From: an uncultured Acidobacteriota bacterium
Lineage (GTDB): Bacteria; Acidobacteriota; Vicinamibacteria; Vicinamibacterales; UBA2999
Length of the DNA: 64,000 nucleotides
Direction: 5' to 3'
Assembly (NCBI GenBank): GCA_963846685.1
Contig: CAWJWY010000002.1
Coordinates: 1,924,023-1,988,022, forward strand
The number at the start of each line of letters is the position of its first letter. Position 1 is the first letter of the stretch. Below the pieces are notes generated by a model. The model saw nothing but the letters and a program-made list of their open reading frames with translations. It did not search any database and was not told where the DNA came from. Positions 1 to 64,000 of this stretch are shown one piece after another. Made by a program: the position numbers and the translations under genes.

Positions 1-613
1 GCAGCATGCCGAGCGGCGGAAACGAGACGAGGCTGACTTCCATGAAGCGATCATGCTCGTTCGAGAATATGGCCGGCGGCGGCTGGCCCGCCGACAGGAA
101 ACGAAATCGCGCATCCTCGGAAATCTCGCCGTAGATCATCGACACGAACTTGTGCGGTCCCGACGACTTGTAGAATCGCGCGTTGAGGTTCTCGAACAGC
201 CGCTTGGTGATCCGGCCCGACATATCGAGCTCGTAAATCGCGCCGAGCAGAAACGCCTGGTGCAACATCGCGGCGAGCAGCGCGTCGGTGACGCGATGGC
301 CGGAGACATCGATCAGGGCGATGCCCGCCATGTGCTGGCGGCGCCGCAGCCGGTCGGCAATGTCGCCGCGCTCGCGCGCCAACGCATCGGCGATGCGCGC
401 CGGAAGATTGAACCGCTGTTTGAAGTCGACGTAAATCAGGTGATCGCCGCCAACGATGCCGTTCAGCGCGAGCGCGCCGCCGAAGACGTCGACGCCTTGC
501 AGCCGCGGCAGATCGCCTGACTGGGGCAGCAGGTATTGGGCGATCTGCTCGAAGTTCGCCAGCTCGGCCGTCAGCTGGTGCAGTAGCTCTGTCGTATCGA
601 TCGCTCGCGACAT
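1..613 (-). CDS. PP2C-family (SpoIIE/RsbU-like) serine phosphatase, 3'-truncated by window edge
   Basis: Reverse-strand ATG at 611-613 gives MSRAIDTTELL...; GGDHLIYVDF (GGDFYD-like) and DVSGHRVTDALLAA (DVSGHG-like) motifs of the SpoIIE domain; the ORF runs off position 1. Confidence 0.6.
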   Translation of the reverse strand, partial: MSRAIDTTELLHQLTAELANFEQIAQYLLPQSGDLPRLQGVDVFGGALALNGIVGGDHLIYVDFKQRFNLPARIADALARERGDIADRLRRRQHMAGIALIDVSGHRVTDALLAAMLHQAFLLGAIYELDMSGRITKRLFENLNARFYKSSGPHKFVSMIYGEISEDARFRFLSAGQPPPAIFSNEHDRFMEVSLVSFPPLGML

Positions 614-757
614 CGTGTTATCCGCGCCTCGGGGTGCGACACGCACCGTCGTTCGATGATCGCAATCGTCCGCAACGGTGCGATGTCGACCTGACGATCA
701 CGATGATCCGTCATTCCGGCAAAGGGCGGCAAACCATCCTTCGCGGCGCAGACGCCC

Positions 758-2623
758 CTATTGAGTACCCGGCTTTCCAGGCGTGACCGTGAACGCGGCG
801 GACGTGGCGGTCGCGCCTGTGCCGTCCACGGCGCGGACTCGAACCCGCGCCGCCCGGGTTGGCGGGACATCAACGTTCCAGCGGAACGACGATGTCGTGG
901 CGCCTCGCGTAACGGTGCTTGCCAGGGTTCGCCAGCTGGCGCCGTTGTCGCCGCTGACGTCGACGGCGATGTTCGCGATCCCGAGGTTGTGCTTGAAGAA
1001 AATTGTCTCGATGCGACCGTAAGCGATCGCCGTGGTGCGGGAGGGCTCCAGCATTTCGATAGCTGCGGGCGCGATGACGATGTCGGCGTCGTTCACGTCC
1101 GTGGCGCCGGCATCTCCAACTGCTGTGACCCGCAGCCTCGCGGCGGACGCCGAGGGACCCGTCACAATCCACCAGAAATTCTGCGACTCACCGTCCCTGT
1201 TGGGAACGTTCTGGACAGGTTCCCACGTCGTACCTCCGTCTCGCGTCACGTCGATTTGAAAGTCCCGCGCCGTGCCGGCATACGTCCACGCCAGACGCTG
1301 TCGGCTGTTCACACCCCACCGCGAGGGATCATTCGGCGTCTCGATTCTGATCCCGTTCAGTGATGCTGTCCCCTTGATCAGGACGTCGAACCCGTCTGCG
1401 CCGAGAGTACGGTTCGAAACCAGGTTCGTCGCAGTGGACACGAACGTCACCCAATTGCTGTCGGCGCTGAACGACGCCTCGAATTGACTGCCGTTCGACG
1501 GTTCCCCAGACGCATTCACCACCAGACGATGCGTGATCTGCAACACGGTATCGCGCACATAGACGTCGTCAGCCCTGAACAGTACAAATCGACCATCGCC
1601 GCTGATGCTCGGACTCCCGGCGTACACGTCTTCGAACTCCTTACCGGCGAGGTCTAGTGACACGCGCTGCGTAGTGCCTCGTTCGCGGTCTCGAACGTAG
1701 ACATCCGGGTAACCGTTATGGTCGTCCGGCGTGAGATCCTCTTGCGAGTTGAAGGCGACGAAGCGGCCGTCCCGGCTGAGGCTCACCCGGTCGAAGTAGC
1801 CTCTCGTCTGCGGTTGCCCGGTCAGAGACACGGACGCGAGTTCTGTGCTACCGGCAACGCGGTCGCGGACGATCACCCCGCCGGACGGGTTGGTCGCTGG
1901 GGCGACGATGTTGGTGGGGCCGAAGTCAAAGGCGATGACACTGCCGTCGTAGTTGATCGCAAGCTGGTAATCCGGATCGAACGCCGAACTCACTCGCCTG
2001 AGATCGTCCGAGACATTCGCGAACGCCGTCGTCTTGTCGACTACCCCGTAAAGAAGGACGTCCAGTCGCCCGTTCGGACTCACGGCGGTGTCCGTGTGGG
2101 ACCAGTAGGCGATGAAGCGCCCGTCGCCGCTCATCACGGCTCCGTAGCTGCCCCGGTCTCCCGGTTTGTCGAAGCTGATGCGGGTGGTCGTCTTCAGCTG
2201 CCGATCCCGGACGAATATGTCCAGAACAGCGCCCGCTTCGAGAGCGCCGGACCTCGCCTCGAACACCACGAACCGGCCGTCAGCGCTGATCGAAGGCCCG
2301 CCGGAGATGCCAGTCATCGCGTTTCCCGCGGCATCGACGCTTACCCGTTCCGTCGTGCGCTTCTGCCGGTCACGCACGAAGATTCCGCCGATCGCTGGGC
2401 TCGCACCGTCCAGGTTCGAGGCGCCTGACAGATAGGCGATGTACCTGCCATCGGCGCTCACGGCCGGGCTCCTGCTCGATTCGTCGCCACCCTGCCCTGC
2501 GGCGTTGACACTCACCAGCTCGATTCGCCGCGGAACGGCATTGGCGTGCACCGCCGATGACGATGACAAGACACCCGCCAGCGCGGTGACCAGAAAAGAG
2601 GAACGAAGGACGGAACAAATCAT
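758..2623 (-). CDS. Secreted PD40/TolB-like beta-propeller repeat protein with two C-terminal ~85-aa Ig-like tandem domains
   Basis: ORF 758..2857; internal Met at 2623 starts a signal peptide (MICSVLRSSFLVTALAGVLSSSSAVHA); >=8 repeats of the SADGRFVAF.S.ASNL PD40 motif; C-terminal duplicated segment. Confidence 0.7.
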   Translation of the reverse strand: MICSVLRSSFLVTALAGVLSSSSAVHANAVPRRIELVSVNAAGQGGDESSRSPAVSADGRYIAYLSGASNLDGASPAIGGIFVRDRQKRTTERVSVDAAGNAMTGISGGPSISADGRFVVFEARSGALEAGAVLDIFVRDRQLKTTTRISFDKPGDRGSYGAVMSGDGRFIAYWSHTDTAVSPNGRLDVLLYGVVDKTTAFANVSDDLRRVSSAFDPDYQLAINYDGSVIAFDFGPTNIVAPATNPSGGVIVRDRVAGSTELASVSLTGQPQTRGYFDRVSLSRDGRFVAFNSQEDLTPDDHNGYPDVYVRDRERGTTQRVSLDLAGKEFEDVYAGSPSISGDGRFVLFRADDVYVRDTVLQITHRLVVNASGEPSNGSQFEASFSADSNWVTFVSTATNLVSNRTLGADGFDVLIKGTASLNGIRIETPNDPSRWGVNSRQRLAWTYAGTARDFQIDVTRDGGTTWEPVQNVPNRDGESQNFWWIVTGPSASAARLRVTAVGDAGATDVNDADIVIAPAAIEMLEPSRTTAIAYGRIETIFFKHNLGIANIAVDVSGDNGASWRTLASTVTRGATTSSFRWNVDVPPTRAARVRVRAVDGTGATATSAAFTVTPGKPGTQ

Positions 2624-2886
2624 CGAGAACTCTCGGGGGAAGGGGTCTAGTGGACGAAGCCATGGAGGGTAACCCGGCTCGTCGCCGCCTGCCGGACTCA
2701 TCGTGTGTTTGGCGTTCGCCCGGCGTTTCTCAACCAGAGGGTACCCCTGACGTCCGCCAAGAGTTCCGCGCCGGGCATAATCCCGGCTGCGATTGAGCGT
2801 CGGCCCGGAGGCGGCCGGGCTGACCTGCTGGCAAGCGCGACAATGTGGCGCACGCAACTGCCGGAAAGGCTGACGAGGACTGCCGT

Positions 2887-3699
2887 ATGACGACCACCAA
2901 AGGAACGACCGTCAAGGGAAAGACCCTGTTGCCGGGAGTGACCATCCCAGGAAGTCCGCTCTGGAACATGGGGCTCGCTGCAGCGACCGGCTCGACGACT
3001 GACTTCCATGCGCTGCAGGATGCCATCGACCACCTGACGATCAAGGCCAAACGCTCGCTCCCGTCGGCCTTTACGGTGACCGAAAAGGATTTCCTCGTCG
3101 AGATTTTCGAATCGCTATGGTGGGGCGGCCACGTCAAGAGCTTTCCCGAAGCAGCGGAGCTCGCTGACCACTACGTGAACGGCCGGGGCCTGAAGCTGGA
3201 GATCGACGCGGAGGTGTATACGACATCGGTCATCGTGCGCGATGCCATGGCCGCCATGAAAGATTTTATACGCGCACAGAGCAAGACCGGCCGACTGTTC
3301 GCCAAACTGGATTCGAATTCTTCGGGCTTCCTCGCGTCGCCGCAGTTCAGGACCATCAGAAAAGGGAGCGGGCGCAGTGTCACGACGCAGGGCTATGTGC
3401 TGCCCGGAGGCGTCCTGCTGGCCGAGCAAGCCAACCTGCGGCTGAAAAATGCTGATCATCGCTTCAGACTGCAATCGTTATCTGCACCGCTCGGCGGCGG
3501 CAGGATGCGGACGCGCTGGCAGGTTGATTCGTATTACGATTTCCAGCCGTTTGCGAAAGGCAGTCACGTCACGCACATACCGCTGCGCTCCGGCATGGTG
3601 CTGAAGATGCCAGACGGACTGTCGCACTACATGACGGTGCTCACGATTGCTGACGAGTTCGAGTACTGGGCCGCGTGGACCGATGAATGGACGCTGTAA
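2887..3699 (+). CDS. Hypothetical protein (no recognisable family)
   Basis: Long ORF with ATG at 2887 (MTTTKGTTVKG...); codon usage consistent with neighbours; no motif recognised. Confidence 0.4.
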   Translation: MTTTKGTTVKGKTLLPGVTIPGSPLWNMGLAAATGSTTDFHALQDAIDHLTIKAKRSLPSAFTVTEKDFLVEIFESLWWGGHVKSFPEAAELADHYVNGRGLKLEIDAEVYTTSVIVRDAMAAMKDFIRAQSKTGRLFAKLDSNSSGFLASPQFRTIRKGSGRSVTTQGYVLPGGVLLAEQANLRLKNADHRFRLQSLSAPLGGGRMRTRWQVDSYYDFQPFAKGSHVTHIPLRSGMVLKMPDGLSHYMTVLTIADEFEYWAAWTDEWTL

Positions 3700-3774
3700 G
3701 CGGAGGTGTTGCCGCGCTGGCGTTCCCGCTGCTGTTTGCGGGCGACTGCAGCGCCAGTCAGCGGCCATCCCCCT

Positions 3775-4320
3775 TCAAGCGGTCGTCAGCCTCGCAGGCG
3801 CGGCTCTCGCCCGCCGCGGCAGGCGATAGCGAAGCACGCCCGCGGTCGGATTCCGTTTCACCACCCGGCCGCCACGAAGAATCTCGAGTTCGCCGCACTC
3901 GCTCATCTGCACGGCGCGCTCGCGAACAGCAGGCAAAAGCGCTCGCCAGGTGTCCCCGCCAACGATGCGTGCGATGTCGCTCGGGCAGATCGAGCGGCCC
4001 GGCTGACGGCTGCGCAGCAACGCGCGACACGCCGCTTCGATGCGTCGCTTCGTAGCAGCCGGTGTTGGCGGCAGCCACCACGGGTGGCCGCGCTCTCCGA
4101 GCGCGAGCTTCGCATCGTGCACTCGGCGGCGCGCGTCGCGGACCTCGAGCTGATCCTGCCCATCGCCAACGGCGCGGCGAGCGGCCATCAGCTCATTCAC
4201 CAGTTCCTGGCGGAAGGTGCTGGGGATGCCGGGATCGGTCGTCCGCCAACGTCGGCCATCGACGATGAGGAAGGCGTTTTCCGGGGCAGGGGTCGATGCG
4301 GGTGGGCTTGTCTTCGGCAT
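3775..4320 (-). CDS. DUF3253-like hypothetical protein
   Basis: ORF 3775..4422, probable start at Met 4320; segment AFLIVDGRRWRTTDPGIPSTFRQELVNELMAARRAV resembles DUF3253 family proteins (recollection, not searched). Confidence 0.4.
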   Translation of the reverse strand: MPKTSPPASTPAPENAFLIVDGRRWRTTDPGIPSTFRQELVNELMAARRAVGDGQDQLEVRDARRRVHDAKLALGERGHPWWLPPTPAATKRRIEAACRALLRSRQPGRSICPSDIARIVGGDTWRALLPAVRERAVQMSECGELEILRGGRVVKRNPTAGVLRYRLPRRARAAPARLTTA

Positions 4321-4486
4321 CCGGAGTGACGCCTTCGCTACTCGCTGTCTGACGGGCGCCGAACACGCCCGACGGCCGTACGCGGCCGGGGTGAGGGCCA
4401 CTTGTGGAGGGTGGCGCACCACCGCTCCACAAGGGCCTGCCTCGATCTATTCGCGTGTTCTTGGTTGCGCTAGCTCCGCTGCCGCA

Positions 4487-7400
4487 TCAGAACGACAGCT
4501 TGGTCGCGACCTGGATCACCCGGGGCGCCTGCGACAGCGAGATGACCTTGCCGAAGTTGGCGTTGCTCATGTTCGTGACCGGGTTGCTGGGATTGGCGTG
4601 ATTGAGCAGGTTGAACGCCTCGATGCGCAGCTGGAGCTGCTTCGAACCGGTGACTCGGAAGTTGCGCGACAGGTTCGCGTCGATGTTCCAGCGGCCCGGG
4701 CCCTGGAACGCATCGAGTGGCATCGTGCCGTAAGTGCCTGCCGCCGGCACGGCGAACGCCGCCGGATTGAGCCACTGGTTGTAGCTCGGGTCGGCGACGA
4801 ACGGATCGTCGAGCACCTGGTTTGCGCGCTGCGCATTCTGGCCGGTCAGCGCCGAATCGACACCGGTGGTGACCGTCAGGTAGCTGCCCGAGCGCGCGCT
4901 GACGATCGACGAGACCTGCCAGCCACCGGTGAGTACGCCCAGGACGCCCGGGCCACCGGTAGGCGTCGCATAGACGATCGAGCCATTGAAGATGTGGTCG
5001 TTGGTGTTGGTGCAGCGTGCGTGGTCACGCTCGCGGTCGTGCGGCACCATGTAGGTGTTGCCCGCCGTGCCCGGCTCGTAGTTGATCACGTCCGACGTGC
5101 AGTTGGAGTAGGTGTAGGTGCCCTGCAGGGTGAAGCCGGCGGCGCGGCGGCGCTGCAGCTGGATTGCCACGGCGTCATACGCCCCCTGCCCCTCGCTGAG
5201 CACACCGACGACCGCTGAGTAGTACGGTCCCCACACCGGGTCCTGCAGCGTCAGCTCGCGGCGGGCGTTGACGTTGTTGGCGGTGGATGCGCCTGGGATG
5301 TAGACCGCCGGGTTGAGCGAGTCGGTGGTCCAGGCGTTGCGCGTCCGCGTCGCCAGGTAGTTGAGCGACCAAGCGACGTTGTCGCCGACCTGCTGCTGGT
5401 AGCTCGCATTCCACTGATGGACGTTGGTTGCCGGCTGATCGACCGGGAACGACGTGTACGAACCGCCGAGCGGGAAGGTGAAGTCCTTCGACAGGACGAA
5501 CGGCTGCGGGTTGCCGCCCGGATAGGCCGCCCATGGGTCCTCCCAGCCGTTGGGCAGATTCGTGATGCTCAGGTTGTTGCCGAACGGCGGCATCTGCGGC
5601 AGCGACGAATAGGTCTGCAGGTGCGGCATGTCGTACAAGTGGCCATAGGAAGCGCGCAGTGTCCGGCGCCCCTCGGCGGTCGGATCGTAGACCACGCTCA
5701 GGCGGGGCGAGAAGTTCCACCACTGGTTCTTGGCGATCTTGTTGCCGTCCGGCATGCCAGGGTCGCCCGGGAACATCAGGCCGGGGGGTGCCTTCGGGAA
5801 CACCGTGCTGCGGACACCCTGGTTGAACGCTTCGCGGTCGAAGTGCGTGATGTGGCCGTCCAGTGAGAAGATCGGCAGGTACGGTTCCCAGCGCAGCCCG
5901 TAGTTCACCGTGAAGTTCGGCGACAGGCGCCAGCTGTCCTGGCCGTAGATGCCGATGTAATTCGCCCGGATGGTGTTGCCGGACACGACGCCGGTACCGA
6001 AGTTCGTCGAGCGGCCGAGCAGAAAGTCGGCCAGGCCAAGACCCGTCACCTGACCCGAGAAAGTGTTGGCGCCTACCGCGCGCAGGTACGACATCGAGTT
6101 GTAGACCGTGCGGATGTAATTGGCGCCGACTCCGATGGTGTGCGCCCCCTTGATCGTCGTCAAGTCGTCGGCGATCTGGTAGGCGCGCGTCGGCGTGTCA
6201 CCGGGTTGCGCATTGCTCGCGCCCATCGAGAAGCCGCCGGTCACGTTGACGTTGATCAGCCCCGGCACCGGCGGAATCACCGGGATACCCAGGTCGGTCG
6301 CATCGAGGATGTCGACCGAGTACTTGTGGTAATCGCCGCGGTTGGCAGTCACCCGGATCGAGTTGACGGTATTGCCGGTCATCACCAGCGTGTCGCCGAA
6401 CACGAATGAATAGAGACGGTTCTGGACGTCCGTGCTCTTGATCGCGTTGATGTACTCACTGACGCTCGCCGGCGAATCCTGCTTCTGATACTCCATGCGG
6501 CCGAACACGGTGTGGTTGCCCGACAGCGTGTAGTCGACCTTGCCGATGAGCATGTGCTCATCCTGCTTGTTGACCTGGTCGTAGAACGCCTTGCCACACT
6601 CGTCGATCGGCTGCGTCAGCCGCGCCGACACCGCGAGTGACGCCCGCGAGAAGAGCGCCGGGTTGACCTGGTTGTTGACAAACGGCGCGCGCAGCGTGAT
6701 ATCGCGGCCGCTGTTGCACGCCGGCGACGTCACCGCCCTGAAGTCGCCGCGCAGCATCGCCGCGGTCGGCACGAACTCGAACGCCGACGCCGGCGTCTGG
6801 CGCAGGAACGTCCCCTGGTAGCCGCCGAAGAAGAACAGCTTGTTCCGGATCAGTGGGCCACCGAGCGTTCCACCGGTCTGGTGCCGCTTCAGACCGTCGC
6901 CGCGGCGCTTGCCCGTCTCCGGGTTGACGGAGGCAAACGGGTCCGTCGCGTTGAGGCGAGCGTCGCGATAGAACTCGAAGAGCGTCCCGCTGAAGGTGTT
7001 GGTGCCCGACCGGGTGATCGCGTTCACCGCGCCCGCCGAGTGGCGGCCGTACTGCGCCGTCAGCGCGCTGGTTTCGACCTTGAATTCCTGCAGCGCCTCA
7101 GGGAACGGGAACGGCTGCGGCGCGTTGTTCATCGGATCGTTGTGATACCCGCCGTCGAGCAGGTAGGACGAGCCGTTGGCGAGACCGCCGGCGATGGCGA
7201 TCGTCTGCGTCGTGCCGACACCACCACGGATGCCGCTGAGCGTCCCGCTCTGCACCGCAATACCCGACAGCAGGATCAGGTCGGTGGCGTTGCGGCCGTT
7301 GAGCGGCAGTTCCTGGACTTTCTCGTTGTCGATCACCTGTCCAAGCCCCGGGTTGCGGGTTTCGACAAGCGGCGCGGTCGCTTCGACCTGCACCGTCTCG

Positions 7401-7756
7401 GTGAGCTCACCGACGCCGAGGACAGCGTTCAGCGTCGGGCTGGTCCCGACCTGCAGCACCACGCCGTTCTGTTGGAACGACTTGAACCCCTGCAGCGAGA
7501 ACTCGATCCGGTATGGACCGACCGGCAGCGCGTTGAGTGTGTAGTCGCCGGTCTCGCTGGTCACGGTGGTCCTGACCTGTCCGGTGGCTGTCTGCGTAGC
7601 GGTCACGGTGACCCCCGGCAGCACGCCGCCGCCATCGTCCTTGACGTTGCCGCCGAGCGAGGCAGTGGAAACTGCCTGCGCCGAGGCGGTCGCGACCAGC
7701 GACAACCAGACGAGGAACACCCACGCGAAATTACGGAATCGCTTCATAACAGTCAT
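4487..7756 (-). CDS. TonB-dependent outer-membrane receptor with N-terminal carboxypeptidase-regulatory-like domain
   Basis: 1089-aa intact ORF; signal peptide; CarboxypepD_reg-like N-terminus (GVTVTATQTATGQVRTTVTSETGDYTLNALPVGPYRIEF); C-terminal aromatic ending ...ATKLSF; GGGAG SD 9 nt upstream of ATG 7756. Confidence 0.85.
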   Translation of the reverse strand: MTVMKRFRNFAWVFLVWLSLVATASAQAVSTASLGGNVKDDGGGVLPGVTVTATQTATGQVRTTVTSETGDYTLNALPVGPYRIEFSLQGFKSFQQNGVVLQVGTSPTLNAVLGVGELTETVQVEATAPLVETRNPGLGQVIDNEKVQELPLNGRNATDLILLSGIAVQSGTLSGIRGGVGTTQTIAIAGGLANGSSYLLDGGYHNDPMNNAPQPFPFPEALQEFKVETSALTAQYGRHSAGAVNAITRSGTNTFSGTLFEFYRDARLNATDPFASVNPETGKRRGDGLKRHQTGGTLGGPLIRNKLFFFGGYQGTFLRQTPASAFEFVPTAAMLRGDFRAVTSPACNSGRDITLRAPFVNNQVNPALFSRASLAVSARLTQPIDECGKAFYDQVNKQDEHMLIGKVDYTLSGNHTVFGRMEYQKQDSPASVSEYINAIKSTDVQNRLYSFVFGDTLVMTGNTVNSIRVTANRGDYHKYSVDILDATDLGIPVIPPVPGLINVNVTGGFSMGASNAQPGDTPTRAYQIADDLTTIKGAHTIGVGANYIRTVYNSMSYLRAVGANTFSGQVTGLGLADFLLGRSTNFGTGVVSGNTIRANYIGIYGQDSWRLSPNFTVNYGLRWEPYLPIFSLDGHITHFDREAFNQGVRSTVFPKAPPGLMFPGDPGMPDGNKIAKNQWWNFSPRLSVVYDPTAEGRRTLRASYGHLYDMPHLQTYSSLPQMPPFGNNLSITNLPNGWEDPWAAYPGGNPQPFVLSKDFTFPLGGSYTSFPVDQPATNVHQWNASYQQQVGDNVAWSLNYLATRTRNAWTTDSLNPAVYIPGASTANNVNARRELTLQDPVWGPYYSAVVGVLSEGQGAYDAVAIQLQRRRAAGFTLQGTYTYSNCTSDVINYEPGTAGNTYMVPHDRERDHARCTNTNDHIFNGSIVYATPTGGPGVLGVLTGGWQVSSIVSARSGSYLTVTTGVDSALTGQNAQRANQVLDDPFVADPSYNQWLNPAAFAVPAAGTYGTMPLDAFQGPGRWNIDANLSRNFRVTGSKQLQLRIEAFNLLNHANPSNPVTNMSNANFGKVISLSQAPRVIQVATKLSF

Positions 7757-7881
7757 TTATTCGGGCTCCCTGATAAGGCGGGCCATCATGCCTGTTACCA
7801 CCGGCGCATGCAAGTGCCGCTCGTGGTTCTGCGTCGACTCCGCTACAATCCACCCGCCCGTTTCGCATCTGGGAGGCAGTC

Positions 7882-8331
7882 ATGAGATTCCCCGCGGCGC
7901 TCGGCGTGACGGCGGCAGTCGCGATGGTGTGTACCTCCACCTCCGGCTTCACCCACCATTCGTTCGCAGGCGAGTTCGACAACTCCGTTGCCGTGACGTT
8001 GCAGGGCGTCGTCACGAGCGTCGAGATGATCAACCCGCACAGCTTCATCTACCTGGACGTGAAAACGGCGGGTCGCGTCGAGCGGTGGGCGCTCGAGGGG
8101 CCCGCTCCGAGGCAGCTATTACGGATGGGGTTGCAACCCGACTCGATCAAGCCGGGCGACGAGGTCGGCGCCTGCGGCTACCTTGCCAGGCACGATGTGG
8201 TGCGCACCAGGATCGAGCCGGGCGCGGCGCGGCCCGCGCGCAAGCTGCAGGCCGCAGTGCTGACGATGCCGCACTCGGGAACGGTGGTCTGGAACAACTA
8301 TCGCCAGGGGAAGTGCGGGCTCGACACGTAA
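7882..8331 (+). CDS. Small secreted hypothetical protein (possibly DUF6152-like)
   Basis: 149-aa ORF with signal peptide; HHSFAGEFD...NPHSFIYLDV pattern. Confidence 0.45.
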   Translation: MRFPAALGVTAAVAMVCTSTSGFTHHSFAGEFDNSVAVTLQGVVTSVEMINPHSFIYLDVKTAGRVERWALEGPAPRQLLRMGLQPDSIKPGDEVGACGYLARHDVVRTRIEPGAARPARKLQAAVLTMPHSGTVVWNNYRQGKCGLDT

Positions 8332-8458
8332 TCAACGCGTGGTAGATCGAGCGCTGGTCGTGCTCAGGCGCCATTCTCTGGGCAGCGGCGACGCTCGAAG
8401 GGCGCAGTGCGGTGGCCATCGACGCGACGCGACAGGTCGCGACGAAGGCGCCGCATCA

Positions 8459-10135
8459 TCACGCTGGCGCGTTGGCCTGGACGGCAGAGTTTCCGGTAAC
8501 ACTGGCTCCCGGCCGCCGCGGCTCACCAACCTTGTAGCGTGCCGGGATGCCCAGCAGCTCGAGGCACAGCGGCGCAATGTCTACCGAGCGCAGGTGCCGC
8601 GGGAGGGCGCGGGGCGCATTCGCCAGGATGAGCGGGCTGAGCGAGTCGAGTGCATGCAGAGCGCCGTGCGAGGCGCCGCCACAATGGGCCTCGCCGCCGG
8701 GCACCTCGAACTCGCAGCCCGGCTGGGCGGTCACCCACAACTCGCCGCTCTGCTTCATCTCCAGGACGCCGGCGATACGCTCGAACGCGTTCGGATAGTC
8801 GCGCGACTCGATCAGGCGCCCGTCACGTTCGAGCCGCAGCACCTCGAGATCGCCGCGCCACGCCCACGCTGTGCCCCACGCATCCGACCCGCCATCAGCC
8901 GCTGTGCCCGGCCAGAAGTCGAGACGCCCCGCCGGCCCGAGCACGGTGTAACCGCTACCGTCGTCGGTCAGGGCTGATTTCCACATCACCAGGTCGACAC
9001 GCGGATCGCGCAGCGTGGCGCGGGCGACCCGCTCGACGAGCGCTGGCGACGGCCGTTGCAGGTAGATCTGCGCCGCCCGCATGTTGGGGCAGATCATGAT
9101 CTCGTCCTCCGGCCGCCAGCCCTTACCCAGGTCGGCGTGCGCGAACTCGCCCAGCACCGTCTGCAGCTCGATCACCGCCGCCTCGCGATCGGCGAGGATT
9201 TCGCAGTGCCCGTGATCGGATGTGACGATGACGCACGTGTCACGCATGAAGCGGTCGAACCCGCCCGCCGCATCGAACATCGCGCCAAGAGCACTATCCA
9301 CGCCCTGCAGCACCGGCAGCGCGGCGTGCGGACCGACCTTGTGGCTCTGGTAGTCGTTGTCGGCGAAATAGGCGACGGTGAAGTCCGGAAACGCGGCGTC
9401 GGCCGCGAGCTGCTGCAGCAGCTCCGCCGTCGACGCGTCGTCCATGCCGAAGCGATGGATGACGCCGCTCTTGCCGTGCAGCTTGCTGCGGCGCCGCTTC
9501 GTTTCGCGGCCGGTGACGAAATCGCCGAGGCTGAGCAGCTTTGGCCCTTTGACCGTCTCCGTCAGGGGCACACCCGGCAGCAACGCCAGGAGCCACGGCA
9601 CGTTCACCTTGTGAGTGACGATGCCGCGGTGGACCAGGTAGTTGAGGCATGCGGCGGAACGGCCGGCCTGCTCAACCAGCTCGAACATTGTCGGTGCCGT
9701 CAGGCGATCGCCGTTCAACCTCACCAGGAAGTCGCGCAAAAAAGCGCCGAACCCCTCCTTGGCGATCACCCAGAAATCGTCGCCGTAGTACGCCACCTCG
9801 CCGCGCGCATCGTCGAACCACGAGGCGCCGGCGATACCATGCTCCGCCGGATACGCGCCAGTGATGATCGAGCTGGTGGCGGCCGGGGTAATCGAGGGAA
9901 AGATCGTCGCCGACTGCTGGTGCATTTCCCCTGCGCCGGCGAGCCGCTTCAGGTTGGGGAGCAGCCCCGTCTGTACAGCCGGACAGAAGACGCGCGGCGA
10001 GGCCGCGTCGATGACGACGAGCAGGAGCTTCACGAGAAGAATGCTTGCAATGTGAGTGCCTCGACCGCGCGCACCGTCAGCTGGAGCAAGTGCGGCACTC
10101 GACGGGCGACCCGGCCGGGTGGCCTCCGCCGACAC
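8459..10135 (-). CDS. Alkaline-phosphatase-superfamily nucleotide pyrophosphatase/phosphodiesterase (type I phosphodiesterase family)
   Basis: LLVVIDAASPRVF, SITPAATSSIITGAYPAEHGI and TSDHGH motifs; start uncertain (90-nt overlap with the divergent ogt ORF suggests a later or alternative start). Confidence 0.7.
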   Translation of the reverse strand: MSAEATRPGRPSSAALAPADGARGRGTHIASILLVKLLLVVIDAASPRVFCPAVQTGLLPNLKRLAGAGEMHQQSATIFPSITPAATSSIITGAYPAEHGIAGASWFDDARGEVAYYGDDFWVIAKEGFGAFLRDFLVRLNGDRLTAPTMFELVEQAGRSAACLNYLVHRGIVTHKVNVPWLLALLPGVPLTETVKGPKLLSLGDFVTGRETKRRRSKLHGKSGVIHRFGMDDASTAELLQQLAADAAFPDFTVAYFADNDYQSHKVGPHAALPVLQGVDSALGAMFDAAGGFDRFMRDTCVIVTSDHGHCEILADREAAVIELQTVLGEFAHADLGKGWRPEDEIMICPNMRAAQIYLQRPSPALVERVARATLRDPRVDLVMWKSALTDDGSGYTVLGPAGRLDFWPGTAADGGSDAWGTAWAWRGDLEVLRLERDGRLIESRDYPNAFERIAGVLEMKQSGELWVTAQPGCEFEVPGGEAHCGGASHGALHALDSLSPLILANAPRALPRHLRSVDIAPLCLELLGIPARYKVGEPRRPGASVTGNSAVQANAPA

Positions 10136-10158
10136 GTCATAGAATCAACCCACCGCCC

Positions 10159-10731
10159 ATGACCGGACCCTGCTTCATCCGTCAGCTCGACTCCCCCGTC
10201 GGCCCGCTGATCGTTGCTGCGGCCGACGCGGGCATCTGCCTGCTGGAGTTCGCCGATCCGGCGCGCAGCGAAGGACATCGGCAGCGGCTTCGACGTCTAT
10301 TCGGCGCCGACATGGTCGACGCCGAACATCCATACCTGTCGCAGCTCGAGACAGAGCTCCGCGACTACTTTGCCGGCGGCCTCCAGCAGTTCACCGTTCC
10401 GGTCGCCGCCCCCGGCACGCCATTCCAGGAGCGTGTCTGGTCACAGTTGTGCCAGATTCCGTATGGCAAGACGCGGTGCTATGAACAGATTGCCGCGGCC
10501 GTCGGGGCAGCCGGCGCCCAGAGAGCGGTCGGCCGGGCCAACGGCAGCAACCGCGTGGCGATCGTCATTCCGTGTCATCGTGTCGTGAACAAGGACGGCG
10601 GGCTCGGCGGTTACGCCGGCGAGGGGTGGCGTAAGGAAGCGCTGCTGGGCCTCGAGCGCACGGGCCGGCTGCTGCCGCGGGCCGGACTCTTCGTCGAGCC
10701 GGCAGCGCCGGTGCATCGGGACGTGCCGTAA
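10159..10731 (+). CDS. ogt: Methylated-DNA--protein-cysteine methyltransferase
   Basis: PCHRVV active-site motif; YGKTRCYEQIAAAVG...NRVAIVIPCHRVV; start at ATG 10159 (MTGPCFIRQLDSPVGPL). Confidence 0.8.
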   Translation: MTGPCFIRQLDSPVGPLIVAAADAGICLLEFADPARSEGHRQRLRRLFGADMVDAEHPYLSQLETELRDYFAGGLQQFTVPVAAPGTPFQERVWSQLCQIPYGKTRCYEQIAAAVGAAGAQRAVGRANGSNRVAIVIPCHRVVNKDGGLGGYAGEGWRKEALLGLERTGRLLPRAGLFVEPAAPVHRDVP

Positions 10732-10765
10732 ACCGCTGTCCGCCAGCCAGGAGGAAACAAGCACG

Positions 10766-11437
10766 GTGCCGCCGCTCAAGGAACTCTTCGACAACAACCG
10801 GCGCTGGGCCGCCAGCGTCACTGCGCGCGACCCGCAGTTCTTCGAGACACTCTCGAAGCAGCAGTCGCCGCGATATCTGTGGATCGGTTGCGCCGACAGC
10901 CGCGTGCCGGCAAATGAGATCGTCGGCCTGCGCCCCGGCGAACTGTTCGTCCACCGCAACGTGGCCAACGTCGTCATCCATGCCGATCTGAACTGCCTGT
11001 CAGTGCTGCAGTATGCCGTCGACGTGCTCGGCGTTGTCGACGTCATCGTCTGTGGTCATTATGGCTGCGGCGGCGTCCTCGCTGCCGACGCCAACCTGTC
11101 GATTGGCCTGGTGGACAACTGGCTGCGTCACGTGCAGAACGTGCGCGAGCGGCACCGGGACATCCTCGACCGTTGCGACGATGTCGCGACGCGGACCGAC
11201 CGGTTGTGCGAACTGAACGTGATCGAGCAGGTGCGCAACGTCTGCCAGACGACGGTGGTGCAGGATGCGTGGCGCCGGCAGCAGCAGCTGTCCATCCATG
11301 GCTGGACCTACGGATTGCACGACGGGTTGCTGCGGAACCTCGACGTGACGGTCACCGGCGGCAGCGAGCTCGAGGACGTGTACCAGCGGGCGGTTGCGGC
11401 GGTTGCCCATCACGCGACGGTTGCGGCAGAGGGCTGA
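10766..11437 (+). CDS. Beta-class carbonic anhydrase
   Basis: CADSRVP, HRNVAN and CGHYGCGG zinc-ligand motifs; GTG start at 10766. Confidence 0.85.
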   Translation: MPPLKELFDNNRRWAASVTARDPQFFETLSKQQSPRYLWIGCADSRVPANEIVGLRPGELFVHRNVANVVIHADLNCLSVLQYAVDVLGVVDVIVCGHYGCGGVLAADANLSIGLVDNWLRHVQNVRERHRDILDRCDDVATRTDRLCELNVIEQVRNVCQTTVVQDAWRRQQQLSIHGWTYGLHDGLLRNLDVTVTGGSELEDVYQRAVAAVAHHATVAAEG

Positions 11438-11605
11438 CGGCGCGGCTGCGTTGTCACCGTAATGCAACGCTGAGCTTCTGCCGCAGCCGGACGTTGGCCG
11501 CGCGGCGGTGATCCCCCGGCATGCCGTCAGGGTGCGCAAGCGGGGAGCCCTGCGGCGGTTGCAGGCACGCGCCGACTCGCCCCGCGGTGTCTTATACTCG
11601 CTGCC

Positions 11606-12100
11606 ATGCGCTCTTCACATGTCTTTTCGGCGGCGCTCATCTTCGCTGCCGCAGCCGCCACGCTCGTCGCTCAATCCGGCACCGCCACGACCACGGCGGG
11701 CGCTCGGCAGTCCACGCCATCGGCATCGTCGTCGACCGCACCCGCCGTGTTTTCCGGCCCGATGCCGTCGGGAAACGTCGAACACGGCCGCTATCTCGCA
11801 GAGCAGGTCGCGATGTGCGTCGAGTGTCACTCGGGGCGCGATGGGTCTGGAAACATTCTGCCGGGAGAGCGCTACCTTGGGGGTCAGATCCCGGTTGGTC
11901 CGCCGTGGGCGGTCGACTGGGCGACGCGGGCGCCACGGAACCAGGGGCTGTATGGATACAGCGATGCGCTGGCGATGCGCCTGCTGACCCAGGGGTCGAT
12001 CGGGCGCGACGGCCGCCAACTCAAGCCGCCGATGCCGCGCTTCAGGATGACGCCGCAGGACGCCGCCGACGTCATCGCCTACATGCGCTCGGCCAAGTAG
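11606..12100 (+). CDS. Monoheme c-type cytochrome, secreted
   Basis: Signal peptide plus CVECH heme-binding motif (CxxCH). Confidence 0.7.
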   Translation: MRSSHVFSAALIFAAAAATLVAQSGTATTTAGARQSTPSASSSTAPAVFSGPMPSGNVEHGRYLAEQVAMCVECHSGRDGSGNILPGERYLGGQIPVGPPWAVDWATRAPRNQGLYGYSDALAMRLLTQGSIGRDGRQLKPPMPRFRMTPQDAADVIAYMRSAK

Positions 12101-12130
12101 TCGGCCGCAGCCACTGACGTCGGGCTGGCG

Positions 12131-12457
12131 TCAGAACAGCGGCTTCATTGTCCAGTCGGAGCTGTTGACCAGAGCTTCGTAGTCGGCGTGCGAGATCGAG
12201 CGATTCGCGTAGCTGCAGGACACGATGAACATGTTCTTGCCCTCGTCCCAGTCGGAGCGGGTGACGGTGCAATCGAGCGTCGTGCCGCTGCTCGTGGTCA
12301 TCTGCAACGGCACGCCGGCCTTCGGGATCGACGGTAGTTCCAGCTGCTTGGTGAACCGGAACTGACTGTTATCGATCCGCCGCGGCTCTTGACCCGCCGC
12401 CTTGACGGTGAGCGACGGAACTTTCAGATTCATCTCGACGACTTGAGGTGCCATCAA
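12131..12457 (-). CDS. Hypothetical protein
   Basis: 108-aa ORF, no recognised motif. Confidence 0.3.
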   Translation of the reverse strand: MMAPQVVEMNLKVPSLTVKAAGQEPRRIDNSQFRFTKQLELPSIPKAGVPLQMTTSSGTTLDCTVTRSDWDEGKNMFIVSCSYANRSISHADYEALVNSSDWTMKPLF

Positions 12458-12560
12458 ATAGGGTCTCTTGGGCGCGCCGCCGGGCGTGCTGTTGAGACAT
12501 TCTAACCGGTCCCGTCAGCGGAAGCCGGCGCGCGAGCGGCCCGCGACCGGCGGCCGGCGT

Positions 12561-12592
12561 ACAAAGAAAAAGGCCGGGAACGGGTCCCGGCC
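12561..12592 (-). terminator. Rho-independent terminator downstream of the RRM-protein gene
   Basis: On the minus strand GGCCGGGA-cccgt-TCCCGGCC (perfect 8-bp stem) followed by TTTTTCTTTGT, immediately after the stop at 12619. Confidence 0.55.
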
Positions 12593-12618
12593 TCTCTCCA
12601 CGAATGTGGTGGCTCGGC

Positions 12619-12939
12619 TTACCAGCGCGCTTCGCGCTTGTTGCCGCCGTAGCCACCGCCGCCGCCATAACCACCGCCGCCGCCGCCGCTGCGGCGCTCC
12701 TGCGGCTTGGCCTCGTTGACCGTCAGGCGACGGCCTTCGAACTGGTACTGGTCGAGCTTCTCACAGGCCGTCTGGCCTTCGGCCGAATCCGTCATTTCGA
12801 CGAAGCCGAAGCCGCGCGAGCGGCCGGTCATCTGGTCGCGGATCAGGCGAACCGATTCGACCTGACCGATGGTGGAAAACAGCTCCTGGAGCTGCGCTTC
12901 TTCCGTGTTGAACGAAAGGTTTCCTACGTAGATTCTCAT
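12619..12939 (-). CDS. Glycine-rich RNA-binding protein (RRM domain)
   Basis: MRIYVGNLSF (RNP-2), RGFGFVEM (RNP-1), C-terminal GGGGGYGGGGGYGG tail; AAGGAA SD upstream of ATG 12939. Confidence 0.8.
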   Translation of the reverse strand: MRIYVGNLSFNTEEAQLQELFSTIGQVESVRLIRDQMTGRSRGFGFVEMTDSAEGQTACEKLDQYQFEGRRLTVNEAKPQERRSGGGGGGYGGGGGYGGNKREARW

Positions 12940-13089
12940 GCACGTTCCTTTGAAAGGTTGGAAGCAGCGGGCGCGGAACACTTCTGGGAGCGTGCAGGAA
13001 AGCGGGACTGACGCAGGCAGAGAGACGCAGCGGGATCCAACGGGACGGCCCCACTGTAGCAGGTTTCCCTGCGACGTGCACAATTTTCG

Positions 13090-13557
13090 TCAGGGTTGCT
13101 CCGGACGGGGCCTTGGCCGGAGCTCCACCTGTACGGTCAGCGTCGCCGAATCGATGCGCACCTTCTCGGTCAGTCCGAGTCCTTTCATGGCGCCAATCAA
13201 CCGGTGCATGTCCACCGGCGTGTCGACGACGGTAATGCCGAGTGCCTGGGTGTCGTGCTCACCCTCGAGCGCTGCGCGATCGCGAGGCCACATCGCGATG
13301 GCGGCGATTTGCGCCAACGGGTTGGGCTGGCCGCGCACCCAGCGCACCAGGTCGATGCCGTGGCCGCCGCGGGCCTGTGCGCCAAGGAAGACGATCACCG
13401 GCAGGCGTTCGACGGCGCATTCCAGCAGGTAGCGCTTCGCGCCGGCGATGTCGCCGACAACGCGCACGGCGTTGACCAGGCCGATGCGTTTCAACAAGGC
13501 GACGTGCGCCTCCACGTCGGTGTCGCTGTCGTCGACCAACAGGAAGGGAGGGAGCAT
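13090..13557 (-). CDS. Single-domain response regulator (CheY-like receiver)
   Basis: MLPPFLLVDDSDTDVEAHVALLKRIGL... receiver-domain start with acidic pocket; start at Met 13557. Confidence 0.55.
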   Translation of the reverse strand: MLPPFLLVDDSDTDVEAHVALLKRIGLVNAVRVVGDIAGAKRYLLECAVERLPVIVFLGAQARGGHGIDLVRWVRGQPNPLAQIAAIAMWPRDRAALEGEHDTQALGITVVDTPVDMHRLIGAMKGLGLTEKVRIDSATLTVQVELRPRPRPEQP

Positions 13558-13838
13558 CGCGGTGCACTCTATCAAGGCCAGGGCTGGCGGACGGGAGTGG
13601 AGCGGCCTGACGCGCTGCGACTTAGCCCGTGGGCGATCGCCTGGCACGCCGCGGCCTACCAGCGACGCGGTGTGCGGCGGGCACGGAGATGCCGGGTCCG
13701 CTCCGCGGCACCCGGCCTGCGAAACCTAGCCGACCGAAGAAACCGGCCGACGGAAGCCGGCCTGCGGCACCCGGCCTGCGGAACCGGCCTACGCGCGTGG
13801 CCGGGTGATAGCGCCTGGCCGAGTGATAATAGCTGCAC

Positions 13839-14072
13839 GTGTCGAACCCCGGCGACGCCCGGCCGGTCGCAACGCTCTGGCAGTTGTCGATGAAGGACGA
13901 CCGGCTCGCCTGCGTCGTCTACCGCCAGGACGATGGCCTTCACCTCAGCCTCGAATCGCCCACCGCGGTGATTCTCAGCGAACCATGCGACCTGCAGCCC
14001 CGCTCGCTGGCGCGAGCGCGCGCGCTATGCAGTTCGCTCAAACGGCGGGGGTGGACGGAAACGCCTGAATGA
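13839..14072 (+). CDS. Small hypothetical protein (GTG start)
   Basis: 77-aa ORF between the repeat-containing intergenic region and namZ; weak support. Confidence 0.2.
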   Translation: MSNPGDARPVATLWQLSMKDDRLACVVYRQDDGLHLSLESPTAVILSEPCDLQPRSLARARALCSSLKRRGWTETPE

Positions 14073-14092
14073 GCTCACCTTCCTATTGAATA

Positions 14093-15297
14093 ATGAACCC
14101 TATGTCTCGTGCGATTGGCGCCGTGCAGGCCGGCACCGTCCGGCTCGGGTCCGACCATCTGCTGTCGTCGCCGCGGCTGCGCGGCACGCGGGTCGGCATT
14201 GTCTGCAATCATGCGTCGCTCGACCGCGGCTTCGTCCACATCGTCGACCGGCTGGCGCAGGCTGACGATGTCCGGCTCACGGCAATCTTCGGTCCGCAGC
14301 ACGGCTTTCGCTCCGACGTGCAGGACAACATGATCGAGACGCCGCACCGCGACGATCCGGGCGCGGCGCGTGCCGATCTACTCGCTGTACAGCGAGACGC
14401 GCGAGCCGACGGCGGAGATGCTGCGCGGCCTCGACGTCCTGGTCATCGACCTGCAGGACATCGGCGCCCGGATCTACACCTACATCTACACCATGGCGAA
14501 CTGCCTGCGCGCGTGCGCCCGGCACGGCGTGCCGGTGATCGTGTGCGACCGGCCGAACCCGATCAACGGCGTCGATGTCGAAGGCGAACTGCTCGCGCCC
14601 GGCTTCGAATCGTTCGTCGGTCAGTTCCCGATCCCGATGCGGCACGGCATGACCATCGGCGAGCTGGCGCGGCTGTTCAACGAGCACTTCCGTATCGGCG
14701 CCGCGCTCGAAGTGGCGAAGATGACCGGCTGGGAGCGCGAGATGTATGCCGACGAGACCGGCCTGCCCTGGGTGATGCCGTCGCCGAACATGCCGACGCT
14801 CGACACCGCGATCGTCTATCCGGGCACCGTGCTGTTCGAAGGCACGATGCTGTCGGAGGGGCGCGGCACGACACGACCGTTCGAGCTGGTCGGCGCGCCG
14901 TGGATCGAGGCGGAACGGTTTGCCCGCGCGATGAACGACCTCGGCCTGCCGGGCGCCTTCTTCCGTCCCGCCGTGTTCGAGCCGACGTTCCAGAAGCACG
15001 CGAAGCAGCCGTGCGGCGGCTGCCAGATCCACGTGACCGACCGGACCGCGTTCAAGCCGGTGCTCACCGGTCGGCGCTGATCGCAGATGTTCCGCCGCTT
15101 CGACCCCGGACACCTTCGCCTGGCGCCAGCCGCCCTACGAGTACGAGCACGACAAGCTGCCGATCGACATCCTGGCCGGTTCGACCGCAGCTGCGCGAAC
15201 AGATCGAAGCCGGAGTCGCCGCCACCGACATCGCCGCGAGCTGGCGGCAGGACGAGACCCGTTCCGAAAAGTCAGTGAGCCTTATCGCATTTATTGA
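14093..15297 (+). pseudogene. namZ: Exo-beta-N-acetylmuramidase NamZ (DUF1343 family), disrupted by >=3 frameshifts
   Basis: N-terminal segment in frame 2 (VGIVCNHASL...TAIFGPQHGFRSDVQD); middle in frame 0 (14370..15080: [20 protein letters not shown]); C-terminal motifs TFAWRQPPYEYEHDKLPIDILAGS and PQLREQIEAGVAATDIAASW in two further frames. Confidence 0.7.
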
Positions 15298-15340
15298 GGG
15301 GGATCACCCGCTGAACCCCCTGCCCCCCGAACCGTAACGC

Positions 15341-16206
15341 CTACGTCCTCGTCTTCGCGATTCCCGGCGCCTTCATCTCCTGCGCGGTGGGCGGGACGAG
15401 GTGGTGCTCGGTCAGGTGCTCCTTCAGCAGCTCGAACGCCTCCTGCGGCGTGTTCGCCGGTGTCACCAAGCTGATGTCGGGAACGCTGATGGCGCCCCAG
15501 TCGGCCATCGGCTCGCAGCTGCAGGATCGGGTCCCAGTAGTCCGAGCCGTAGAGGATGATCTGGATCTGCTTTTCGAGCTTCTCGGTCTGCATCAGCGTC
15601 AGGATCTCGAACATCTCGTCGAGCGTGCCGAAGCCGCCCGGAAAGATCACCAGCGCCTTCGCCAGGTAGGCGAACCAGAACTTGCGCATGAAGAAGTAGT
15701 GGAACTCGAAGTGCAGCCCGTCGGTGATGTAGCGGTTCGCGCCCTGCTCGAACGGCAGCCGGATGTTCAGGCCGATCGTCTTGCCGCCGGCCTCGTGGGC
15801 GCCGCGGTTGGCCGCCTCCATGATGCCCGGGTCCGCCGCCCGAGGTGACGACGAAGCGGTGGTGCGGCGAATCGAGCGTCATCGCCCATTCGGTCAGCAG
15901 CCCGGCGAGCTGGCGCGCGTCTTCGTAGTAGCGCGACCACTCGACCGCCTTGCGGCCGCGCGCCAGGTGCCGTTCGACCTCGCTGCCGGCGAGCGTGCCG
16001 TACTTCTGCTGCAGCTGTTCGAGCGCCTGCTGCGCCGATTCGCGGCTGTGGATGCGCGCCGAGCCGAAGAACACGACGGTGTCCTGGATGTTCTGCGCCT
16101 TGAACCGGCGCAGCGGCTCGAGGTATTCGGCGAGAATGCGGATCGGGCGAGCTTCGTCGCTCTCGAGAAAAGTCGGATCGAGGTAGGCGAGCGGCTGCGA
16201 GTGCAT
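15341..16206 (-). pseudogene. LOG-family protein (TIGR00730 Rossmann-fold nucleotide-binding), two frameshifts
   Basis: N-terminus ...FVVTSGGGPG then a frame switch to IMEAANRGAHEAGGKTIGLNI...PGGFGTLDE...ILYGSDYWDPILQL, then a third frame MADWGAISVPDISLVTPANTPQEAFELLKEHL. Confidence 0.7.
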
Positions 16207-16243
16207 CGGTCCATTATCCTTTACGGCTTCCCGACCACCGTGC

Positions 16244-16709
16244 GTGAACTCGAACCAGAGCCTGACCGTCAACGCCCCGCCGGCCGTGGTGCTCGACGCC
16301 TTCTTCGACAATGACGCGCTGATCGCGTGGTGGCAGGTGCGCCGTTCGTTGTGCGTGCCCCGGCCGCTCGGCAGCTACGCCCTGGAGTGGGAGCCGACCG
16401 AGTGGCGCGACGACATCCTCGGCCGTCTCGGCGGCACGTTTCACGGCACCGTGATGGAGTTCAAGCCGGGCCGCGAGTTCTTCGTCGCCGACGCCTACTG
16501 GCTGCCGCCCGGATGGCACGCCGATCGGGCCGATGGCCCTGACCGTGACCTGCACGATGCACGGCACGGCGACCGTGCTGCACGTGCGGCAGTCCGGATG
16601 GGCCAACAGCCCGCGTTGGAGCCGCTACTACGACATCATCGCCACCGGTTACGCGCTGTCGCTCGAGGACCTCAAGGCGCACGTCGAGCACAGGTGGAAT
16701 GCAGGTTGA
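16244..16709 (+). pseudogene. SRPBCC-superfamily (AHSA1/polyketide-cyclase-like) protein with one frameshift
   Basis: N-terminus LTVNAPPAVVLDAFFDNDALIAWW...GTFHGTVMEFKPGREF in one frame; C-terminus MALTVTCTMHGTATVLHVRQSGWANSPRWSRYYDIIATGYALSLEDLKAHVEHRW in another; switch near 16520. Confidence 0.6.
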
Positions 16710-16737
16710 GCAAGGCCCGATGCGCGATGCGGAATGC

Positions 16738-18163
16738 TCACACACGCTGGATCTTCAGGAAATTCGACGGCCCGCGCACGAGGTCGGGGGTGACGCTGAC
16801 CAGCACGATCACCGATCCGTGCGGCAACGCGTCGCGCGTGACGAGCTCTTCGCCGATGCGGCTGGCGACGGCGTTGACGTCACCGCTCAGTTCGGCAAAG
16901 ACGGGGACGACGCCCCAGGTCAGCGCCAGCCGCCGCGTCACGGCGGGCTGGTCGGTCGCGGCGAAGATCGGCACCGCCGGGCGCAGCGCCGACAGCACGC
17001 GCGCGGTCTTGCCTCCGCGCGTCACGGCAACAATCGCGCTGGCGTGACCGCGTTCCGACTAGCGTCACGGCCGCTTCGCACATCGCGCGACCGTGCCCGG
17101 TCAAGTACCGGGATCTCACCCACCGGCGACAGCGCCGGAATCGGCATGCGCCTCGGCGTCGCGGATCACCAGGTCGAGCGTCTGCACGGTGCGTGACGGG
17201 AAGGCGCCGGCCGCCGTCTCGCCGGCCAGCATGATGGCGTCGACACGATCGTGCACGGCGTTGGCCGCGTCGCTGACCTCGGCCCGGGTCGGCCGCGGCT
17301 CCTTGACGCATCGACTCGAACACCTGGGTGGCGACGATCACCGGGATGCCGAGCGCGCGGGCCCGGCGCGTGATCTCCTTCTGCACCCGCGGCACGCGTT
17401 CGAGCGGCAGCTCGAGCCCGAGATCGCCGCGCGCCACCATCACCGCGTCGGACTCGCGCAGGATCTCCTCGATGTGCGCGACCGCTTCCGGCCGTTCCAG
17501 CTTGGCTATGAGCGGGATGTGCGGGGCGCCGGCGTGGCGCAGCGCCTCGCGCGCCTGGCGCATGTCGGCGGCGGTCTGCACGAAGCTCAAGGCGATGAAA
17601 TCGACGCCCTGGCTGGACGCCGAACGCGAGGTCCTCGGCGTCCTTCGGCGTCAACCCGACCGACGGCAGCGTCGACGCCCGGGGCGTTGATGCCCTTGTG
17701 CTCGCCGAGCAGCCCGCCGTCGACCACGGTGGTGCTCAGGCCGCTGACCGTCCGAGTCCTCCACCCGCAACTGGATCCGCCCGTCGTCGAGCAGCAGCGC
17801 GTCGCCGCGGTGCACCGACTTGGCCAGATCGGCGTAGGTGGTGGAGACCCGGCCGGGCTCGCCCTCGAAGTCGCCGGCCTCGATCACCAGCGATCGTCGC
17901 CGGCGTTCAGCGGCAGTGGCTTCCCACCTTTGAGCGGACCGGTCCGGATCTTCGGGCCGCTGAGGTCCTGCAGGAGAGCGACACAGCGGCGCGCGTCGGC
18001 CGCGGCCTGGCGCACCCGGGCCATGGCCTGGGCATGGCTCTGCGTGCGTGCCGTGCGAGAAATTAAGCCGGAAGACGTCGACGCCGGCGGCGATCAGCTC
18101 GCGAATGCCGGCTTCGCTGCTCGACGCGGGGCCGAGGGTGGCGATGATCTTGGTTTGGCGCAC
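16738..18163 (-). pseudogene. pyk: Pyruvate kinase, disrupted by several frameshifts
   Basis: N-terminus [38 protein letters not shown] (17651..18163 frame); middle IAKLERPEAV...MVARGDLGLELP...[13 protein letters not shown] (16880..17590 frame); [31 protein letters not shown] is restored by deleting one C near 17308; C-terminal PK_C domain in the 16738..17025 frame. Confidence 0.75.
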
Positions 18164-18366
18164 GCCGGTATGTTACAGGGTCGCTTCGGGGGCCGGCCGG
18201 CATCCGTCCAGCCGGCATCCGTCCAGCCGGCATCTCGTCCCTGGGTGTTCGGTTACCGGCCGGCCAGCGTTTCCCGGACATGACGCCGAAAATCATTTCG
18301 CTGGCGCCGCTCCGCGGATATCATCCGGACCGCCGCGGCGCCTCTTCTGCCCCCCAGGAGATTCCC

Positions 18367-18945
18367 ATGGATCTCGAGTCGTCGCTCGATCTGCTGAATC
18401 TGGTCAAGGCCGGCGATGGTGATGCGCTCGACCGGCTCCTCACCCGCTACCAGGTGCCGCTGCGCCGCTGGGCCCGTGGCCGTCTGCCCACCTGGGCGCG
18501 CGACATGTCGGACACCGACGACCTCGTGCAGGACGCGGTGCTCAAGACGCTGCGTCACCTGAAAGAGTTCGAATACGCCGGACCTGGCGCGCTGCACGGC
18601 TACCTGCGCACCGCTGTCATGAACCGGATCCGCGACGAGCTCCGCCGGGCCGAGCGGCATCCGGTCCCCTCAGCGATCGAAGAAGACATGGCCGGCGAGA
18701 TGACCTCACCGCTCGACGCCGCCATCGGCGCCGAAGCGGTCGCCCGCTATGAAGCCGGCCTCCAGCAGCTCAGCGAGGGCGACCGGGAGCTGATCATCGC
18801 ACGCGTCGAGTGCGGCTTTTCCTACGAAGAAATCGCCGCGATCTTCCACAAGCCAACGGCGGCGGCCGCCGGCATGGCGGTGCGGCGCGCCTTGCTCAAA
18901 CTGGCGGATGCGATGGAGCCGCGGACGGCAGCAGCGGCGAACTGA
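18367..18945 (+). CDS. ECF-type RNA polymerase sigma-70 factor
   Basis: Sigma region 2 (DLVQDAVLKTLRHL) and region 4 (LSEGDRELIIARVECGFSYEEIAAIF); GGAG SD before ATG 18367. Confidence 0.75.
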   Translation: MDLESSLDLLNLVKAGDGDALDRLLTRYQVPLRRWARGRLPTWARDMSDTDDLVQDAVLKTLRHLKEFEYAGPGALHGYLRTAVMNRIRDELRRAERHPVPSAIEEDMAGEMTSPLDAAIGAEAVARYEAGLQQLSEGDRELIIARVECGFSYEEIAAIFHKPTAAAAGMAVRRALLKLADAMEPRTAAAAN

Positions 18946-18965
18946 CCCAGTGCGGGGCGCACCGG

Positions 18966-21503
18966 ATGGATGACTACGACGCGGACGATCAGGCCGGGCA
19001 CCGCGGCAGCAAGGACGAGGCGGCGCCGTGGGACGAACTGCTGGCGCGCGTCCCCGAGGCGGCAAGCGCACCGCCCGCCGAGCCGGCGCACGCCGCCAGT
19101 CCTGAACTGAACGAGTTGCTCGCCCGTGCCGCGGACGGCGACGACGCCAACGCAGTGGAAGCAGAGACGGTCACGCCGGATCCGCGCCGCCGCACGCGGC
19201 TGGAAAACCTGGCAATCGTTGCCGGTGTCAGGGAGCACTTCCAGCGGCAGGGCGAGCGGGTCAAGACGCCACCCGACATGCTGGCACGCAAGTCGTGGGG
19301 CAGCTTCGCACTGCGCGGCGTCATCGGCAGCGGCAGCTACGGCACCGTGTTCCGCGCCTGGAATCCGCGGCTCGAGCGCGAGGTCGCCCTCAAGCTGCTG
19401 CACAGCACGAAGATTCCAGTCAACGGCGACACACTCCTGGGCGAGGCGCGCATGCTCGCCAGCATCCGGCACCCGAACGTCGTCATGGTGCTCGATGCCG
19501 ACGATGTCGACGGGTGTGTCGGCGTCTCGATGGAGTACATCAAGGGTCGAACGCTGAAGGACATCATCGGCGAGCACGGCGCCTACAGCGCGCAGGAGGC
19601 CGCGGTGCTTGGCCTCGACCTGTGCGGCGCGCTCGCCGCGGTGCACCAGGCGAACCTGCTGCATCGGGACATCAAGGCACAGAACGTCATGCGGGCGGTG
19701 GGCGGCCGGATCGTGCTGATGGACTTCGGCGCGGCCAGCCTGGCGACGCTCGGCTCGTCCAGGGGAATCGGCACTCCGCTCTACGCAGCGCCCGAACTGC
19801 TCACGGGTGGCGCGCCCAGTTACGCCAGCGACATCTACAGCCTGGGCGTGCTGCTCTACTACCTGGCTAGTGGCGAGTTCCCGGTGACGGCGCGCAGCAT
19901 CGACGAGCTGCGCGCGGCGCACGCCGCCGGCCTGCGCCGATCCCTGCTCGACGCGCGGCCGGATCTGCCTGCCGCTTTCGTGCAGGCAATCGAGCGAGCC
20001 ACGGCCCCCGACCCCGACAGACGGCCGGGCAGCGCCGGCAAGATGGCCGAGCTGCTGGAGCGCGTCCTCGGCTCGGCCGCCGGGGCGTACACGGCACGCG
20101 CCGATCGTCGAATCGCCCCGGCCAATTCCATTGCCGTGATGCCCTTTCTCGACCTCAGCCCTGAGGGCAGCCTGGCCTTCTTCTGCGATGGCATCGCCGA
20201 GGAGATCACCAACGCCCTGACGCGCGTGCCAGGCGTCCGTGTCATCGCGCCGACGTCGGCATTCCGCTTCCGCGGTCGTGGTGGCACGCCTGGCGAGGTC
20301 GCCGCAATCCTCAAGGTGGGTACGTTGCTGGAGGGCACCGTCCGCGCCAACGGCAACTCACTCCGCGTCGTGTCACGGCTGGTCGACGCCGCTGACGAGC
20401 GCGTCCGCTGGTCGCAACGCTTCGACATGGACCGGGACGACGTGTTCGCGATGCAGGACGCGATTGCCGACGCGGCGGTGCGCGCGCTCGGCGGGTCGTT
20501 CATCGTCTCGCCCGCCGCGATGGGGGTGCTGCCGGTGGCGCCGAGCACACAGAACGCCGATGCCTACACGTTGTACCTGAAGGGCCGTTACTACTGGAAC
20601 CGCCGCAGCGAAACCGGCCTGCACAAGAGCGCCTCCTTCTTCGAAGCGGCAATTGATGCGGACCCGCAATACGCCGAGGCGTACGCGGGTCTGGCCGAGG
20701 CGTACGCCACCCTCGGGCTCTATGGCGTGCTTCGGCCGCAGGATTCGATGCCGCGCGCGCTGCGCGCCGCCAGGCGGGCAACGGAGCTGATGGAAAGGCT
20801 GGCGAGTCCGGTGGCCACGGCCGCGTGCATCACCGCCGTTTACGACTGGAACTGGAAGGATGGCGGCCGGGAGTTCGAGCGGGCCGTGGAGCTGAACCCA
20901 GCGCACCCGGCAGCGCACCACTGGTACGCGATCAACTATCTGGTGCCGCTCGGCCGGTTTGCCGAGGCAGCGGCAGAGTTGAAGCATGCGGAGGAAGCGG
21001 ACCCGCTGTCGATGCCGATTCGCGTCAGCGTCGGCATGCACAACTACTTCGCCCGCCGCTACGAGGACGCCGAGCGTGAGTTCCGCCAGGGCTTCGAACT
21101 CGATGCCGGCTCCGTCCTCGGCCGTGTCTTCCTCGGCCTGACGCTCGTGGAGATGGGGCGTTGCGATGACGCCGTGCGCGAACTGAACGTGGCGGCGCAG
21201 CTGTCGAACAGCCACGAAGCCGTGGCGGCACTCGGATACGCCCACGCCCGTGCCGGCCGGGCCGACGCGGCGCGAGAGCAGCTGGCGGAACTGCGCGCCG
21301 CCCGCGACGCCCGCTACGTTTCGGCGTCGCTGCTGGCGCAGGTCCACGCCGCACTCGGCGAGACGGCTGCGGCGCTGGACTGCCTGGAGAAGGCGAGCGA
21401 CGAACGTGCGCCGGATCTCGCCTGGCTGCGCGTGCGTCCGGTATTCGACGGGCTGCGCGCCGAAGGACGATTCGGCGCGCTCACGGGTCGCGTCGGCTTG
21501 TAG
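18966..21503 (+). CDS. Ser/Thr protein kinase with TolB-N-like and C-terminal TPR/BTAD-like repeats
   Basis: GSGSYGTVF P-loop, VALK, HRDIKAQNV catalytic loop, DFGAAS; followed by IAVMPFLDLSPEGSLAFFCDGIAEEIT and TPR-like repeats; immediately downstream of the ECF sigma gene. Confidence 0.8.
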   Translation: MDDYDADDQAGHRGSKDEAAPWDELLARVPEAASAPPAEPAHAASPELNELLARAADGDDANAVEAETVTPDPRRRTRLENLAIVAGVREHFQRQGERVKTPPDMLARKSWGSFALRGVIGSGSYGTVFRAWNPRLEREVALKLLHSTKIPVNGDTLLGEARMLASIRHPNVVMVLDADDVDGCVGVSMEYIKGRTLKDIIGEHGAYSAQEAAVLGLDLCGALAAVHQANLLHRDIKAQNVMRAVGGRIVLMDFGAASLATLGSSRGIGTPLYAAPELLTGGAPSYASDIYSLGVLLYYLASGEFPVTARSIDELRAAHAAGLRRSLLDARPDLPAAFVQAIERATAPDPDRRPGSAGKMAELLERVLGSAAGAYTARADRRIAPANSIAVMPFLDLSPEGSLAFFCDGIAEEITNALTRVPGVRVIAPTSAFRFRGRGGTPGEVAAILKVGTLLEGTVRANGNSLRVVSRLVDAADERVRWSQRFDMDRDDVFAMQDAIADAAVRALGGSFIVSPAAMGVLPVAPSTQNADAYTLYLKGRYYWNRRSETGLHKSASFFEAAIDADPQYAEAYAGLAEAYATLGLYGVLRPQDSMPRALRAARRATELMERLASPVATAACITAVYDWNWKDGGREFERAVELNPAHPAAHHWYAINYLVPLGRFAEAAAELKHAEEADPLSMPIRVSVGMHNYFARRYEDAEREFRQGFELDAGSVLGRVFLGLTLVEMGRCDDAVRELNVAAQLSNSHEAVAALGYAHARAGRADAAREQLAELRAARDARYVSASLLAQVHAALGETAAALDCLEKASDERAPDLAWLRVRPVFDGLRAEGRFGALTGRVGL

Positions 21504-21508
21504 CGGAC

Positions 21509-24500
21509 TCAGCGAAGCGCATCGAGCGTGAGCCTGGCCTGCTTCAGGTCGTAGGTGTCGTGGCCCTCGGTGAACGACTCGAAGATCGGCTCTAGCAGCG
21601 CGCGCGCGCGGTCGCGGGCCACCGCCTCGTTCCGCGACGCCAACAGCGTGGCCAGCGTCGTTGCGCTGCGCAGCGCCCAGGCGCGGGCCTCCTGCTGGCA
21701 GGCCACCTCAATCGACTGCCGGAGCTCGGCTTCGGCGGCGTCTGCGTTCCCCGGCTGCTGCAGCAACAGCCAGCCTTTCATCCGCAAGACCTCCGGCAGC
21801 CACACCCGCTCGTCCCATCCCGGCCGCTCGATTTGTTGAACGCATTCTTCGAGCAGCTGGAATGCGGCATCGACCTCGCCCTTGCGCGCGAGCGCTTCGG
21901 CGAGCGCGCACTTGAAGTACAGGGACGTGGAGGTGGCCGCCGCCGGCATTCCAGGCAGTGATGCCACGGCGAAGCTGCGCAACCGCCTGGTCCAGATCGC
22001 CGAGACGTAGCCGCGCCAGCCCTTCGCCCAGGGGAACGAGCACCCTGGAGATGAGCGGGATGCTCTGCTCGCAACCGAGCAGGTGGGCCTCGCCGACTTT
22101 CTCGAGCAGTCGCTCGGGCTCGCCGCGATAGTCGAAGACGTAGGACCCCCAGGTCAGCGCCCAGCCGAGATCGAAGGGGTGGCCCAGCCGGCGCGCATGG
22201 TCATCCTTTTCGTCGCTGACCTGCTTGGCGCGCTCCGGGTAGCCGAGCATCCACAGCCACTGCGCCGAGAAGACGCCGACCGCGGTGCGGACATCACTGC
22301 CGGTCAACTCCTTCCAGTAGCCGGCGCGCTCCGGCGTGTACAAGGCGGTCGCGCTGTTACCGTGCTTGTCCGCGGCGGCGAGTCTGCCAAGGTAGAACTG
22401 CGAGGTCATGCTGCCGCGGTGACCGAGGATCTGCAGATCGACGTTGTTGCTCGTGTCGCCTTCTGCCAGCAGCCGCTCCGCCCAATGCGGCGCCTCAGCG
22501 ATTCGACCCTGCGTGACGGTGTTGACCCACATGCCCCACAGGCCGACGAGCAGGCTCTGCGGACTGTCCTGGCTGCCGGCAAGCCGCAGAATGGCCTTGG
22601 CGTTGGCGCCAACCTCGGGTTCGGCCCAGCCCTGGAAGCGCAGCCGGGCGGCGTGCAACGGCTCGCGCAAGGAGAGCTCCAGCGTGTCCCGCTCGGCGGA
22701 GGGCGGCAGCTGATCGACGACCGTCAACCCCTCCTTCAGGTAGGCAACGGCCTCCTTATTGGCCACCCTCGCCAGCGCCGCCTCGCCGGCGCGCCGCCAG
22801 AGTGGTACCGCCTCGGCGAGCCGTCCCGCCTCGGTGTAGTGGCGCGCCAGCAGCTCCGGTTCGTGGGCGACCGTTTCGGCGAATCGCTGCTCCAGCGCCT
22901 CGGCGATCCGGGCATGCAGCCGCTGCCGCTTGCTCCTGAGCAGCGAGTCGTAGGCCGCATCACGCACCAGTGCGTGCTTGAAGGTGTAGGTCGCTTCCGG
23001 CGGCGTGCCGCGGCGGAACACGAGTCCGGTTCCCACCAGTTGCTCGAGCTCCTCGTCGAACTCGGCGCCCGCGTACCGCGAGGCCGCCGCCAGCAGCTCG
23101 TAGGAGAACTCGCGGCCGATGCACGACCCGATTTGCGCCAGCTCGCGGACACCGACCCGGCGCCCGAGCCGCTCGATCAGCGACGCATTCAGCGTCTTTG
23201 GCACTTCCAGCGCCAGCGATTCGAGTGCGGTATAGCGGTCGGCCTCCTCGTGGAGAAGCGGCGACTCGAGCATCGACTTCGTCAGCTCCTCGATGAAAAG
23301 CGGCACGCCGTCGGCGTGCGCGACGATGCGGGCGAGCACCTGCTGCGGCAAGGCCTTCCCCTGCGTCACTTTGCCGACTAGTTCGTTGCCGAGATGCTGC
23401 GGCAGCCCGGTCAAGCCGATGGTGGCGACGTGACCGTAGCCATCGGCGCGCGGCGTGTACTGTGGGCGGTAGGTGAGCACCAGCATGACGCGCAGGCTGC
23501 GCAGCCGCGGCACGATCAGCTCGATCAGTTCACGGCTGGTCGGGTCGATCCAGTGCGCATCTTCGAAGACGATCAGCACCGGCTGGAGCCTGGAGAGCGC
23601 CTCGACCTGCGCGATCAGGGCATCGAGCATCTTCTCCTTCTGACGCTGCGGCGACAGTCCGAGTAGCGGGTAGCGCGTCGTCGGCAGCGAGAGCAGCGGC
23701 GCGAACAACGTCGCGGCTTCAATCCGTTGCGGTTGGCTGCCGACGAGTACGGCGTCGAGTTTGTCGAGTTTCTGCTCCGGCGTGTCGTCGCGCGTGAAGC
23801 CAGCGGCAAACTCCAGTTGCTCGACGATGGGGTGCAGCGGCGCGTTCAGCTGAAACGGCGAGCACTGGTAGCGCATGACGATGTGCGGCTCGAGGCGGAT
23901 ACGCTCGCTCAGCACCTGAGTGAGCCTGGACTTGCCGATCCCTGCCTCGCCGCTGAGCAGCACGACCTGTCCTTCGCCGCTCCGCGCCAACAGCCAGTGG
24001 CGCATCAGCAGCGCCACCTCCTCTTCGCGCCCGACCAGGTCGGTCAACGGCACGTCGCCGTGCACGGCGTCGAAGCGATCCCGGCTCCTGTTCACCGCGC
24101 GCACACGCCACGACCGCACCGGCTGGACGATGCCCTTCAAGGTGTGTTCACCTAGATCGGTCAGGTCGAAGAAGTTGCCGATCAGCAGCCTCGTACCAGG
24201 GTCGATCACCACCTCGCCGGCGCTGGCGACCCCTTCCTGAAGGCGGGCGGCAAGGTTCGGCGTCTCGCCGACTGCGAGCGAGTCACCGGCCGTGTTCTCC
24301 CGCGCCGCTTCGCCGACGACAACCGAACCTGTCGCCACGCCGACGCGAACCGCCAGCGCGCCGCCAGCGATACCTTTGACCGCCTCGACGATTTCCAGGG
24401 CCGCTCGAACGGAGCGCTCGGCGTCGTTCTCGTGCGCGTCGGGGAAGCCGAAGTAGACCATCACTCCGTCACCCAGATACTGCCTGACGTTACCGTCGTA

Positions 24501-24887
24501 GGCCTGGACGGTGGTGGTGCACGCCTGGAAGTAGGCGTCCCGCAGCTTCTTGACCTGTTCGCGGTCGAGGCGCTGGTTCAACTCGGTGTAACCCACCAGG
24601 TCGCAGAACATCACGGTGAGCTGCCGATTTTCGTCGTGAGACAGCGGCGTGCGTTCGAGCGCCTGGCCGGTGACGCGCCGCGGGGCCGGCAGGGCTACGT
24701 CGCGGCTGGCGGTCGTTGCCGCCGCCTGCAGCAGCCGCAGCGTGTCGCCCAGGTTCAGACCAAGCCCAATCAGGTCCTCGCGCGTCAGCGCCGGCAGCAC
24801 GTCGAAGTCGTCGATACCGTTCTGCACCAGGACCGAACGGCGGTGCGCGAGACCGTTCTGGGTGAGCCATTCGGAGAAGGACGCCAT
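21509..24887 (-). CDS. SAM-domain / adenylate-guanylate cyclase / AAA(STAND)-ATPase / TPR multidomain regulator; likely one frameshift near 21980
   Basis: N-terminal SAM-like segment; cyclase catalytic motifs (LTVMFCDLVGYTEL, YLGDGVMVYFGFP); P-loop VVLLSGEAGIGKSRL; C-terminal TPR region continues in the separate 21509..21982 frame. Confidence 0.7.
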
Positions 24888-24998
24888 GGGGACCGGGATG
24901 CCTCCTGAGTGGGCGCATTATCGTCCACGGCCGAAGAATTCGCATGACCCTTTCGTGATACGGTTCCCCCGCCAAACGCGGCTTCTTCATATCTGCCC

Positions 24999-27386
24999 AT
25001 GGCTGACATCCCTGGAGCGATCCGTCCGGCCGCTGCGTACCCAAGCCGGCGCACCGACGCCTTCTTCGACAGGCATCCGATCAGCGGCGCGACCTATACG
25101 ACGGCAAACCGCGCCGTCGTGCCGCTGGAACTGCAGTACGACGGCGGCGAGATGCTGCACATCTACGGCGAGTGCGCCAACCTCGCGCAGGTGGACGAGG
25201 CCGTCGCCGGAAGCGGTTACCGGCCGCTCCTCGTGGAACGCGCGGCCGGGCGCGCAGCAGCCGTCGCGCAGGTCTGGGCCTGCCGCTTCACGGACACGAC
25301 CATCGGACCCTACAGCGCTGTGTTCATCGTCCTCGTCGTCGTACCGCGCGACGTGCCAGCGGCGCGACGGTCGATCCGCACCGGCGGTCACAGTGCGGCT
25401 GCTGCGCTGGCGATGCTCGATGGCTCAGTCGACCCGGTCACCTGCGGCTACGAGAACCACGCGCGACTGTTCATGGTCCGCCTGATCGACACCACCGAGG
25501 TGGCGATCGATGTCGGGCGCGAGCGGATGGGCACCGACAAGCGGCCGGGCGGCATCGAGCTGACGAGAGATGGCCGCTATCTCCATCTCTCGGTCACGGA
25601 TCAGAAGCACCGCGGCGTGATCACCGCTCGTGTGCAGCTCGCCGATGATCCCTCGGCTTACCTGCCCGAGCTGGCGACGGCTGCAGCCGCCGCAGGGATC
25701 CCGCTCCGCCGGCTGCCCTTGGGAGCGGAGTACTGCTACCCCGCCGTCGCCCGGATTGGCCGTGGCCCAATCGCTACCTGGCAGTGGCGGAGTGACGTCG
25801 TTCCCGCATTCCAGCCAGTCGCACCTGGAGCCGTCATCATCGATGCCGCCTCGGAGGAAGGACGGATGCTGCAGGCATGGGACTTCACGCCGACGGTGCT
25901 TGGCTACATTGCCAACGTCCGCGGCGTGATCACCGGGCTCGGACGCGACGCCTCGGCGCGAGTGCATCTGCACCAGGCGGCCTCACCGCTAGACGAATCG
26001 TGCGGCTGGATGCGGCGATCGGCGGCGCTCGCGAGCGAACGGCTCACATCCGGGGCAGGAGGAGGATACGCAGTGCAGCAGCCCGCACGGGACGGATCGA
26101 CGATGTCGTGGGGCACGGTGGAGACCCCGGCGGTGCCGGCCACGGTCACCGCCGGCACACCCGTGGAGGTGGCCGTAGCAGTCTCACCTATCCGGCCAGG
26201 GCACGCGGTCACCGTTGACTACCGGGTTGACGGCGGGCCGTTGAGGCAGGTGACGGCGTCTCCGGGCACCCGGGCGCGGAACGTCAATGCCCGCCTGTTC
26301 CGGGCGAGTATCCCGGCGCACGCACAGGGACGTGTGTCGTTCCTGCCGGTGCTGCGGCTGGCGGGACAGCCGCTCACACCCCGGCTTGGCGAGTCGGGCA
26401 CCGCACTCGAATACGAGATTCCGGCCGGCGCACCGCCGTCCGGTGAGGCTGCTGCCCCAGATGCTTCTGCGACGACCGGGCAGCCGCAGTGGGCCTGGGA
26501 GGCAAGCTACCTTGGGTCGCTGTCGGCGCAACTGCGAAAGGAGAAGGTGGGTGTCACTCCAGACGGCTTGCGGATTGACTGGCATGTCATGCATGGCAGC
26601 TTCGCTGGCCCGGGCATCGAACTGAACGTGTTGCCGGGTGCGGCCGACTGGATGCGCATCCGCAAGGACGGCATCGGCATCGTCAACGTGCAGGTGTGTC
26701 TCGAGAGCCGCGACGGCGAGCGGCTCTATGGCGCTTACGGCGGCATTGCCGACCTCGGCCCCGACGGCTACGAGCGCGCCCTGCGTGATGACTTCGACGC
26801 CGTCCTGCCGGTTGTCGTCACGCCAACCTATGCAACGTCGGTCGCCCGGTTGCAATGGCTGAACCGGGCGCAGTGTCTCGGCGTGGGGCGGATGAACATG
26901 CCGGCGCTGCAGGTTGAGTTCGACGTTCACCTGGTGCGCGCAGGAGACCGGCTCGGAGTGTCAGCAGCCGGCCGGAACGGCGTGAGCGGCGCTGGCGGGC
27001 ATCCTTCGGCGGCGCCGCAGAGCCTGTACGCGCGGATGGGCGGCTACGACGTGCTTGCGGCGGTGGCTGACGATTTCATTACGTCGATTTCCTCGGATCC
27101 GCAACTCGGGCGGCTGTTCGTCGGCGGCTACCCGCCCGAACGGATGAACGCGGTCCGTCAGCACGTCGTCGAGTTCCTGTGTTCGATTACCGGCGGCTCG
27201 TGCTTCTATCTTGGGCGGGACATGAAGACGACGCACAGAGGGATGGGGATTACCGGCGCCGACTGGGAGATCGGCTTGCGCCGGGTAATCGCCGCGCTGA
27301 CCAAATCGCGCGTCGCCGCGCCCGAGCAAGCGGAGTTCGTCCGGATCATCCAGGGGCTACGAAGCACAATCGTCGAACGCCCGTAG
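24999..27386 (+). CDS. 795-aa multidomain protein: N-terminal beta-rich domain (ADC-like?), central DUF3237-like domain, C-terminal group-I truncated hemoglobin
   Basis: C-terminus YARMGGYDVLAAVADDFITSISSDPQLGRLF...THRGMGITGADWEIGL matches the bacterial globin (trHb) family; central GVTPDGLRIDWHVMHGSFAGPGIELNVLPGAADWMRIRKDGIGIVNVQVCLESRDGERLYGAYGG resembles DUF3237. Confidence 0.6.
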   Translation: MADIPGAIRPAAAYPSRRTDAFFDRHPISGATYTTANRAVVPLELQYDGGEMLHIYGECANLAQVDEAVAGSGYRPLLVERAAGRAAAVAQVWACRFTDTTIGPYSAVFIVLVVVPRDVPAARRSIRTGGHSAAAALAMLDGSVDPVTCGYENHARLFMVRLIDTTEVAIDVGRERMGTDKRPGGIELTRDGRYLHLSVTDQKHRGVITARVQLADDPSAYLPELATAAAAAGIPLRRLPLGAEYCYPAVARIGRGPIATWQWRSDVVPAFQPVAPGAVIIDAASEEGRMLQAWDFTPTVLGYIANVRGVITGLGRDASARVHLHQAASPLDESCGWMRRSAALASERLTSGAGGGYAVQQPARDGSTMSWGTVETPAVPATVTAGTPVEVAVAVSPIRPGHAVTVDYRVDGGPLRQVTASPGTRARNVNARLFRASIPAHAQGRVSFLPVLRLAGQPLTPRLGESGTALEYEIPAGAPPSGEAAAPDASATTGQPQWAWEASYLGSLSAQLRKEKVGVTPDGLRIDWHVMHGSFAGPGIELNVLPGAADWMRIRKDGIGIVNVQVCLESRDGERLYGAYGGIADLGPDGYERALRDDFDAVLPVVVTPTYATSVARLQWLNRAQCLGVGRMNMPALQVEFDVHLVRAGDRLGVSAAGRNGVSGAGGHPSAAPQSLYARMGGYDVLAAVADDFITSISSDPQLGRLFVGGYPPERMNAVRQHVVEFLCSITGGSCFYLGRDMKTTHRGMGITGADWEIGLRRVIAALTKSRVAAPEQAEFVRIIQGLRSTIVERP

Positions 27387-27389
27387 GCG

Positions 27390-28118
27390 TCAGCGCACGT
27401 CGATCGTGATCAGCGCGCGTAGGTCGTCAACGCCCTTCGCAACCACGAGCCCGGTGTAGGAGCCTGCCTTCGCCGCGCCAGGCACCGTCACGGACACGTG
27501 CACCTCCTGCCGCCCGCCAGCGCCGAGCCGAAGCTCCGGCGGTGAGACGTCGACGTTGCTCGCGACGATGCGTTCGCCATTGGCACTCAACAAGTCCGTC
27601 AGCAGCAGGGTCACGACCAGCGGCGTGCTTTCGTCGTTGGACACCGTCATCGCCACGCTGGCGCGCTGCCCGGGCTGAACCGGTCCTCGGCCGCGAAGCT
27701 CGCACACCGGCGGCTCCGTCGACGCGGGCTGCGCCCATCCTGCCGGCGCCCCACCCCGGCCGATGGCGCCCTGCAGCGTGGGCCAGGCCGCCGCGAGCTG
27801 GTCGACCAACTCGTGCACCTGCCGCAGCATCGGCGCGGTGCCATCGCGCTCCTGCACCCCCGGCCGCGCGGCGAGGTTGCGCGCCGACAGCACGCCCCTC
27901 GCCATTTCCTCGTCGAGGATTGATGCCGCCTCGGCAACGATGCGCGCTGGCGCCTGGGCCACGGCGTCCGACTCGCCGCCCACCTGTGCCGGGTTGCCGC
28001 GAAGCACCGGTGCCAAGGAGGACGGGAGCAGTTCCGATTCCGATCCCGGAAATGGGATCAGCCGGCGGGTGAGGCGGCTGGCGGCGTCGAGTGCCGGGCC
28101 GATACCGGGAATCGTCAT
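27390..28118 (-). CDS. Hypothetical protein, last gene of the encapsulin-linked operon
   Basis: ORF 27390..28355; probable start at Met 28118 (MTIPGIGPALDAAS...) 60 nt downstream of the polyprenyl synthase stop; beta-rich C-terminal half. Confidence 0.45.
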   Translation of the reverse strand: MTIPGIGPALDAASRLTRRLIPFPGSESELLPSSLAPVLRGNPAQVGGESDAVAQAPARIVAEAASILDEEMARGVLSARNLAARPGVQERDGTAPMLRQVHELVDQLAAAWPTLQGAIGRGGAPAGWAQPASTEPPVCELRGRGPVQPGQRASVAMTVSNDESTPLVVTLLLTDLLSANGERIVASNVDVSPPELRLGAGGRQEVHVSVTVPGAAKAGSYTGLVVAKGVDDLRALITIDVR

Positions 28119-28177
28119 CGGTTGAAGCACGCCGGGCGGCTGCCAACGCTTCTCGTCCACAACTACCTCCCTGAGAT

Positions 28178-29245
28178 CTAGAGATCCCGACGGACCACGT
28201 AGTCGATCACCTGTTTCACGAACGCCGTATCGCCGGACGGCGGCCGATCGCCGAAAGCGCGCGTGAATTCGAACATCGCCGCACCTGCGAGCTGTCGTGA
28301 CACCGACCGCGCGTAGTCGAAGCTGCCCGCAGCGCGCATGCGCTGCAGCATCCATTGCACATCTGCCGGTGAGCGTCCCGATCGCGGGCGGTTGAAGAAA
28401 CGGTCGATCGTCTCCCGGTCGGCCAGGCCGACTTGGCGCAGCACGTGGATCAGCATGAGCGTGCGCTTGCCCTCGAGCAGGTCGCCGCCGATCTCCTTGC
28501 CGTAACGCTTGACGTCGCCGGTCAGATTCAGCAGATCATCCTGGATCTGGAATGCGGCGCCGAGAAAAAAGCCGAAGCGGTTGAACCGGTCGAGGTCGAC
28601 GCCGTCACGCGTGGCAATCAGGGCGCCAATCCGGCATGGCTGGATGAAGCTGTACCAGCAGGTCTTCTTCAGCACCATGCGCAGGTAGTCGGACTCGGTG
28701 ACGTCGCAGCGATTCTCGCGGATCCAGCCCAGCTCCATCGCCTGGCCTTCGAGCGACTCACGCATCATGTGCTCGAACTCGTCGAACACCCGCCAGGTGA
28801 TGGTGCTGCCAAGTGGCGACAGGTTCTCGCGCAGCATGCTGACGCTCATCGCATTCAGCATGTCGCCGGCGTTCACCGCCAGCGGGACACCGTGCTCGGC
28901 GTGCATGGTCGGCAGGCCGCGGCGCAGGTCGCTCTCGTCTTCGACGTCGTCGTGCACGAGGAAAGCGTTGTGGAGCATCTCGATCGCGCTTGCCGATGGA
29001 CGAGCCAGCGCCTCGTCGCCGCCGAAGGCGCGGCACGTCGCGATGCACAGCGCCGGCCGCAGGCTCTTGCCGCTCCGCGCCAGATGTGCCGCGAGCGGCT
29101 CGTACAGGTAGCGGCGCGGCTCGCGGTCGGGAATTGCGGTGAGCAGGCGCAACACCGTCGATTCGCGGTACGCCGCCAGCCGCTCCAGGAACGGCGGGCC
29201 AGCGTCGCTGGCGGAAGGCTCGTACGGGTGCGCGGACATCGCCAC
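28178..29245 (-). CDS. Polyprenyl diphosphate synthase (trans-isoprenyl diphosphate synthase family, GGPP/FPP synthase-like)
   Basis: First and second aspartate-rich motifs (FLVHDDVEDESD; FQIQDDLLN); chain-length region LHNAFLVHDD. Confidence 0.8.
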   Translation of the reverse strand: MAMSAHPYEPSASDAGPPFLERLAAYRESTVLRLLTAIPDREPRRYLYEPLAAHLARSGKSLRPALCIATCRAFGGDEALARPSASAIEMLHNAFLVHDDVEDESDLRRGLPTMHAEHGVPLAVNAGDMLNAMSVSMLRENLSPLGSTITWRVFDEFEHMMRESLEGQAMELGWIRENRCDVTESDYLRMVLKKTCWYSFIQPCRIGALIATRDGVDLDRFNRFGFFLGAAFQIQDDLLNLTGDVKRYGKEIGGDLLEGKRTLMLIHVLRQVGLADRETIDRFFNRPRSGRSPADVQWMLQRMRAAGSFDYARSVSRQLAGAAMFEFTRAFGDRPPSGDTAFVKQVIDYVVRRDL

Positions 29246-29249
29246 CTGG

Positions 29250-31241
29250 CTACGAGGATTGCGAGATACGCACCTTCGTGCGTCGCGGCGCCGCGGCTGG
29301 GACGTTCGGGCCCTCGAACGAGGCCCGGCCCGCTGAAACGCCGACCACGCCTGCCGACCCTGGCGGCGCGTTCGGGATCCGATCCGCCATGCGCACCGCG
29401 AACATGCGCACCAGCCGTTCGATCAGGATCGTTGCATCGTGCCTGAGAGTACCCACCGGCCCAGACTGGTCGAACGCCGACGCATAGCCGCCGGCAAACG
29501 GGAAGGCGGCGCCGCCGCCCTGGAGCAGGCTATCGGGCCTGCCGGGATCGCCTTCGAGCGCGGCAATCCCGCGTTCGACCAGGTGGGTAAACGACAAGCC
29601 GGTGTTGACCAGCGTGTCGTCCCACGCCAGCCCCTGGCTGAAGCGGATGTAATCGAGCTCACGCCAGGGGATGAAGATTTCGGGCTCGTGCAGATCCCAG
29701 ATCGCGCAGGCAGGCGCCTGCGAACCTGACGCCTCAAGGATGCCATTGACGGCGTGACGAGCCGCCTCGTTTGCGGCCTCCATCGTCGCCAGGTCCGTGT
29801 TGGTGCGGACGTAGTCGGAGGCCAGGAACAGATTCGGAATCCTGGTGACTGCGTCGGGGCGCAGCTTCCAGGTGTCGACGAGATTGACCAGCAACGGCTC
29901 TTCATTCGCGGTGCGGCCGTCCTTGGTCCACTGGATGCCGGGATCGAGTGCCCAGTGGTGCAGGTCATCGTCGCTCAGGACGGTGATATCACCGTAGTTG
30001 AGGCTCAGCTTCAGCTGCGCCCAGACTTCCTGCTTGATCTCGTCGCTGGTGCATTCCTTTGCCGTCTTGCCGTTCAGTCCCTTCTTGTCCCACTCGGAAA
30101 TGTCGACCGAGATGATGCCCCTGACCTGGCCGTCGCCGTAGGTGGAGAGGTCGACCTTGTCCCAGAACTGCGCCTGGGAAATCGACGTCAGTGCCCAGGG
30201 TGAATCGACGTAGATGCTGTGGCCGCGCGTGAGCGGCACGTCCTTCGACAGGTAGATCTGGATGCCGTTCATCCACTCGGTGATGTCGTCGAGCGTGAAC
30301 AGGTGCTCGAGCGCGGGCTCGACGGCGATCATTTCAGGCGTGATCAGGTCGATGACATCTTCGACCGGCATGGCGAAGATGAAGTAGTCGCCGCTTACGC
30401 TCGTGCGCCTGCCGCCCTGATCGATCGATGCAGCGCGCACCCGGCTGCCGTCGAAGGTGACCGACTTCACTTTCGAGTCGAGGTGATAGCGCACGCCTCG
30501 TGACTTGAGGTAGTCGAGCCACGGATGGATCCACACGTCGTTGGTCGGGCCGTTGAGCACGCGGTCCGTGCTCGGGCCGGGCGTGACGATATCGAACAGC
30601 AACTGGACGAAGATGTTGCCGATCGTCTTGGTGCTGGCGGTCTCGGCCTTTGCAGCAACCAGCGAGCGGGTGATGCCGTGGCCGAGCAGTTTCTGGTAGG
30701 CGAGCGACTGTTCCTGTGCCTCGATGAACTCCCACCAGCCGATCTTTTCGTATTCGGTCATCCGCCGTTCGCGGCACGACGTCACGATCTGCCAGATCTT
30801 CGAAGCGAACAGCGCCAGCTCCGCATGCGACAGGCCCAGATCGCCGCCGAGAAAGCGGCCGAAATCGTCGAGCAGGACGCGAACATCGCCGATCGAGCGG
30901 ACGAACCGCGCAGTGAGATCGACGGGGTGGCGGCCGACACGGGCAAGCTGGCACCGCGTGGTGTCGACGAGGTTGTCGGCAACGTTGCCGTGGTTGCAGG
31001 GAATGCGGCGCATCGTGTCGACGACGTGCTTGTAGAAGCGCGGGAAGAAGCGGAAGCCGTGCTCGCCGGGGAGATCCTTGCGGCCGTCCTTGCCGGTGCC
31101 GAGGAGCGGCATGCTGCGCGCCTTGCCGCCGGGAATGGCGAGCGACTCGTAGATCTCGACCTCGAAGCCGCGCTCGATCAGCTCGTGTGCGCTGCTGAGG
31201 CCGGCGATGCCGCCGCCGAGGATGATGACTTTTGAAGACAT
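29250..31241 (-). CDS. FAD-dependent amine-oxidase/phytoene-desaturase-like oxidoreductase with extended C-terminus (663 aa)
   Basis: N-terminal Rossmann MSSKVIILGGGIAGLSSAHEL...E.Y.......GGK; C-terminal FAD-binding segment NLFLASDYVRTNTDLATMEAANEAARHAVNGI; ~150 extra C-terminal residues. Confidence 0.65.
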   Translation of the reverse strand: MSSKVIILGGGIAGLSSAHELIERGFEVEIYESLAIPGGKARSMPLLGTGKDGRKDLPGEHGFRFFPRFYKHVVDTMRRIPCNHGNVADNLVDTTRCQLARVGRHPVDLTARFVRSIGDVRVLLDDFGRFLGGDLGLSHAELALFASKIWQIVTSCRERRMTEYEKIGWWEFIEAQEQSLAYQKLLGHGITRSLVAAKAETASTKTIGNIFVQLLFDIVTPGPSTDRVLNGPTNDVWIHPWLDYLKSRGVRYHLDSKVKSVTFDGSRVRAASIDQGGRRTSVSGDYFIFAMPVEDVIDLITPEMIAVEPALEHLFTLDDITEWMNGIQIYLSKDVPLTRGHSIYVDSPWALTSISQAQFWDKVDLSTYGDGQVRGIISVDISEWDKKGLNGKTAKECTSDEIKQEVWAQLKLSLNYGDITVLSDDDLHHWALDPGIQWTKDGRTANEEPLLVNLVDTWKLRPDAVTRIPNLFLASDYVRTNTDLATMEAANEAARHAVNGILEASGSQAPACAIWDLHEPEIFIPWRELDYIRFSQGLAWDDTLVNTGLSFTHLVERGIAALEGDPGRPDSLLQGGGAAFPFAGGYASAFDQSGPVGTLRHDATILIERLVRMFAVRMADRIPNAPPGSAGVVGVSAGRASFEGPNVPAAAPRRTKVRISQSS

Positions 31242-31367
31242 CCGTAGTCCGACCGAACCATGTGATGGCGGGCCTCGCCGTCGTAGGGAGCTCTACGATG
31301 CCCGGCGCTCACACCTCTGTTCGGCAGTGGGCACGTGCCGCCACCGAAGAGGGCTTCCACCCAGCCC

Positions 31368-32633
31368 CTAACGCCGGCGCTTCACGCGGTTCTTGTTTAG
31401 CAAGAGGTCGTTGATGCGTGTCATCTGTTGACGCAGTTCGTCTTGGCCCTCCCTCAACGCGGCAATTTCGTCACCTAGACGTTCAAGTTCAGTCACGCGG
31501 GTACCCAAGTCCTGCATGCCAGCGCGCGCGGCCTTCGCCTCGCCGGTTCGTTCGCCGGCAGCCATGACTCCGAGCGCCGCTACCTGACTGGCCAGCTCGA
31601 TAGCTACCGTTTGTCTTTCGCGCGACTTCTGTCTGTGATCGTCATACCTGCCCGCGTCTTCGAGCTTCAGCGTCCTCACGGGAGCATCAGAAGGATCTCG
31701 ATGCCGCAATGTAAATCGCTCATACACGCGAAAAATGTGTCGGGCGTCGTCGGTAGTCTGAAGGAACTGAACCTTAGGGGGCGTTGCCACGACGAGGTCG
31801 ATGGTGTTGCTCGCGAGGGAGACGACTATTCCAAAGCCTTTCTGCATCACGCCAGAACGCAGCAGCGGTCCGTTCAGCAAAGGTGAGATTCTGTCGGCTG
31901 GCAGCACCAAGGAATGGCGTTCAGGCCGGTGCGCCTCAATAAACAGAGCGCTGTCGAGGACACAGGCGAATGGCCCTGGATGCGACTGCCGTTCCAGATC
32001 TGCTATAGCTCTGTTGATGGCAACTACAAGACGCTTACCCGTGGAACTTTCGTCGGGTTCGTCCCCAACGTCGTCCAGCGACGTGTCGATTATGAATGGA
32101 TCGGCGGAGGGAGCCTCGGTCAACCCAACAAGAAAATTCGGAGCCTTGACCGCAATCGTCAGCGTTCGTGGGTCGTCGTCGGGAGCACTCCGGACGCGGC
32201 GGATAACGCTCAACAGTGGCCGGAGGCCTGGCTTTACGTAGCCGTTGAAAACGATCTCGTCTTCCACCAGCGCCAGCGTCGTCGCCGCCCTGCGGAAGGC
32301 GAGCAGGGCACTCGAGAGGGATTCGTCGAAGAGCTGCTGTGCTGACAGCTCGACGTTTACCGTTAGGTTGAAAAGTTTGAGGGTCTCATCGTCAAGCACG
32401 GTCAACTTGGCTTTAGCGGCCGCGTGAACGTGGTCCGGGATGTCACTCGCATACGAATACATTTCGCCGTCGAAGGCGCTGAGCTCCTCCTTTCGCACGC
32501 TCTCGACATTGGCTCCGAGCGGCCCGTAACAAGGCAGAAACGAGCCCGCCACCGAAGCTTTGTTGAACGCTTCGGTCACGGCGGTCTGAACCTTCTCCCA
32601 CTGCGCGTCGCTCCATCCGGGTCCGTCAGCCAT
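31368..32633 (-). CDS. Family-1 encapsulin (Linocin-M18/HK97-fold) nanocompartment shell protein with ~105-aa C-terminal coiled-coil, Arg/Lys-rich extension
   Basis: GWSDAQWEKVQTAVTEAFNKASVAGSFLPCYGPLGANVESV parallels the EncA/T. maritima N-terminal helix region (W..l...V...A...LVGR..LD..GPLGA.V); LVEDEIVFNGYVKPGLRPLL vs EFEDEVIFRG; C-core RHIFRVYERFTLRHRDPSDAPVRTLKLE vs HPFRVLEALLLRIKHPDAICTLE; GGAGA SD 9 nt upstream of ATG 32633. Confidence 0.7.
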   Translation of the reverse strand: MADGPGWSDAQWEKVQTAVTEAFNKASVAGSFLPCYGPLGANVESVRKEELSAFDGEMYSYASDIPDHVHAAAKAKLTVLDDETLKLFNLTVNVELSAQQLFDESLSSALLAFRRAATTLALVEDEIVFNGYVKPGLRPLLSVIRRVRSAPDDDPRTLTIAVKAPNFLVGLTEAPSADPFIIDTSLDDVGDEPDESSTGKRLVVAINRAIADLERQSHPGPFACVLDSALFIEAHRPERHSLVLPADRISPLLNGPLLRSGVMQKGFGIVVSLASNTIDLVVATPPKVQFLQTTDDARHIFRVYERFTLRHRDPSDAPVRTLKLEDAGRYDDHRQKSRERQTVAIELASQVAALGVMAAGERTGEAKAARAGMQDLGTRVTELERLGDEIAALREGQDELRQQMTRINDLLLNKNRVKRRR

Positions 32634-32861
32634 GCCGTTCGTCTCCATTCGCCGCCTGGGGTGTGGCGCCGCGGTCTGTGCACAGTTCGGCGCGAGCGTG
32701 CGCGGATTATTAGCCGAGTTCGCGGTTGCCGGCAAATACAACCTGTTAGCTGCAGGCGCAGGGCACGCGCGGGGGCTTCTCCGGCTACGGCTTCTCCCGT
32801 CCCCGCTTGTGAAGTACCGTCACATCAGGCCGTCGATGCCGGGTCCGCTGCGCGGCACCCG

Positions 32862-33600
32862 GTCTACTCGTGGCGCTGGCGCGACATTGAACGCAACTGA
32901 ATCAGCGCCGCCGGCCGCGGCGCGACAGGCCGTTCCAGCGACGGTCCGACTTGAGGGACCGTGACACGGCGCAGCGGGTAAAACCGCCGCGCAGCGTGAG
33001 GGCAGCGCAGGTTACGGACCTGCGCCGGTCGCCGACGGCGGTGCGGAGCGGCGGTTTTTCCACGGTCACGAACGGAGGACCGGAGCGGCGCGGCACGCCG
33101 CGGCGCAGCGGCGGGGGAACCGACGCCTGCGTGCAGACATGCCGGGTCCGCTACGCGGCACCCGGCCTACGTGGCACCCGGCTACGCGGCACCCGGCCTA
33201 CGCGCTGACGTGGTTCGCTGTGAGCGCCGCGCGCAGATCATTGAACGCGCCCGGGTCAGCGCCGACCGGCCGCGGCGGGTCGGGCCGTTCCAGCGACGGT
33301 CCGACTTGAGGGACCGTGACACGGCGCAGCGGGTAAAACCGCCGCGCAGCGTGAGGGCGGCGCAGGTCACGGACCTGCGCCGGTCGCCGACGGTGGTGCG
33401 GAGCGGCGGTTTTTCCACGGTCACGAACGGAGGACCGGAGCGGAACGGCGCGGCACGCCGCGGCGCAGCGGCGGGGGGAACCGACGCCTGCGTGCAGACA
33501 TGCCGAGTCCGAGACGCAGCACCCGGCCTACGTGGCCCCCCTCTACGCGGCACCCGGCCTACGTGGCACCTGGCTGCGCGGCACCCGGCCTACTGGTGGC
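32862..33600. repeat. Tandem duplication (~355-bp unit, 2 copies, >90% identical) of a hairpin-rich non-coding element; each copy ends in 3-4 tandem 15-16-bp GCACCCGGCCTACG-type units
   Basis: gacggtccgacttgagggaccgtgacacggcgcagcgggtaaaaccgccgc... occurs at 32940 and 33295; nested perfect inverted repeats (ACGGTCC/GGACCGT; GCGCAGGT-tacgg-ACCTGCGC; GGTAAAACCGCCGC/GCGGCGGTTTTTCC); ORFs through it (32951..33208, 33171..33869) are Arg-rich repeat artefacts. Confidence 0.7.
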
Positions 33601-33858
33601 GCGTGCTGCGCGGAACCGCGGTCTACTGCTGCGGCACTGGGCGGACCCTACTGCGGCAGACGCGGCAACTTTGGTGGGACTTGATGACCGTCAAGAGCTG
33701 GCTCGAACACGCTATCCAGGACGCCGAACGCCGCGGCCTGCCTGGCCTCAAATCGCTGCTCGAGACGCTCGCCCGCTCGACCTCGGCGCTGCGCAGCGCC
33801 GACTGGAACAGCGATGCCGCGTCTGAACTCGCCGACCGCGCCCCGCGACGGCCGATCA

Positions 33859-35232
33859 ATGGACGCTAAGCTGCCGGGCATCGCCGACCTCGCCCGGGCG
33901 CTGCGCGCCGGCGAAACGACGGCACAGACGCTGCTCGAAGGGTGCCTCGAGCAGATCCGCGATCGCGATGGCGAGATCAACGCCTTCATCACCGTTCTCG
34001 CCGAACAGGCGCGCGAGCAGGCGCGGGTCGCCGACCGCGAGCTGGCCAGCGGCACCGACCGCGGCCCCCTGCACGGCATCCCGATCGCTCTCAAGGATCT
34101 GTACGACCTGCGCGGCACCGCGACGACGGCGGCCAGCAACGTGCGGCGCGAGCACGTCGCCACGAGCGATGCCACGGTGGTCGCCCGGCTGCGCGATGCC
34201 GGTGCGGTGTTCGTCGGCAAGAACAACCTGCACGAGTTCGCCCTCGGCACGACCAACGAGGACTCGGCGTTCGGACCGGTGCGCCATCCGCTCCGGCCGG
34301 AGCGCTCGCCCGGCGGTTCATCGGGAGGCTCGGCCGCGGCGGTGCTGGCCGGCATGGCCTGCGCCGCCATCGGCACCGACACCGGGGGATCGATCCGCAT
34401 CCCGGCGGCGGTGTGCGGCCTGGTTGGCCTCAAGCCGGCGAGCGGCGACCTGCCGACGACCGGGGTGGTGCCGCTCAGCGGCACCCTCGACCACCTCGGG
34501 CCGATCTGCCGCTCGGTTGCCGACGCGCGCCTGTTGTATGCGGCCATGCGCGGCGATGCTGCTGCGTCAGAGCAGCCGCCGCGATCAGCGCCGCACGGAC
34601 CGTCACCGCAGCCGCGGGGACTGCGCGGCCTGCGAATCGGCCTGTTGAAGGGCTACTTTACCGCGCTGCTCGACGCGCAGGTCGGCCACGCCTTTGGTGA
34701 GACATGCGCGCGACTGGCCGCGGCCGGTGCGGTTCTTGACGACGTGACGCTCGGCCACGCCGACGACATCGCCCCGGTCTACGTGCACATCGTCCTCGCC
34801 GAGGCGGCCGCCTACCACGCCAGGACGCTGGAACAGCGCGCTGCCGACTACACGCCGAACGTGCGCATCCGACTGGAGATGGGCCGCTACATACTCGCCG
34901 AGGATTATCTGCGGGCGCTGCACGGCCGCGAAGTCCTGCGCGGCGAAGTTGACGAGGCGCTCGCCCGCCACGATCTCCTGCTGCTGCCGTCGGTACCGGT
35001 GCCGGCAACGAGGCTGGGCGTGCCGACGGTTCGGATCGGCAGCAGCGAAGAACCAGTGCGTAACATCACGCTGCGATTGACGCAGCTGTTCAACGTCACC
35101 GGGCACGCCGCCATCACCATGCCCTGCGGCAGGACGGTAGACGGGCTGCCGGTCGGCGCGCAGTTCGCCGGTCGCAGCACCGCTGATCTACTGGAACGGG
35201 CCGCGGCACTGGAAAGCACGGTCCGCAGCTGA
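33859..35232 (+). CDS. Amidase-signature family amidase (GatA-like)
   Basis: GGSSGGSAAAVLAGMACAAIGTDTGGSIRIPAAVCGLVGLKP amidase signature; catalytic Ser-cisSer-Lys context; start at ATG 33859. Confidence 0.8.
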   Translation: MDAKLPGIADLARALRAGETTAQTLLEGCLEQIRDRDGEINAFITVLAEQAREQARVADRELASGTDRGPLHGIPIALKDLYDLRGTATTAASNVRREHVATSDATVVARLRDAGAVFVGKNNLHEFALGTTNEDSAFGPVRHPLRPERSPGGSSGGSAAAVLAGMACAAIGTDTGGSIRIPAAVCGLVGLKPASGDLPTTGVVPLSGTLDHLGPICRSVADARLLYAAMRGDAAASEQPPRSAPHGPSPQPRGLRGLRIGLLKGYFTALLDAQVGHAFGETCARLAAAGAVLDDVTLGHADDIAPVYVHIVLAEAAAYHARTLEQRAADYTPNVRIRLEMGRYILAEDYLRALHGREVLRGEVDEALARHDLLLLPSVPVPATRLGVPTVRIGSSEEPVRNITLRLTQLFNVTGHAAITMPCGRTVDGLPVGAQFAGRSTADLLERAAALESTVRS

Positions 35233-35296
35233 TACAACTGGGAACACGCGTCCGCCTGAACGTGGACACCACTGGTAACCTCGAGTCCCTCCCCGA

Positions 35297-36367
35297 ATGC
35301 TCGCTCGCTTCTTCCACGCCTGGGAACACCGCCTCGCCTCCGTCACGAAGGATCGCGTCGTCCGCCCGTTCGATTGGGGCAACGATTGGCTGTCACCCGC
35401 TGAGACGCTGATCGCCGCCAGCGGTGCCTCGGAGTCGGCGATCGAGGCCTGGGTGGACGAGGTGATGCGCGACACGGATGCGTTCTTTGGCATCCCGGCG
35501 CAGTGCGAGTACGACTTCACGCCGGCCGCGGCGGAGGTGGCGGCCGCTGGTGAAGCTGGGACGGTCTCGTACCCGAGCGCACTGGTCACGCCGCATCCCG
35601 AGAACAACACGGTGATCGCCCGCTGGTTCCCCGCCGCTGGCGAGGCGCCGATTGGCCGGACCCCGGGCCGCGGCCGCGCGGTCGTCGTGCTGCCGCAGTG
35701 GAACTCCGACGCCGAAGGGCACATCGGCTTGGCGAAAGTGCTGGCGCGGTTCGGCGTTTCGGCGCTGCGTATGAGCCTGCCGTACCACGACCGCCGCATG
35801 CCGCCGGAACTCACCCGCGCCGACTACATCGTCAGCTCCAATGTCGTCCGGACATTGCAGGCCTGCCGACAGGCGGTGCTCGACGCACGGCGCGCCGTCG
35901 CGTGGCTGCACGCCCAGGGATTCGAACGGATTGGCATCCTCGGCACCAGCCTGGGCTCCTGCCTGGCGATGCTGACGTCGGCGCACGAGCCGCTGATCCG
36001 CGCACAGGCTCTCAACCACGTGTCGCCGTACTTTGCCGACGTGGTGTGGCGCGGCTTGTCGACCCGGCACGTCCGCGCCGGCATCGATGGCCACGTCGAT
36101 CTCGAGCGGTTGCGCCAGCTGTGGCGGCCGATCAGCCCGTTCTCCTACCTGGAGCGCGTGCGCCGCACCCAGACGCTGCTGGTCTACGCCCGCTACGACC
36201 TGACCTTTCCGGTCGACCTGTCCAGACTGCTGATCGACGAATTCCGCCGGCGCGGCCTGCCGCACGAAGTTGCGGCGCTGCCCTGCGGCCACTACAGCAC
36301 CGGCATGGCACCGTTCAAGTTCTGGGATGCGTATCTGCTCACCCGGTTCTTGCGCAGAAGTCTCTAA
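35297..36367 (+). CDS. Alpha/beta-fold hydrolase
   Basis: Nucleophile elbow GTSLGS; length and secondary pattern consistent with dienelactone-hydrolase-like proteins. Confidence 0.55.
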   Translation: MLARFFHAWEHRLASVTKDRVVRPFDWGNDWLSPAETLIAASGASESAIEAWVDEVMRDTDAFFGIPAQCEYDFTPAAAEVAAAGEAGTVSYPSALVTPHPENNTVIARWFPAAGEAPIGRTPGRGRAVVVLPQWNSDAEGHIGLAKVLARFGVSALRMSLPYHDRRMPPELTRADYIVSSNVVRTLQACRQAVLDARRAVAWLHAQGFERIGILGTSLGSCLAMLTSAHEPLIRAQALNHVSPYFADVVWRGLSTRHVRAGIDGHVDLERLRQLWRPISPFSYLERVRRTQTLLVYARYDLTFPVDLSRLLIDEFRRRGLPHEVAALPCGHYSTGMAPFKFWDAYLLTRFLRRSL

Positions 36368-36401
36368 AAGTTCAGAATGCAGAATTCTGAATCAGGGTCG
36401 C

Positions 36402-36641
36402 TCAGAGATACTGCAAGAGCCCTGCAAGCGCGTTGTAGATCACTTCTGCCAACTGGCGGACGAGCGGGGAGATTTCGCCGGAGTCGACGGCGTTGGCGAC
36501 CGACACCGGGTCGGTGACGATCAGCCAGGCGGTGGAGCCCGCGACGACCGCCGCGACGCCACCGATCAGGATGGCGACGCTGGCGAGGCGGTTGAACCCG
36601 CGCTCGGGATCGGCGGTGGCCGCGAGTTCGAAACCTGGCAC
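36402..36641 (-). CDS. Small membrane protein, hypothetical
   Basis: 79 aa with central hydrophobic helix (VAILIGGVAAVVAGSTAWLIV). Confidence 0.3.
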   Translation of the reverse strand: MPGFELAATADPERGFNRLASVAILIGGVAAVVAGSTAWLIVTDPVSVANAVDSGEISPLVRQLAEVIYNALAGLLQYL

Positions 36642-36688
36642 GGTCGTGTCTGCGGGAAGCGCCTAGGCTACCACGTCGGCCCGCCGGA

Positions 36689-38068
36689 TCACACGACCAG
36701 CGGCAGCACCTTCGGAGTACCTAAACCCAGGCCCATCAGTGAATTGGCGATGGCACCATGGTCGCCGACGATCAGCGTCGTCAGCCGCTCCGGGTCGAGG
36801 TATTTGCTGGCCGCGGCGACGACCTCGCCACCGGTGACGGTGTTGACCCTCGGCACGAACTCGGCGAAGTAGGAGTCGGGCAGGCCGTAGAGCGCCAGTT
36901 GGGCAACCGAGCGGGCCACCTGTCCAGCGGTTTCGAACCCGCGCGGGTAACCCCGCGTCAGCGACGCCTTGGCCAGCGACAGTTCGCCGTCGAGCGGCGG
37001 CCGCGCGCCGCGGATGCCTTCGAGCTCGTTCAGCGAATCGCGAACGGCGTCGGCGGTGGCGGCGGTATGGACGCTCGCCTGCAACGAAAACGGCGCCAGG
37101 CCGAGACGCCAGTCGAACCCGGTGCGGGCGCCGTAGGTGTAGCCCTTCTCCTCGCGCAGCTTCAGGTTCACCCGACTGACGAACTGGCCGCCAAGGATCG
37201 CGTTCATCACCAGCAGCGCCGGGTAATCCGGCGAGTTGCGCCGCGCGGACAGATGGCCGATCCGCAACTCCGACTGCGCTGCGCCGTCACGCGGCACGAT
37301 TGCCAGGCGCGTATCTAACGCCATTTCGGGATCGATCGTGTCCGGCTGCGGCAGGGCAAGGTCGCCGGCCGCTCCAGCCTGCCAGCCGCCAAATCCCTGC
37401 GCCGCCACGCTGGCCAGCTCGTTGTGCGACATCGCACCTGCCACCACCAGGATGGCGCGGTCGGGCCGGTAGGTGGAGCGATGGAACGCCGCCACGTCAG
37501 CCTGGGACAGGCTGCGCAGCGCCCCGTCACTGCCAATCGACAGGTGGCCGTAGGGATGCGTGCCGTACATCAGGCGCAGGAACGCACGTTCCGCGACGGC
37601 GGGCGGCAGGTCCTTCAGTTGCAGCAGGCGGTCGAGCCGCAACTGCCGGACGCGCTCGAAGTCGGCGTCACGCAGGCTCGGGCTGGTGACCAGGTCTGCG
37701 AGCAGTGACACGCCGCGCGACGCGAGCCGCGCCAGCGTCGTCAACGACAGCACCGTGACATCCGGCGCCACATCGATGTCGAAGTCGGCGCCGATACGCG
37801 CGAGCGCGTCCGACACGTCGATGGCGCTCAACCCGCCGGTGCCCTCGTCGAGCATGTCGGCGGTGATGCCGGCGAGCCCTTCCTGGCTCGCCGGATCGAG
37901 GCCGAAGCCGGCCTTGACCTGCAGGACGAAGGTGATGACGGGAACGTTGTGGTGCTCGACGGTCCGAACCCGCAGGCCGTTCGGCAGGGTGTGATGGACG
38001 ATGTCCGGAAAGGTGAATGCCGGATCGCCACCGACGAGCGGCAGGCGTGATCGATCGGGCCGCGTCAC
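36689..38068 (-). CDS. M16-family peptidase subunit lacking HxxEH (non-catalytic partner)
   Basis: 459 aa, M16 fold features, no inverted zincin motif; overlaps the upstream M16 gene stop by 4 nt. Confidence 0.65.
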   Translation of the reverse strand: MTRPDRSRLPLVGGDPAFTFPDIVHHTLPNGLRVRTVEHHNVPVITFVLQVKAGFGLDPASQEGLAGITADMLDEGTGGLSAIDVSDALARIGADFDIDVAPDVTVLSLTTLARLASRGVSLLADLVTSPSLRDADFERVRQLRLDRLLQLKDLPPAVAERAFLRLMYGTHPYGHLSIGSDGALRSLSQADVAAFHRSTYRPDRAILVVAGAMSHNELASVAAQGFGGWQAGAAGDLALPQPDTIDPEMALDTRLAIVPRDGAAQSELRIGHLSARRNSPDYPALLVMNAILGGQFVSRVNLKLREEKGYTYGARTGFDWRLGLAPFSLQASVHTAATADAVRDSLNELEGIRGARPPLDGELSLAKASLTRGYPRGFETAGQVARSVAQLALYGLPDSYFAEFVPRVNTVTGGEVVAAASKYLDPERLTTLIVGDHGAIANSLMGLGLGTPKVLPLVV

Positions 38069-39382
38069 GAGACCGCCACCGGTTCGGAACCGGGGAGCGC
38101 GAGCGCGAGCTGGCCGCGCGGCACCACGCTCAGCGTCACGCGACGATCGAACTGCACGTAGCGCCGTGCGGCCGCCTGGACGCTGTCCCGCGTCGCGCCG
38201 CGATAGCGATCGAGGTCGGCGGCGAAGTACGACGGATCACCGCGCAGGACGTTGTAGGCATTCAACTGGTCCGACTTGCCGCCGAAGCCGCCGACCGTCT
38301 GCAGCCGGTAGAGAAAGTGCGCTTCAGCCTGCGCCGCCACGCGTTCCATCTCGGCCTCCGTCGGCCCCTCGCTCGACGACGTGCTGCAGTTCCGCGTCGA
38401 TGATCGCCGCAATGTCCATCAGCGAATGCCCCGGCGCCGCCGTAGCCACCACCATCAGGAAGCCGCCGAGCTCGCGCGAATTCTGGAAGCCGGACACGTC
38501 GAGCGCCATCCGCTTCTCATAGACGAGGGTGCGATAGAGGCGCGACGTCTTGCCATTGGCCAGCAGGTCGGCAAGCAGATCCATCTCGGCGTCGTCGGCC
38601 GCGAACATCGCGGGCGAGTGCCAGGCCATGTAGACGCGCGGCAACTCGACCCGGTCCTCCAGCAACAACCGATGCTCCCGGGTCACGGTAGCGGCTGCCT
38701 GTACCGGTTCCGGCCTGACACCTGCCTCGAGCTCGCCGAAATAGTGCTCCGCCAGCGCGAATGCGCGCTCCGTCTCGATGTCGCCGGCCAGCACCAGCGA
38801 CGCATTCGCCGGATGGTAGTAGGTGCGGAAGAACGACTGCACGTCTTCGAGCTGCATCGCCCGGATGTCGTCGGCGGCGCCGATCGTCATCCAGCTGTAG
38901 GGATGCTCCGGCGGGTACAGCACCGACGAGATCGCCATCATCGCCAGGCCATACGGCCGGTTCTCATAGTTCTGCCGCCGCTCGTTCAGGACGACGTCCC
39001 GCTGGTTCTCGAACCGCTCGGCCGTCAGCGCCGGCAGCAGGTAGCCCATGCGGTCCGACTCCATGAACAGCGCCAGGTCGATCGCACTGGTGGGGACGAC
39101 CTCCCAGTAGTTGGTGCGGTCGGTGTTGGTCGATCCGTTCAGTAGCGCGCCCGCCTGTTGCAGCGGCGGGAAGTAGCCGTGGTTGTGATGCTCCGAGCCC
39201 TCGAACATCAGGTGCTCGAACAAGTGGGCGAACCCGGTGCGCCCAGGGCGTTCGTTCTTGGAACCGACGTGGTACCAGATGTTGACGGCGACGATCGGCA
39301 CGTGATGATCCTCGTGCACGATGACGTCGAGGCCGTTGGCCAGCGTCCGTTTCGTAAAGGGCAGCTCGATGCGCGTCAACAC
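38065..39382 (-). CDS. M16-family (pitrilysin-like) zinc peptidase, catalytic subunit; one frameshift near 38390
   Basis: HLFEHLMFEGSEHHNHG (HxxEH...E) zinc motif; C-terminal ~110 aa continue in a different frame (38065..38412). Confidence 0.65.
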
Positions 39383-39397
39383 TGGATCACTGCGCTC

Positions 39398-40501
39398 CTA
39401 TCGGACCTGGATCAACGGAATCTTCCCCTTGTTCGCGTCGATCGATCGCTGCGCGGCAATCGACACCTGTGCGGCGATGCGCTCGCCGACGGTCATGAAC
39501 GCGCGCGCGGCTGGCGAGGCAGGCTCGGCGACAACGAGCGGCACGCCAGTGTCACTGCCTTCGCGAATCGGCTGATACACGGGAAGGCGCCCCAGGAACG
39601 GCACCTCCATCTCCGCGGCCAGTGCCTCGCCGCCACCGTGCCCGAAGATATCGGCCTCATGGTGGCAGTTCGGGCACGCGTAGTAGCTCATGTTCTCGAT
39701 CATCCCCATCGGCGGGATGTTCATCTTCTGATACATGCGCACCGCACGCCGGCTGTCCGCCAGCGACACCTGCTGCGGCGTCGTCACCACCACGGCTCCC
39801 ACCACCGGAACCGTCTGGCTCAGGCTGAGCGCCACGTCGCCCGTCCCCGGCGGCATGTCGATGATCAGGTAGTCGAGGTCCTTCCAGGCGACATCACGCG
39901 AGAACTGCTGGATTGCCTGGTGCAGCATGGGCCCGCGCCAGATGATCGGCGAGTCGTCGCTCGTCAGGAAGCCGACTGAGACCACCTGCACGCCGTACTT
40001 CTCGGCCGGCACGATCTGCTTGCCGTCGGTGACGAGCTGTGTCGAGGTCAGCCCCATCATGATCGGCACGTTGGGCCCGTAGATGTCGCCGTCGAGGATA
40101 CCGACGCGTGCGCCGCAGCGGGCCAGGGCGATCGCCAGGTTGACGGACACCGTGGTCTTGCCGACACCACCCTTGCCGGCGCCGACGGCAATGACGTTCT
40201 TCACGCCTGGCATCGGCGGGCGCCCGGTTTCGGGTGCCGACACCGATCGCACCCGGACAGCGATGGTGACCTCGGCGGCGCTGACGCCCGGTAACGCCTG
40301 GACGGCCGCCACAGCCTGCTGCCGGAGCAGTTCCTTCGCCGACGAGGCCGGATTGGTCAGTTCGAGTGTGAATGAGACGCGGCCATCCGCGATCGTCAGA
40401 TCCTTGATGAACCCGAGAGCGACGACGTCGCGGCGGATGTCGGGGTCGTGCACTGCGCGAAGCGCCTGGAGAACGGCGTCGCGGTCGAACGTGGCTTGCA
40501 T
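39398..40501 (-). CDS. apbC: Mrp/NBP35-family Fe-S cluster carrier ATPase (ApbC)
   Basis: N-terminal DUF59-like segment, deviant Walker A GKGGVGKTT, CPNC cysteine pair. Confidence 0.8.
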   Translation of the reverse strand: MQATFDRDAVLQALRAVHDPDIRRDVVALGFIKDLTIADGRVSFTLELTNPASSAKELLRQQAVAAVQALPGVSAAEVTIAVRVRSVSAPETGRPPMPGVKNVIAVGAGKGGVGKTTVSVNLAIALARCGARVGILDGDIYGPNVPIMMGLTSTQLVTDGKQIVPAEKYGVQVVSVGFLTSDDSPIIWRGPMLHQAIQQFSRDVAWKDLDYLIIDMPPGTGDVALSLSQTVPVVGAVVVTTPQQVSLADSRRAVRMYQKMNIPPMGMIENMSYYACPNCHHEADIFGHGGGEALAAEMEVPFLGRLPVYQPIREGSDTGVPLVVAEPASPAARAFMTVGERIAAQVSIAAQRSIDANKGKIPLIQVR

Positions 40502-40511
40502 GTGTTCAATC

Positions 40512-40916
40512 TTATCGCGGCGGCGCGGTGCTCACGGCGGGCGCCGGCTCGAACAAGCGCCGGCCGGCATCGGTCAGCAGCACCCACATCGCGTAGATGC
40601 CGAGCGCGGTGCCGAACGGCAGGACGAGCAGGTTCACCACGGCCAGCGCCAGCATCACCATGCGGCCGAGCGGCCGGCGACGCCGCAGCAGCAGGGCTGC
40701 CCAGACATGCGCGCCGCCCCACAACAGCGCGAATGCGCCGATCAGGGCAAAGATTCCGGCGGTCAGCCCCGCGGCAAACTCGACCGCCTCCGCAGCAGGC
40801 TGCACCAGTTGCAGGAGTGCCCCACCCGACAGCAGCAGCATCGAGACGCCGACGAGCATCGCCAGCGCGCCCCACAGGCTGGACAGAATGGCGAGAAGGC
40901 CGACGTGGCGTTCCAC
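40512..40916 (-). CDS. Integral membrane hypothetical protein
   Basis: 134 aa, four predicted TM helices. Confidence 0.4.
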   Translation of the reverse strand: MERHVGLLAILSSLWGALAMLVGVSMLLLSGGALLQLVQPAAEAVEFAAGLTAGIFALIGAFALLWGGAHVWAALLLRRRRPLGRMVMLALAVVNLLVLPFGTALGIYAMWVLLTDAGRRLFEPAPAVSTAPPR

Positions 40917-40928
40917 GCTACCGCAACA

Positions 40929-41338
40929 TCAGCAGACGAAAACGCGCAGCTCGATGCGGGTCGATGGGTTATGGCGAGGGGTGACGGTGAAGAGGAAGCG
41001 CGTGCCGTCGGCGACGCCGGCAGGCACGCTGACCTGGAGCTGGTGGCGCAAGAGCTCGACGCCAGAGCCGGCGCAGCGGCCGCACGGTTCGGTCCAGCTC
41101 TCGCCGCGGCCGCCGCAGCCGCGGCATGTGCAACGCACGGGAACGTCGAGCGGCACGGTGACCCCGGTGACGTGCCTCGTGCCGCGACAGCGTCATCACG
41201 GTACTGAGCGGCGCCTGCCGCTCTTCGGCGAGGAACGCGCTGCGGATCCGATCGATCGCCGGCGCGACGCAGGGGAAGTCTACGATGACGTCGTCGGCGA
41301 AAAAGATCGCGTCGTGGCGGTCGTTTTCACCCGACATG
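40929..41338 (-). pseudogene. Possible frameshifted gene with DnaJ-type CxxCxGxG zinc-finger/C-terminal-like segment
   Basis: CTCRGCGGRGESWTEPCGRCAGSG in the 40929..41156 frame; an N-terminal MSGENDRHDAIFFADDVIVDF segment lies in another frame; weak. Confidence 0.25.
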
Positions 41339-41559
41339 ACTGCGACCGAATCGCCACCGAACGGACGGAACGTGTTCCCGCGCATGACACTGCAGCTACG
41401 ATAGGGATCGCCGGAGGAGAAGTCAATGGTCCCGGGCACACCGCAGACCAGGGCGACCCGATCTCGTGAATGGGTGTGCCCGGCGTGCGATTTACTTCGA
41501 GTACTTCGAGGAAGCGGAAGATTGAGGAAGCCGGGGGGAGGTCACCGGACGCGCGCGAC

Positions 41560-41811
41560 TTAGCGCGCGCCGAGCGTCAACAGGAGTTCCTTGCGGATCC
41601 CCTCATCCATGTCTTCGAAGTTCAGTGCCGTCTCGCACTCGTCACACAACACTTCGAGTACCGCCGGACGGCCCTCTTCGGACACTTCCACGCGAGCGTC
41701 TTCGAGGTGGACGACGTGCATCTGCAGCGTCTTCACTAGAAAATTCTGATCGTTCCCGCAGCTGGGGCAGGTTAGCGCCACGCGCGTCTCCTCTTTCGTC
41801 GTCAACGGCAA
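41560..41811 (-). CDS. Small zinc-ribbon protein (CxxC...CxxC), hypothetical
   Basis: CPSCGN...CDEC pairs in an 83-aa ORF. Confidence 0.35.
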   Translation of the reverse strand: MPLTTKEETRVALTCPSCGNDQNFLVKTLQMHVVHLEDARVEVSEEGRPAVLEVLCDECETALNFEDMDEGIRKELLLTLGAR

Positions 41812-42264
41812 CTCCTTACCGGGTATGGCTTGGCACCGGCGAAACCGCGCCGTGCAACCAGAAGTTTGATTTTATGGGATGCCTCCTGCAGGAGCAATGC
41901 AGAAATGGCCAAAATCGCTGAAAGCTGGACTGCTTAGACCAGCGACTCCCCCGTCTCAAGGATCATCGAGTCGGGCACACCCAGCCGCATGACCTCCCCC
42001 GTACGGTGACGGGTGAACACGCAATGCGGGCCTTTGGCTTCAACGAACTCCACCTCGACGACGGTGGGCCGGGCCTGGTAGACACCCGTGACGCAGCCAC
42101 ACGGCATCGTGTCCAGCCCGAGGAGTGTCATCGCCGCCGCGCGCTGCCGGCTGCCGGGCGCTGGAATGTGCATGTATCTGGTTAGACCGCGGTGAGCGGC
42201 CGGCGGTTCCTGTAAAAATGCAGGCGACGCATTTTCCGCGGTGGCGGCGTGCCGTGCCGCCACG

Positions 42265-45200
42265 TCAGGCCAGATAGACGAGACGTGCCTGCACCCAGAC
42301 CCCGGGAAACACCTGTTCCGCGGCACGTTTATATAGGGCGGCCTGCTGCTCGTGCTCGGGGCGGCGCCGCCCGGTCTTGAACTCGAGCACGGTCACGCCA
42401 CCGTCGCTCGCCTGTACCAGGCAATCGATGGTGCCTCGTACGACGCCGTCTTCACTGGCCATGGTGAACGGCACCTCGTGCAGGATGGTGCCGCCGCGGT
42501 AGAGCTCGAGCACCTCGTCGCGCGTGCAGAGCGCAACGTAAGCCGTCACCACCTCCTCGATCAGCTCATCGTGATTCTCGAGATCGCCGCCCTCGTCTGG
42601 CCGCAGCAATCGGGACGCCTGGTCGCGCAACTGTGCGCAATCCAGCGATGCGCCAGCGAGGCCGACACGCTGCAGCAGCCGGTGCACCAGAATGCCGGCA
42701 AGGCGATCCGAGCTGCGCCCGCCCGGCAGCGGCGCTCGCGCCGTGCTGAGACCGGCGGCGGTGACGGCGGCGGAGCGCCGCACCGGGGATGCGTCGCGCA
42801 AGTGCGAAAAGTGGGTCGCTGACGGCATTGCCGCAGCTGGCTCATTCAGCGGCGCACCAGTCGTGGCGGTCGTGCCAGCCGTGTCGGCCGTGTCGGCCGT
42901 GTCGGACATGGACGTGCCGGTCGTGCCGGTGCGGGCCGGCGCGCAGACCCCGGCGATGTGCACCGTCCCCGAGGCTGCGCGCCACTGCACAGATTCTGAT
43001 CCCGCCGCAGCCTGGCGAAACGGCTCGAGGAAGGAGGGCGGCAACACCTCGGCGAGGCTGCCGCGGCCTGCTTGCACCGCGCCGTCCTTCAGCGCGGTGC
43101 CCAGATAGAGGCGGTCGCGCGCACGCGTCAGCGCGACGTAGAGGAGGCGCTTCGTCTCCTCGCGATCCTTTGCCGCATCGTCATCATCCGACTCGGATTG
43201 GAAATCGCCGACGGAGACCGAGGCGCCGTCACCGCCGGCTTCGTCGGCAGCGACACGGATGGCATCACGACGGTTGCCGGTGCCGCGCGCCAGGTTGACG
43301 ATGAAGACGACCGGGAACTCCAGCCCCTTCGACGCATGGATGGTCATCAGGTTGACGGCATCGAGCGCGTCGATCGTCGCGTTGGCTTCGTCGCCGACGG
43401 CGAGGCGATCGAGGTGCGCCACGACGCGCCACAGCGTGGCATAGCCGCGATTCTGGATGCGCCGCACGAGACCGCGAATCTTCTTCAGGTTCTCGCGGGC
43501 CTGGTGGCAGCGGCTGCCACGCATCTCCAGCGCGTAGGCCGATTCATTCAGGATCACGTCGAGCAGTTCGGCCGGCGGCATCCGGTCGACGAGACGGAGC
43601 CAGCGGGCGGCGCCGGCGCGGGCGCGGCCAAGCGCCGCAGCGTCCGCGGGATCGAGCGCGGCCGGCACGTGATCGGCGGTGATCGCCTCCGCCAGCCGTG
43701 GCGCCAGCCGGCGCAACCCCTCGTCCGACATGCGGATGAAGCGCGAGCGCAGCCATGCCGCCGCGCGCAGGTCCGACAGCGGGTCGGCGAGAAACCAGAG
43801 CAGCGCGACCGTGTCCTTGATCTCGTCCGCATCGAAGAAGCCGAGCCCCTTGTAGACATACGACGGCAGGCCACGCCGCTCGAGGGCATCCTCGAACTCG
43901 CGATGGCTTTCGCGTGTGCGGAAGAGGATGGCGACGTCGCCCGGGCGAACCGGGCGGCGCACGCCGGTGTTGCGATCGCGCACCGGGGCGCCGGCCGCGA
44001 CCAGCCGCTCGATCTCCGCCGCAGTGATCTCGGCGCACTCTTCGGCCGAATCGGCGACGACGAGGCCGAGCGGCGATGCAACGGGGGGAGGGAGGGCGAC
44101 CGGGCGGCCAGGTGCCGGGTCGGCATGTTCTTCGCTGTGCCGCACCCGGCCTACGTCGGCGGCGCTCGCCGGGTCGGCGTCCCCTTCGCTGCGCCGCACT
44201 CGGCCTACAGCTGCGTCCAGCGCAGCTGCGTCGGTAGGCCGGGTGCCGCCGGATGTTCGCGGCGGACCCGGCGTCTCGTCCTCGGTCGTTGCCACCAGCG
44301 CAAGGTCATCGATCGGGAAGCGATCCTGCTCGTCGTACTGGAACGCGTCGCGTCGTGATGGCGCCTTGTCGATGTCCTGGCACAGGTCGTTGATCAGCGA
44401 CAGCAGCGCCGGGGCGGAGCGGAAGCTGCGAGAAATCGACCAGCGGACGTTGCCGTCGGGGCGGAGACTCTCCAGGTGCCGTGCCGCCTCCTGCAGCACC
44501 GACGCATCCGCATCGCGAAAGCCGTAGATCGACTGCTTCCGATCGCCGACGATGAAGATCGACGGCTGGACCGGGCCGACGTGGTGCAGGCCGGCGCCCT
44601 CTCCCCACGACTCGACCAGCAGCGACACCAGTTCCCACTGCGCCCGGCTGGTGTCCTGGAACTCGTCGACCAGCACGTGGTGGTAGCGCGCCTCGAGGCG
44701 ATAGCGGCTCTGCGCGAACTCCTCCATCTGCCGCAGCAGGTCGAGCGCGCGCAGCAGCACGTCCGAAAAATCGAGCACCGCATGGGTCTCGAGTGTGCGC
44801 CGATACTCGGTCTCGGCCACCTTGTACATGCGCCACACCCCACGCGAAACGAGCACGTTGAGGTCGCGGCGGTAGCGTGCGCTGGCCGCCGCGAACGCGG
44901 CGGCATGGCCGACGACCAGGCTGCCATGCGTGCGCCAGTCGGCGAGCGACGTGAACAACTCCTTCTTGTAGCCGACCCGCTTGCGCGGCTGCCCCTCCTG
45001 GGTCATGAAGTGGTCGCGGATGCGGGCAAACGCGACCTGCACGGCCGCCGGGTCGAGCGGCGCCGAATCCTGCAGCGCCGACTCGAGCTTCCGCAACGAG
45101 CGCACCACCAACAGGAACGCCGGTTCCGGCGGGCCCGATTCGACGAACGCATCGGCACCTCCTGGCATGCCGGCGAACACGTCGAGCAGCGCGGCAGCCC

Positions 45201-45861
45201 CGGCCCGCGTCGCGCCTGCCACCGACAGCTCTCGCGGCCCGGATGCGAGATACCGTGCCAGCACGCCGGGAGCGACGATCCGGCGGTTCAGTAACGCGGC
45301 GAGGCCGGCGCGGGCTCGCCGGTCGCCGAGTTGCGCGAACACCAGGGCGACGTGCTCGTCCTCGCGGGCAATGCCGCGGCAGATCCGCAACGCGCGATCG
45401 AGTGCCTCGTCGATCAGCCGCGGCACTTCGGTGTCGTCGGCCATCGTGAAGCCGGGGTCGAGGTCGGCTTCGAGCGGGAACTCCCGCAGCAGCGACAGGC
45501 AAAACGCGTCGATCGTGCTGATGTCGATGTCTGCCGTGCGATCGCGCAGGTCACGCCAGCGCGTTGCGGGGATGTCGCCGTTTGCCGCGGCCGCGCGCAG
45601 CGTCGAGAGGATCCGCTCGCGCATCTCCGCCGCCGCCTTGCGCGTGAACGTGATCGCCAGGATGTTGGCCGGGTCGACTCCCGCTTTCAGCAGGTTGATG
45701 TAGCGGTCGACCAGCACCCGCGTCTTGCCGGTGCCGGCGGACGCTTCCAGCGCCACGTTGAAGCGCGGATCCACCGCACGGGCGCGACCGGCGCGATCGC
45801 GCGCATCGATGCGCGACTCGACGGCGACGACCTGCTCGAACGGCAGGCGCAGGTTACTCAT
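42265..45861 (-). CDS. addA: AddA/AdnA-like UvrD-family helicase-nuclease (C-terminal PD-(D/E)XK nuclease)
   Basis: Start MSNLRLPFEQ at 45861; Walker A ASAGTGKT; UvrD helicase motifs; C-terminal RecB-like nuclease; overlaps addB stop by 8 nt. Confidence 0.8.
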   Translation of the reverse strand: MSNLRLPFEQVVAVESRIDARDRAGRARAVDPRFNVALEASAGTGKTRVLVDRYINLLKAGVDPANILAITFTRKAAAEMRERILSTLRAAAANGDIPATRWRDLRDRTADIDISTIDAFCLSLLREFPLEADLDPGFTMADDTEVPRLIDEALDRALRICRGIAREDEHVALVFAQLGDRRARAGLAALLNRRIVAPGVLARYLASGPRELSVAGATRAGAAALLDVFAGMPGGADAFVESGPPEPAFLLVVRSLRKLESALQDSAPLDPAAVQVAFARIRDHFMTQEGQPRKRVGYKKELFTSLADWRTHGSLVVGHAAAFAAASARYRRDLNVLVSRGVWRMYKVAETEYRRTLETHAVLDFSDVLLRALDLLRQMEEFAQSRYRLEARYHHVLVDEFQDTSRAQWELVSLLVESWGEGAGLHHVGPVQPSIFIVGDRKQSIYGFRDADASVLQEAARHLESLRPDGNVRWSISRSFRSAPALLSLINDLCQDIDKAPSRRDAFQYDEQDRFPIDDLALVATTEDETPGPPRTSGGTRPTDAAALDAAVGRVRRSEGDADPASAADVGRVRHSEEHADPAPGRPVALPPPVASPLGLVVADSAEECAEITAAEIERLVAAGAPVRDRNTGVRRPVRPGDVAILFRTRESHREFEDALERRGLPSYVYKGLGFFDADEIKDTVALLWFLADPLSDLRAAAWLRSRFIRMSDEGLRRLAPRLAEAITADHVPAALDPADAAALGRARAGAARWLRLVDRMPPAELLDVILNESAYALEMRGSRCHQARENLKKIRGLVRRIQNRGYATLWRVVAHLDRLAVGDEANATIDALDAVNLMTIHASKGLEFPVVFIVNLARGTGNRRDAIRVAADEAGGDGASVSVGDFQSESDDDDAAKDREETKRLLYVALTRARDRLYLGTALKDGAVQAGRGSLAEVLPPSFLEPFRQAAAGSESVQWRAASGTVHIAGVCAPARTGTTGTSMSDTADTADTAGTTATTGAPLNEPAAAMPSATHFSHLRDASPVRRSAAVTAAGLSTARAPLPGGRSSDRLAGILVHRLLQRVGLAGASLDCAQLRDQASRLLRPDEGGDLENHDELIEEVVTAYVALCTRDEVLELYRGGTILHEVPFTMASEDGVVRGTIDCLVQASDGGVTVLEFKTGRRRPEHEQQAALYKRAAEQVFPGVWVQARLVYLA
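44117..44224. repeat. In-frame 54-bp tandem duplication inside addA containing the dispersed GCACCCGGCCTACG-type motif
   Basis: gggtcggc..ttcgctg.gccgcac.cggcctac repeated at 44117 and 44171; encodes GRVRRSEGDADPASAADV / GRVRHSEEHADPAPGRPV. Confidence 0.7.
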
Positions 45862-48832
45862 CGCCGACGTAGTCCTTGCGGCAGACGACAGAGTAGGCGC
45901 AGTATCGGCACCGCATCGCGTCGTGCGGCCGCGGCGGGAACGCGCCGCCGCCGATGCCATCGAGCACGCCGAGCAGACGCTCCCGCGCATCGTCAAGGAC
46001 CGCCGTCGCGTCGGTGGCGCCGGCCTTGACGACCGGAACGAGCGAGCGCTTGCCGGCGAATGCGACGTAGGCGGCCTCGTCTACCGTCCACGATGCGCCG
46101 TCCCGCTCCTCCAGTCGCTCCTTCGCACACAGCGCGTAGATCGGCACCTGCAGCGCTCTCCGGGTGTTCGGCGCCATGCCCGACTTGTAGTCGATGACCC
46201 GCAGGCGATTGCCAGCCAGCAGATCGATGCGATCGGCGACGCCCTTCAACGCCACAGTCGCGCCGCCCTCGATCCCGAGCGAGAACTCGCCTTCCAGGCG
46301 GTACTCGAGCCAGCGCTCGGTCACTTCGGCAGGGCGGGACGCTTCGAGGCCGAGCACCACGTCGACGATGCCGACGGAGATGGCGGAGCCGAAGAGCCGC
46401 GTCCGCTCGAGGCCGGCGTCGGCGTCGGGCAGGCGCGACAACAGCGGCTCGGCGACCGCGGCAAACAGCGTGCGGGCGCGGTCGACCTGGTCCGAGGTGA
46501 TGGTGCCGTGACCGGCGGCGTCCCATGCCGCAAAGAACTGCTGGAACACCTCGTGGATGAAGCGGCCGCGCGCCCGTGGCGACAGCCCGGTTTCGTCTTC
46601 GACCTGCTCCTCCAGCCGCAGCACGTCGGCGGCGAAGAACTTGAACGGGCAGTCCTGGTAGCGTTCGAGAGCACTCAGCGACAATGCCGCCGGCGGCGGT
46701 GGCGTCGTCGCGCCGTGGTAGCGCGGCGCATCGAGCGGCGGCGCCGCAACGCGAAACGCCGCCCACTCCCGCGTCAGCGCCGGCAGCACCGCGGCGTCCA
46801 GGATCGTCGCGGTCAGCGCCTCGAAGTCGAAGACCGCGACGTCCGGCTCCTGCTCGACACATCGGTCTGGCGCCGCAATGTCGAGTTCGTCGAGCAGTGG
46901 CGACGGCCCGACGATCGAGTCCGCTTCCAGGCTGAAACTGGAGACCGCCAGCCGTTGTCGCGGCAAACGCAGGAGATCGGTGAACGCCGCCCGGGCGCCA
47001 TCGATGCGCCCGGCTTCGGCTGGCCAGCCGAGCTCACGCAGCACGCCGGCCGAATAGAAGATGCTGCGGCGCGGGCGCGCCGGCCACTCGCCGTCGATCA
47101 GTCCTGCAAGCTGGATCTCCTCGAACTCGCCAAACCGGGCGCTGTCCGCGTCGACCAGGTGCACGCCGGCGTCGCCGGTACGCGGCGCAAAGGTGTGTCC
47201 CTCGATCCAGCGGCGGACGAGGGCCGCGACCTCGTCGAACGGCAACGGCGTGCTGTCGAAGCGGCGATACGCGTCACGCAGCCCCGCGAGCGTGCCGAGC
47301 ACGGCGCTGCGGGCGCGCAGTTGGCGCGTGCGCCCGTCCTCGTCCGGACCAGGAAGGTTCTCGTGCCGAGTCAGAAATTGCGTGAGGACAGTGAGGTGTT
47401 CCGCCACCGTGCCGTCGCGGCGGAGCGGCGCCAGGCTGCGGGCGACGTGCAGGAGCGCTTCACCGGCGCGGAGTGCGCGCTCGAGCCGGCCGCGCGACGG
47501 TGCCGCCGCGCGCCAGCTGTCCAGCAGCCGCTCGAGCGCGTCGGCATCGCCAAGATACCCGGCTTCGCCGAGCGCACGATCGAGCGCCGCCACATCGCCG
47601 GCGCCGAACGGCCGCGGCTCGCCATCGCCACCGATCCGGAAGTGAGGCGACCGCAGCAGCGCAATCGCCGGGGCGCGGGCAAAGTCGCCGGTCACCGCCG
47701 AGCACACCAGGTCGAGCGCGGCGGCATAAGGCTCCGCGGCCAACGGCAGCGCGTCGAACATCTGGCACGGGATGCCGCCCGAGCGCAGCACCTCGCGTGC
47801 GACATACACATACGGCAGCGGCTGGTGCACCACCAAGGCGATGCGGTCGAGCGACGTCACGTTGCGCTCCCGCACCGCCGCCTTGACCCGGCGCGCAAAA
47901 CCGCCGATCTCCTCTTCGCGGTCACGACTGACGTGGACGAGTGGCGCGCTGCCCTCGCCGTCGCGACGGCCGGGCGGCGGCACGACCAGCACCGGCAGCC
48001 AGCTGTCGGGTGCGTCGACGCGCACCTCCTCGATGCCTGGCAGCACCTGGTGCATGCGCTCGTGCAACGCACCGGCGAGTACCCGATCGGTCACGACGAC
48101 GTCGAGACGGGCCAACCCGGGGACTCGCGCGAGTAGATCCCAGTCCGCAGGGTAGAGACCGTGCGGATCGAATGCGCGATCGCCAACGGCAAGGACGACG
48201 TGCGTGACCGGGTTCGCCGCAGGCTGCTGTAACAACCGCCGGCGCAGTTCGTGGTCGTCGAGGCCGGCGGCAGCGCAGCGCAGCTCGAAGTCGCGATAGG
48301 CGGCGACGAGGAAGCGGGTCTGCCGCACGAGCCGCTCCGCGCCGCGGTCGTAGGCGGCGCCAGGCTCCAGCTTGTCGAGCGCGCGCCGCTCGAAGGCGTC
48401 GATGTCGTTCTGATTCCAGCGGAGCGTGTCGTAGAAGCGCAGGATCTCCGCAATCAGGCCGGGGCGCAGCCGGAATGGCGGGTCGAAGCCGGCATCGCGG
48501 GCGGCGCGGCAGGCGACGCCCAGGAGCACTTCGCGCTCCGCGTCCGTCAGCACTGGACGGCCCACGTCGAGCCGGTCAGCGAGCCGCGTCACCAGCTCCG
48601 CAGGGGTGATGAGGTCTGGCAGCAGCATGGCGCCGGAGGAGCACGCCGAGGCGTGGAATGCCTGGTCTTCGAGCGTGCGCAGGAGGTGCGCCGCCGCCGC
48701 CCTCGTCGGCACGACGATGATGCGGTTGCGCGCGTCGAGCGGCGTGCCCGTACCCGCCAGGTCGACCAGCGCGCGGCGAAAGGCGCGCAGGTCGGCGGTC
48801 CGCACCAGCTGCGTGGTGCGCGGCGTAATCAC
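45854..48832 (-). CDS. addB: AddB/AdnB-like helicase-nuclease subunit (PD-(D/E)XK with C-terminal Cys cluster)
   Basis: 992 aa; C-terminal CRYCAYSVVC Fe-S-type Cys cluster typical of AddB nuclease domains; tightly coupled to addA. Confidence 0.7.
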   Translation of the reverse strand: MITPRTTQLVRTADLRAFRRALVDLAGTGTPLDARNRIIVVPTRAAAAHLLRTLEDQAFHASACSSGAMLLPDLITPAELVTRLADRLDVGRPVLTDAEREVLLGVACRAARDAGFDPPFRLRPGLIAEILRFYDTLRWNQNDIDAFERRALDKLEPGAAYDRGAERLVRQTRFLVAAYRDFELRCAAAGLDDHELRRRLLQQPAANPVTHVVLAVGDRAFDPHGLYPADWDLLARVPGLARLDVVVTDRVLAGALHERMHQVLPGIEEVRVDAPDSWLPVLVVPPPGRRDGEGSAPLVHVSRDREEEIGGFARRVKAAVRERNVTSLDRIALVVHQPLPYVYVAREVLRSGGIPCQMFDALPLAAEPYAAALDLVCSAVTGDFARAPAIALLRSPHFRIGGDGEPRPFGAGDVAALDRALGEAGYLGDADALERLLDSWRAAAPSRGRLERALRAGEALLHVARSLAPLRRDGTVAEHLTVLTQFLTRHENLPGPDEDGRTRQLRARSAVLGTLAGLRDAYRRFDSTPLPFDEVAALVRRWIEGHTFAPRTGDAGVHLVDADSARFGEFEEIQLAGLIDGEWPARPRRSIFYSAGVLRELGWPAEAGRIDGARAAFTDLLRLPRQRLAVSSFSLEADSIVGPSPLLDELDIAAPDRCVEQEPDVAVFDFEALTATILDAAVLPALTREWAAFRVAAPPLDAPRYHGATTPPPPAALSLSALERYQDCPFKFFAADVLRLEEQVEDETGLSPRARGRFIHEVFQQFFAAWDAAGHGTITSDQVDRARTLFAAVAEPLLSRLPDADAGLERTRLFGSAISVGIVDVVLGLEASRPAEVTERWLEYRLEGEFSLGIEGGATVALKGVADRIDLLAGNRLRVIDYKSGMAPNTRRALQVPIYALCAKERLEERDGASWTVDEAAYVAFAGKRSLVPVVKAGATDATAVLDDARERLLGVLDGIGGGAFPPRPHDAMRCRYCAYSVVCRKDYVGDE

Positions 48833-50208
48833 TGCAGTTGCGGCGGCTCGAGCAGCGTCCGCAATTCCTGTTGCGCGCGCGAGAGCATCAGCAGCGCTCC
48901 GGCGGCGGCCGACGACGCTTCCCAGGCGCGCGCAACGTTGCCGCTGGAGATGGCGTCGAACCGGCCGTTCGCGGCGCTTTCGGCAAAGCGCCAGGCACCG
49001 ATCAGCAGGTCGTGCGTCGTGCTCAGCTCGTCGGCGGCAGTGACGCGCTGCAGCCGATCCGCCCCGCCGGTGAGGCGCCGTCGCAATGCGATGAGGCGGT
49101 CGGGGTCTGGGCCGTCAAGCCGGCGGATGGCTTCGAGCAGTGGCTGCGCCTTGACGAGTTGCAGCAACTGCGACGAGATGCTGCGCTGGTAGTCACGGTA
49201 GATGTCACGACGGAGCAGCCACTGGTCGCGGCGCAGGCGCAGCTGCCGTGCCGCTTCCAGCTGCTGTTCGACCTGCGCGCGCAGAGCCTGGACTGCTTCC
49301 GGACGCTTGCCACCGAGTCGGGCATCCTCCTTCGGCAGCGCATCGAGAATGCGCTGCACGGTGCTGACGCGGGCGCCGCGGGACGCGCGCGCGGCCGCGT
49401 CGGACAGCCGGCGTGACAGCCGCGCGTAGCGCTGGTCGATGTCGGCTTCGGCCTTGATCTGCTCCTCGGCGGATCGACGCAGGTTGCGGGCGGTGTCGGC
49501 ATCGATGCCAGTGCCGGGTTCGGCCAGCATCACCAGGGCAGACTGGAGCAGCGCAACGCGTTCCGCCGGCCGCTCGACGCGGCCCGCCAGCGCGAATATC
49601 TGGTCCACCTGTTCGCGGGCAGCGGGCATGCCGCTCACCGGCTCGAGCGCGAGTGGCGGCACCGTGACCAGCGACAGCGCGAAGCCGGACGCGGCGTTCG
49701 TGTTGCGCAGCCCGGCGATCGCCTCGTCCAGCAAGCCGAGGATCTCCCGCACGTCATCCTGGCGATAGCCGTAGTGCTGCTGCGGCCACTCGGCCAGCGT
49801 CCGGCGCGCCGATTCCGCCACTTCCAGCGCGCGGGCGCGGTCGGTGGTCAACGCGATGTCGTTCAGTACGCTGGCGATCTCGTTGCTCAATTGCTGGAAG
49901 TCGGCTTCGCCGCGGGTCGCAGCGTAGCGCTGGTAGCGGGCCGAGTCGGCGTACTGCTCGGTGCGCGGCCAGTTCACCGTGTCCGCCGGGAGCGTGACCA
50001 GGTGCAGCCGGGGATCGTCGCCGGTGCCGCCGGCTGGCGCGGAGAAGATGACGCGGTCACCGACCCGGGCGTACTCGCCGTAGCTCACCACCGAGGTGCC
50101 GTCCATCAGGAAGATGCGGAAAAGCGTCGCCTCCGCCGCGGCGAGTGCAATCGCCGGCACGAGCATGCACATGCATGCGCCGAGAACGGTACGAACCCAG
50201 GTTGCCAT
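48829..50208 (-). CDS. Secreted hypothetical protein, helical and Arg-rich, translationally coupled upstream of addB
   Basis: Signal peptide MATWVRTVLGACMCMLVPAIALAAAEA at Met 50208; stop overlaps the addB start (ATGA-type 4-nt overlap). Confidence 0.5.
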   Translation of the reverse strand: MATWVRTVLGACMCMLVPAIALAAAEATLFRIFLMDGTSVVSYGEYARVGDRVIFSAPAGGTGDDPRLHLVTLPADTVNWPRTEQYADSARYQRYAATRGEADFQQLSNEIASVLNDIALTTDRARALEVAESARRTLAEWPQQHYGYRQDDVREILGLLDEAIAGLRNTNAASGFALSLVTVPPLALEPVSGMPAAREQVDQIFALAGRVERPAERVALLQSALVMLAEPGTGIDADTARNLRRSAEEQIKAEADIDQRYARLSRRLSDAAARASRGARVSTVQRILDALPKEDARLGGKRPEAVQALRAQVEQQLEAARQLRLRRDQWLLRRDIYRDYQRSISSQLLQLVKAQPLLEAIRRLDGPDPDRLIALRRRLTGGADRLQRVTAADELSTTHDLLIGAWRFAESAANGRFDAISSGNVARAWEASSAAAGALLMLSRAQQELRTLLEPPQLQ

Positions 50209-50875
50209 GCTGCCGAAGCTGACATTGTACCTCCCGCAAAATGGCCTTCCGGCCGTTGCCGGCGGCTGCTGTGGAAAACCTGTGGATGGTGCGTGCATAT
50301 CCTGTGGACAACCGGACACGGCAACTTTTTCTCACGCGCGATCGCCGCGCTTCACCGCCGATCAGCCCTGTGGATGCGGCCTTCGTCACCCGCTTCGCTT
50401 GATCGTGTCGACCAGGCGCGTAGAATCAACGCCGTTCGCCCCCGCTCCTCAACACACATCCACCGTGACCGTTCATCGCTTCGAAAAAACCATTGGCGGC
50501 CGCGCGTACCACATCGAGGTGACGCGGGTCAGTACCAGGTGGCGAGCCCAGTTGCGGCGCATGCCGGGGATGCCCACCGCCATGATGCCGTTCTACGGTC
50601 AGACGCCCGACGAGGCGGCCGAGCTGTTGACGGAATGGTTGACGCTGGCACATCGCCGCGTCGCCGCAGCTGCCGTGGCGAAAGCCCCGCTGCCGACCTG
50701 ACATCGGGTATCCGGGGGCTGCATCAGACTGCTGCATGCGCAGTGCTGCATGGACAGTGCTGCATGGAGAGTAGCGCCCATCGCTGACAGATCAGGTCAC
50801 AGCCGGCAGACCATCCCGCCGGGTTGCGCCCGTCTCTGCCGTGCGCTACGATTATGTGTTCAGCGAGTCGTGAAC

Positions 50876-50951
50876 GGGCCTGTAGCGCAGTTGGGAGCGC
50901 GCCTGAATGGCATTCAGGAGGTCACCGGTTCGATCCCGGTCAGGTCCACCA
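50876..50951 (+). tRNA. tRNA-Ala (anticodon GGC)
   Basis: Cloverleaf: acceptor GGGCCTG/CAGGTCC with G3:U70; D arm GCGC-AGTTGGGA-GCGC; anticodon stem CCTGA/TCAGG with loop ATGGCAT; T arm ACCGG-TTCGATC-CCGGT; encoded CCA. Confidence 0.85.
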
Positions 50952-51164
50952 ACCTTTCATTTCCATCCGTCAATCGGCCGCAAGTAGCTGAAGGCCGGTG
51001 CGGTTACGCGGGTTCCAACAAAGCCTTTTCCGTCGAACGCGATTCCGTCCGGAAAGAACAGTTGTTGGAACCGCTGCCGCTGTTCGAGCGACGCCTGCAC
51101 CCAGAGGTCGGCGGCGCGCGGCAGAACGCGTTCTGCGAACGCCAGGATGCCCTCTACGTCGAGT

Positions 51165-52434
51165 TCATCGAGCTGGCCGGAGTGACGGTCGATCCGGAGC
51201 GAGCGTGAGCTCCTCGCGCAGTTTCTCGGCGTGGCGGTCGTACGTCTCGATGTCGATCGAGCGCTCGAAGAGGAACGCTTCGTCCAGACGGTCCAGCTTG
51301 TCCTGGATCGCCTTCGCCGCTCGCTCGGCGTTCGCGAGCTCCTCGCGCACCGCCGCCTTCCGCGCCTTCCAGATCTGCAGCACGGATTCCTTGAGTAGCC
51401 GCATGTAGCCTGGCGTTGGCTGCAGCAGCGCCAGTTCGTCTGCGAACAGTCCTTCGAGTTTCGCCTTCGTCACGTTGACCGCGCGGCAGCCAGGGCGGCA
51501 GTGGTAGTACGCGTAGTACTCGCTTCGGCCCTTCGACCAGCTGCCGGTGAGGCCTCGACCACAGGACTCGCAGCGCACGAAGGCGCGCAGCGGGAAGTCC
51601 GGGTGCGCCCGCTGCTGTGGCGTGGTGCTCGGAACGTCGCCCGGACAGGACCGCCTGCACGCGGTAGAACAGGTCCTCGGAGATCAGCGGCTCGAAGTCG
51701 CCGCGTTTTCCGCGAACGCCGTACTCGGTGACGTCCACGATGCCGGCATAGAGCTGGTTCCGCAGCAGCACGCCGATCGCTTGCGATGTGAGCGGACGGC
51801 CGCGCCGGTTGGTCAAGCCCCAGGCTCTTGACTGCTTGAGGAGCTGTTGCTTGGTGAAGCGCCCGGTCGCGTACTCCTCGAATGCTCGCCGCACAAGCGG
51901 CGCCCGCTCAGGATCGGGCATCAGGCTCTTGCCCATCGCGCGCGGCGCGTTCAAGTAGCCGATCGGCGCCAGGAACACCCAGCGGCCGAGCTCCAGTGCC
52001 GCCTTCATGCCGGCGCGCGTCCGGTCTGACCGACAGTCGTTGTCGAACTGCGCGAATGCGGCGAGCACGCCCTCCATCAGCTTGCCGGTGGACGTGTCGT
52101 CGATCGGCTCCGTCGCCGACCGCAGCGAGATGCCGAGCGACTGCAGGTGCGAGCGGAGCGCGAAGTGGTCGTACTTGTCGCGCGCGAAGCGCGTCAGGTT
52201 GAACACGACCACGAAGTGGACGCGGCCCTTGTTCAGCCGACAGAACGTGAGCAGGTTCTGAAGCTGGCTGCGATCCGTGGTCTTGGCGCTCTCGCCTTCC
52301 TCGTGGAAGCGTTCGAGGATCTCGTAGCCCTGGCGGCGGCAGTACTCCTCGCAGGCGCGAAGCTGCGTCGGCAGGCTGAGATTCTCGGTCTGCTCCTTCG
52401 TGCTGACGCGAACGTAGATCACCGCGCCGACCAT
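51165..52434 (-). pseudogene. Large serine recombinase (resolvase-domain integrase) split by a frameshift near 51600
   Basis: N-terminus MVGAVIYVRVSTKEQ (catalytic Ser), recombinase domain; zinc-ribbon/coiled-coil C-terminus CESCGRGLTG...YYAYYHCRPGC in the 51165..51578 frame. Confidence 0.7.
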
Positions 52435-52493
52435 GGTCGGCAGCGTAGATCCATTCGCCGGCTCGGGCAAGCTGCGTTTGCGAGGCACGATGC

Positions 52494-52679
52494 CTACTCG
52501 GAAACGCGACACTGCTCCTGGTACATCTCGACCACGATGCACGCCATCGTCTCTGCGTGCCGGCGGATGTCCTCGATGTCCTGATCGGTCATCGATTCCG
52601 CGTCCTCGCCGAGCAGTTCCCGACAGCGCGCGATCGAAATCGGCTCCGGCCTCGGATCCGCATGTTCGACGTACTCCAT
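52494..52679 (-). CDS. Small acidic hypothetical protein upstream of the recombinase (possible RDF/regulator)
   Basis: 61-aa ORF starting MEYVEHADPRPEPISIARCRELL; AGGGG 9 nt upstream. Confidence 0.25.
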   Translation of the reverse strand: MEYVEHADPRPEPISIARCRELLGEDAESMTDQDIEDIRRHAETMACIVVEMYQEQCRVSE

Positions 52680-53716
52680 GGGCACCCCTGCGAACTCGCT
52701 GCAGACGTTCGTGATGCGGTGGAGTGCGCTCGAAGCGCGCCGACCTGGTGCCGGCGCGCCGAGACGATGAGCGTGGATGTGGCGTGACGCCGACACCGAA
52801 GCGCGTGACTTGAAGTCGAACGCGCTGATCGCACGAGACGTGCGCGATCAATCGACTGGTTGTTGAAGGAGCTGACAGCGTTGCTCTGAGAGCGTTGGCT
52901 ACAGCGCTCCGCGTCTGGCAGGACTGCGGAGGGGTGCGCGATGGCACCGACGAGATCTTCACGATACGACTGCCGGCGCATCCGGTCAACGCCGAAATGA
53001 GGACGAGCTTCGTCGGCCATCACATAAGTGCGACCTTCGAGCTGCGCGCAGGCGTCGTCAAGGCCGAAGCCCGCAGGGTCGAGCGCAGCGAGAGCCTTGA
53101 CGGCGCCGAGCACAGCTCGATCCTGGTCATGTGATGGCCGATGTTCTGGGGAGAATGGTCGTGGAGAAGTGCGGGAAATTCTGGAGAAGATCTGCGCCGC
53201 GTACGCGCGTGACAACGCACGTGCAACCAGTGTCAGAAGAGCAGCTCAGAGATTCATCGAGTTGTTCTCCAGATTGCGGGTCGAATACCTTCTGCGCAAG
53301 CGGGTGGACTTTCGGCGCCGACACGGACACCGACAGCCTGTTCAGGCGGGCGTGAGCGACCACGTCCGTGGCCGCAGGCTTGGCAGGCCAAGCGGCCATT
53401 TCGGGTGGTCGCTCACGCCACGGGATTGCTGTTGGCGACCGCTTCGGCACTGGCGCCACCAGGCGGGCGGCAGAGTGCGCCGCCCGAGACGACAGGTCGT
53501 AACCTGCGCGGCGACCTGCAGTTGTCGCTTGCTCTCGTCGCGCGCGAGTGTCGCCGTCTTGTCGCGAGGACGAGTCCTCGAGCCGGATGCCGTCCAGGGG
53601 GAACACCTCGCGCGAGCCCCTGTCCCCCCTGTGTTCCCCTCATGTTCCCCCAACGAGGCGGATTAGCAGCGACCAGCCTCGGATGAGTGGTCGCTGCAAT
53701 TCGTGGTGCCGGTCGG

Positions 53717-54838
53717 TCACGTCTTCTGCTTCGCGATCCTCAGAACGGGGTTTGCCGCCGCTCCGAACCTTCGGCCGGGGACCTCGTCGGCGGTGATGGC
53801 GCCTTCCTTTTTCAGTTCGCGAACCAGCTCGTTGACGTGCTTCGGCAACCACCACTCAGGCCTGACGGCGGCGTGCAGATCCTGCCATCGCTCAGGACGA
53901 CGCGAGAGCCGATTCAGTATCCAATCGCGCAGAGGACGAAGGTCCGGCTCGGGCTTGATCAGGAACTGCTGATCAGGGTTGTCAGAGCGGCGGACCATGA
54001 AGCCGCCCGCCGGCGACACTGACCACGCGCATTCCTTCATCAGGTCGCGCCCGTCATTCGAGTTCGTGAGGTGCAGCAGGACGTACCGAGTCGCTTGTCC
54101 ACCCGTGACCATTCGCACCGCCGACGTCCACCACTTCGCGCCAATGCCTCGCGCCATGAGCGGAATCGCGCGGTCGAGACGCTCGTCCATGCCGTCGCCA
54201 ACAACCTCGGTACGCCAAGAACCGGAACCGAAGATCTCGTCGAGCGTTTGCGCATGCGGTGTGCCAGGGGCTGGCCGCTGCTGAACCAGCATGTCCAGCT
54301 CGCGCCACATCACGTTGATGAACAGCTCGACTCGACCAGCTTTCATCAGATCGCCAAGCAGGCCCGCAGGGATCTTGAAACCGTACGGGTCGACAAAGAG
54401 GAACGCGGGTGCCATCTGAGCACGGTCGCGGCGGAGTTCGTTGAGGATGGCGGACAGACGCTCGAATGCGTCACCCTCGCTCGTCTCCACGTTGACCCGA
54501 GCCGGAAATGGTTTGAGCTGAGAGAGCTCCGCTTCGAGCGCCGCGAGATTCGCGGGATCTCGCTCGATGAACAGGAAATTGAACTCGGAGGCGTTCAGCA
54601 GCTTGTCGCGGTAGGAGTGGCGCAGCAGCGTCTGAAGCGCGAGGACCGGTGACCCCGGGTCGCCGCTCTCGTAGCGCCCTCGACCAGCGTGGGTATCGAC
54701 GTACAGGACGCGCCGAGCCCAGGTACCGAGCTTCGGGTACCAGCCGTTCAAGTAGCAGCGAATCAGTTCGTGCTTGACGTGCTGAAACGGTCCGTACTGC
54801 TCCCAATAGGCGGGATTCGGGTCCGATCGCCGGGTCAT
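53717..54838 (-). CDS. tcmP: Three-Cys-motif partner protein TcmP (TIGR04474-like; methyltransferase-fold)
   Basis: N-terminus HELIRCYLNGWYPKLG...YVDTHAGRGRYESGDPGSPVLAL (xDxFAGxG-like); immediately downstream of and 4-nt overlapping a Gp37/Gp68 gene, the defining context of this family. Confidence 0.6.
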   Translation of the reverse strand: MTRRSDPNPAYWEQYGPFQHVKHELIRCYLNGWYPKLGTWARRVLYVDTHAGRGRYESGDPGSPVLALQTLLRHSYRDKLLNASEFNFLFIERDPANLAALEAELSQLKPFPARVNVETSEGDAFERLSAILNELRRDRAQMAPAFLFVDPYGFKIPAGLLGDLMKAGRVELFINVMWRELDMLVQQRPAPGTPHAQTLDEIFGSGSWRTEVVGDGMDERLDRAIPLMARGIGAKWWTSAVRMVTGGQATRYVLLHLTNSNDGRDLMKECAWSVSPAGGFMVRRSDNPDQQFLIKPEPDLRPLRDWILNRLSRRPERWQDLHAAVRPEWWLPKHVNELVRELKKEGAITADEVPGRRFGAAANPVLRIAKQKT

Positions 54839-55611
54839 GCATTGCTCGCTGCGAGAACGCGATGGAAGGCGAGCGGAAACTCATCGTACGTGCGGCCGTC
54901 GAGCGTCCGTCCGGTTTCGTGCTTCCGTGTGCCGCCCCACTGCTTGAAGAAGAAGGGCACCCGCTGCGCGCGGCATTGACGACGGATGTTGACGACCCAA
55001 TCTCGAAGCATCGGACGGGCGCGCGGGCCGCTCTCTCCGCCGACGATGACCCAGTCGATCTTGCGCAGGTCGAGAGGCCCGAGGTCGGCGAGCAGGGGTT
55101 CTACCGAGAGGAATCGAAGGCGTGCCGGCGTGTCCTGGAGCGACCGAATGCGAGGCAGACCGTAACGTCGATCCTCGACGCTGACACCGAAGGCGACGTG
55201 TTCGAGATCGGCCATCCACCGCAACTCACCCAGCAGCAGTTCGCGCAGTCGCTCGTCTCGCTTAGTGAGGACCTGAAACAGGTGCCAGTCAGCTTGTCGC
55301 ATGACCTCTCCAACGCGACCGATGTAGTCGGCTGGAACGTCATCGTGAAAGAGGTCGCTCATCGAGTTGACGAAGATCTTCCGCGGGCGTCGCCAGTGCA
55401 GCGGTTGCTCAAGCTTTTCGGGCACCAGTCGGAGGTCGAAGCCCTGCTCGAAGGGGTGTCCAGGCACGCCGCGGAAGCGCTCAGAGAACACCTCCGCGTA
55501 GCAGAATTTGCAGCCCGGGCTCACCTTCGTGCAGCCGCGGACCGGGTTCCACGTCGCGTCCGTCCACTCAATCGCCGAGCGGTCGCTCATGGTGGACCAG
55601 TTTACGTCCAT
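54835..55611 (-). CDS. Phage Gp37/Gp68 family protein (DUF5131)
   Basis: IEWTDATWNPVRGCTKVSPGCKFCYAE three-Cys N-terminal signature; 258 aa. Confidence 0.8.
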   Translation of the reverse strand: MDVNWSTMSDRSAIEWTDATWNPVRGCTKVSPGCKFCYAEVFSERFRGVPGHPFEQGFDLRLVPEKLEQPLHWRRPRKIFVNSMSDLFHDDVPADYIGRVGEVMRQADWHLFQVLTKRDERLRELLLGELRWMADLEHVAFGVSVEDRRYGLPRIRSLQDTPARLRFLSVEPLLADLGPLDLRKIDWVIVGGESGPRARPMLRDWVVNIRRQCRAQRVPFFFKQWGGTRKHETGRTLDGRTYDEFPLAFHRVLAASNA

Positions 55612-55729
55612 TCGGTGACAGGGCAGGTCACACGGAACAATCGCGAAGATTTCCAGTTCACTTGACTATTCGTTTCAAGTTTATTCATAGTTTGTGAATA
55701 TTACGGCGGACACGTTCAAGAGACGAGCT

Positions 55730-56813
55730 TATGAAGAACTCCTTGGTGGTCTTCGTCGTTCTCCTGTTTGTGGCGCATGCGTCGGCTGAATGCGAAGCAG
55801 GCACGTACCGCCCAGAACCGCAACGCCTTCGGACCCAATCTCCACGATTCTCGACGCGTTCAAAACCCACGAGATCGTGACGCTGACGGATCCACACGGC
55901 AATATTCAAGTTCAGGCGTTTCATCCTGGAGCTTGATTCGCGACCCACGATTTCGCCAGGCGGTGAACGATATCGTGATCGAGACGGCGAGCGCGCGGTA
56001 CCAGGACGCGATTGATCGCTATGTCCGCGGTGACGACGTCGAGAGAGCCGTCTTACGGAGAGCCTGGGAGGATCACACCGTCGCGAATAGTCTGGGGGTT
56101 CAAGCGGAAGAACTGATCCAAGCCGTCCGTACGGTCAATGCTTCAGCGCCGAGGAAACGGGGAGGCTACGTATCATTGCTGGTGACCCGCCGATCGATTG
56201 GGGCAACATCACTCGCCGCAGGACGGCAGTCGGTGGACAGAGCTTCGCGACAGCTACCCGGCTGATCTCATTCGACGGCAGGTTCTCGATCGTGGCCGCC
56301 GCGCGCTTGTCGTCTACGGACAGGGTCATTTCCAGCGCCGTCAGATTGTCGCCAACTACGACATGTCCACGTGGCAGGCGCAGACTGTCGTCAGTCTGCT
56401 CGAGCGGGACCACGGCGCGCATGTCTTCAACGTTTGGACGCTGGTGGACAAGAACGTCGAGACTTCCAGCGGGCGTCACATCGTGGCGCGTCCCGAGTCT
56501 TGCGGCCCTGCGAGGCACAACGCTCGGGGCCAGAGACTTCGGACTGTACAACCGCGGCTTAGGTGACGGAACCCGTTTTGGCGTGAAGGGCGGTCAGCTG
56601 GTCCCGGTCCCACAGGCTGAATGGAAGACGATGCGAATGGAGGATCAGTTCGATGCTCTCCTATACCTCGGGCCACCCACATCGATGACCATCGCCTCAG
56701 TGCCGGCCGCACTTTGCGAGGACGCGGACTTCGTGAAGCGTCGGGTGGAGAGGCTTAGCCGCTTTGGACCTCCGATCGAGGTTCAGAACTTCAAGAAGGC
56801 CTGTGGTCTTTGA
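55730..56813 (+). pseudogene. Secreted protein gene broken by >=3 frameshifts (function unknown)
   Basis: Starts with signal peptide MKNSLVVFVVLLFVAHASA; coding potential then passes through the 55768, 56198 and 56292 frames. Confidence 0.45.
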
Positions 56814-56860
56814 TCCGTCAGGTAGGAACGACGTCTTGAACCGGACTGGGTAGCCCGACT

Positions 56861-57191
56861 GTGCCACGCGACTACTTGACCGACTTCCAGTTGATGCTGT
56901 TGCTCGCGATTCTGCGAGTAGGCGAAGAGGCGTATGGTGTGCCCATCGCGCGCGAGATCGAGGCCTCCGGTGAACGCACGGTGATGCTCGGGGCCGTCTA
57001 TACTGGCCTCGACCGGCTTGAAGCCAATGGATTGGTTTCATCAGCGTCGGCTCACCAACAGCCGAGCGGGGCGGTCGTGCGAAGAAGTACTTCCGTGTGA
57101 CGCCAGCTGGCCTGAAGGCGGTCCGGCAAGCCAAACGGGCATTTACACGGCTATGGTCTGGGGTGCCAGGCTTGGAAGGAGGACGCTCATG
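56861..57191 (+). pseudogene. PadR-family transcriptional regulator with a frameshift near 57050
   Basis: LLLAILRVGEEAYGVPIAREIE...VYTGLDRLEANGLVSS in one frame; PadR C-terminus AERGGRAKKYFRVTPAGLKAVRQAKRAF in the next. Confidence 0.55.
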
Positions 57192-57779
57192 AAAAAGACG
57201 CGTACACCTCTCCAGCTCGCCCTTCTTCCCTATCTTCTCGGCGATGATGAGCCACTCGTTGGGGATCTCGTCGAAGAGTGGCCTCGACGATCGACCGCCT
57301 GGTTCTGGCGTCAGGTCGTTTTTGCGGTGCTGGCCACGGCTGGGGCGACCGCATCGGCAGCATTGCGCGACCCGCAACGGCTGACCGGAGCGCTTGGGGC
57401 CACTGCGATCTTCCTCATTCTGAGTTTTCAGGTCGTCGTGGCTGGCAGCCTACTCGATGACCTGATTCGGCGGATCGACCGCACCCAGGTGACCCGAATC
57501 GATCACCCGGAGTGGCTGCTGTTTTTCGTCCTGTTGTCGCTCCCGGTAGCGTGGTTTATCGGGAGGGCAATCGGTGTCCTGCACCATCGTTCTCGTGCTG
57601 CGACAGTCGTAATTGCTGGCGCCGGTGCCGCCGTCGTCGGGGCGGTGACCGTCTCTGTATTGAGCGCGACTGATGCCTTCTTTCCATCAGCCGCCCAGCA
57701 AACCGCGGCGGGCATGGTGTTTGTGCTCGGGTTGCTGACCGGGAGCTCGAGCCGTTCTCCTCTCGATCGACAGGCCTGA
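57188..57779 (+). CDS. Membrane protein partner of PadR (hypothetical)
   Basis: ATG overlaps the padR stop (ATGA); 4-5 predicted TM helices. Confidence 0.45.
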
Positions 57780-57915
57780 TTCGGTCCCCGTCAGTCGTCA
57801 CGCGGACTGTATCAGCCCGCTCATGCGGTGCAGCCAGTTGAACACTTGGTTCCAACTGGCGATGTTCAGGTCCACCAACCTTCCCCTCTCTCCGCTCTCC
57901 TTCTAAAGGATTTCC

Positions 57916-58419
57916 TCAGAGAGACCCGGGGCGTTCTCGAGCGGTGTCGTCCGGCGTGAGCTCCTGCGACATGCGGCGGATCGCGCGGCGCTCCTCGCTG
58001 GAGATCCGACGACCCATCGCCGAGCGCGAGACTGACGCGATGCGCCGGCACGCGGTCAACAGCGGCCGCCACCGTACCAGGCGCTCGGCAGGCGACAAGG
58101 CGCCGAGCATGCCACGCAACGCCTGCCGGCTGTTCTCGAAGAAGCTGCGCGGCGGCCGCTTCGCCAGCAAGTCCAGTAACCGCTCGTATGCCGGGCCGCC
58201 GTCGATGCCCATCGCCACGGCCACCTCGATGATCGACAGCCGCTCGCCATCGGTCACATGACCGTCTGCCCACGCAATCTCCAGCAGTGGCGCCGTCGTC
58301 AACACGTCGACGGTCGCGGCCGAATAGCCGGCGCGGACCACGGCAGTCAGCGCGTCGGCGTCCGACACACCATACGCCGCGGCCATCCGCCGTCGCAACG
58401 CACCGAGTTCGCTCTGCAT
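57916..58419 (-). CDS. TerB-like (tellurite-resistance TerB/DjlA-N family) protein
   Basis: DGHVTDGERLSIIEVAVAMGIDGGPAYERLL TerB motif; GGAAGAGG SD before Met 58419; the longer 5' extension of the ORF is antisense to ychF and was discarded. Confidence 0.5.
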   Translation of the reverse strand: MQSELGALRRRMAAAYGVSDADALTAVVRAGYSAATVDVLTTAPLLEIAWADGHVTDGERLSIIEVAVAMGIDGGPAYERLLDLLAKRPPRSFFENSRQALRGMLGALSPAERLVRWRPLLTACRRIASVSRSAMGRRISSEERRAIRRMSQELTPDDTARERPGSL

Positions 58420-58654
58420 CTCGCCTCTTCCTGTGACCGACCGCCCGCCCTGGTTCATGTACCGCTCAGTGCGCCGCGCCGGCAAGACTCGTGCCTCGAC
58501 AGCGATTCGCCGGCATTGCTCCTTCAAGGGTGCCGCGCGGAAGTGCCCCTTTAGACCCTCCGGGCGACTGTGTGGTTTGCACCGGTCGTGACCGGCTTCG
58601 TTACGCTTCCTGGCCCGAAGGGGTCGCGGCGCCAATGCCGTACTATTGAGGGGA

Positions 58655-59758
58655 ATGCTCAGAGCAGGAATCGTCGGTCTCCCCAACGTCGGCAAGTCCA
58701 CCCTTTTCAACGCGGTGACGCGGACGCGCAAGGCGGAGGCGGCGAACTACCCGTTCTGCACCATCGATCCGAACGTCGGCATCGTCACCGTCCCGGATGC
58801 GCGTCTCTACGAGCTGCAGAAGATCGCGAAAAGCGCGCAGGTCATCCCGGCAGCGATCGAGTTCGTCGACATCGCCGGCCTGGTGAAGGGTGCAAGCCAG
58901 GGCGAGGGGCTCGGCAACAAGTTCCTGACCCACATACGCGAGGTCGACGCCATCGTGCAGGTCGTGCGCTGCTTCGAGGACGCGGACGTCCATCACGTCG
59001 CCGCGACCGTCGACCCGGTGCGCGACATCGAGATCATCAACACCGAGCTGATGCTCGCCGACCTCGATTCCGTGAAGAAGCGGCGGGAACGCATCGCCAA
59101 AGAGATCAAGCGCGGCGACAAGGCTGCGGCGGCGGAAGATGCCGTGCTGGAGAAGGTCGAAGCGGCGCTCGACTCCGGCAAGCCGGCGCTGACCGTCCCG
59201 CTGACGCCGGAGGAGCGCGCGCTGACGCGGCCGCTGTTCCTGCTGACGGACAAGCCGACTATTTTCGCGTGCAACGTGAAGGAAAACGATCTCGCGACCG
59301 CTGACAGCAATCCGCACGTCATGCGGGTGCGCGACTACGTGCAGACGCACCTGGCGTGCGAAGCGGTGGTGATCAGCGCCCAGATCGAAAGCGACCTCAT
59401 CGACCTGGAGCCGGATGAGGCGACCGCGTTTCTGCAGGACCTTGGTGTCCCGGAGAGCGGCATCGGCGCCCTGATCCGCTCGACCTACCACCTGCTCGGC
59501 CTGCAGACCTACTTCACAGCCGGCGAAAAGGAGGTCCGCGCCTGGACTATCCACCGCGGCGACACGGCACCGGTCGCCGCCGGGGTGATCCACTCGGATT
59601 TCGAACGCGGCTTCATCAAGGCCGAGACCGTCGCCTACGGCGATCTAGTCGCGTGCGGTTCGGTCGCCTCGGCCCGCGAGAAGGGCCTCTACCGCATCGA
59701 AGGCAAGGAGTACGTCGTCGCAGACGGCGACGTCCTCCTCTTCAAGTTCAACGTGTAG
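58655..59758 (+). CDS. ychF: Ribosome-binding ATPase YchF (Obg-family GTPase)
   Basis: [17 protein letters not shown]1 motif, TGS/YchF C-terminal domain; ATG 58655 (alternative TTG 58646). Confidence 0.85.
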
Positions 59759-59760
59759 GC

Positions 59761-60567
59761 CTACTTCTTCTTCTCCGCATAACCCGGTTCAGCCATGTCG
59801 CGATGCATCTCGGCCAGGACGCCCGAGGGCGTCACTGACGCGATCGCGGTCTGCAGCTTGTTCTGCCAGCCGCTGACGACGTCGCCATCCCCGCGAATCA
59901 TCGCGTCGAAGCCGGTGCGCGCCACGTCTGCCGGATCGTCCTTCTTGCCCTGCCCGACCTTGGTGTCGAGCATGTCGGCCCGCTCGAAAAACTCCGTCTC
60001 GGTTGCACCGGGCATCAGGCAGGTCACTGTGACGCCGCTGCCCTTGAGCTCGGCGCGCACGGCAAACGAGAACGAGTCGATGAACGCCTTCGTGCCGTTG
60101 TAGACCGCCTGGTAGGTGCCCGGCATGAAGCCGGCAATCGAGCCGGTCAACAGGATCCGCCCCTCGCCGCGTGCTCGCATGTCGCGGCCGACCTTCTGAA
60201 CCAGGTAGATCGTGCCGGTGATATTCGTGTCGATGACGTGGCGGACATCGCTGAAGTCCTGGTCGAGAAAACCCTTGCCGAGACCATGCCCGGCGTTGGC
60301 GAGCAGTGCGGCGACGGGCCGTCCAGCTATCGCCGCATACAGGCGATCAACCCCCGCCAGTTCGGCGAGATCGACTTCCACCGCCTCAACGGCGGCACCA
60401 AGGCCGCGGAACTGCTCCGCCGCGGTGTGGATCTTTGGCTGGTCTGCGGCGATGACCAGGTCGTAGCCCTCCGTCGCACAGATCTTCGCCAGCTCGTAGC
60501 CGATTCCGGCAGAGGCGCCCGTCACGACGGCGAGCGGCCGCCCGCCTGCCGAGTTCTTGTCAGTCAT
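59761..60567 (-). CDS. SDR-family short-chain dehydrogenase/reductase
   Basis: VVTGASAGIGYE cofactor motif, YxxxK (YNGTK) catalytic motif; start at Met 60567. Confidence 0.75.
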   Translation of the reverse strand: MTDKNSAGGRPLAVVTGASAGIGYELAKICATEGYDLVIAADQPKIHTAAEQFRGLGAAVEAVEVDLAELAGVDRLYAAIAGRPVAALLANAGHGLGKGFLDQDFSDVRHVIDTNITGTIYLVQKVGRDMRARGEGRILLTGSIAGFMPGTYQAVYNGTKAFIDSFSFAVRAELKGSGVTVTCLMPGATETEFFERADMLDTKVGQGKKDDPADVARTGFDAMIRGDGDVVSGWQNKLQTAIASVTPSGVLAEMHRDMAEPGYAEKKK

Positions 60568-60637
60568 TCGTTCTCCAGTGCGCAAGCCGCGCACCGGAGG
60601 CAACTGCAAGCGGGGTTCCGCGGATGACTGGCTGCGG

Positions 60638-61237
60638 TCAGGAATTGTGCAGCGCGTCGTAATCGGCGGGTGTGTCGACATCGATGATGCAGCCGGGATC
60701 GGCGACGTCGACGTTGAGCACCGCGTCGCCGCGCGCGTGCACGACGGCACGAGCCCCGCGATCGATCGGCGCATGCCGCAGCTCATCGAATACGACGCGG
60801 TCGAACAACACCGGATGTCCGAACCGCGCGCCGACCCGAGGACGGACGATGGGCGGCCGGCTCTGCCGCCAACTGCTGATCACCGAGCGGACAGTGGCAG
60901 GCGAGAGCATCGGCACGTCCACCAGGGTCATGACGATCGCTTCTGTCGCCGGCGTGATCGCCGCGTCCATGCCCGCCCACAACGACGAGAGCTGGCCGCG
61001 CTCGGGATCGGGGTTGCGAACGAAGCGCGGCAGTCGCGCCGGCGGATCCGATGCAACCGCCGCGCGGATCTCTTCGTCGCGACTACCCGTGACGACGACG
61101 ATGTCCTCGAGCCCGGCAGCCGCCATCGTGCCGACGATGCGCGCGATGAACGACCGCCCGTCACGGTCGTGCAGCAGTGCCTTCGGCGAACCCATCCGCG
61201 TCGATTCGCCTGCGGCCAGGATCAGCGTCGCGATCAC
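60638..61237 (-). CDS. MobA-like nucleotidyltransferase (NTP_transf_3 family; molybdenum-cofactor nucleotidyltransferase-like)
   Basis: LILAAGESTRMGSPKALL N-terminal signature. Confidence 0.6.
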   Translation of the reverse strand: MIATLILAAGESTRMGSPKALLHDRDGRSFIARIVGTMAAAGLEDIVVVTGSRDEEIRAAVASDPPARLPRFVRNPDPERGQLSSLWAGMDAAITPATEAIVMTLVDVPMLSPATVRSVISSWRQSRPPIVRPRVGARFGHPVLFDRVVFDELRHAPIDRGARAVVHARGDAVLNVDVADPGCIIDVDTPADYDALHNS

Positions 61238-61447
61238 AGTTCAATCGTAGCGCCGTCACGGGCGGCGCGTACCGCCGCGTCTGCGGCGAGTACCTCGCCT
61301 TGACTTCGCCGGGCGTACTTCCTACACTGGCCCGACTTTTGGCCGAGGCGCGGTGGCCGCTGCGGTTTGTCCGGCTCGAGTTCCGTTTGCCGGCGGTCAA
61401 GGGGCGCCTGGGATTGTCCCAGGCTTACGCGCATCGGAGGGATTCGT

Positions 61448-61654
61448 ATGCCAACCGGGACTATCGCACGTCTCCTCATCGACAAGGGATTCGGGTTCAT
61501 CCGTGACGAGGGGGGCATCGAACATTTCTTTCACCGCAGCGCGGTCAGGGGTGCCGTGTTCGAGTTGTTACGCGAAGGACAGCGCGTTGAGTTCTCGTCC
61601 GAGGACTCGACCAAGGGCCCCCGCGCCGGAGATGTTCGGCTGGTCGAAGGATAA
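61448..61654 (+). CDS. Cold-shock-domain protein (CspA family)
   Basis: GTIARLLIDKGFGFIRDEGG...FFHRSAV; GGAGGG SD before ATG 61448. Confidence 0.8.
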   Translation: MPTGTIARLLIDKGFGFIRDEGGIEHFFHRSAVRGAVFELLREGQRVEFSSEDSTKGPRAGDVRLVEG

Positions 61655-61713
61655 TCCCGGATACGTCGCCCGGCCCCGAGCGGGGCCGGGATGATACCCG
61701 CCACCCCCACTGC

Positions 61714-62352
61714 GTGTCGCTTTCCCCCCGCGGCGTCCGCCGCCTCTTGATCCTGCTCGTCGTAACGATGGCCGCCGGAGGTGTCTTCGCCTGCGCTGAA
61801 ATCGGCGACTTCATGGCGGCAGAGGACCAGCGCCTCGACAAGGCGGACGCGATTTTCGTCTTCGCCGGCACCCGGGTGGAACGGCCGCTCGAGGCGGCGG
61901 ATCTTTACCGCGCCGGCTACGCCCCCCGCGTCGTCGTCACCCGAGCCTCGGCCGAGCAGGGCACCGACGCGGCCGAGCGTCGCGGCCTGCCGGTCGCGTC
62001 AGACTTCGACCTGACGCGCGACATGCTGCTCGCTGCGGGGGTTCCGGCGGATGTCCTAATCGCCCCGCCGCGCATCCACGACAACACGGGGGACGAGATC
62101 GAAACGCTCTACGACCTCGCCGTGCGCAACCGGTGGAAGCGCGTGATCCTCGTGTCGTCGAAATACCACCTGCGCCGCATCCGGATGGCGGCGGGGCGGG
62201 CGATGCGCGACACCGACGTGCAGCTCATGTTGCGCGGCAGCCGCTACGATGCGGCAACGCCTGGCCGCTGGTGGCAGCGGCGCAGCGACATCCGGTGGAT
62301 CTCGTCCGAGCTGCCGAAGCTGGTGCTCTACGCCGTCGGCATAGGAACCTGA
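61714..62352 (+). CDS. YdcF/DUF218 (ElyC/SanA-like) family protein
   Basis: DAIFVFAGTRVERPLEAADLYRAGYAPRVVVT pattern of DUF218; N-terminal membrane anchor. Confidence 0.55.
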   Translation: MSLSPRGVRRLLILLVVTMAAGGVFACAEIGDFMAAEDQRLDKADAIFVFAGTRVERPLEAADLYRAGYAPRVVVTRASAEQGTDAAERRGLPVASDFDLTRDMLLAAGVPADVLIAPPRIHDNTGDEIETLYDLAVRNRWKRVILVSSKYHLRRIRMAAGRAMRDTDVQLMLRGSRYDAATPGRWWQRRSDIRWISSELPKLVLYAVGIGT

Positions 62353-62369
62353 AGACACCGGGGTCTGTC

Positions 62370-62573
62370 TCAATGGTCGGTGCGGATGTTTCCGGCGCGC
62401 GGCCCCTTCGCCGAGGGTTCCTCGTCGAAACTTACGCGCTCGCCTTCGTTGAGCTGGTCGAAGCTGCCCGCCTGAACCGAGCTGCGATGGAAGAACCACT
62501 CCTGCCCGCCGTCATCGCGAATAAACCCAAAGCCGCGATCCCGCACCAGCCGCTTAATCGTGCCGTTCGCCAC
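62370..62573 (-). CDS. Cold-shock-domain protein (CspA family), second copy
   Basis: MANGTIKRLVRDRGFGFIRDDGGQEWFFHRSSV. Confidence 0.8.
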   Translation of the reverse strand: MANGTIKRLVRDRGFGFIRDDGGQEWFFHRSSVQAGSFDQLNEGERVSFDEEPSAKGPRAGNIRTDH

Positions 62574-62660
62574 GTCGAGTCACCTCCAGGAGCCGCGCCC
62601 TCGCGGTCCCCAGGTGGGTACGATCAAATTTTGTTCCGGGTGGAGATGGGGTCAGGACCT

Positions 62661-63377
62661 TCAGGAGAACCAGCGGCGCCAGCCGTCGGATCGCTTGAGC
62701 GCACCGGTTGCCGGTTCGAGCGTGAGCACCTGCTCGCCCACCGCCGCGGCGAAGGTCCGGTCCGCAGTCACGATCACCGAGGCGATGCCGCGGGCGCCGA
62801 TGACGCGGGCGACGTCCGCCGCGAACGCCGGCGTATCGTCGGCTGACAGCGACGCCGTCGGATGTTCCGCAAGTAATACTCGAGGGTTGAGGGCGAGCGC
62901 ACGGCCGAGACGGAGACGCACGCGTGCGGCGGGCGTGATGGTTGCCGTCGGCTGCGACAGGTCGGCGACGCTCAGGCCAACTTCGTCAGCCAGGCGGCGA
63001 ACGTCGGCTTTGAGCTTCGGCCCCATGTCATCGATCTCGAGCGTGTAGGGAATCGCCAGGTTCTGCTCGACCGTGAACTGATCGACCAGCACGGAGCGTT
63101 CACCGATGAGGCCGAACCGGTCCAGGGTCTTGAGCCACTCCTCGCCATCGGTGATCGCGCTCGTCGGCTGCCCGAAGACCTGTACTTCGCCCGTGTCCGG
63201 GAGTGTCGCGCCGGTCATCAGGTTCACCAGCACTTCAGCCATGGCGGCATCGAAGCCGAGCAGGGCCACCGATTCCGCCGGCTTGACCTCGAGCAGCTGC
63301 ACCCGCAACGGGCGAAGGCCGCGGTAGTCCTTCGAGACACCCCGCACCGCGATCGCCAGCGGTGCCGCGTCAGGCAT
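62661..63377 (-). CDS. ABC-transporter ATPase-like protein with degenerate Walker A
   Basis: ABC fold features (Q-loop, signature-like LSADDTP, Walker B VLLAEHPT) but the P-loop is replaced by LLGFDAAMAEV. Confidence 0.4.
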   Translation of the reverse strand: MPDAAPLAIAVRGVSKDYRGLRPLRVQLLEVKPAESVALLGFDAAMAEVLVNLMTGATLPDTGEVQVFGQPTSAITDGEEWLKTLDRFGLIGERSVLVDQFTVEQNLAIPYTLEIDDMGPKLKADVRRLADEVGLSVADLSQPTATITPAARVRLRLGRALALNPRVLLAEHPTASLSADDTPAFAADVARVIGARGIASVIVTADRTFAAAVGEQVLTLEPATGALKRSDGWRRWFS

Positions 63378-64000
63378 ACCGCTCCCGGGCGGCACTCAGG
63401 CGTTCCCACTGCGGCCGCGGCAACGACGCGGATCCGGGCGACAGGCCGCGCGCCGGGTCGCCGTGAAAATCCGACCCGCCGGTCGTCAGCACAGCCAGCT
63501 GCCTGGCCATCTCGGCATAGCGCCGGACAGCACGGCCATCGTGGTCCGAATGGTGGACCTCAATCGCGTCGAGTCCGGCGTCAACGAGATCCGGAATGCG
63601 CAAGTCGATCTTCGTGCGCCCGGGGTGCGCGAGCGAGATCAGCCCGTGCGCCCGATGGACGACATCGATCACCTGTTCCGGCCCTGGCCCGGTCCTCGTC
63701 ACGTAGCCCGGCGCATGGTGGCCGAGAAACTTGTCGAACGCCTCGCGCATGTCGGCGACGTAACCGGCTGCGATCATCGCGCGGGCGATCTGCGGCCGGC
63801 CAATCGACCGCCCCGACGCTGCCGCGGCGGTGAGCAGGGCGCTGATGTCCACCGGCTTGCCGAGCGCCTGCAGCCGGGCGACGATCTCGACGGCGCGATC
63901 GAGCCGCGAGTCGCGCTGCCGCTCGAGGAACGCGGCGAGGCCGGTGTCGGCGGGATCGATGAAGTAGGCGAGCATGTGAATGTCAGCGCCACGCTCAATG
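63370..64000 (-). CDS. PHP-domain (polymerase/histidinol-phosphatase-like) protein, 5' end beyond window
   Basis: EVHHSDH, TGGSDFHG metal-binding motifs of PHP/TrpH-YciV family; the ORF continues to the window edge. Confidence 0.55.
   Translation of the reverse strand, partial: IERGADIHMLAYFIDPADTGLAAFLERQRDSRLDRAVEIVARLQALGKPVDISALLTAAAASGRSIGRPQIARAMIAAGYVADMREAFDKFLGHHAPGYVTRTGPGPEQVIDVVHRAHGLISLAHPGRTKIDLRIPDLVDAGLDAIEVHHSDHDGRAVRRYAEMARQLAVLTTGGSDFHGDPARGLSPGSASLPRPQWERLSAARERYA

Follow-up and report, generated by a model that had tools for sequence, protein, structure and literature searches.

We report here a compact two-gene cassette, carried on the minus strand of a 64,000 nt stretch of Acidobacteriota DNA (the window, meaning the whole of the DNA analysed), which encodes a methyltransferase, TcmP (three-Cys-motif partner protein), together with a probable radical-SAM enzyme of the DUF5131 (phage Gp37/Gp68) family. 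The interpretation favoured in this study, held with slightly less than even confidence, is that the two proteins are subunits of one SAM-dependent enzyme modifying nucleic acid, most likely DNA, and that the cassette is a self-contained mobile unit for conflict between phage, element and host. The pair is already catalogued, through the family models TIGR04474 and PF07505 and as the PADLOC candidates PDC-M30 and PDC-M41, and the copy in the window is one more, ordinary member, with no difference in kind. PADLOC treats the pair as a non-validated candidate arising from 'guilt by embedding' (PMC10855318), and a literature search found no functional study of DUF5131, TcmP or PDC-M30/M41.

The DUF5131 gene lies at 54835..55611 (minus strand) as an ORF of 258 aa; since its homologues begin with MSDRS, the real start is probably M8 at 55590, giving 251 aa, instead of 55611. 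The TcmP gene (53717..54838, minus strand; ORF of 373 aa) follows it, and direct reading of the junction revealed an ATGA overlap of 4 nt (54835..54838, minus strand), in which the DUF5131 stop meets the TcmP start. An overlap of 4 nt, read as translational coupling, had been proposed in the original prediction, and -4 is the most frequent spacing among orthologous loci (8 of the 28 scored intact loci with the order DUF5131-then-TcmP). DUF5131 matched Pfam PF07505 over model positions 2-243 of 243 (E=1e-93, 313.8 bits, gathering cut-off 28.9) and TcmP matched NCBIfam TIGR04474 over positions 4-262 of 263 (E=2e-44, 152.3 bits, cut-off 53). Both genes are intact and strongly conserved, and their being pseudogenes or chance ORFs was rejected. 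Upstream of the operon lies an AT-rich intergenic stretch (55612..55767, 45.5% GC), which is presumed from its composition to be the promoter or regulatory region; no sigma-70 consensus was present in it on the minus strand, the sole match being on the plus strand (55662-55691) and pointing away. No convincing terminator was found for the operon, and an Rfam search of its surroundings was negative, also for SAM riboswitches.

The CX6CX2C motif noticed previously in DUF5131 (CTKVSPGCKFC) was located at 55498..55533 (minus strand) as the putative cluster-binding motif C27-x6-C34-K-F36-C37-Y38 (CTKVSPGCKFCY), and was conserved across alignments. C27, C34, C37 and Y38 were invariant among 46 close homologues (alignment A2), while in 13 distant homologues, including phage proteins (alignment A4), the first and third Cys and the Tyr were invariant and the second Cys was present in at least 90%. 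The CX6CX2C spacing was found in 68 of 74 viral DUF5131 homologues; at the sequence level, C-x6-C-K-F/H-C is kept in DUF5131 and its spacing is non-canonical for radical SAM. Four further blocks on the minus strand, NSMSD (55354-55368), LTKR (55258-55269), GGESG (55027..55041) and FKQWG (54934-54948), were invariant in both alignments and may serve in SAM or substrate binding, while C27, C34, C37 and Y38 are candidate catalytic residues. DUF5131 matched the radical-SAM model TIGR04471 of NCBIfam over 203 residues at E=5e-19 (68.6 bits, against a family cut-off of 355), and RadicalSAM.org includes DUF5131 as a subgroup. It gave no match to Pfam Radical_SAM PF04055 even at E<=10 and no sequence or profile match in the PDB, and Pfam SPL PF20903 was matched by none of the 46 homologues. 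The predicted model is a putative barrel, possibly the partial (beta/alpha)6 TIM barrel of the radical-SAM superfamily, and its top match in two structure-comparison methods, with weak scores, was spore photoproduct lyase (SplB). The CX6CX-aromatic-C motif, the TIGR04471 match, the RadicalSAM.org entry and the barrel model thus support a radical-SAM-like enzyme, a possibility raised in the original prediction.

On the predicted structure, spore photoproduct lyase, a radical-SAM DNA repair enzyme, is the closest characterised relative of DUF5131. Its motif comprises C91, C95, Y97, C98 and Y99 (PMC3742179), and in both proteins the last Cys is flanked by an aromatic residue on its N-terminal side and by a Tyr on its C-terminal side. 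They differ in spacing (CX6CX2C in DUF5131, CX3CX2C in the lyase) and in size (~250 aa against 340 aa), and the DUF5131 subfamily of the window has an obligate methyltransferase partner, unlike the lyase. A fourth Cys of DUF5131, C213, was also invariant in the alignments; judged from predicted secondary structure, it sits at a helix end, on the barrel side that faces away from where the active site normally lies, and away from the barrel top, whereas the catalytic fourth Cys of the lyase, C141, is in the active site.

TcmP consists of an N-terminal tail, an RlmJ-like class I SAM methyltransferase domain (residues ~16-275), a disordered linker (276-296) and a winged helix (~297-370). The methyltransferase-like motif YVDTHAGRGRY of the original prediction, at 54671..54703 (minus strand), is motif I, the SAM-binding loop, and aligned with YLDTHAGAGRY of RlmJ. 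K22-H23 (54770-54775, minus strand) aligned with RlmJ K18-H19 and G62-S-P64 (54647-54655, minus strand) with RlmJ G99-S-P101; all three elements were invariant in alignment A1, and the classical DxFAGxG was present in more distant family members. Motif IV, the amino-methyltransferase catalytic loop D150-P-Y-G-F (54377..54391, minus strand), aligned with RlmJ D164-P-P-Y. Its D150, P151 and F154 were invariant and G153 nearly so (alignment A1), and DP[YFW]G was kept in distant viral TcmPs. These conserved SAM-binding and catalytic motifs support the assignment of TcmP as a Rossmann methyltransferase, which had likewise been anticipated, and K22, D48 and D150 are candidate catalytic residues. The C-terminal winged helix-turn-helix (wHTH; Pfam GMT-wHTH PF22560; 53786..53992, minus strand; E=2.7e-5) was matched by 47 of 51 TcmP homologues (best 2.6e-8) and was modelled as three helices and a beta hairpin with pLDDT 85-97. 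Within TcmP it shows the lowest conservation (alignment A1), and it is presumed to be a nucleic-acid-binding or targeting domain.

RlmJ, the 23S rRNA m6A2030 methyltransferase, was the closest known enzyme to TcmP, with K-H, DTHAGxG, GSP and motif IV in the same order. PDB searches with the TcmP sequence and profile returned RlmJ motif I as the sole match; hhalign likewise aligned only motif I under default settings and gave a full collinear alignment at a relaxed mact setting, with an RlmJ profile that is shallow because its 120 listed homologues are all at least 83% identical. TcmP fell below the threshold of the RlmJ family PF04378, which only one of the 51 homologues matched (E=0.2). The helical subdomain of RlmJ (~53-95 in E. 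coli) is missing from TcmP, where it corresponds to a 43-residue alignment gap, motif IV reads DPYG instead of DPPY, and TcmP has ~100 extra residues including the wHTH. RlmJ is moreover a housekeeping gene, whereas TcmP is a mobile gene with a radical-SAM partner; A2030 of 23S rRNA is therefore an unlikely target for such an accessory gene. The RlmJ-family chain 2oo3_A carries the label 'protein involved in catabolism of external DNA'. Trm1, the tRNA m2,2G26 methyltransferase, is also an RNA enzyme; its C-terminal domain is unlike that of TcmP, and no sequence-level match between the two was detected.

The adjacent genes matched both components of PDC-M30 and PDC-M41 (B at 1e-101; A at 7.5e-21 for M30 and 1.5e-13 for M41). 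Among TcmP loci with enough flank, DUF5131 was adjacent or fused in 58 of 64, including three fusions, and TcmP was almost never seen without a radical-SAM partner in the loci examined; the alternative partner at one locus (L037) had no PDB or Pfam match. The paired loci displayed every gene order, in the same direction either way or convergent. Nucleotide similarity to the window was limited to the two genes in 47 of 50 matching loci, ending within ~53720-55592, and all-against-all neighbour clustering, which is noisy in these high-GC genomes, identified no conserved third gene. Across loci the cassette behaves as a mobile accessory element and has frequently decayed. At E<=1e-10 and a clustering identity of 50%, the TcmP family comprises more than 1,100 clusters; the exact TcmP sequence of the window was absent from the gene-position index.

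In the window the cassette sits in an island, as originally described. A tRNA-Ala(GGC) gene (50876..50951, plus strand; ARAGORN; Rfam tRNA 64 bits) probably marks the left edge of the island and its site of integration, and is followed by a frameshifted large serine recombinase (51154..52419, minus strand) identified by Pfam matches, with the Resolvase and Recombinase domains in one frame and the Zn-ribbon and C-terminus in another (51165-51578); its orthologue at loci L001/L164 is a single frame of 489 aa. GC content was 0.63 across 50952-57900, lower than on its left (0.69) and on its right (0.67), and GC3 was 0.76 for the pair against 0.82-0.90 for core genes. One related locus (L006) had an identical tRNA-recombinase-TcmP arrangement at 84-90% nucleotide identity, and another (L004), in which the cassette is also present, had the chromosomal flank left of the tRNA in common with the window. 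A search for an att direct repeat of the tRNA 3' end gave nothing, and the right boundary of the island is therefore set by composition only. The island is small and probably immobilised, and no gene in the window's own neighbourhood matched a defence family.

Elsewhere, the frequent neighbours of TcmP were type I or IIG restriction-modification systems, toxin-antitoxin genes and PADLOC candidates. They included HsdR/M/S, an MmeI-type enzyme, NOV_C/PDC-S36, PDC-S48, a PsyrA-like protein, a zeta toxin with Wadjet-like genes, and a prophage immunity repressor with an integrase; in Gordonia phage Easley, TcmP lies directly 3' of the immunity repressor on the same strand. These neighbourhoods and the PADLOC candidate status fit the suggestion, made in the original prediction, of a role in nucleic-acid modification or against phages; that status, the likeness of TcmP to RlmJ and the frequent independence of phage DUF5131 from TcmP extend beyond it.

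This independence was pronounced. At least 181 deposited phage records contain DUF5131, whereas 13 contain TcmP, and of 80 viral DUF5131 loci about 48 lacked a TcmP-like gene next door. Beside such TcmP-less phage genes were C5 cytosine DNA methylases (Bakery gp63 and RcapNL gp39) and other methylases of the N6_N4 and D12 (Dam) types; a methylase was missing as immediate neighbour for about half of viral DUF5131 genes. TcmP-paired DUF5131 proteins had a median length of 245 aa, against 280 aa for unpaired ones, which carry insertions (Mann-Whitney p=2e-6), suggesting that TcmP supplies something in trans to the compact form. One phage record (H38) labels its DUF5131 homologue spore photoproduct lyase.

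In the two-subunit enzyme that we favour, DUF5131 would be the radical-SAM subunit, with C27, C34 and C37 holding a [4Fe-4S] cluster that would cleave SAM to a 5'-deoxyadenosyl radical, and this radical would take a hydrogen atom from a nucleotide that has been flipped out, in the manner of spore photoproduct lyase. TcmP would be an RlmJ/Trm1-type amino-methyltransferase, whose winged helix would guide the complex to its target and whose DP(Y/F)G pocket would grip the base and transfer a methyl group before or after the radical step. We infer the formation of a complex, the DNA substrate, the step order and the outcome, which would be self-marking or protective and not a nuclease-like attack. 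DNA is preferred as the substrate because the nearest enzyme works in DNA repair, a wHTH is present in TcmP and phage DUF5131 adjoins DNA methylases; counting against it, the closest solved relatives of TcmP, RlmJ and Trm1, act on RNA. A role in conflict is suggested by the matches of both proteins to PDC-M30/M41 and by the defence and prophage neighbours. The phage partner methylases differ in base and atom specificity and are difficult to fit to a single, invariable two-step reaction; a common location in DNA-metabolism modules could also account for their adjacency. The viral DUF5131 genes that lack a neighbouring methylase, the negative Pfam Radical_SAM, SPL and PDB searches and the lack of defence-family matches around the window's own copy likewise count against the model. 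The two-subunit view expects a heterodimer targeted by the wHTH and predicts that DUF5131 alone is non-toxic.

An unlikely alternative is a restriction-modification-like or abortive defence, in which TcmP would self-mark host DNA and the DUF5131 radical would damage unmarked invader DNA, through hydrogen abstraction from sugar or base leading to lesions or breaks. A compact two-gene cassette of a SAM-dependent methyltransferase and a second enzyme does resemble restriction-modification, and both proteins match PADLOC candidate defence systems. It also lies in defence islands, often next to type I genes, with IIG systems and other defence genes likewise adjoining, and the position of the Easley TcmP after the immunity repressor is the usual site of prophage-encoded defence genes. 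On the other hand, no nuclease domain was found in DUF5131 or TcmP, and the second enzyme is of the radical-SAM type; such enzymes are slow and oxygen-sensitive, and hence poor restriction effectors. The dependency is also reversed: the supposedly toxic DUF5131 is alone far more often than the methyltransferase, as the phage and unpaired-locus counts indicate, while the supposedly protective methylase is almost never without its radical-SAM partner, and this independence argues against simple restriction-modification logic. In favour of the restriction-like reading, PDC-M30 was commoner in phage-resistant P. aeruginosa strains (68.8% of 32 carriers; PMC10855318), a correlation that is, however, uncontrolled.

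It is quite unlikely that the two proteins are instead an RNA-modification pair, which would modify a tRNA or rRNA nucleotide and so adjust or shield translation in infected cells, or allow escape from anticodon nucleases. RNA is the substrate of many radical-SAM enzymes, among them RlmN, Cfr, MiaB and TYW1, and the N-terminal K-H and motif I of TcmP are nearly letter-identical with those of RlmJ. However, instead of being core, the cassette is a mobile accessory element that has often decayed, and TcmP lacks the RlmJ helical insertion (53-95) and has gained a wHTH. The nearest relative of DUF5131 acts on DNA, the alternative phage partners are DNA methylases, and the neighbouring systems are DNA-directed.

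DNA repair is a very unlikely explanation; here DUF5131 would reverse a lesion, for example UV photoproducts in dehydrated packaged phage DNA, with TcmP as a lesion-recognition or regulatory accessory. In its favour are the top rank of spore photoproduct lyase in both structure comparisons, the shared C-x-aromatic-C-Y, the solitary state of DUF5131 in many phages, the lyase annotation of one phage homologue, and the invariant C213, which loosely resembles the Cys/Tyr hydrogen relay of the lyase. The location of C213 away from the usual active site makes the relay analogy doubtful, however, and Pfam SPL was not matched. Repair would also give no reason for the obligate pairing with a protein whose methyltransferase catalytic motifs are intact, for the neighbouring restriction-modification and defence genes or for the 'guilt by embedding' status. 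A SAM-depleting anti-restriction enzyme was rejected, as it clashes with the tight coupling to SAM-using methylases.

Both families are widespread (TcmP in its more than 1,100 clusters, DUF5131 in at least 181 phage genomes). If the pair does modify DNA by radical chemistry, epigenetics or defence would gain a new chemical class, and a 'hypothetical' gene that recurs in actinobacteriophages and prophages would be explained as well. We consider it possible, though doubtful, that the cassette makes a chemically new DNA modification, by radical chemistry on a base flipped out and methylated by the RlmJ-like TcmP; this would be the first radical-SAM epigenetic mark, or radical-based restriction, in phage-host conflict, with the solitary expanded phage DUF5131 as a counter-measure version. 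The difference in size between DUF5131 proteins that are paired (compact) and those that are solitary (expanded) can be exploited in functional work. A further two-gene, mobile-element-associated and uncharacterised pair is formed by the radical SAM mobile pair proteins A/B (TIGR04471/TIGR04470), in which the partner is a second radical-SAM protein, whereas that of DUF5131 is a methyltransferase. On a Halopiger plasmid, TcmP itself adjoins two canonical radical-SAM proteins.

The original prediction of two overlapping genes bearing the motifs CTKVSPGCKFC and YVDTHAGRGRY was confirmed. Both ORFs are intact on the minus strand, DUF5131 at 54835..55611 (258 aa; Pfam PF07505, E=1e-93) and TcmP at 53717..54838 (373 aa), and their 4-nt overlap, as read from the sequence, is a minus-strand ATGA at 54835-54838 shared by the DUF5131 stop and the TcmP start. 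The true DUF5131 start is probably M8, at 55590, because homologous sequences open with MSDRS. Directly upstream of the operon lies an AT-rich gap of 156 nt (55612-55767; 45.5% GC against 67% in the window), in which no Rfam element was found and the single sigma-70-like match (55662-55691, plus strand) faces away from the operon. Core genes have a GC3 of 0.82-0.90, the pair one of 0.76. Since TIGR04474 and PF07505, as well as the PADLOC entries PDC-M30 and PDC-M41, already exist, the locus is a further member of a known, uncharacterised pair; the literature searched yielded no study of its function.

We describe here the folds, motifs, pairing, mobility and context of this pair, and tentatively propose, as the best-supported reading, a SAM-dependent modification enzyme of two subunits, whose substrate is most likely DNA and whose genes form a self-contained cassette of defence and mobile-element islands. 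We infer a complex in which DUF5131 would carry out radical hydrogen abstraction, and TcmP would bind the target through its winged helix-turn-helix (wHTH) and methyltransferase pocket and transfer a methyl group to it; DNA as the substrate, the order of the reactions and the biological outcome are putative. New here are the specific likeness of TcmP to the 23S rRNA methyltransferase RlmJ, with a DP(Y/F/W)G catalytic loop, the consistent rank of spore photoproduct lyase as the closest neighbour of DUF5131, the uneven dependence of the partners, with DNA methylases recurrently replacing TcmP in phages, and the split of DUF5131 into compact and expanded forms. With chemistry that may be new, the pair makes a good target for experiments, but the window's copy is ordinary.

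Partnership was assessed in the window and in 67 loci from a scan of a genome collection, 68 in total. DUF5131 was adjacent to or fused with TcmP in 58, three loci lay at contig ends, and six lacked DUF5131 despite room, TcmP being merely fragmentary in four of these. DUF5131 came first in 46 loci and TcmP in 6; the genes were convergent in 3, as also in Gordonia phage Easley, and fused in 3, and the commonest junction was a -4 overlap. Nucleotide similarity to the window was confined to the two genes (limits about 53720-55592) in 47 of 50 matching loci, and no third conserved gene was found among the neighbours. One of the six loci, L037, carries a different partner (6092-7045, minus strand; 317 aa), convergent with TcmP. 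Its motif GCEHDCLYCYA is a canonical radical-SAM-like CX3CX2C, after which comes Y-A, as in DUF5131. The protein matched nothing in Pfam or the PDB and seems to represent a second partner family, so far undescribed. On Halopiger plasmid pHALXA02 (L072, 3350-7140), an archaeal TcmP with GMT-wHTH is accompanied by two canonical Pfam Radical_SAM proteins replacing DUF5131, one with a faint SPL-family match. Insertions are suggested at L012 (5964-7994), with DUF5131 halves about 1 kb apart, and at L048 (6312-8942), with two TcmP parts about 1.5 kb apart, and cassette genes are frameshifted at L029, L049, L054, L057 and L064; these broken cassettes reflect either frequent decay or long-read assembly errors.

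DUF5131 was present in at least 181 phage records and TcmP in 13. Among the best 80 IMG/VR loci, TcmP was immediately adjacent to DUF5131 in 28, and a further four encoded a short TcmP-like protein containing DLFCGPG or DPFSGPG, in one case together with NPYG. Short convergent DUF5131 neighbours (273-284 aa) with methyltransferase-like motifs and without a Pfam match were seen at L113, L124, L131 and L160. A C5 cytosine DNA methylase gene lies immediately upstream of DUF5131 in Gordonia phage Bakery and two genes upstream in Rhodobacter phage RcapNL; C5 methylases occur within 5 kb of DUF5131 in seven viral loci, and its immediate viral neighbours include N6_N4 and D12 methylases. In the IMG/VR loci (L084-L163), TcmP-paired DUF5131 is compact (median 245 aa; at most 252 aa in 30 of 31), whereas unpaired DUF5131 often contains insertions that enlarge it (median 280 aa, maximum 375; Mann-Whitney p=2e-6). 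TcmP may therefore supply in trans what the insertions supply in cis, for example substrate binding, and DUF5131 alone would appear to be non-toxic. A restriction-like system with a radical effector is rather unlikely, since it is the presumed effector that is found by itself and the presumed protector that depends on its partner. In Burkholderia phage phiE125 (L081), gp38 (2452-3504; 350 aa, without a Pfam match) shares 4 nt with the beginning of DUF5131 (gp37). It lies close to the integrase and attP and may be a further partner type.

The methyltransferase nature foreseen for TcmP was borne out by a Rossmann core (residues about 16-275) in its AF2 model (pLDDT 78) and by aligned RlmJ-type motifs. 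A disordered linker (276-296) leads to three helices and a hairpin (297-370; pLDDT 85-97). RlmJ entries alone matched the TcmP profile among PDB sequences, via YLDTHAGAGRY. Comparison with the actual E. coli rlmJ gene gave an hhalign probability of 81% and, with relaxed settings, a collinear alignment of 177 columns pairing K22-H23 with K18-H19, DTHAGRGR with DTHAGAGR, PGSP with PGSP, IERDP with TELHP, GDAF with ADGF and VDP-YG with IDPPY. The paired TcmP residues are invariant in 51 homologues, and in distant viral members motif I has the classical form DxFAGxG and motif IV reads DP[YFW]G; the family comprises 1,123 clusters at 50% identity (E<=1e-10). TcmP nevertheless lies outside the RlmJ family proper, because it falls under the Pfam threshold and lacks the 43-residue helical insertion of RlmJ. 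Very probably it is a catalytically active amino-methyltransferase, of RlmJ/Trm1 type, to which a winged helix has been added. As these relatives act on RNA, an RNA-modification pair was considered, which we regard as improbable.

All 46 close homologues of DUF5131 retain C27, C34, C37 and Y38; in 13 distant ones, phage proteins included, no change occurs at the first Cys, the third Cys or the Tyr, and at least 90% keep the second Cys. The blocks NSMSD, LTKR, S-EPLL, GGESG and FKQWG are conserved in both alignments, and 68 of 74 viral homologues have the CX6CX2C spacing. The last Cys is preceded by F or H, in agreement with the C-x-aromatic-C signature of radical-SAM enzymes. A match of DUF5131 to TIGR04471, the 'radical SAM mobile pair protein A' family, had E=5e-19 and lay under the trusted cut-off of that family; Pfam Radical_SAM and SPL and a sequence search of the PDB gave no match. 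RadicalSAM.org places it in megacluster 5-2, adjoining spore photoproduct lyase at 5-3 (PMC9477430), and in the AF2 model (pLDDT 76) strands and helices alternate. We conclude that DUF5131 is a radical-SAM-type enzyme, the fold evidence being moderate rather than strong, whose nearest characterised relative acts on DNA. That relative, consistently ranked nearest, is spore photoproduct lyase, with C91, C95, Y97, C98, Y99 and a fourth catalytic Cys (PMC3742179). Both share the aromatic-C-Y arrangement, and DUF5131 has a fourth invariant Cys, C213, on which we do not rely because the prediction places it at the end of a helix, away from the top of the barrel. A DNA repair enzyme of the photoproduct-lyase kind is very unlikely.

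The pair recurs in defence surroundings. Both proteins matched PDC-M30 and PDC-M41, described as non-validated systems found via 'guilt by embedding'; PDC-M30 occurs in 32 of 100 P. aeruginosa strains, 68.8% of the carriers being phage-resistant (PMC10855318). Nine neighbourhoods were surveyed. Type I HsdR, HsdM or HsdS adjoined the cassette at L078, L079 and L080; L077 had an MmeI/Eco57I-type enzyme, transposases and a PsyrA-like gene; L073 an N6_N4 methylase, NOV_C (PDC-S36, 2e-102), an HNH protein and HicA; L165 an RNase_T gene (PDC-S48) and transposases; L166 a Ymh-like gene; L164 recombinases; and L167 ordinary housekeeping neighbours. Rhodococcus plasmid pUSK13_1 (L070, 3415-6817) has a zeta toxin and Wadjet-like DUF3375/DUF4194/ATPase genes next to a single Gp37/Gp68 gene and two divergent TcmP paralogues. 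In phage Easley an immunity repressor is followed by TcmP, near the integrase, and a TcmP gene is listed beside the defence gene hna of S. meliloti (PMC12445080).

No neighbour of the pair in the window itself matched a defence family. At the likely left edge of the island, tRNA-Ala(GGC) (50876-50951) is followed by a frameshifted large serine recombinase (51154-52419 and 51165-51578, minus strand), whose Zn-ribbon/C-terminus is out of frame with the Resolvase and Recombinase domains. Its orthologue in L001 and L164 is encoded in a single frame of 489 aa; the island has thus probably lost its mobility, or the split is a sequencing error. GC is 0.63 at 50952-57900, against 0.69 to the left and 0.67 to the right; the right boundary is approximate, as the search for an att repeat gave none. 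The tRNA-recombinase-TcmP order of the window recurs in L006 at 84-90% nucleotide identity. In a related Vicinamibacterales genome (L004), the chromosomal flank left of the tRNA is shared with the window (L004 116-2909, window 48020-50674) and the cassette (L004 7239-9114, window 53720-55592) has the opposite orientation, which suggests an integration hotspot or an inversion. On the plus strand of the window, a PadR-family regulator (56861-57100) overlaps a predicted membrane protein (57018-57779; weak DUF6529 match). PadR-MacB/FtsX pairs also lie just upstream of DUF5131 in L164, the closest complete cassette relative, and a PadR-type gene may be a recurrent neighbour of the cassette.
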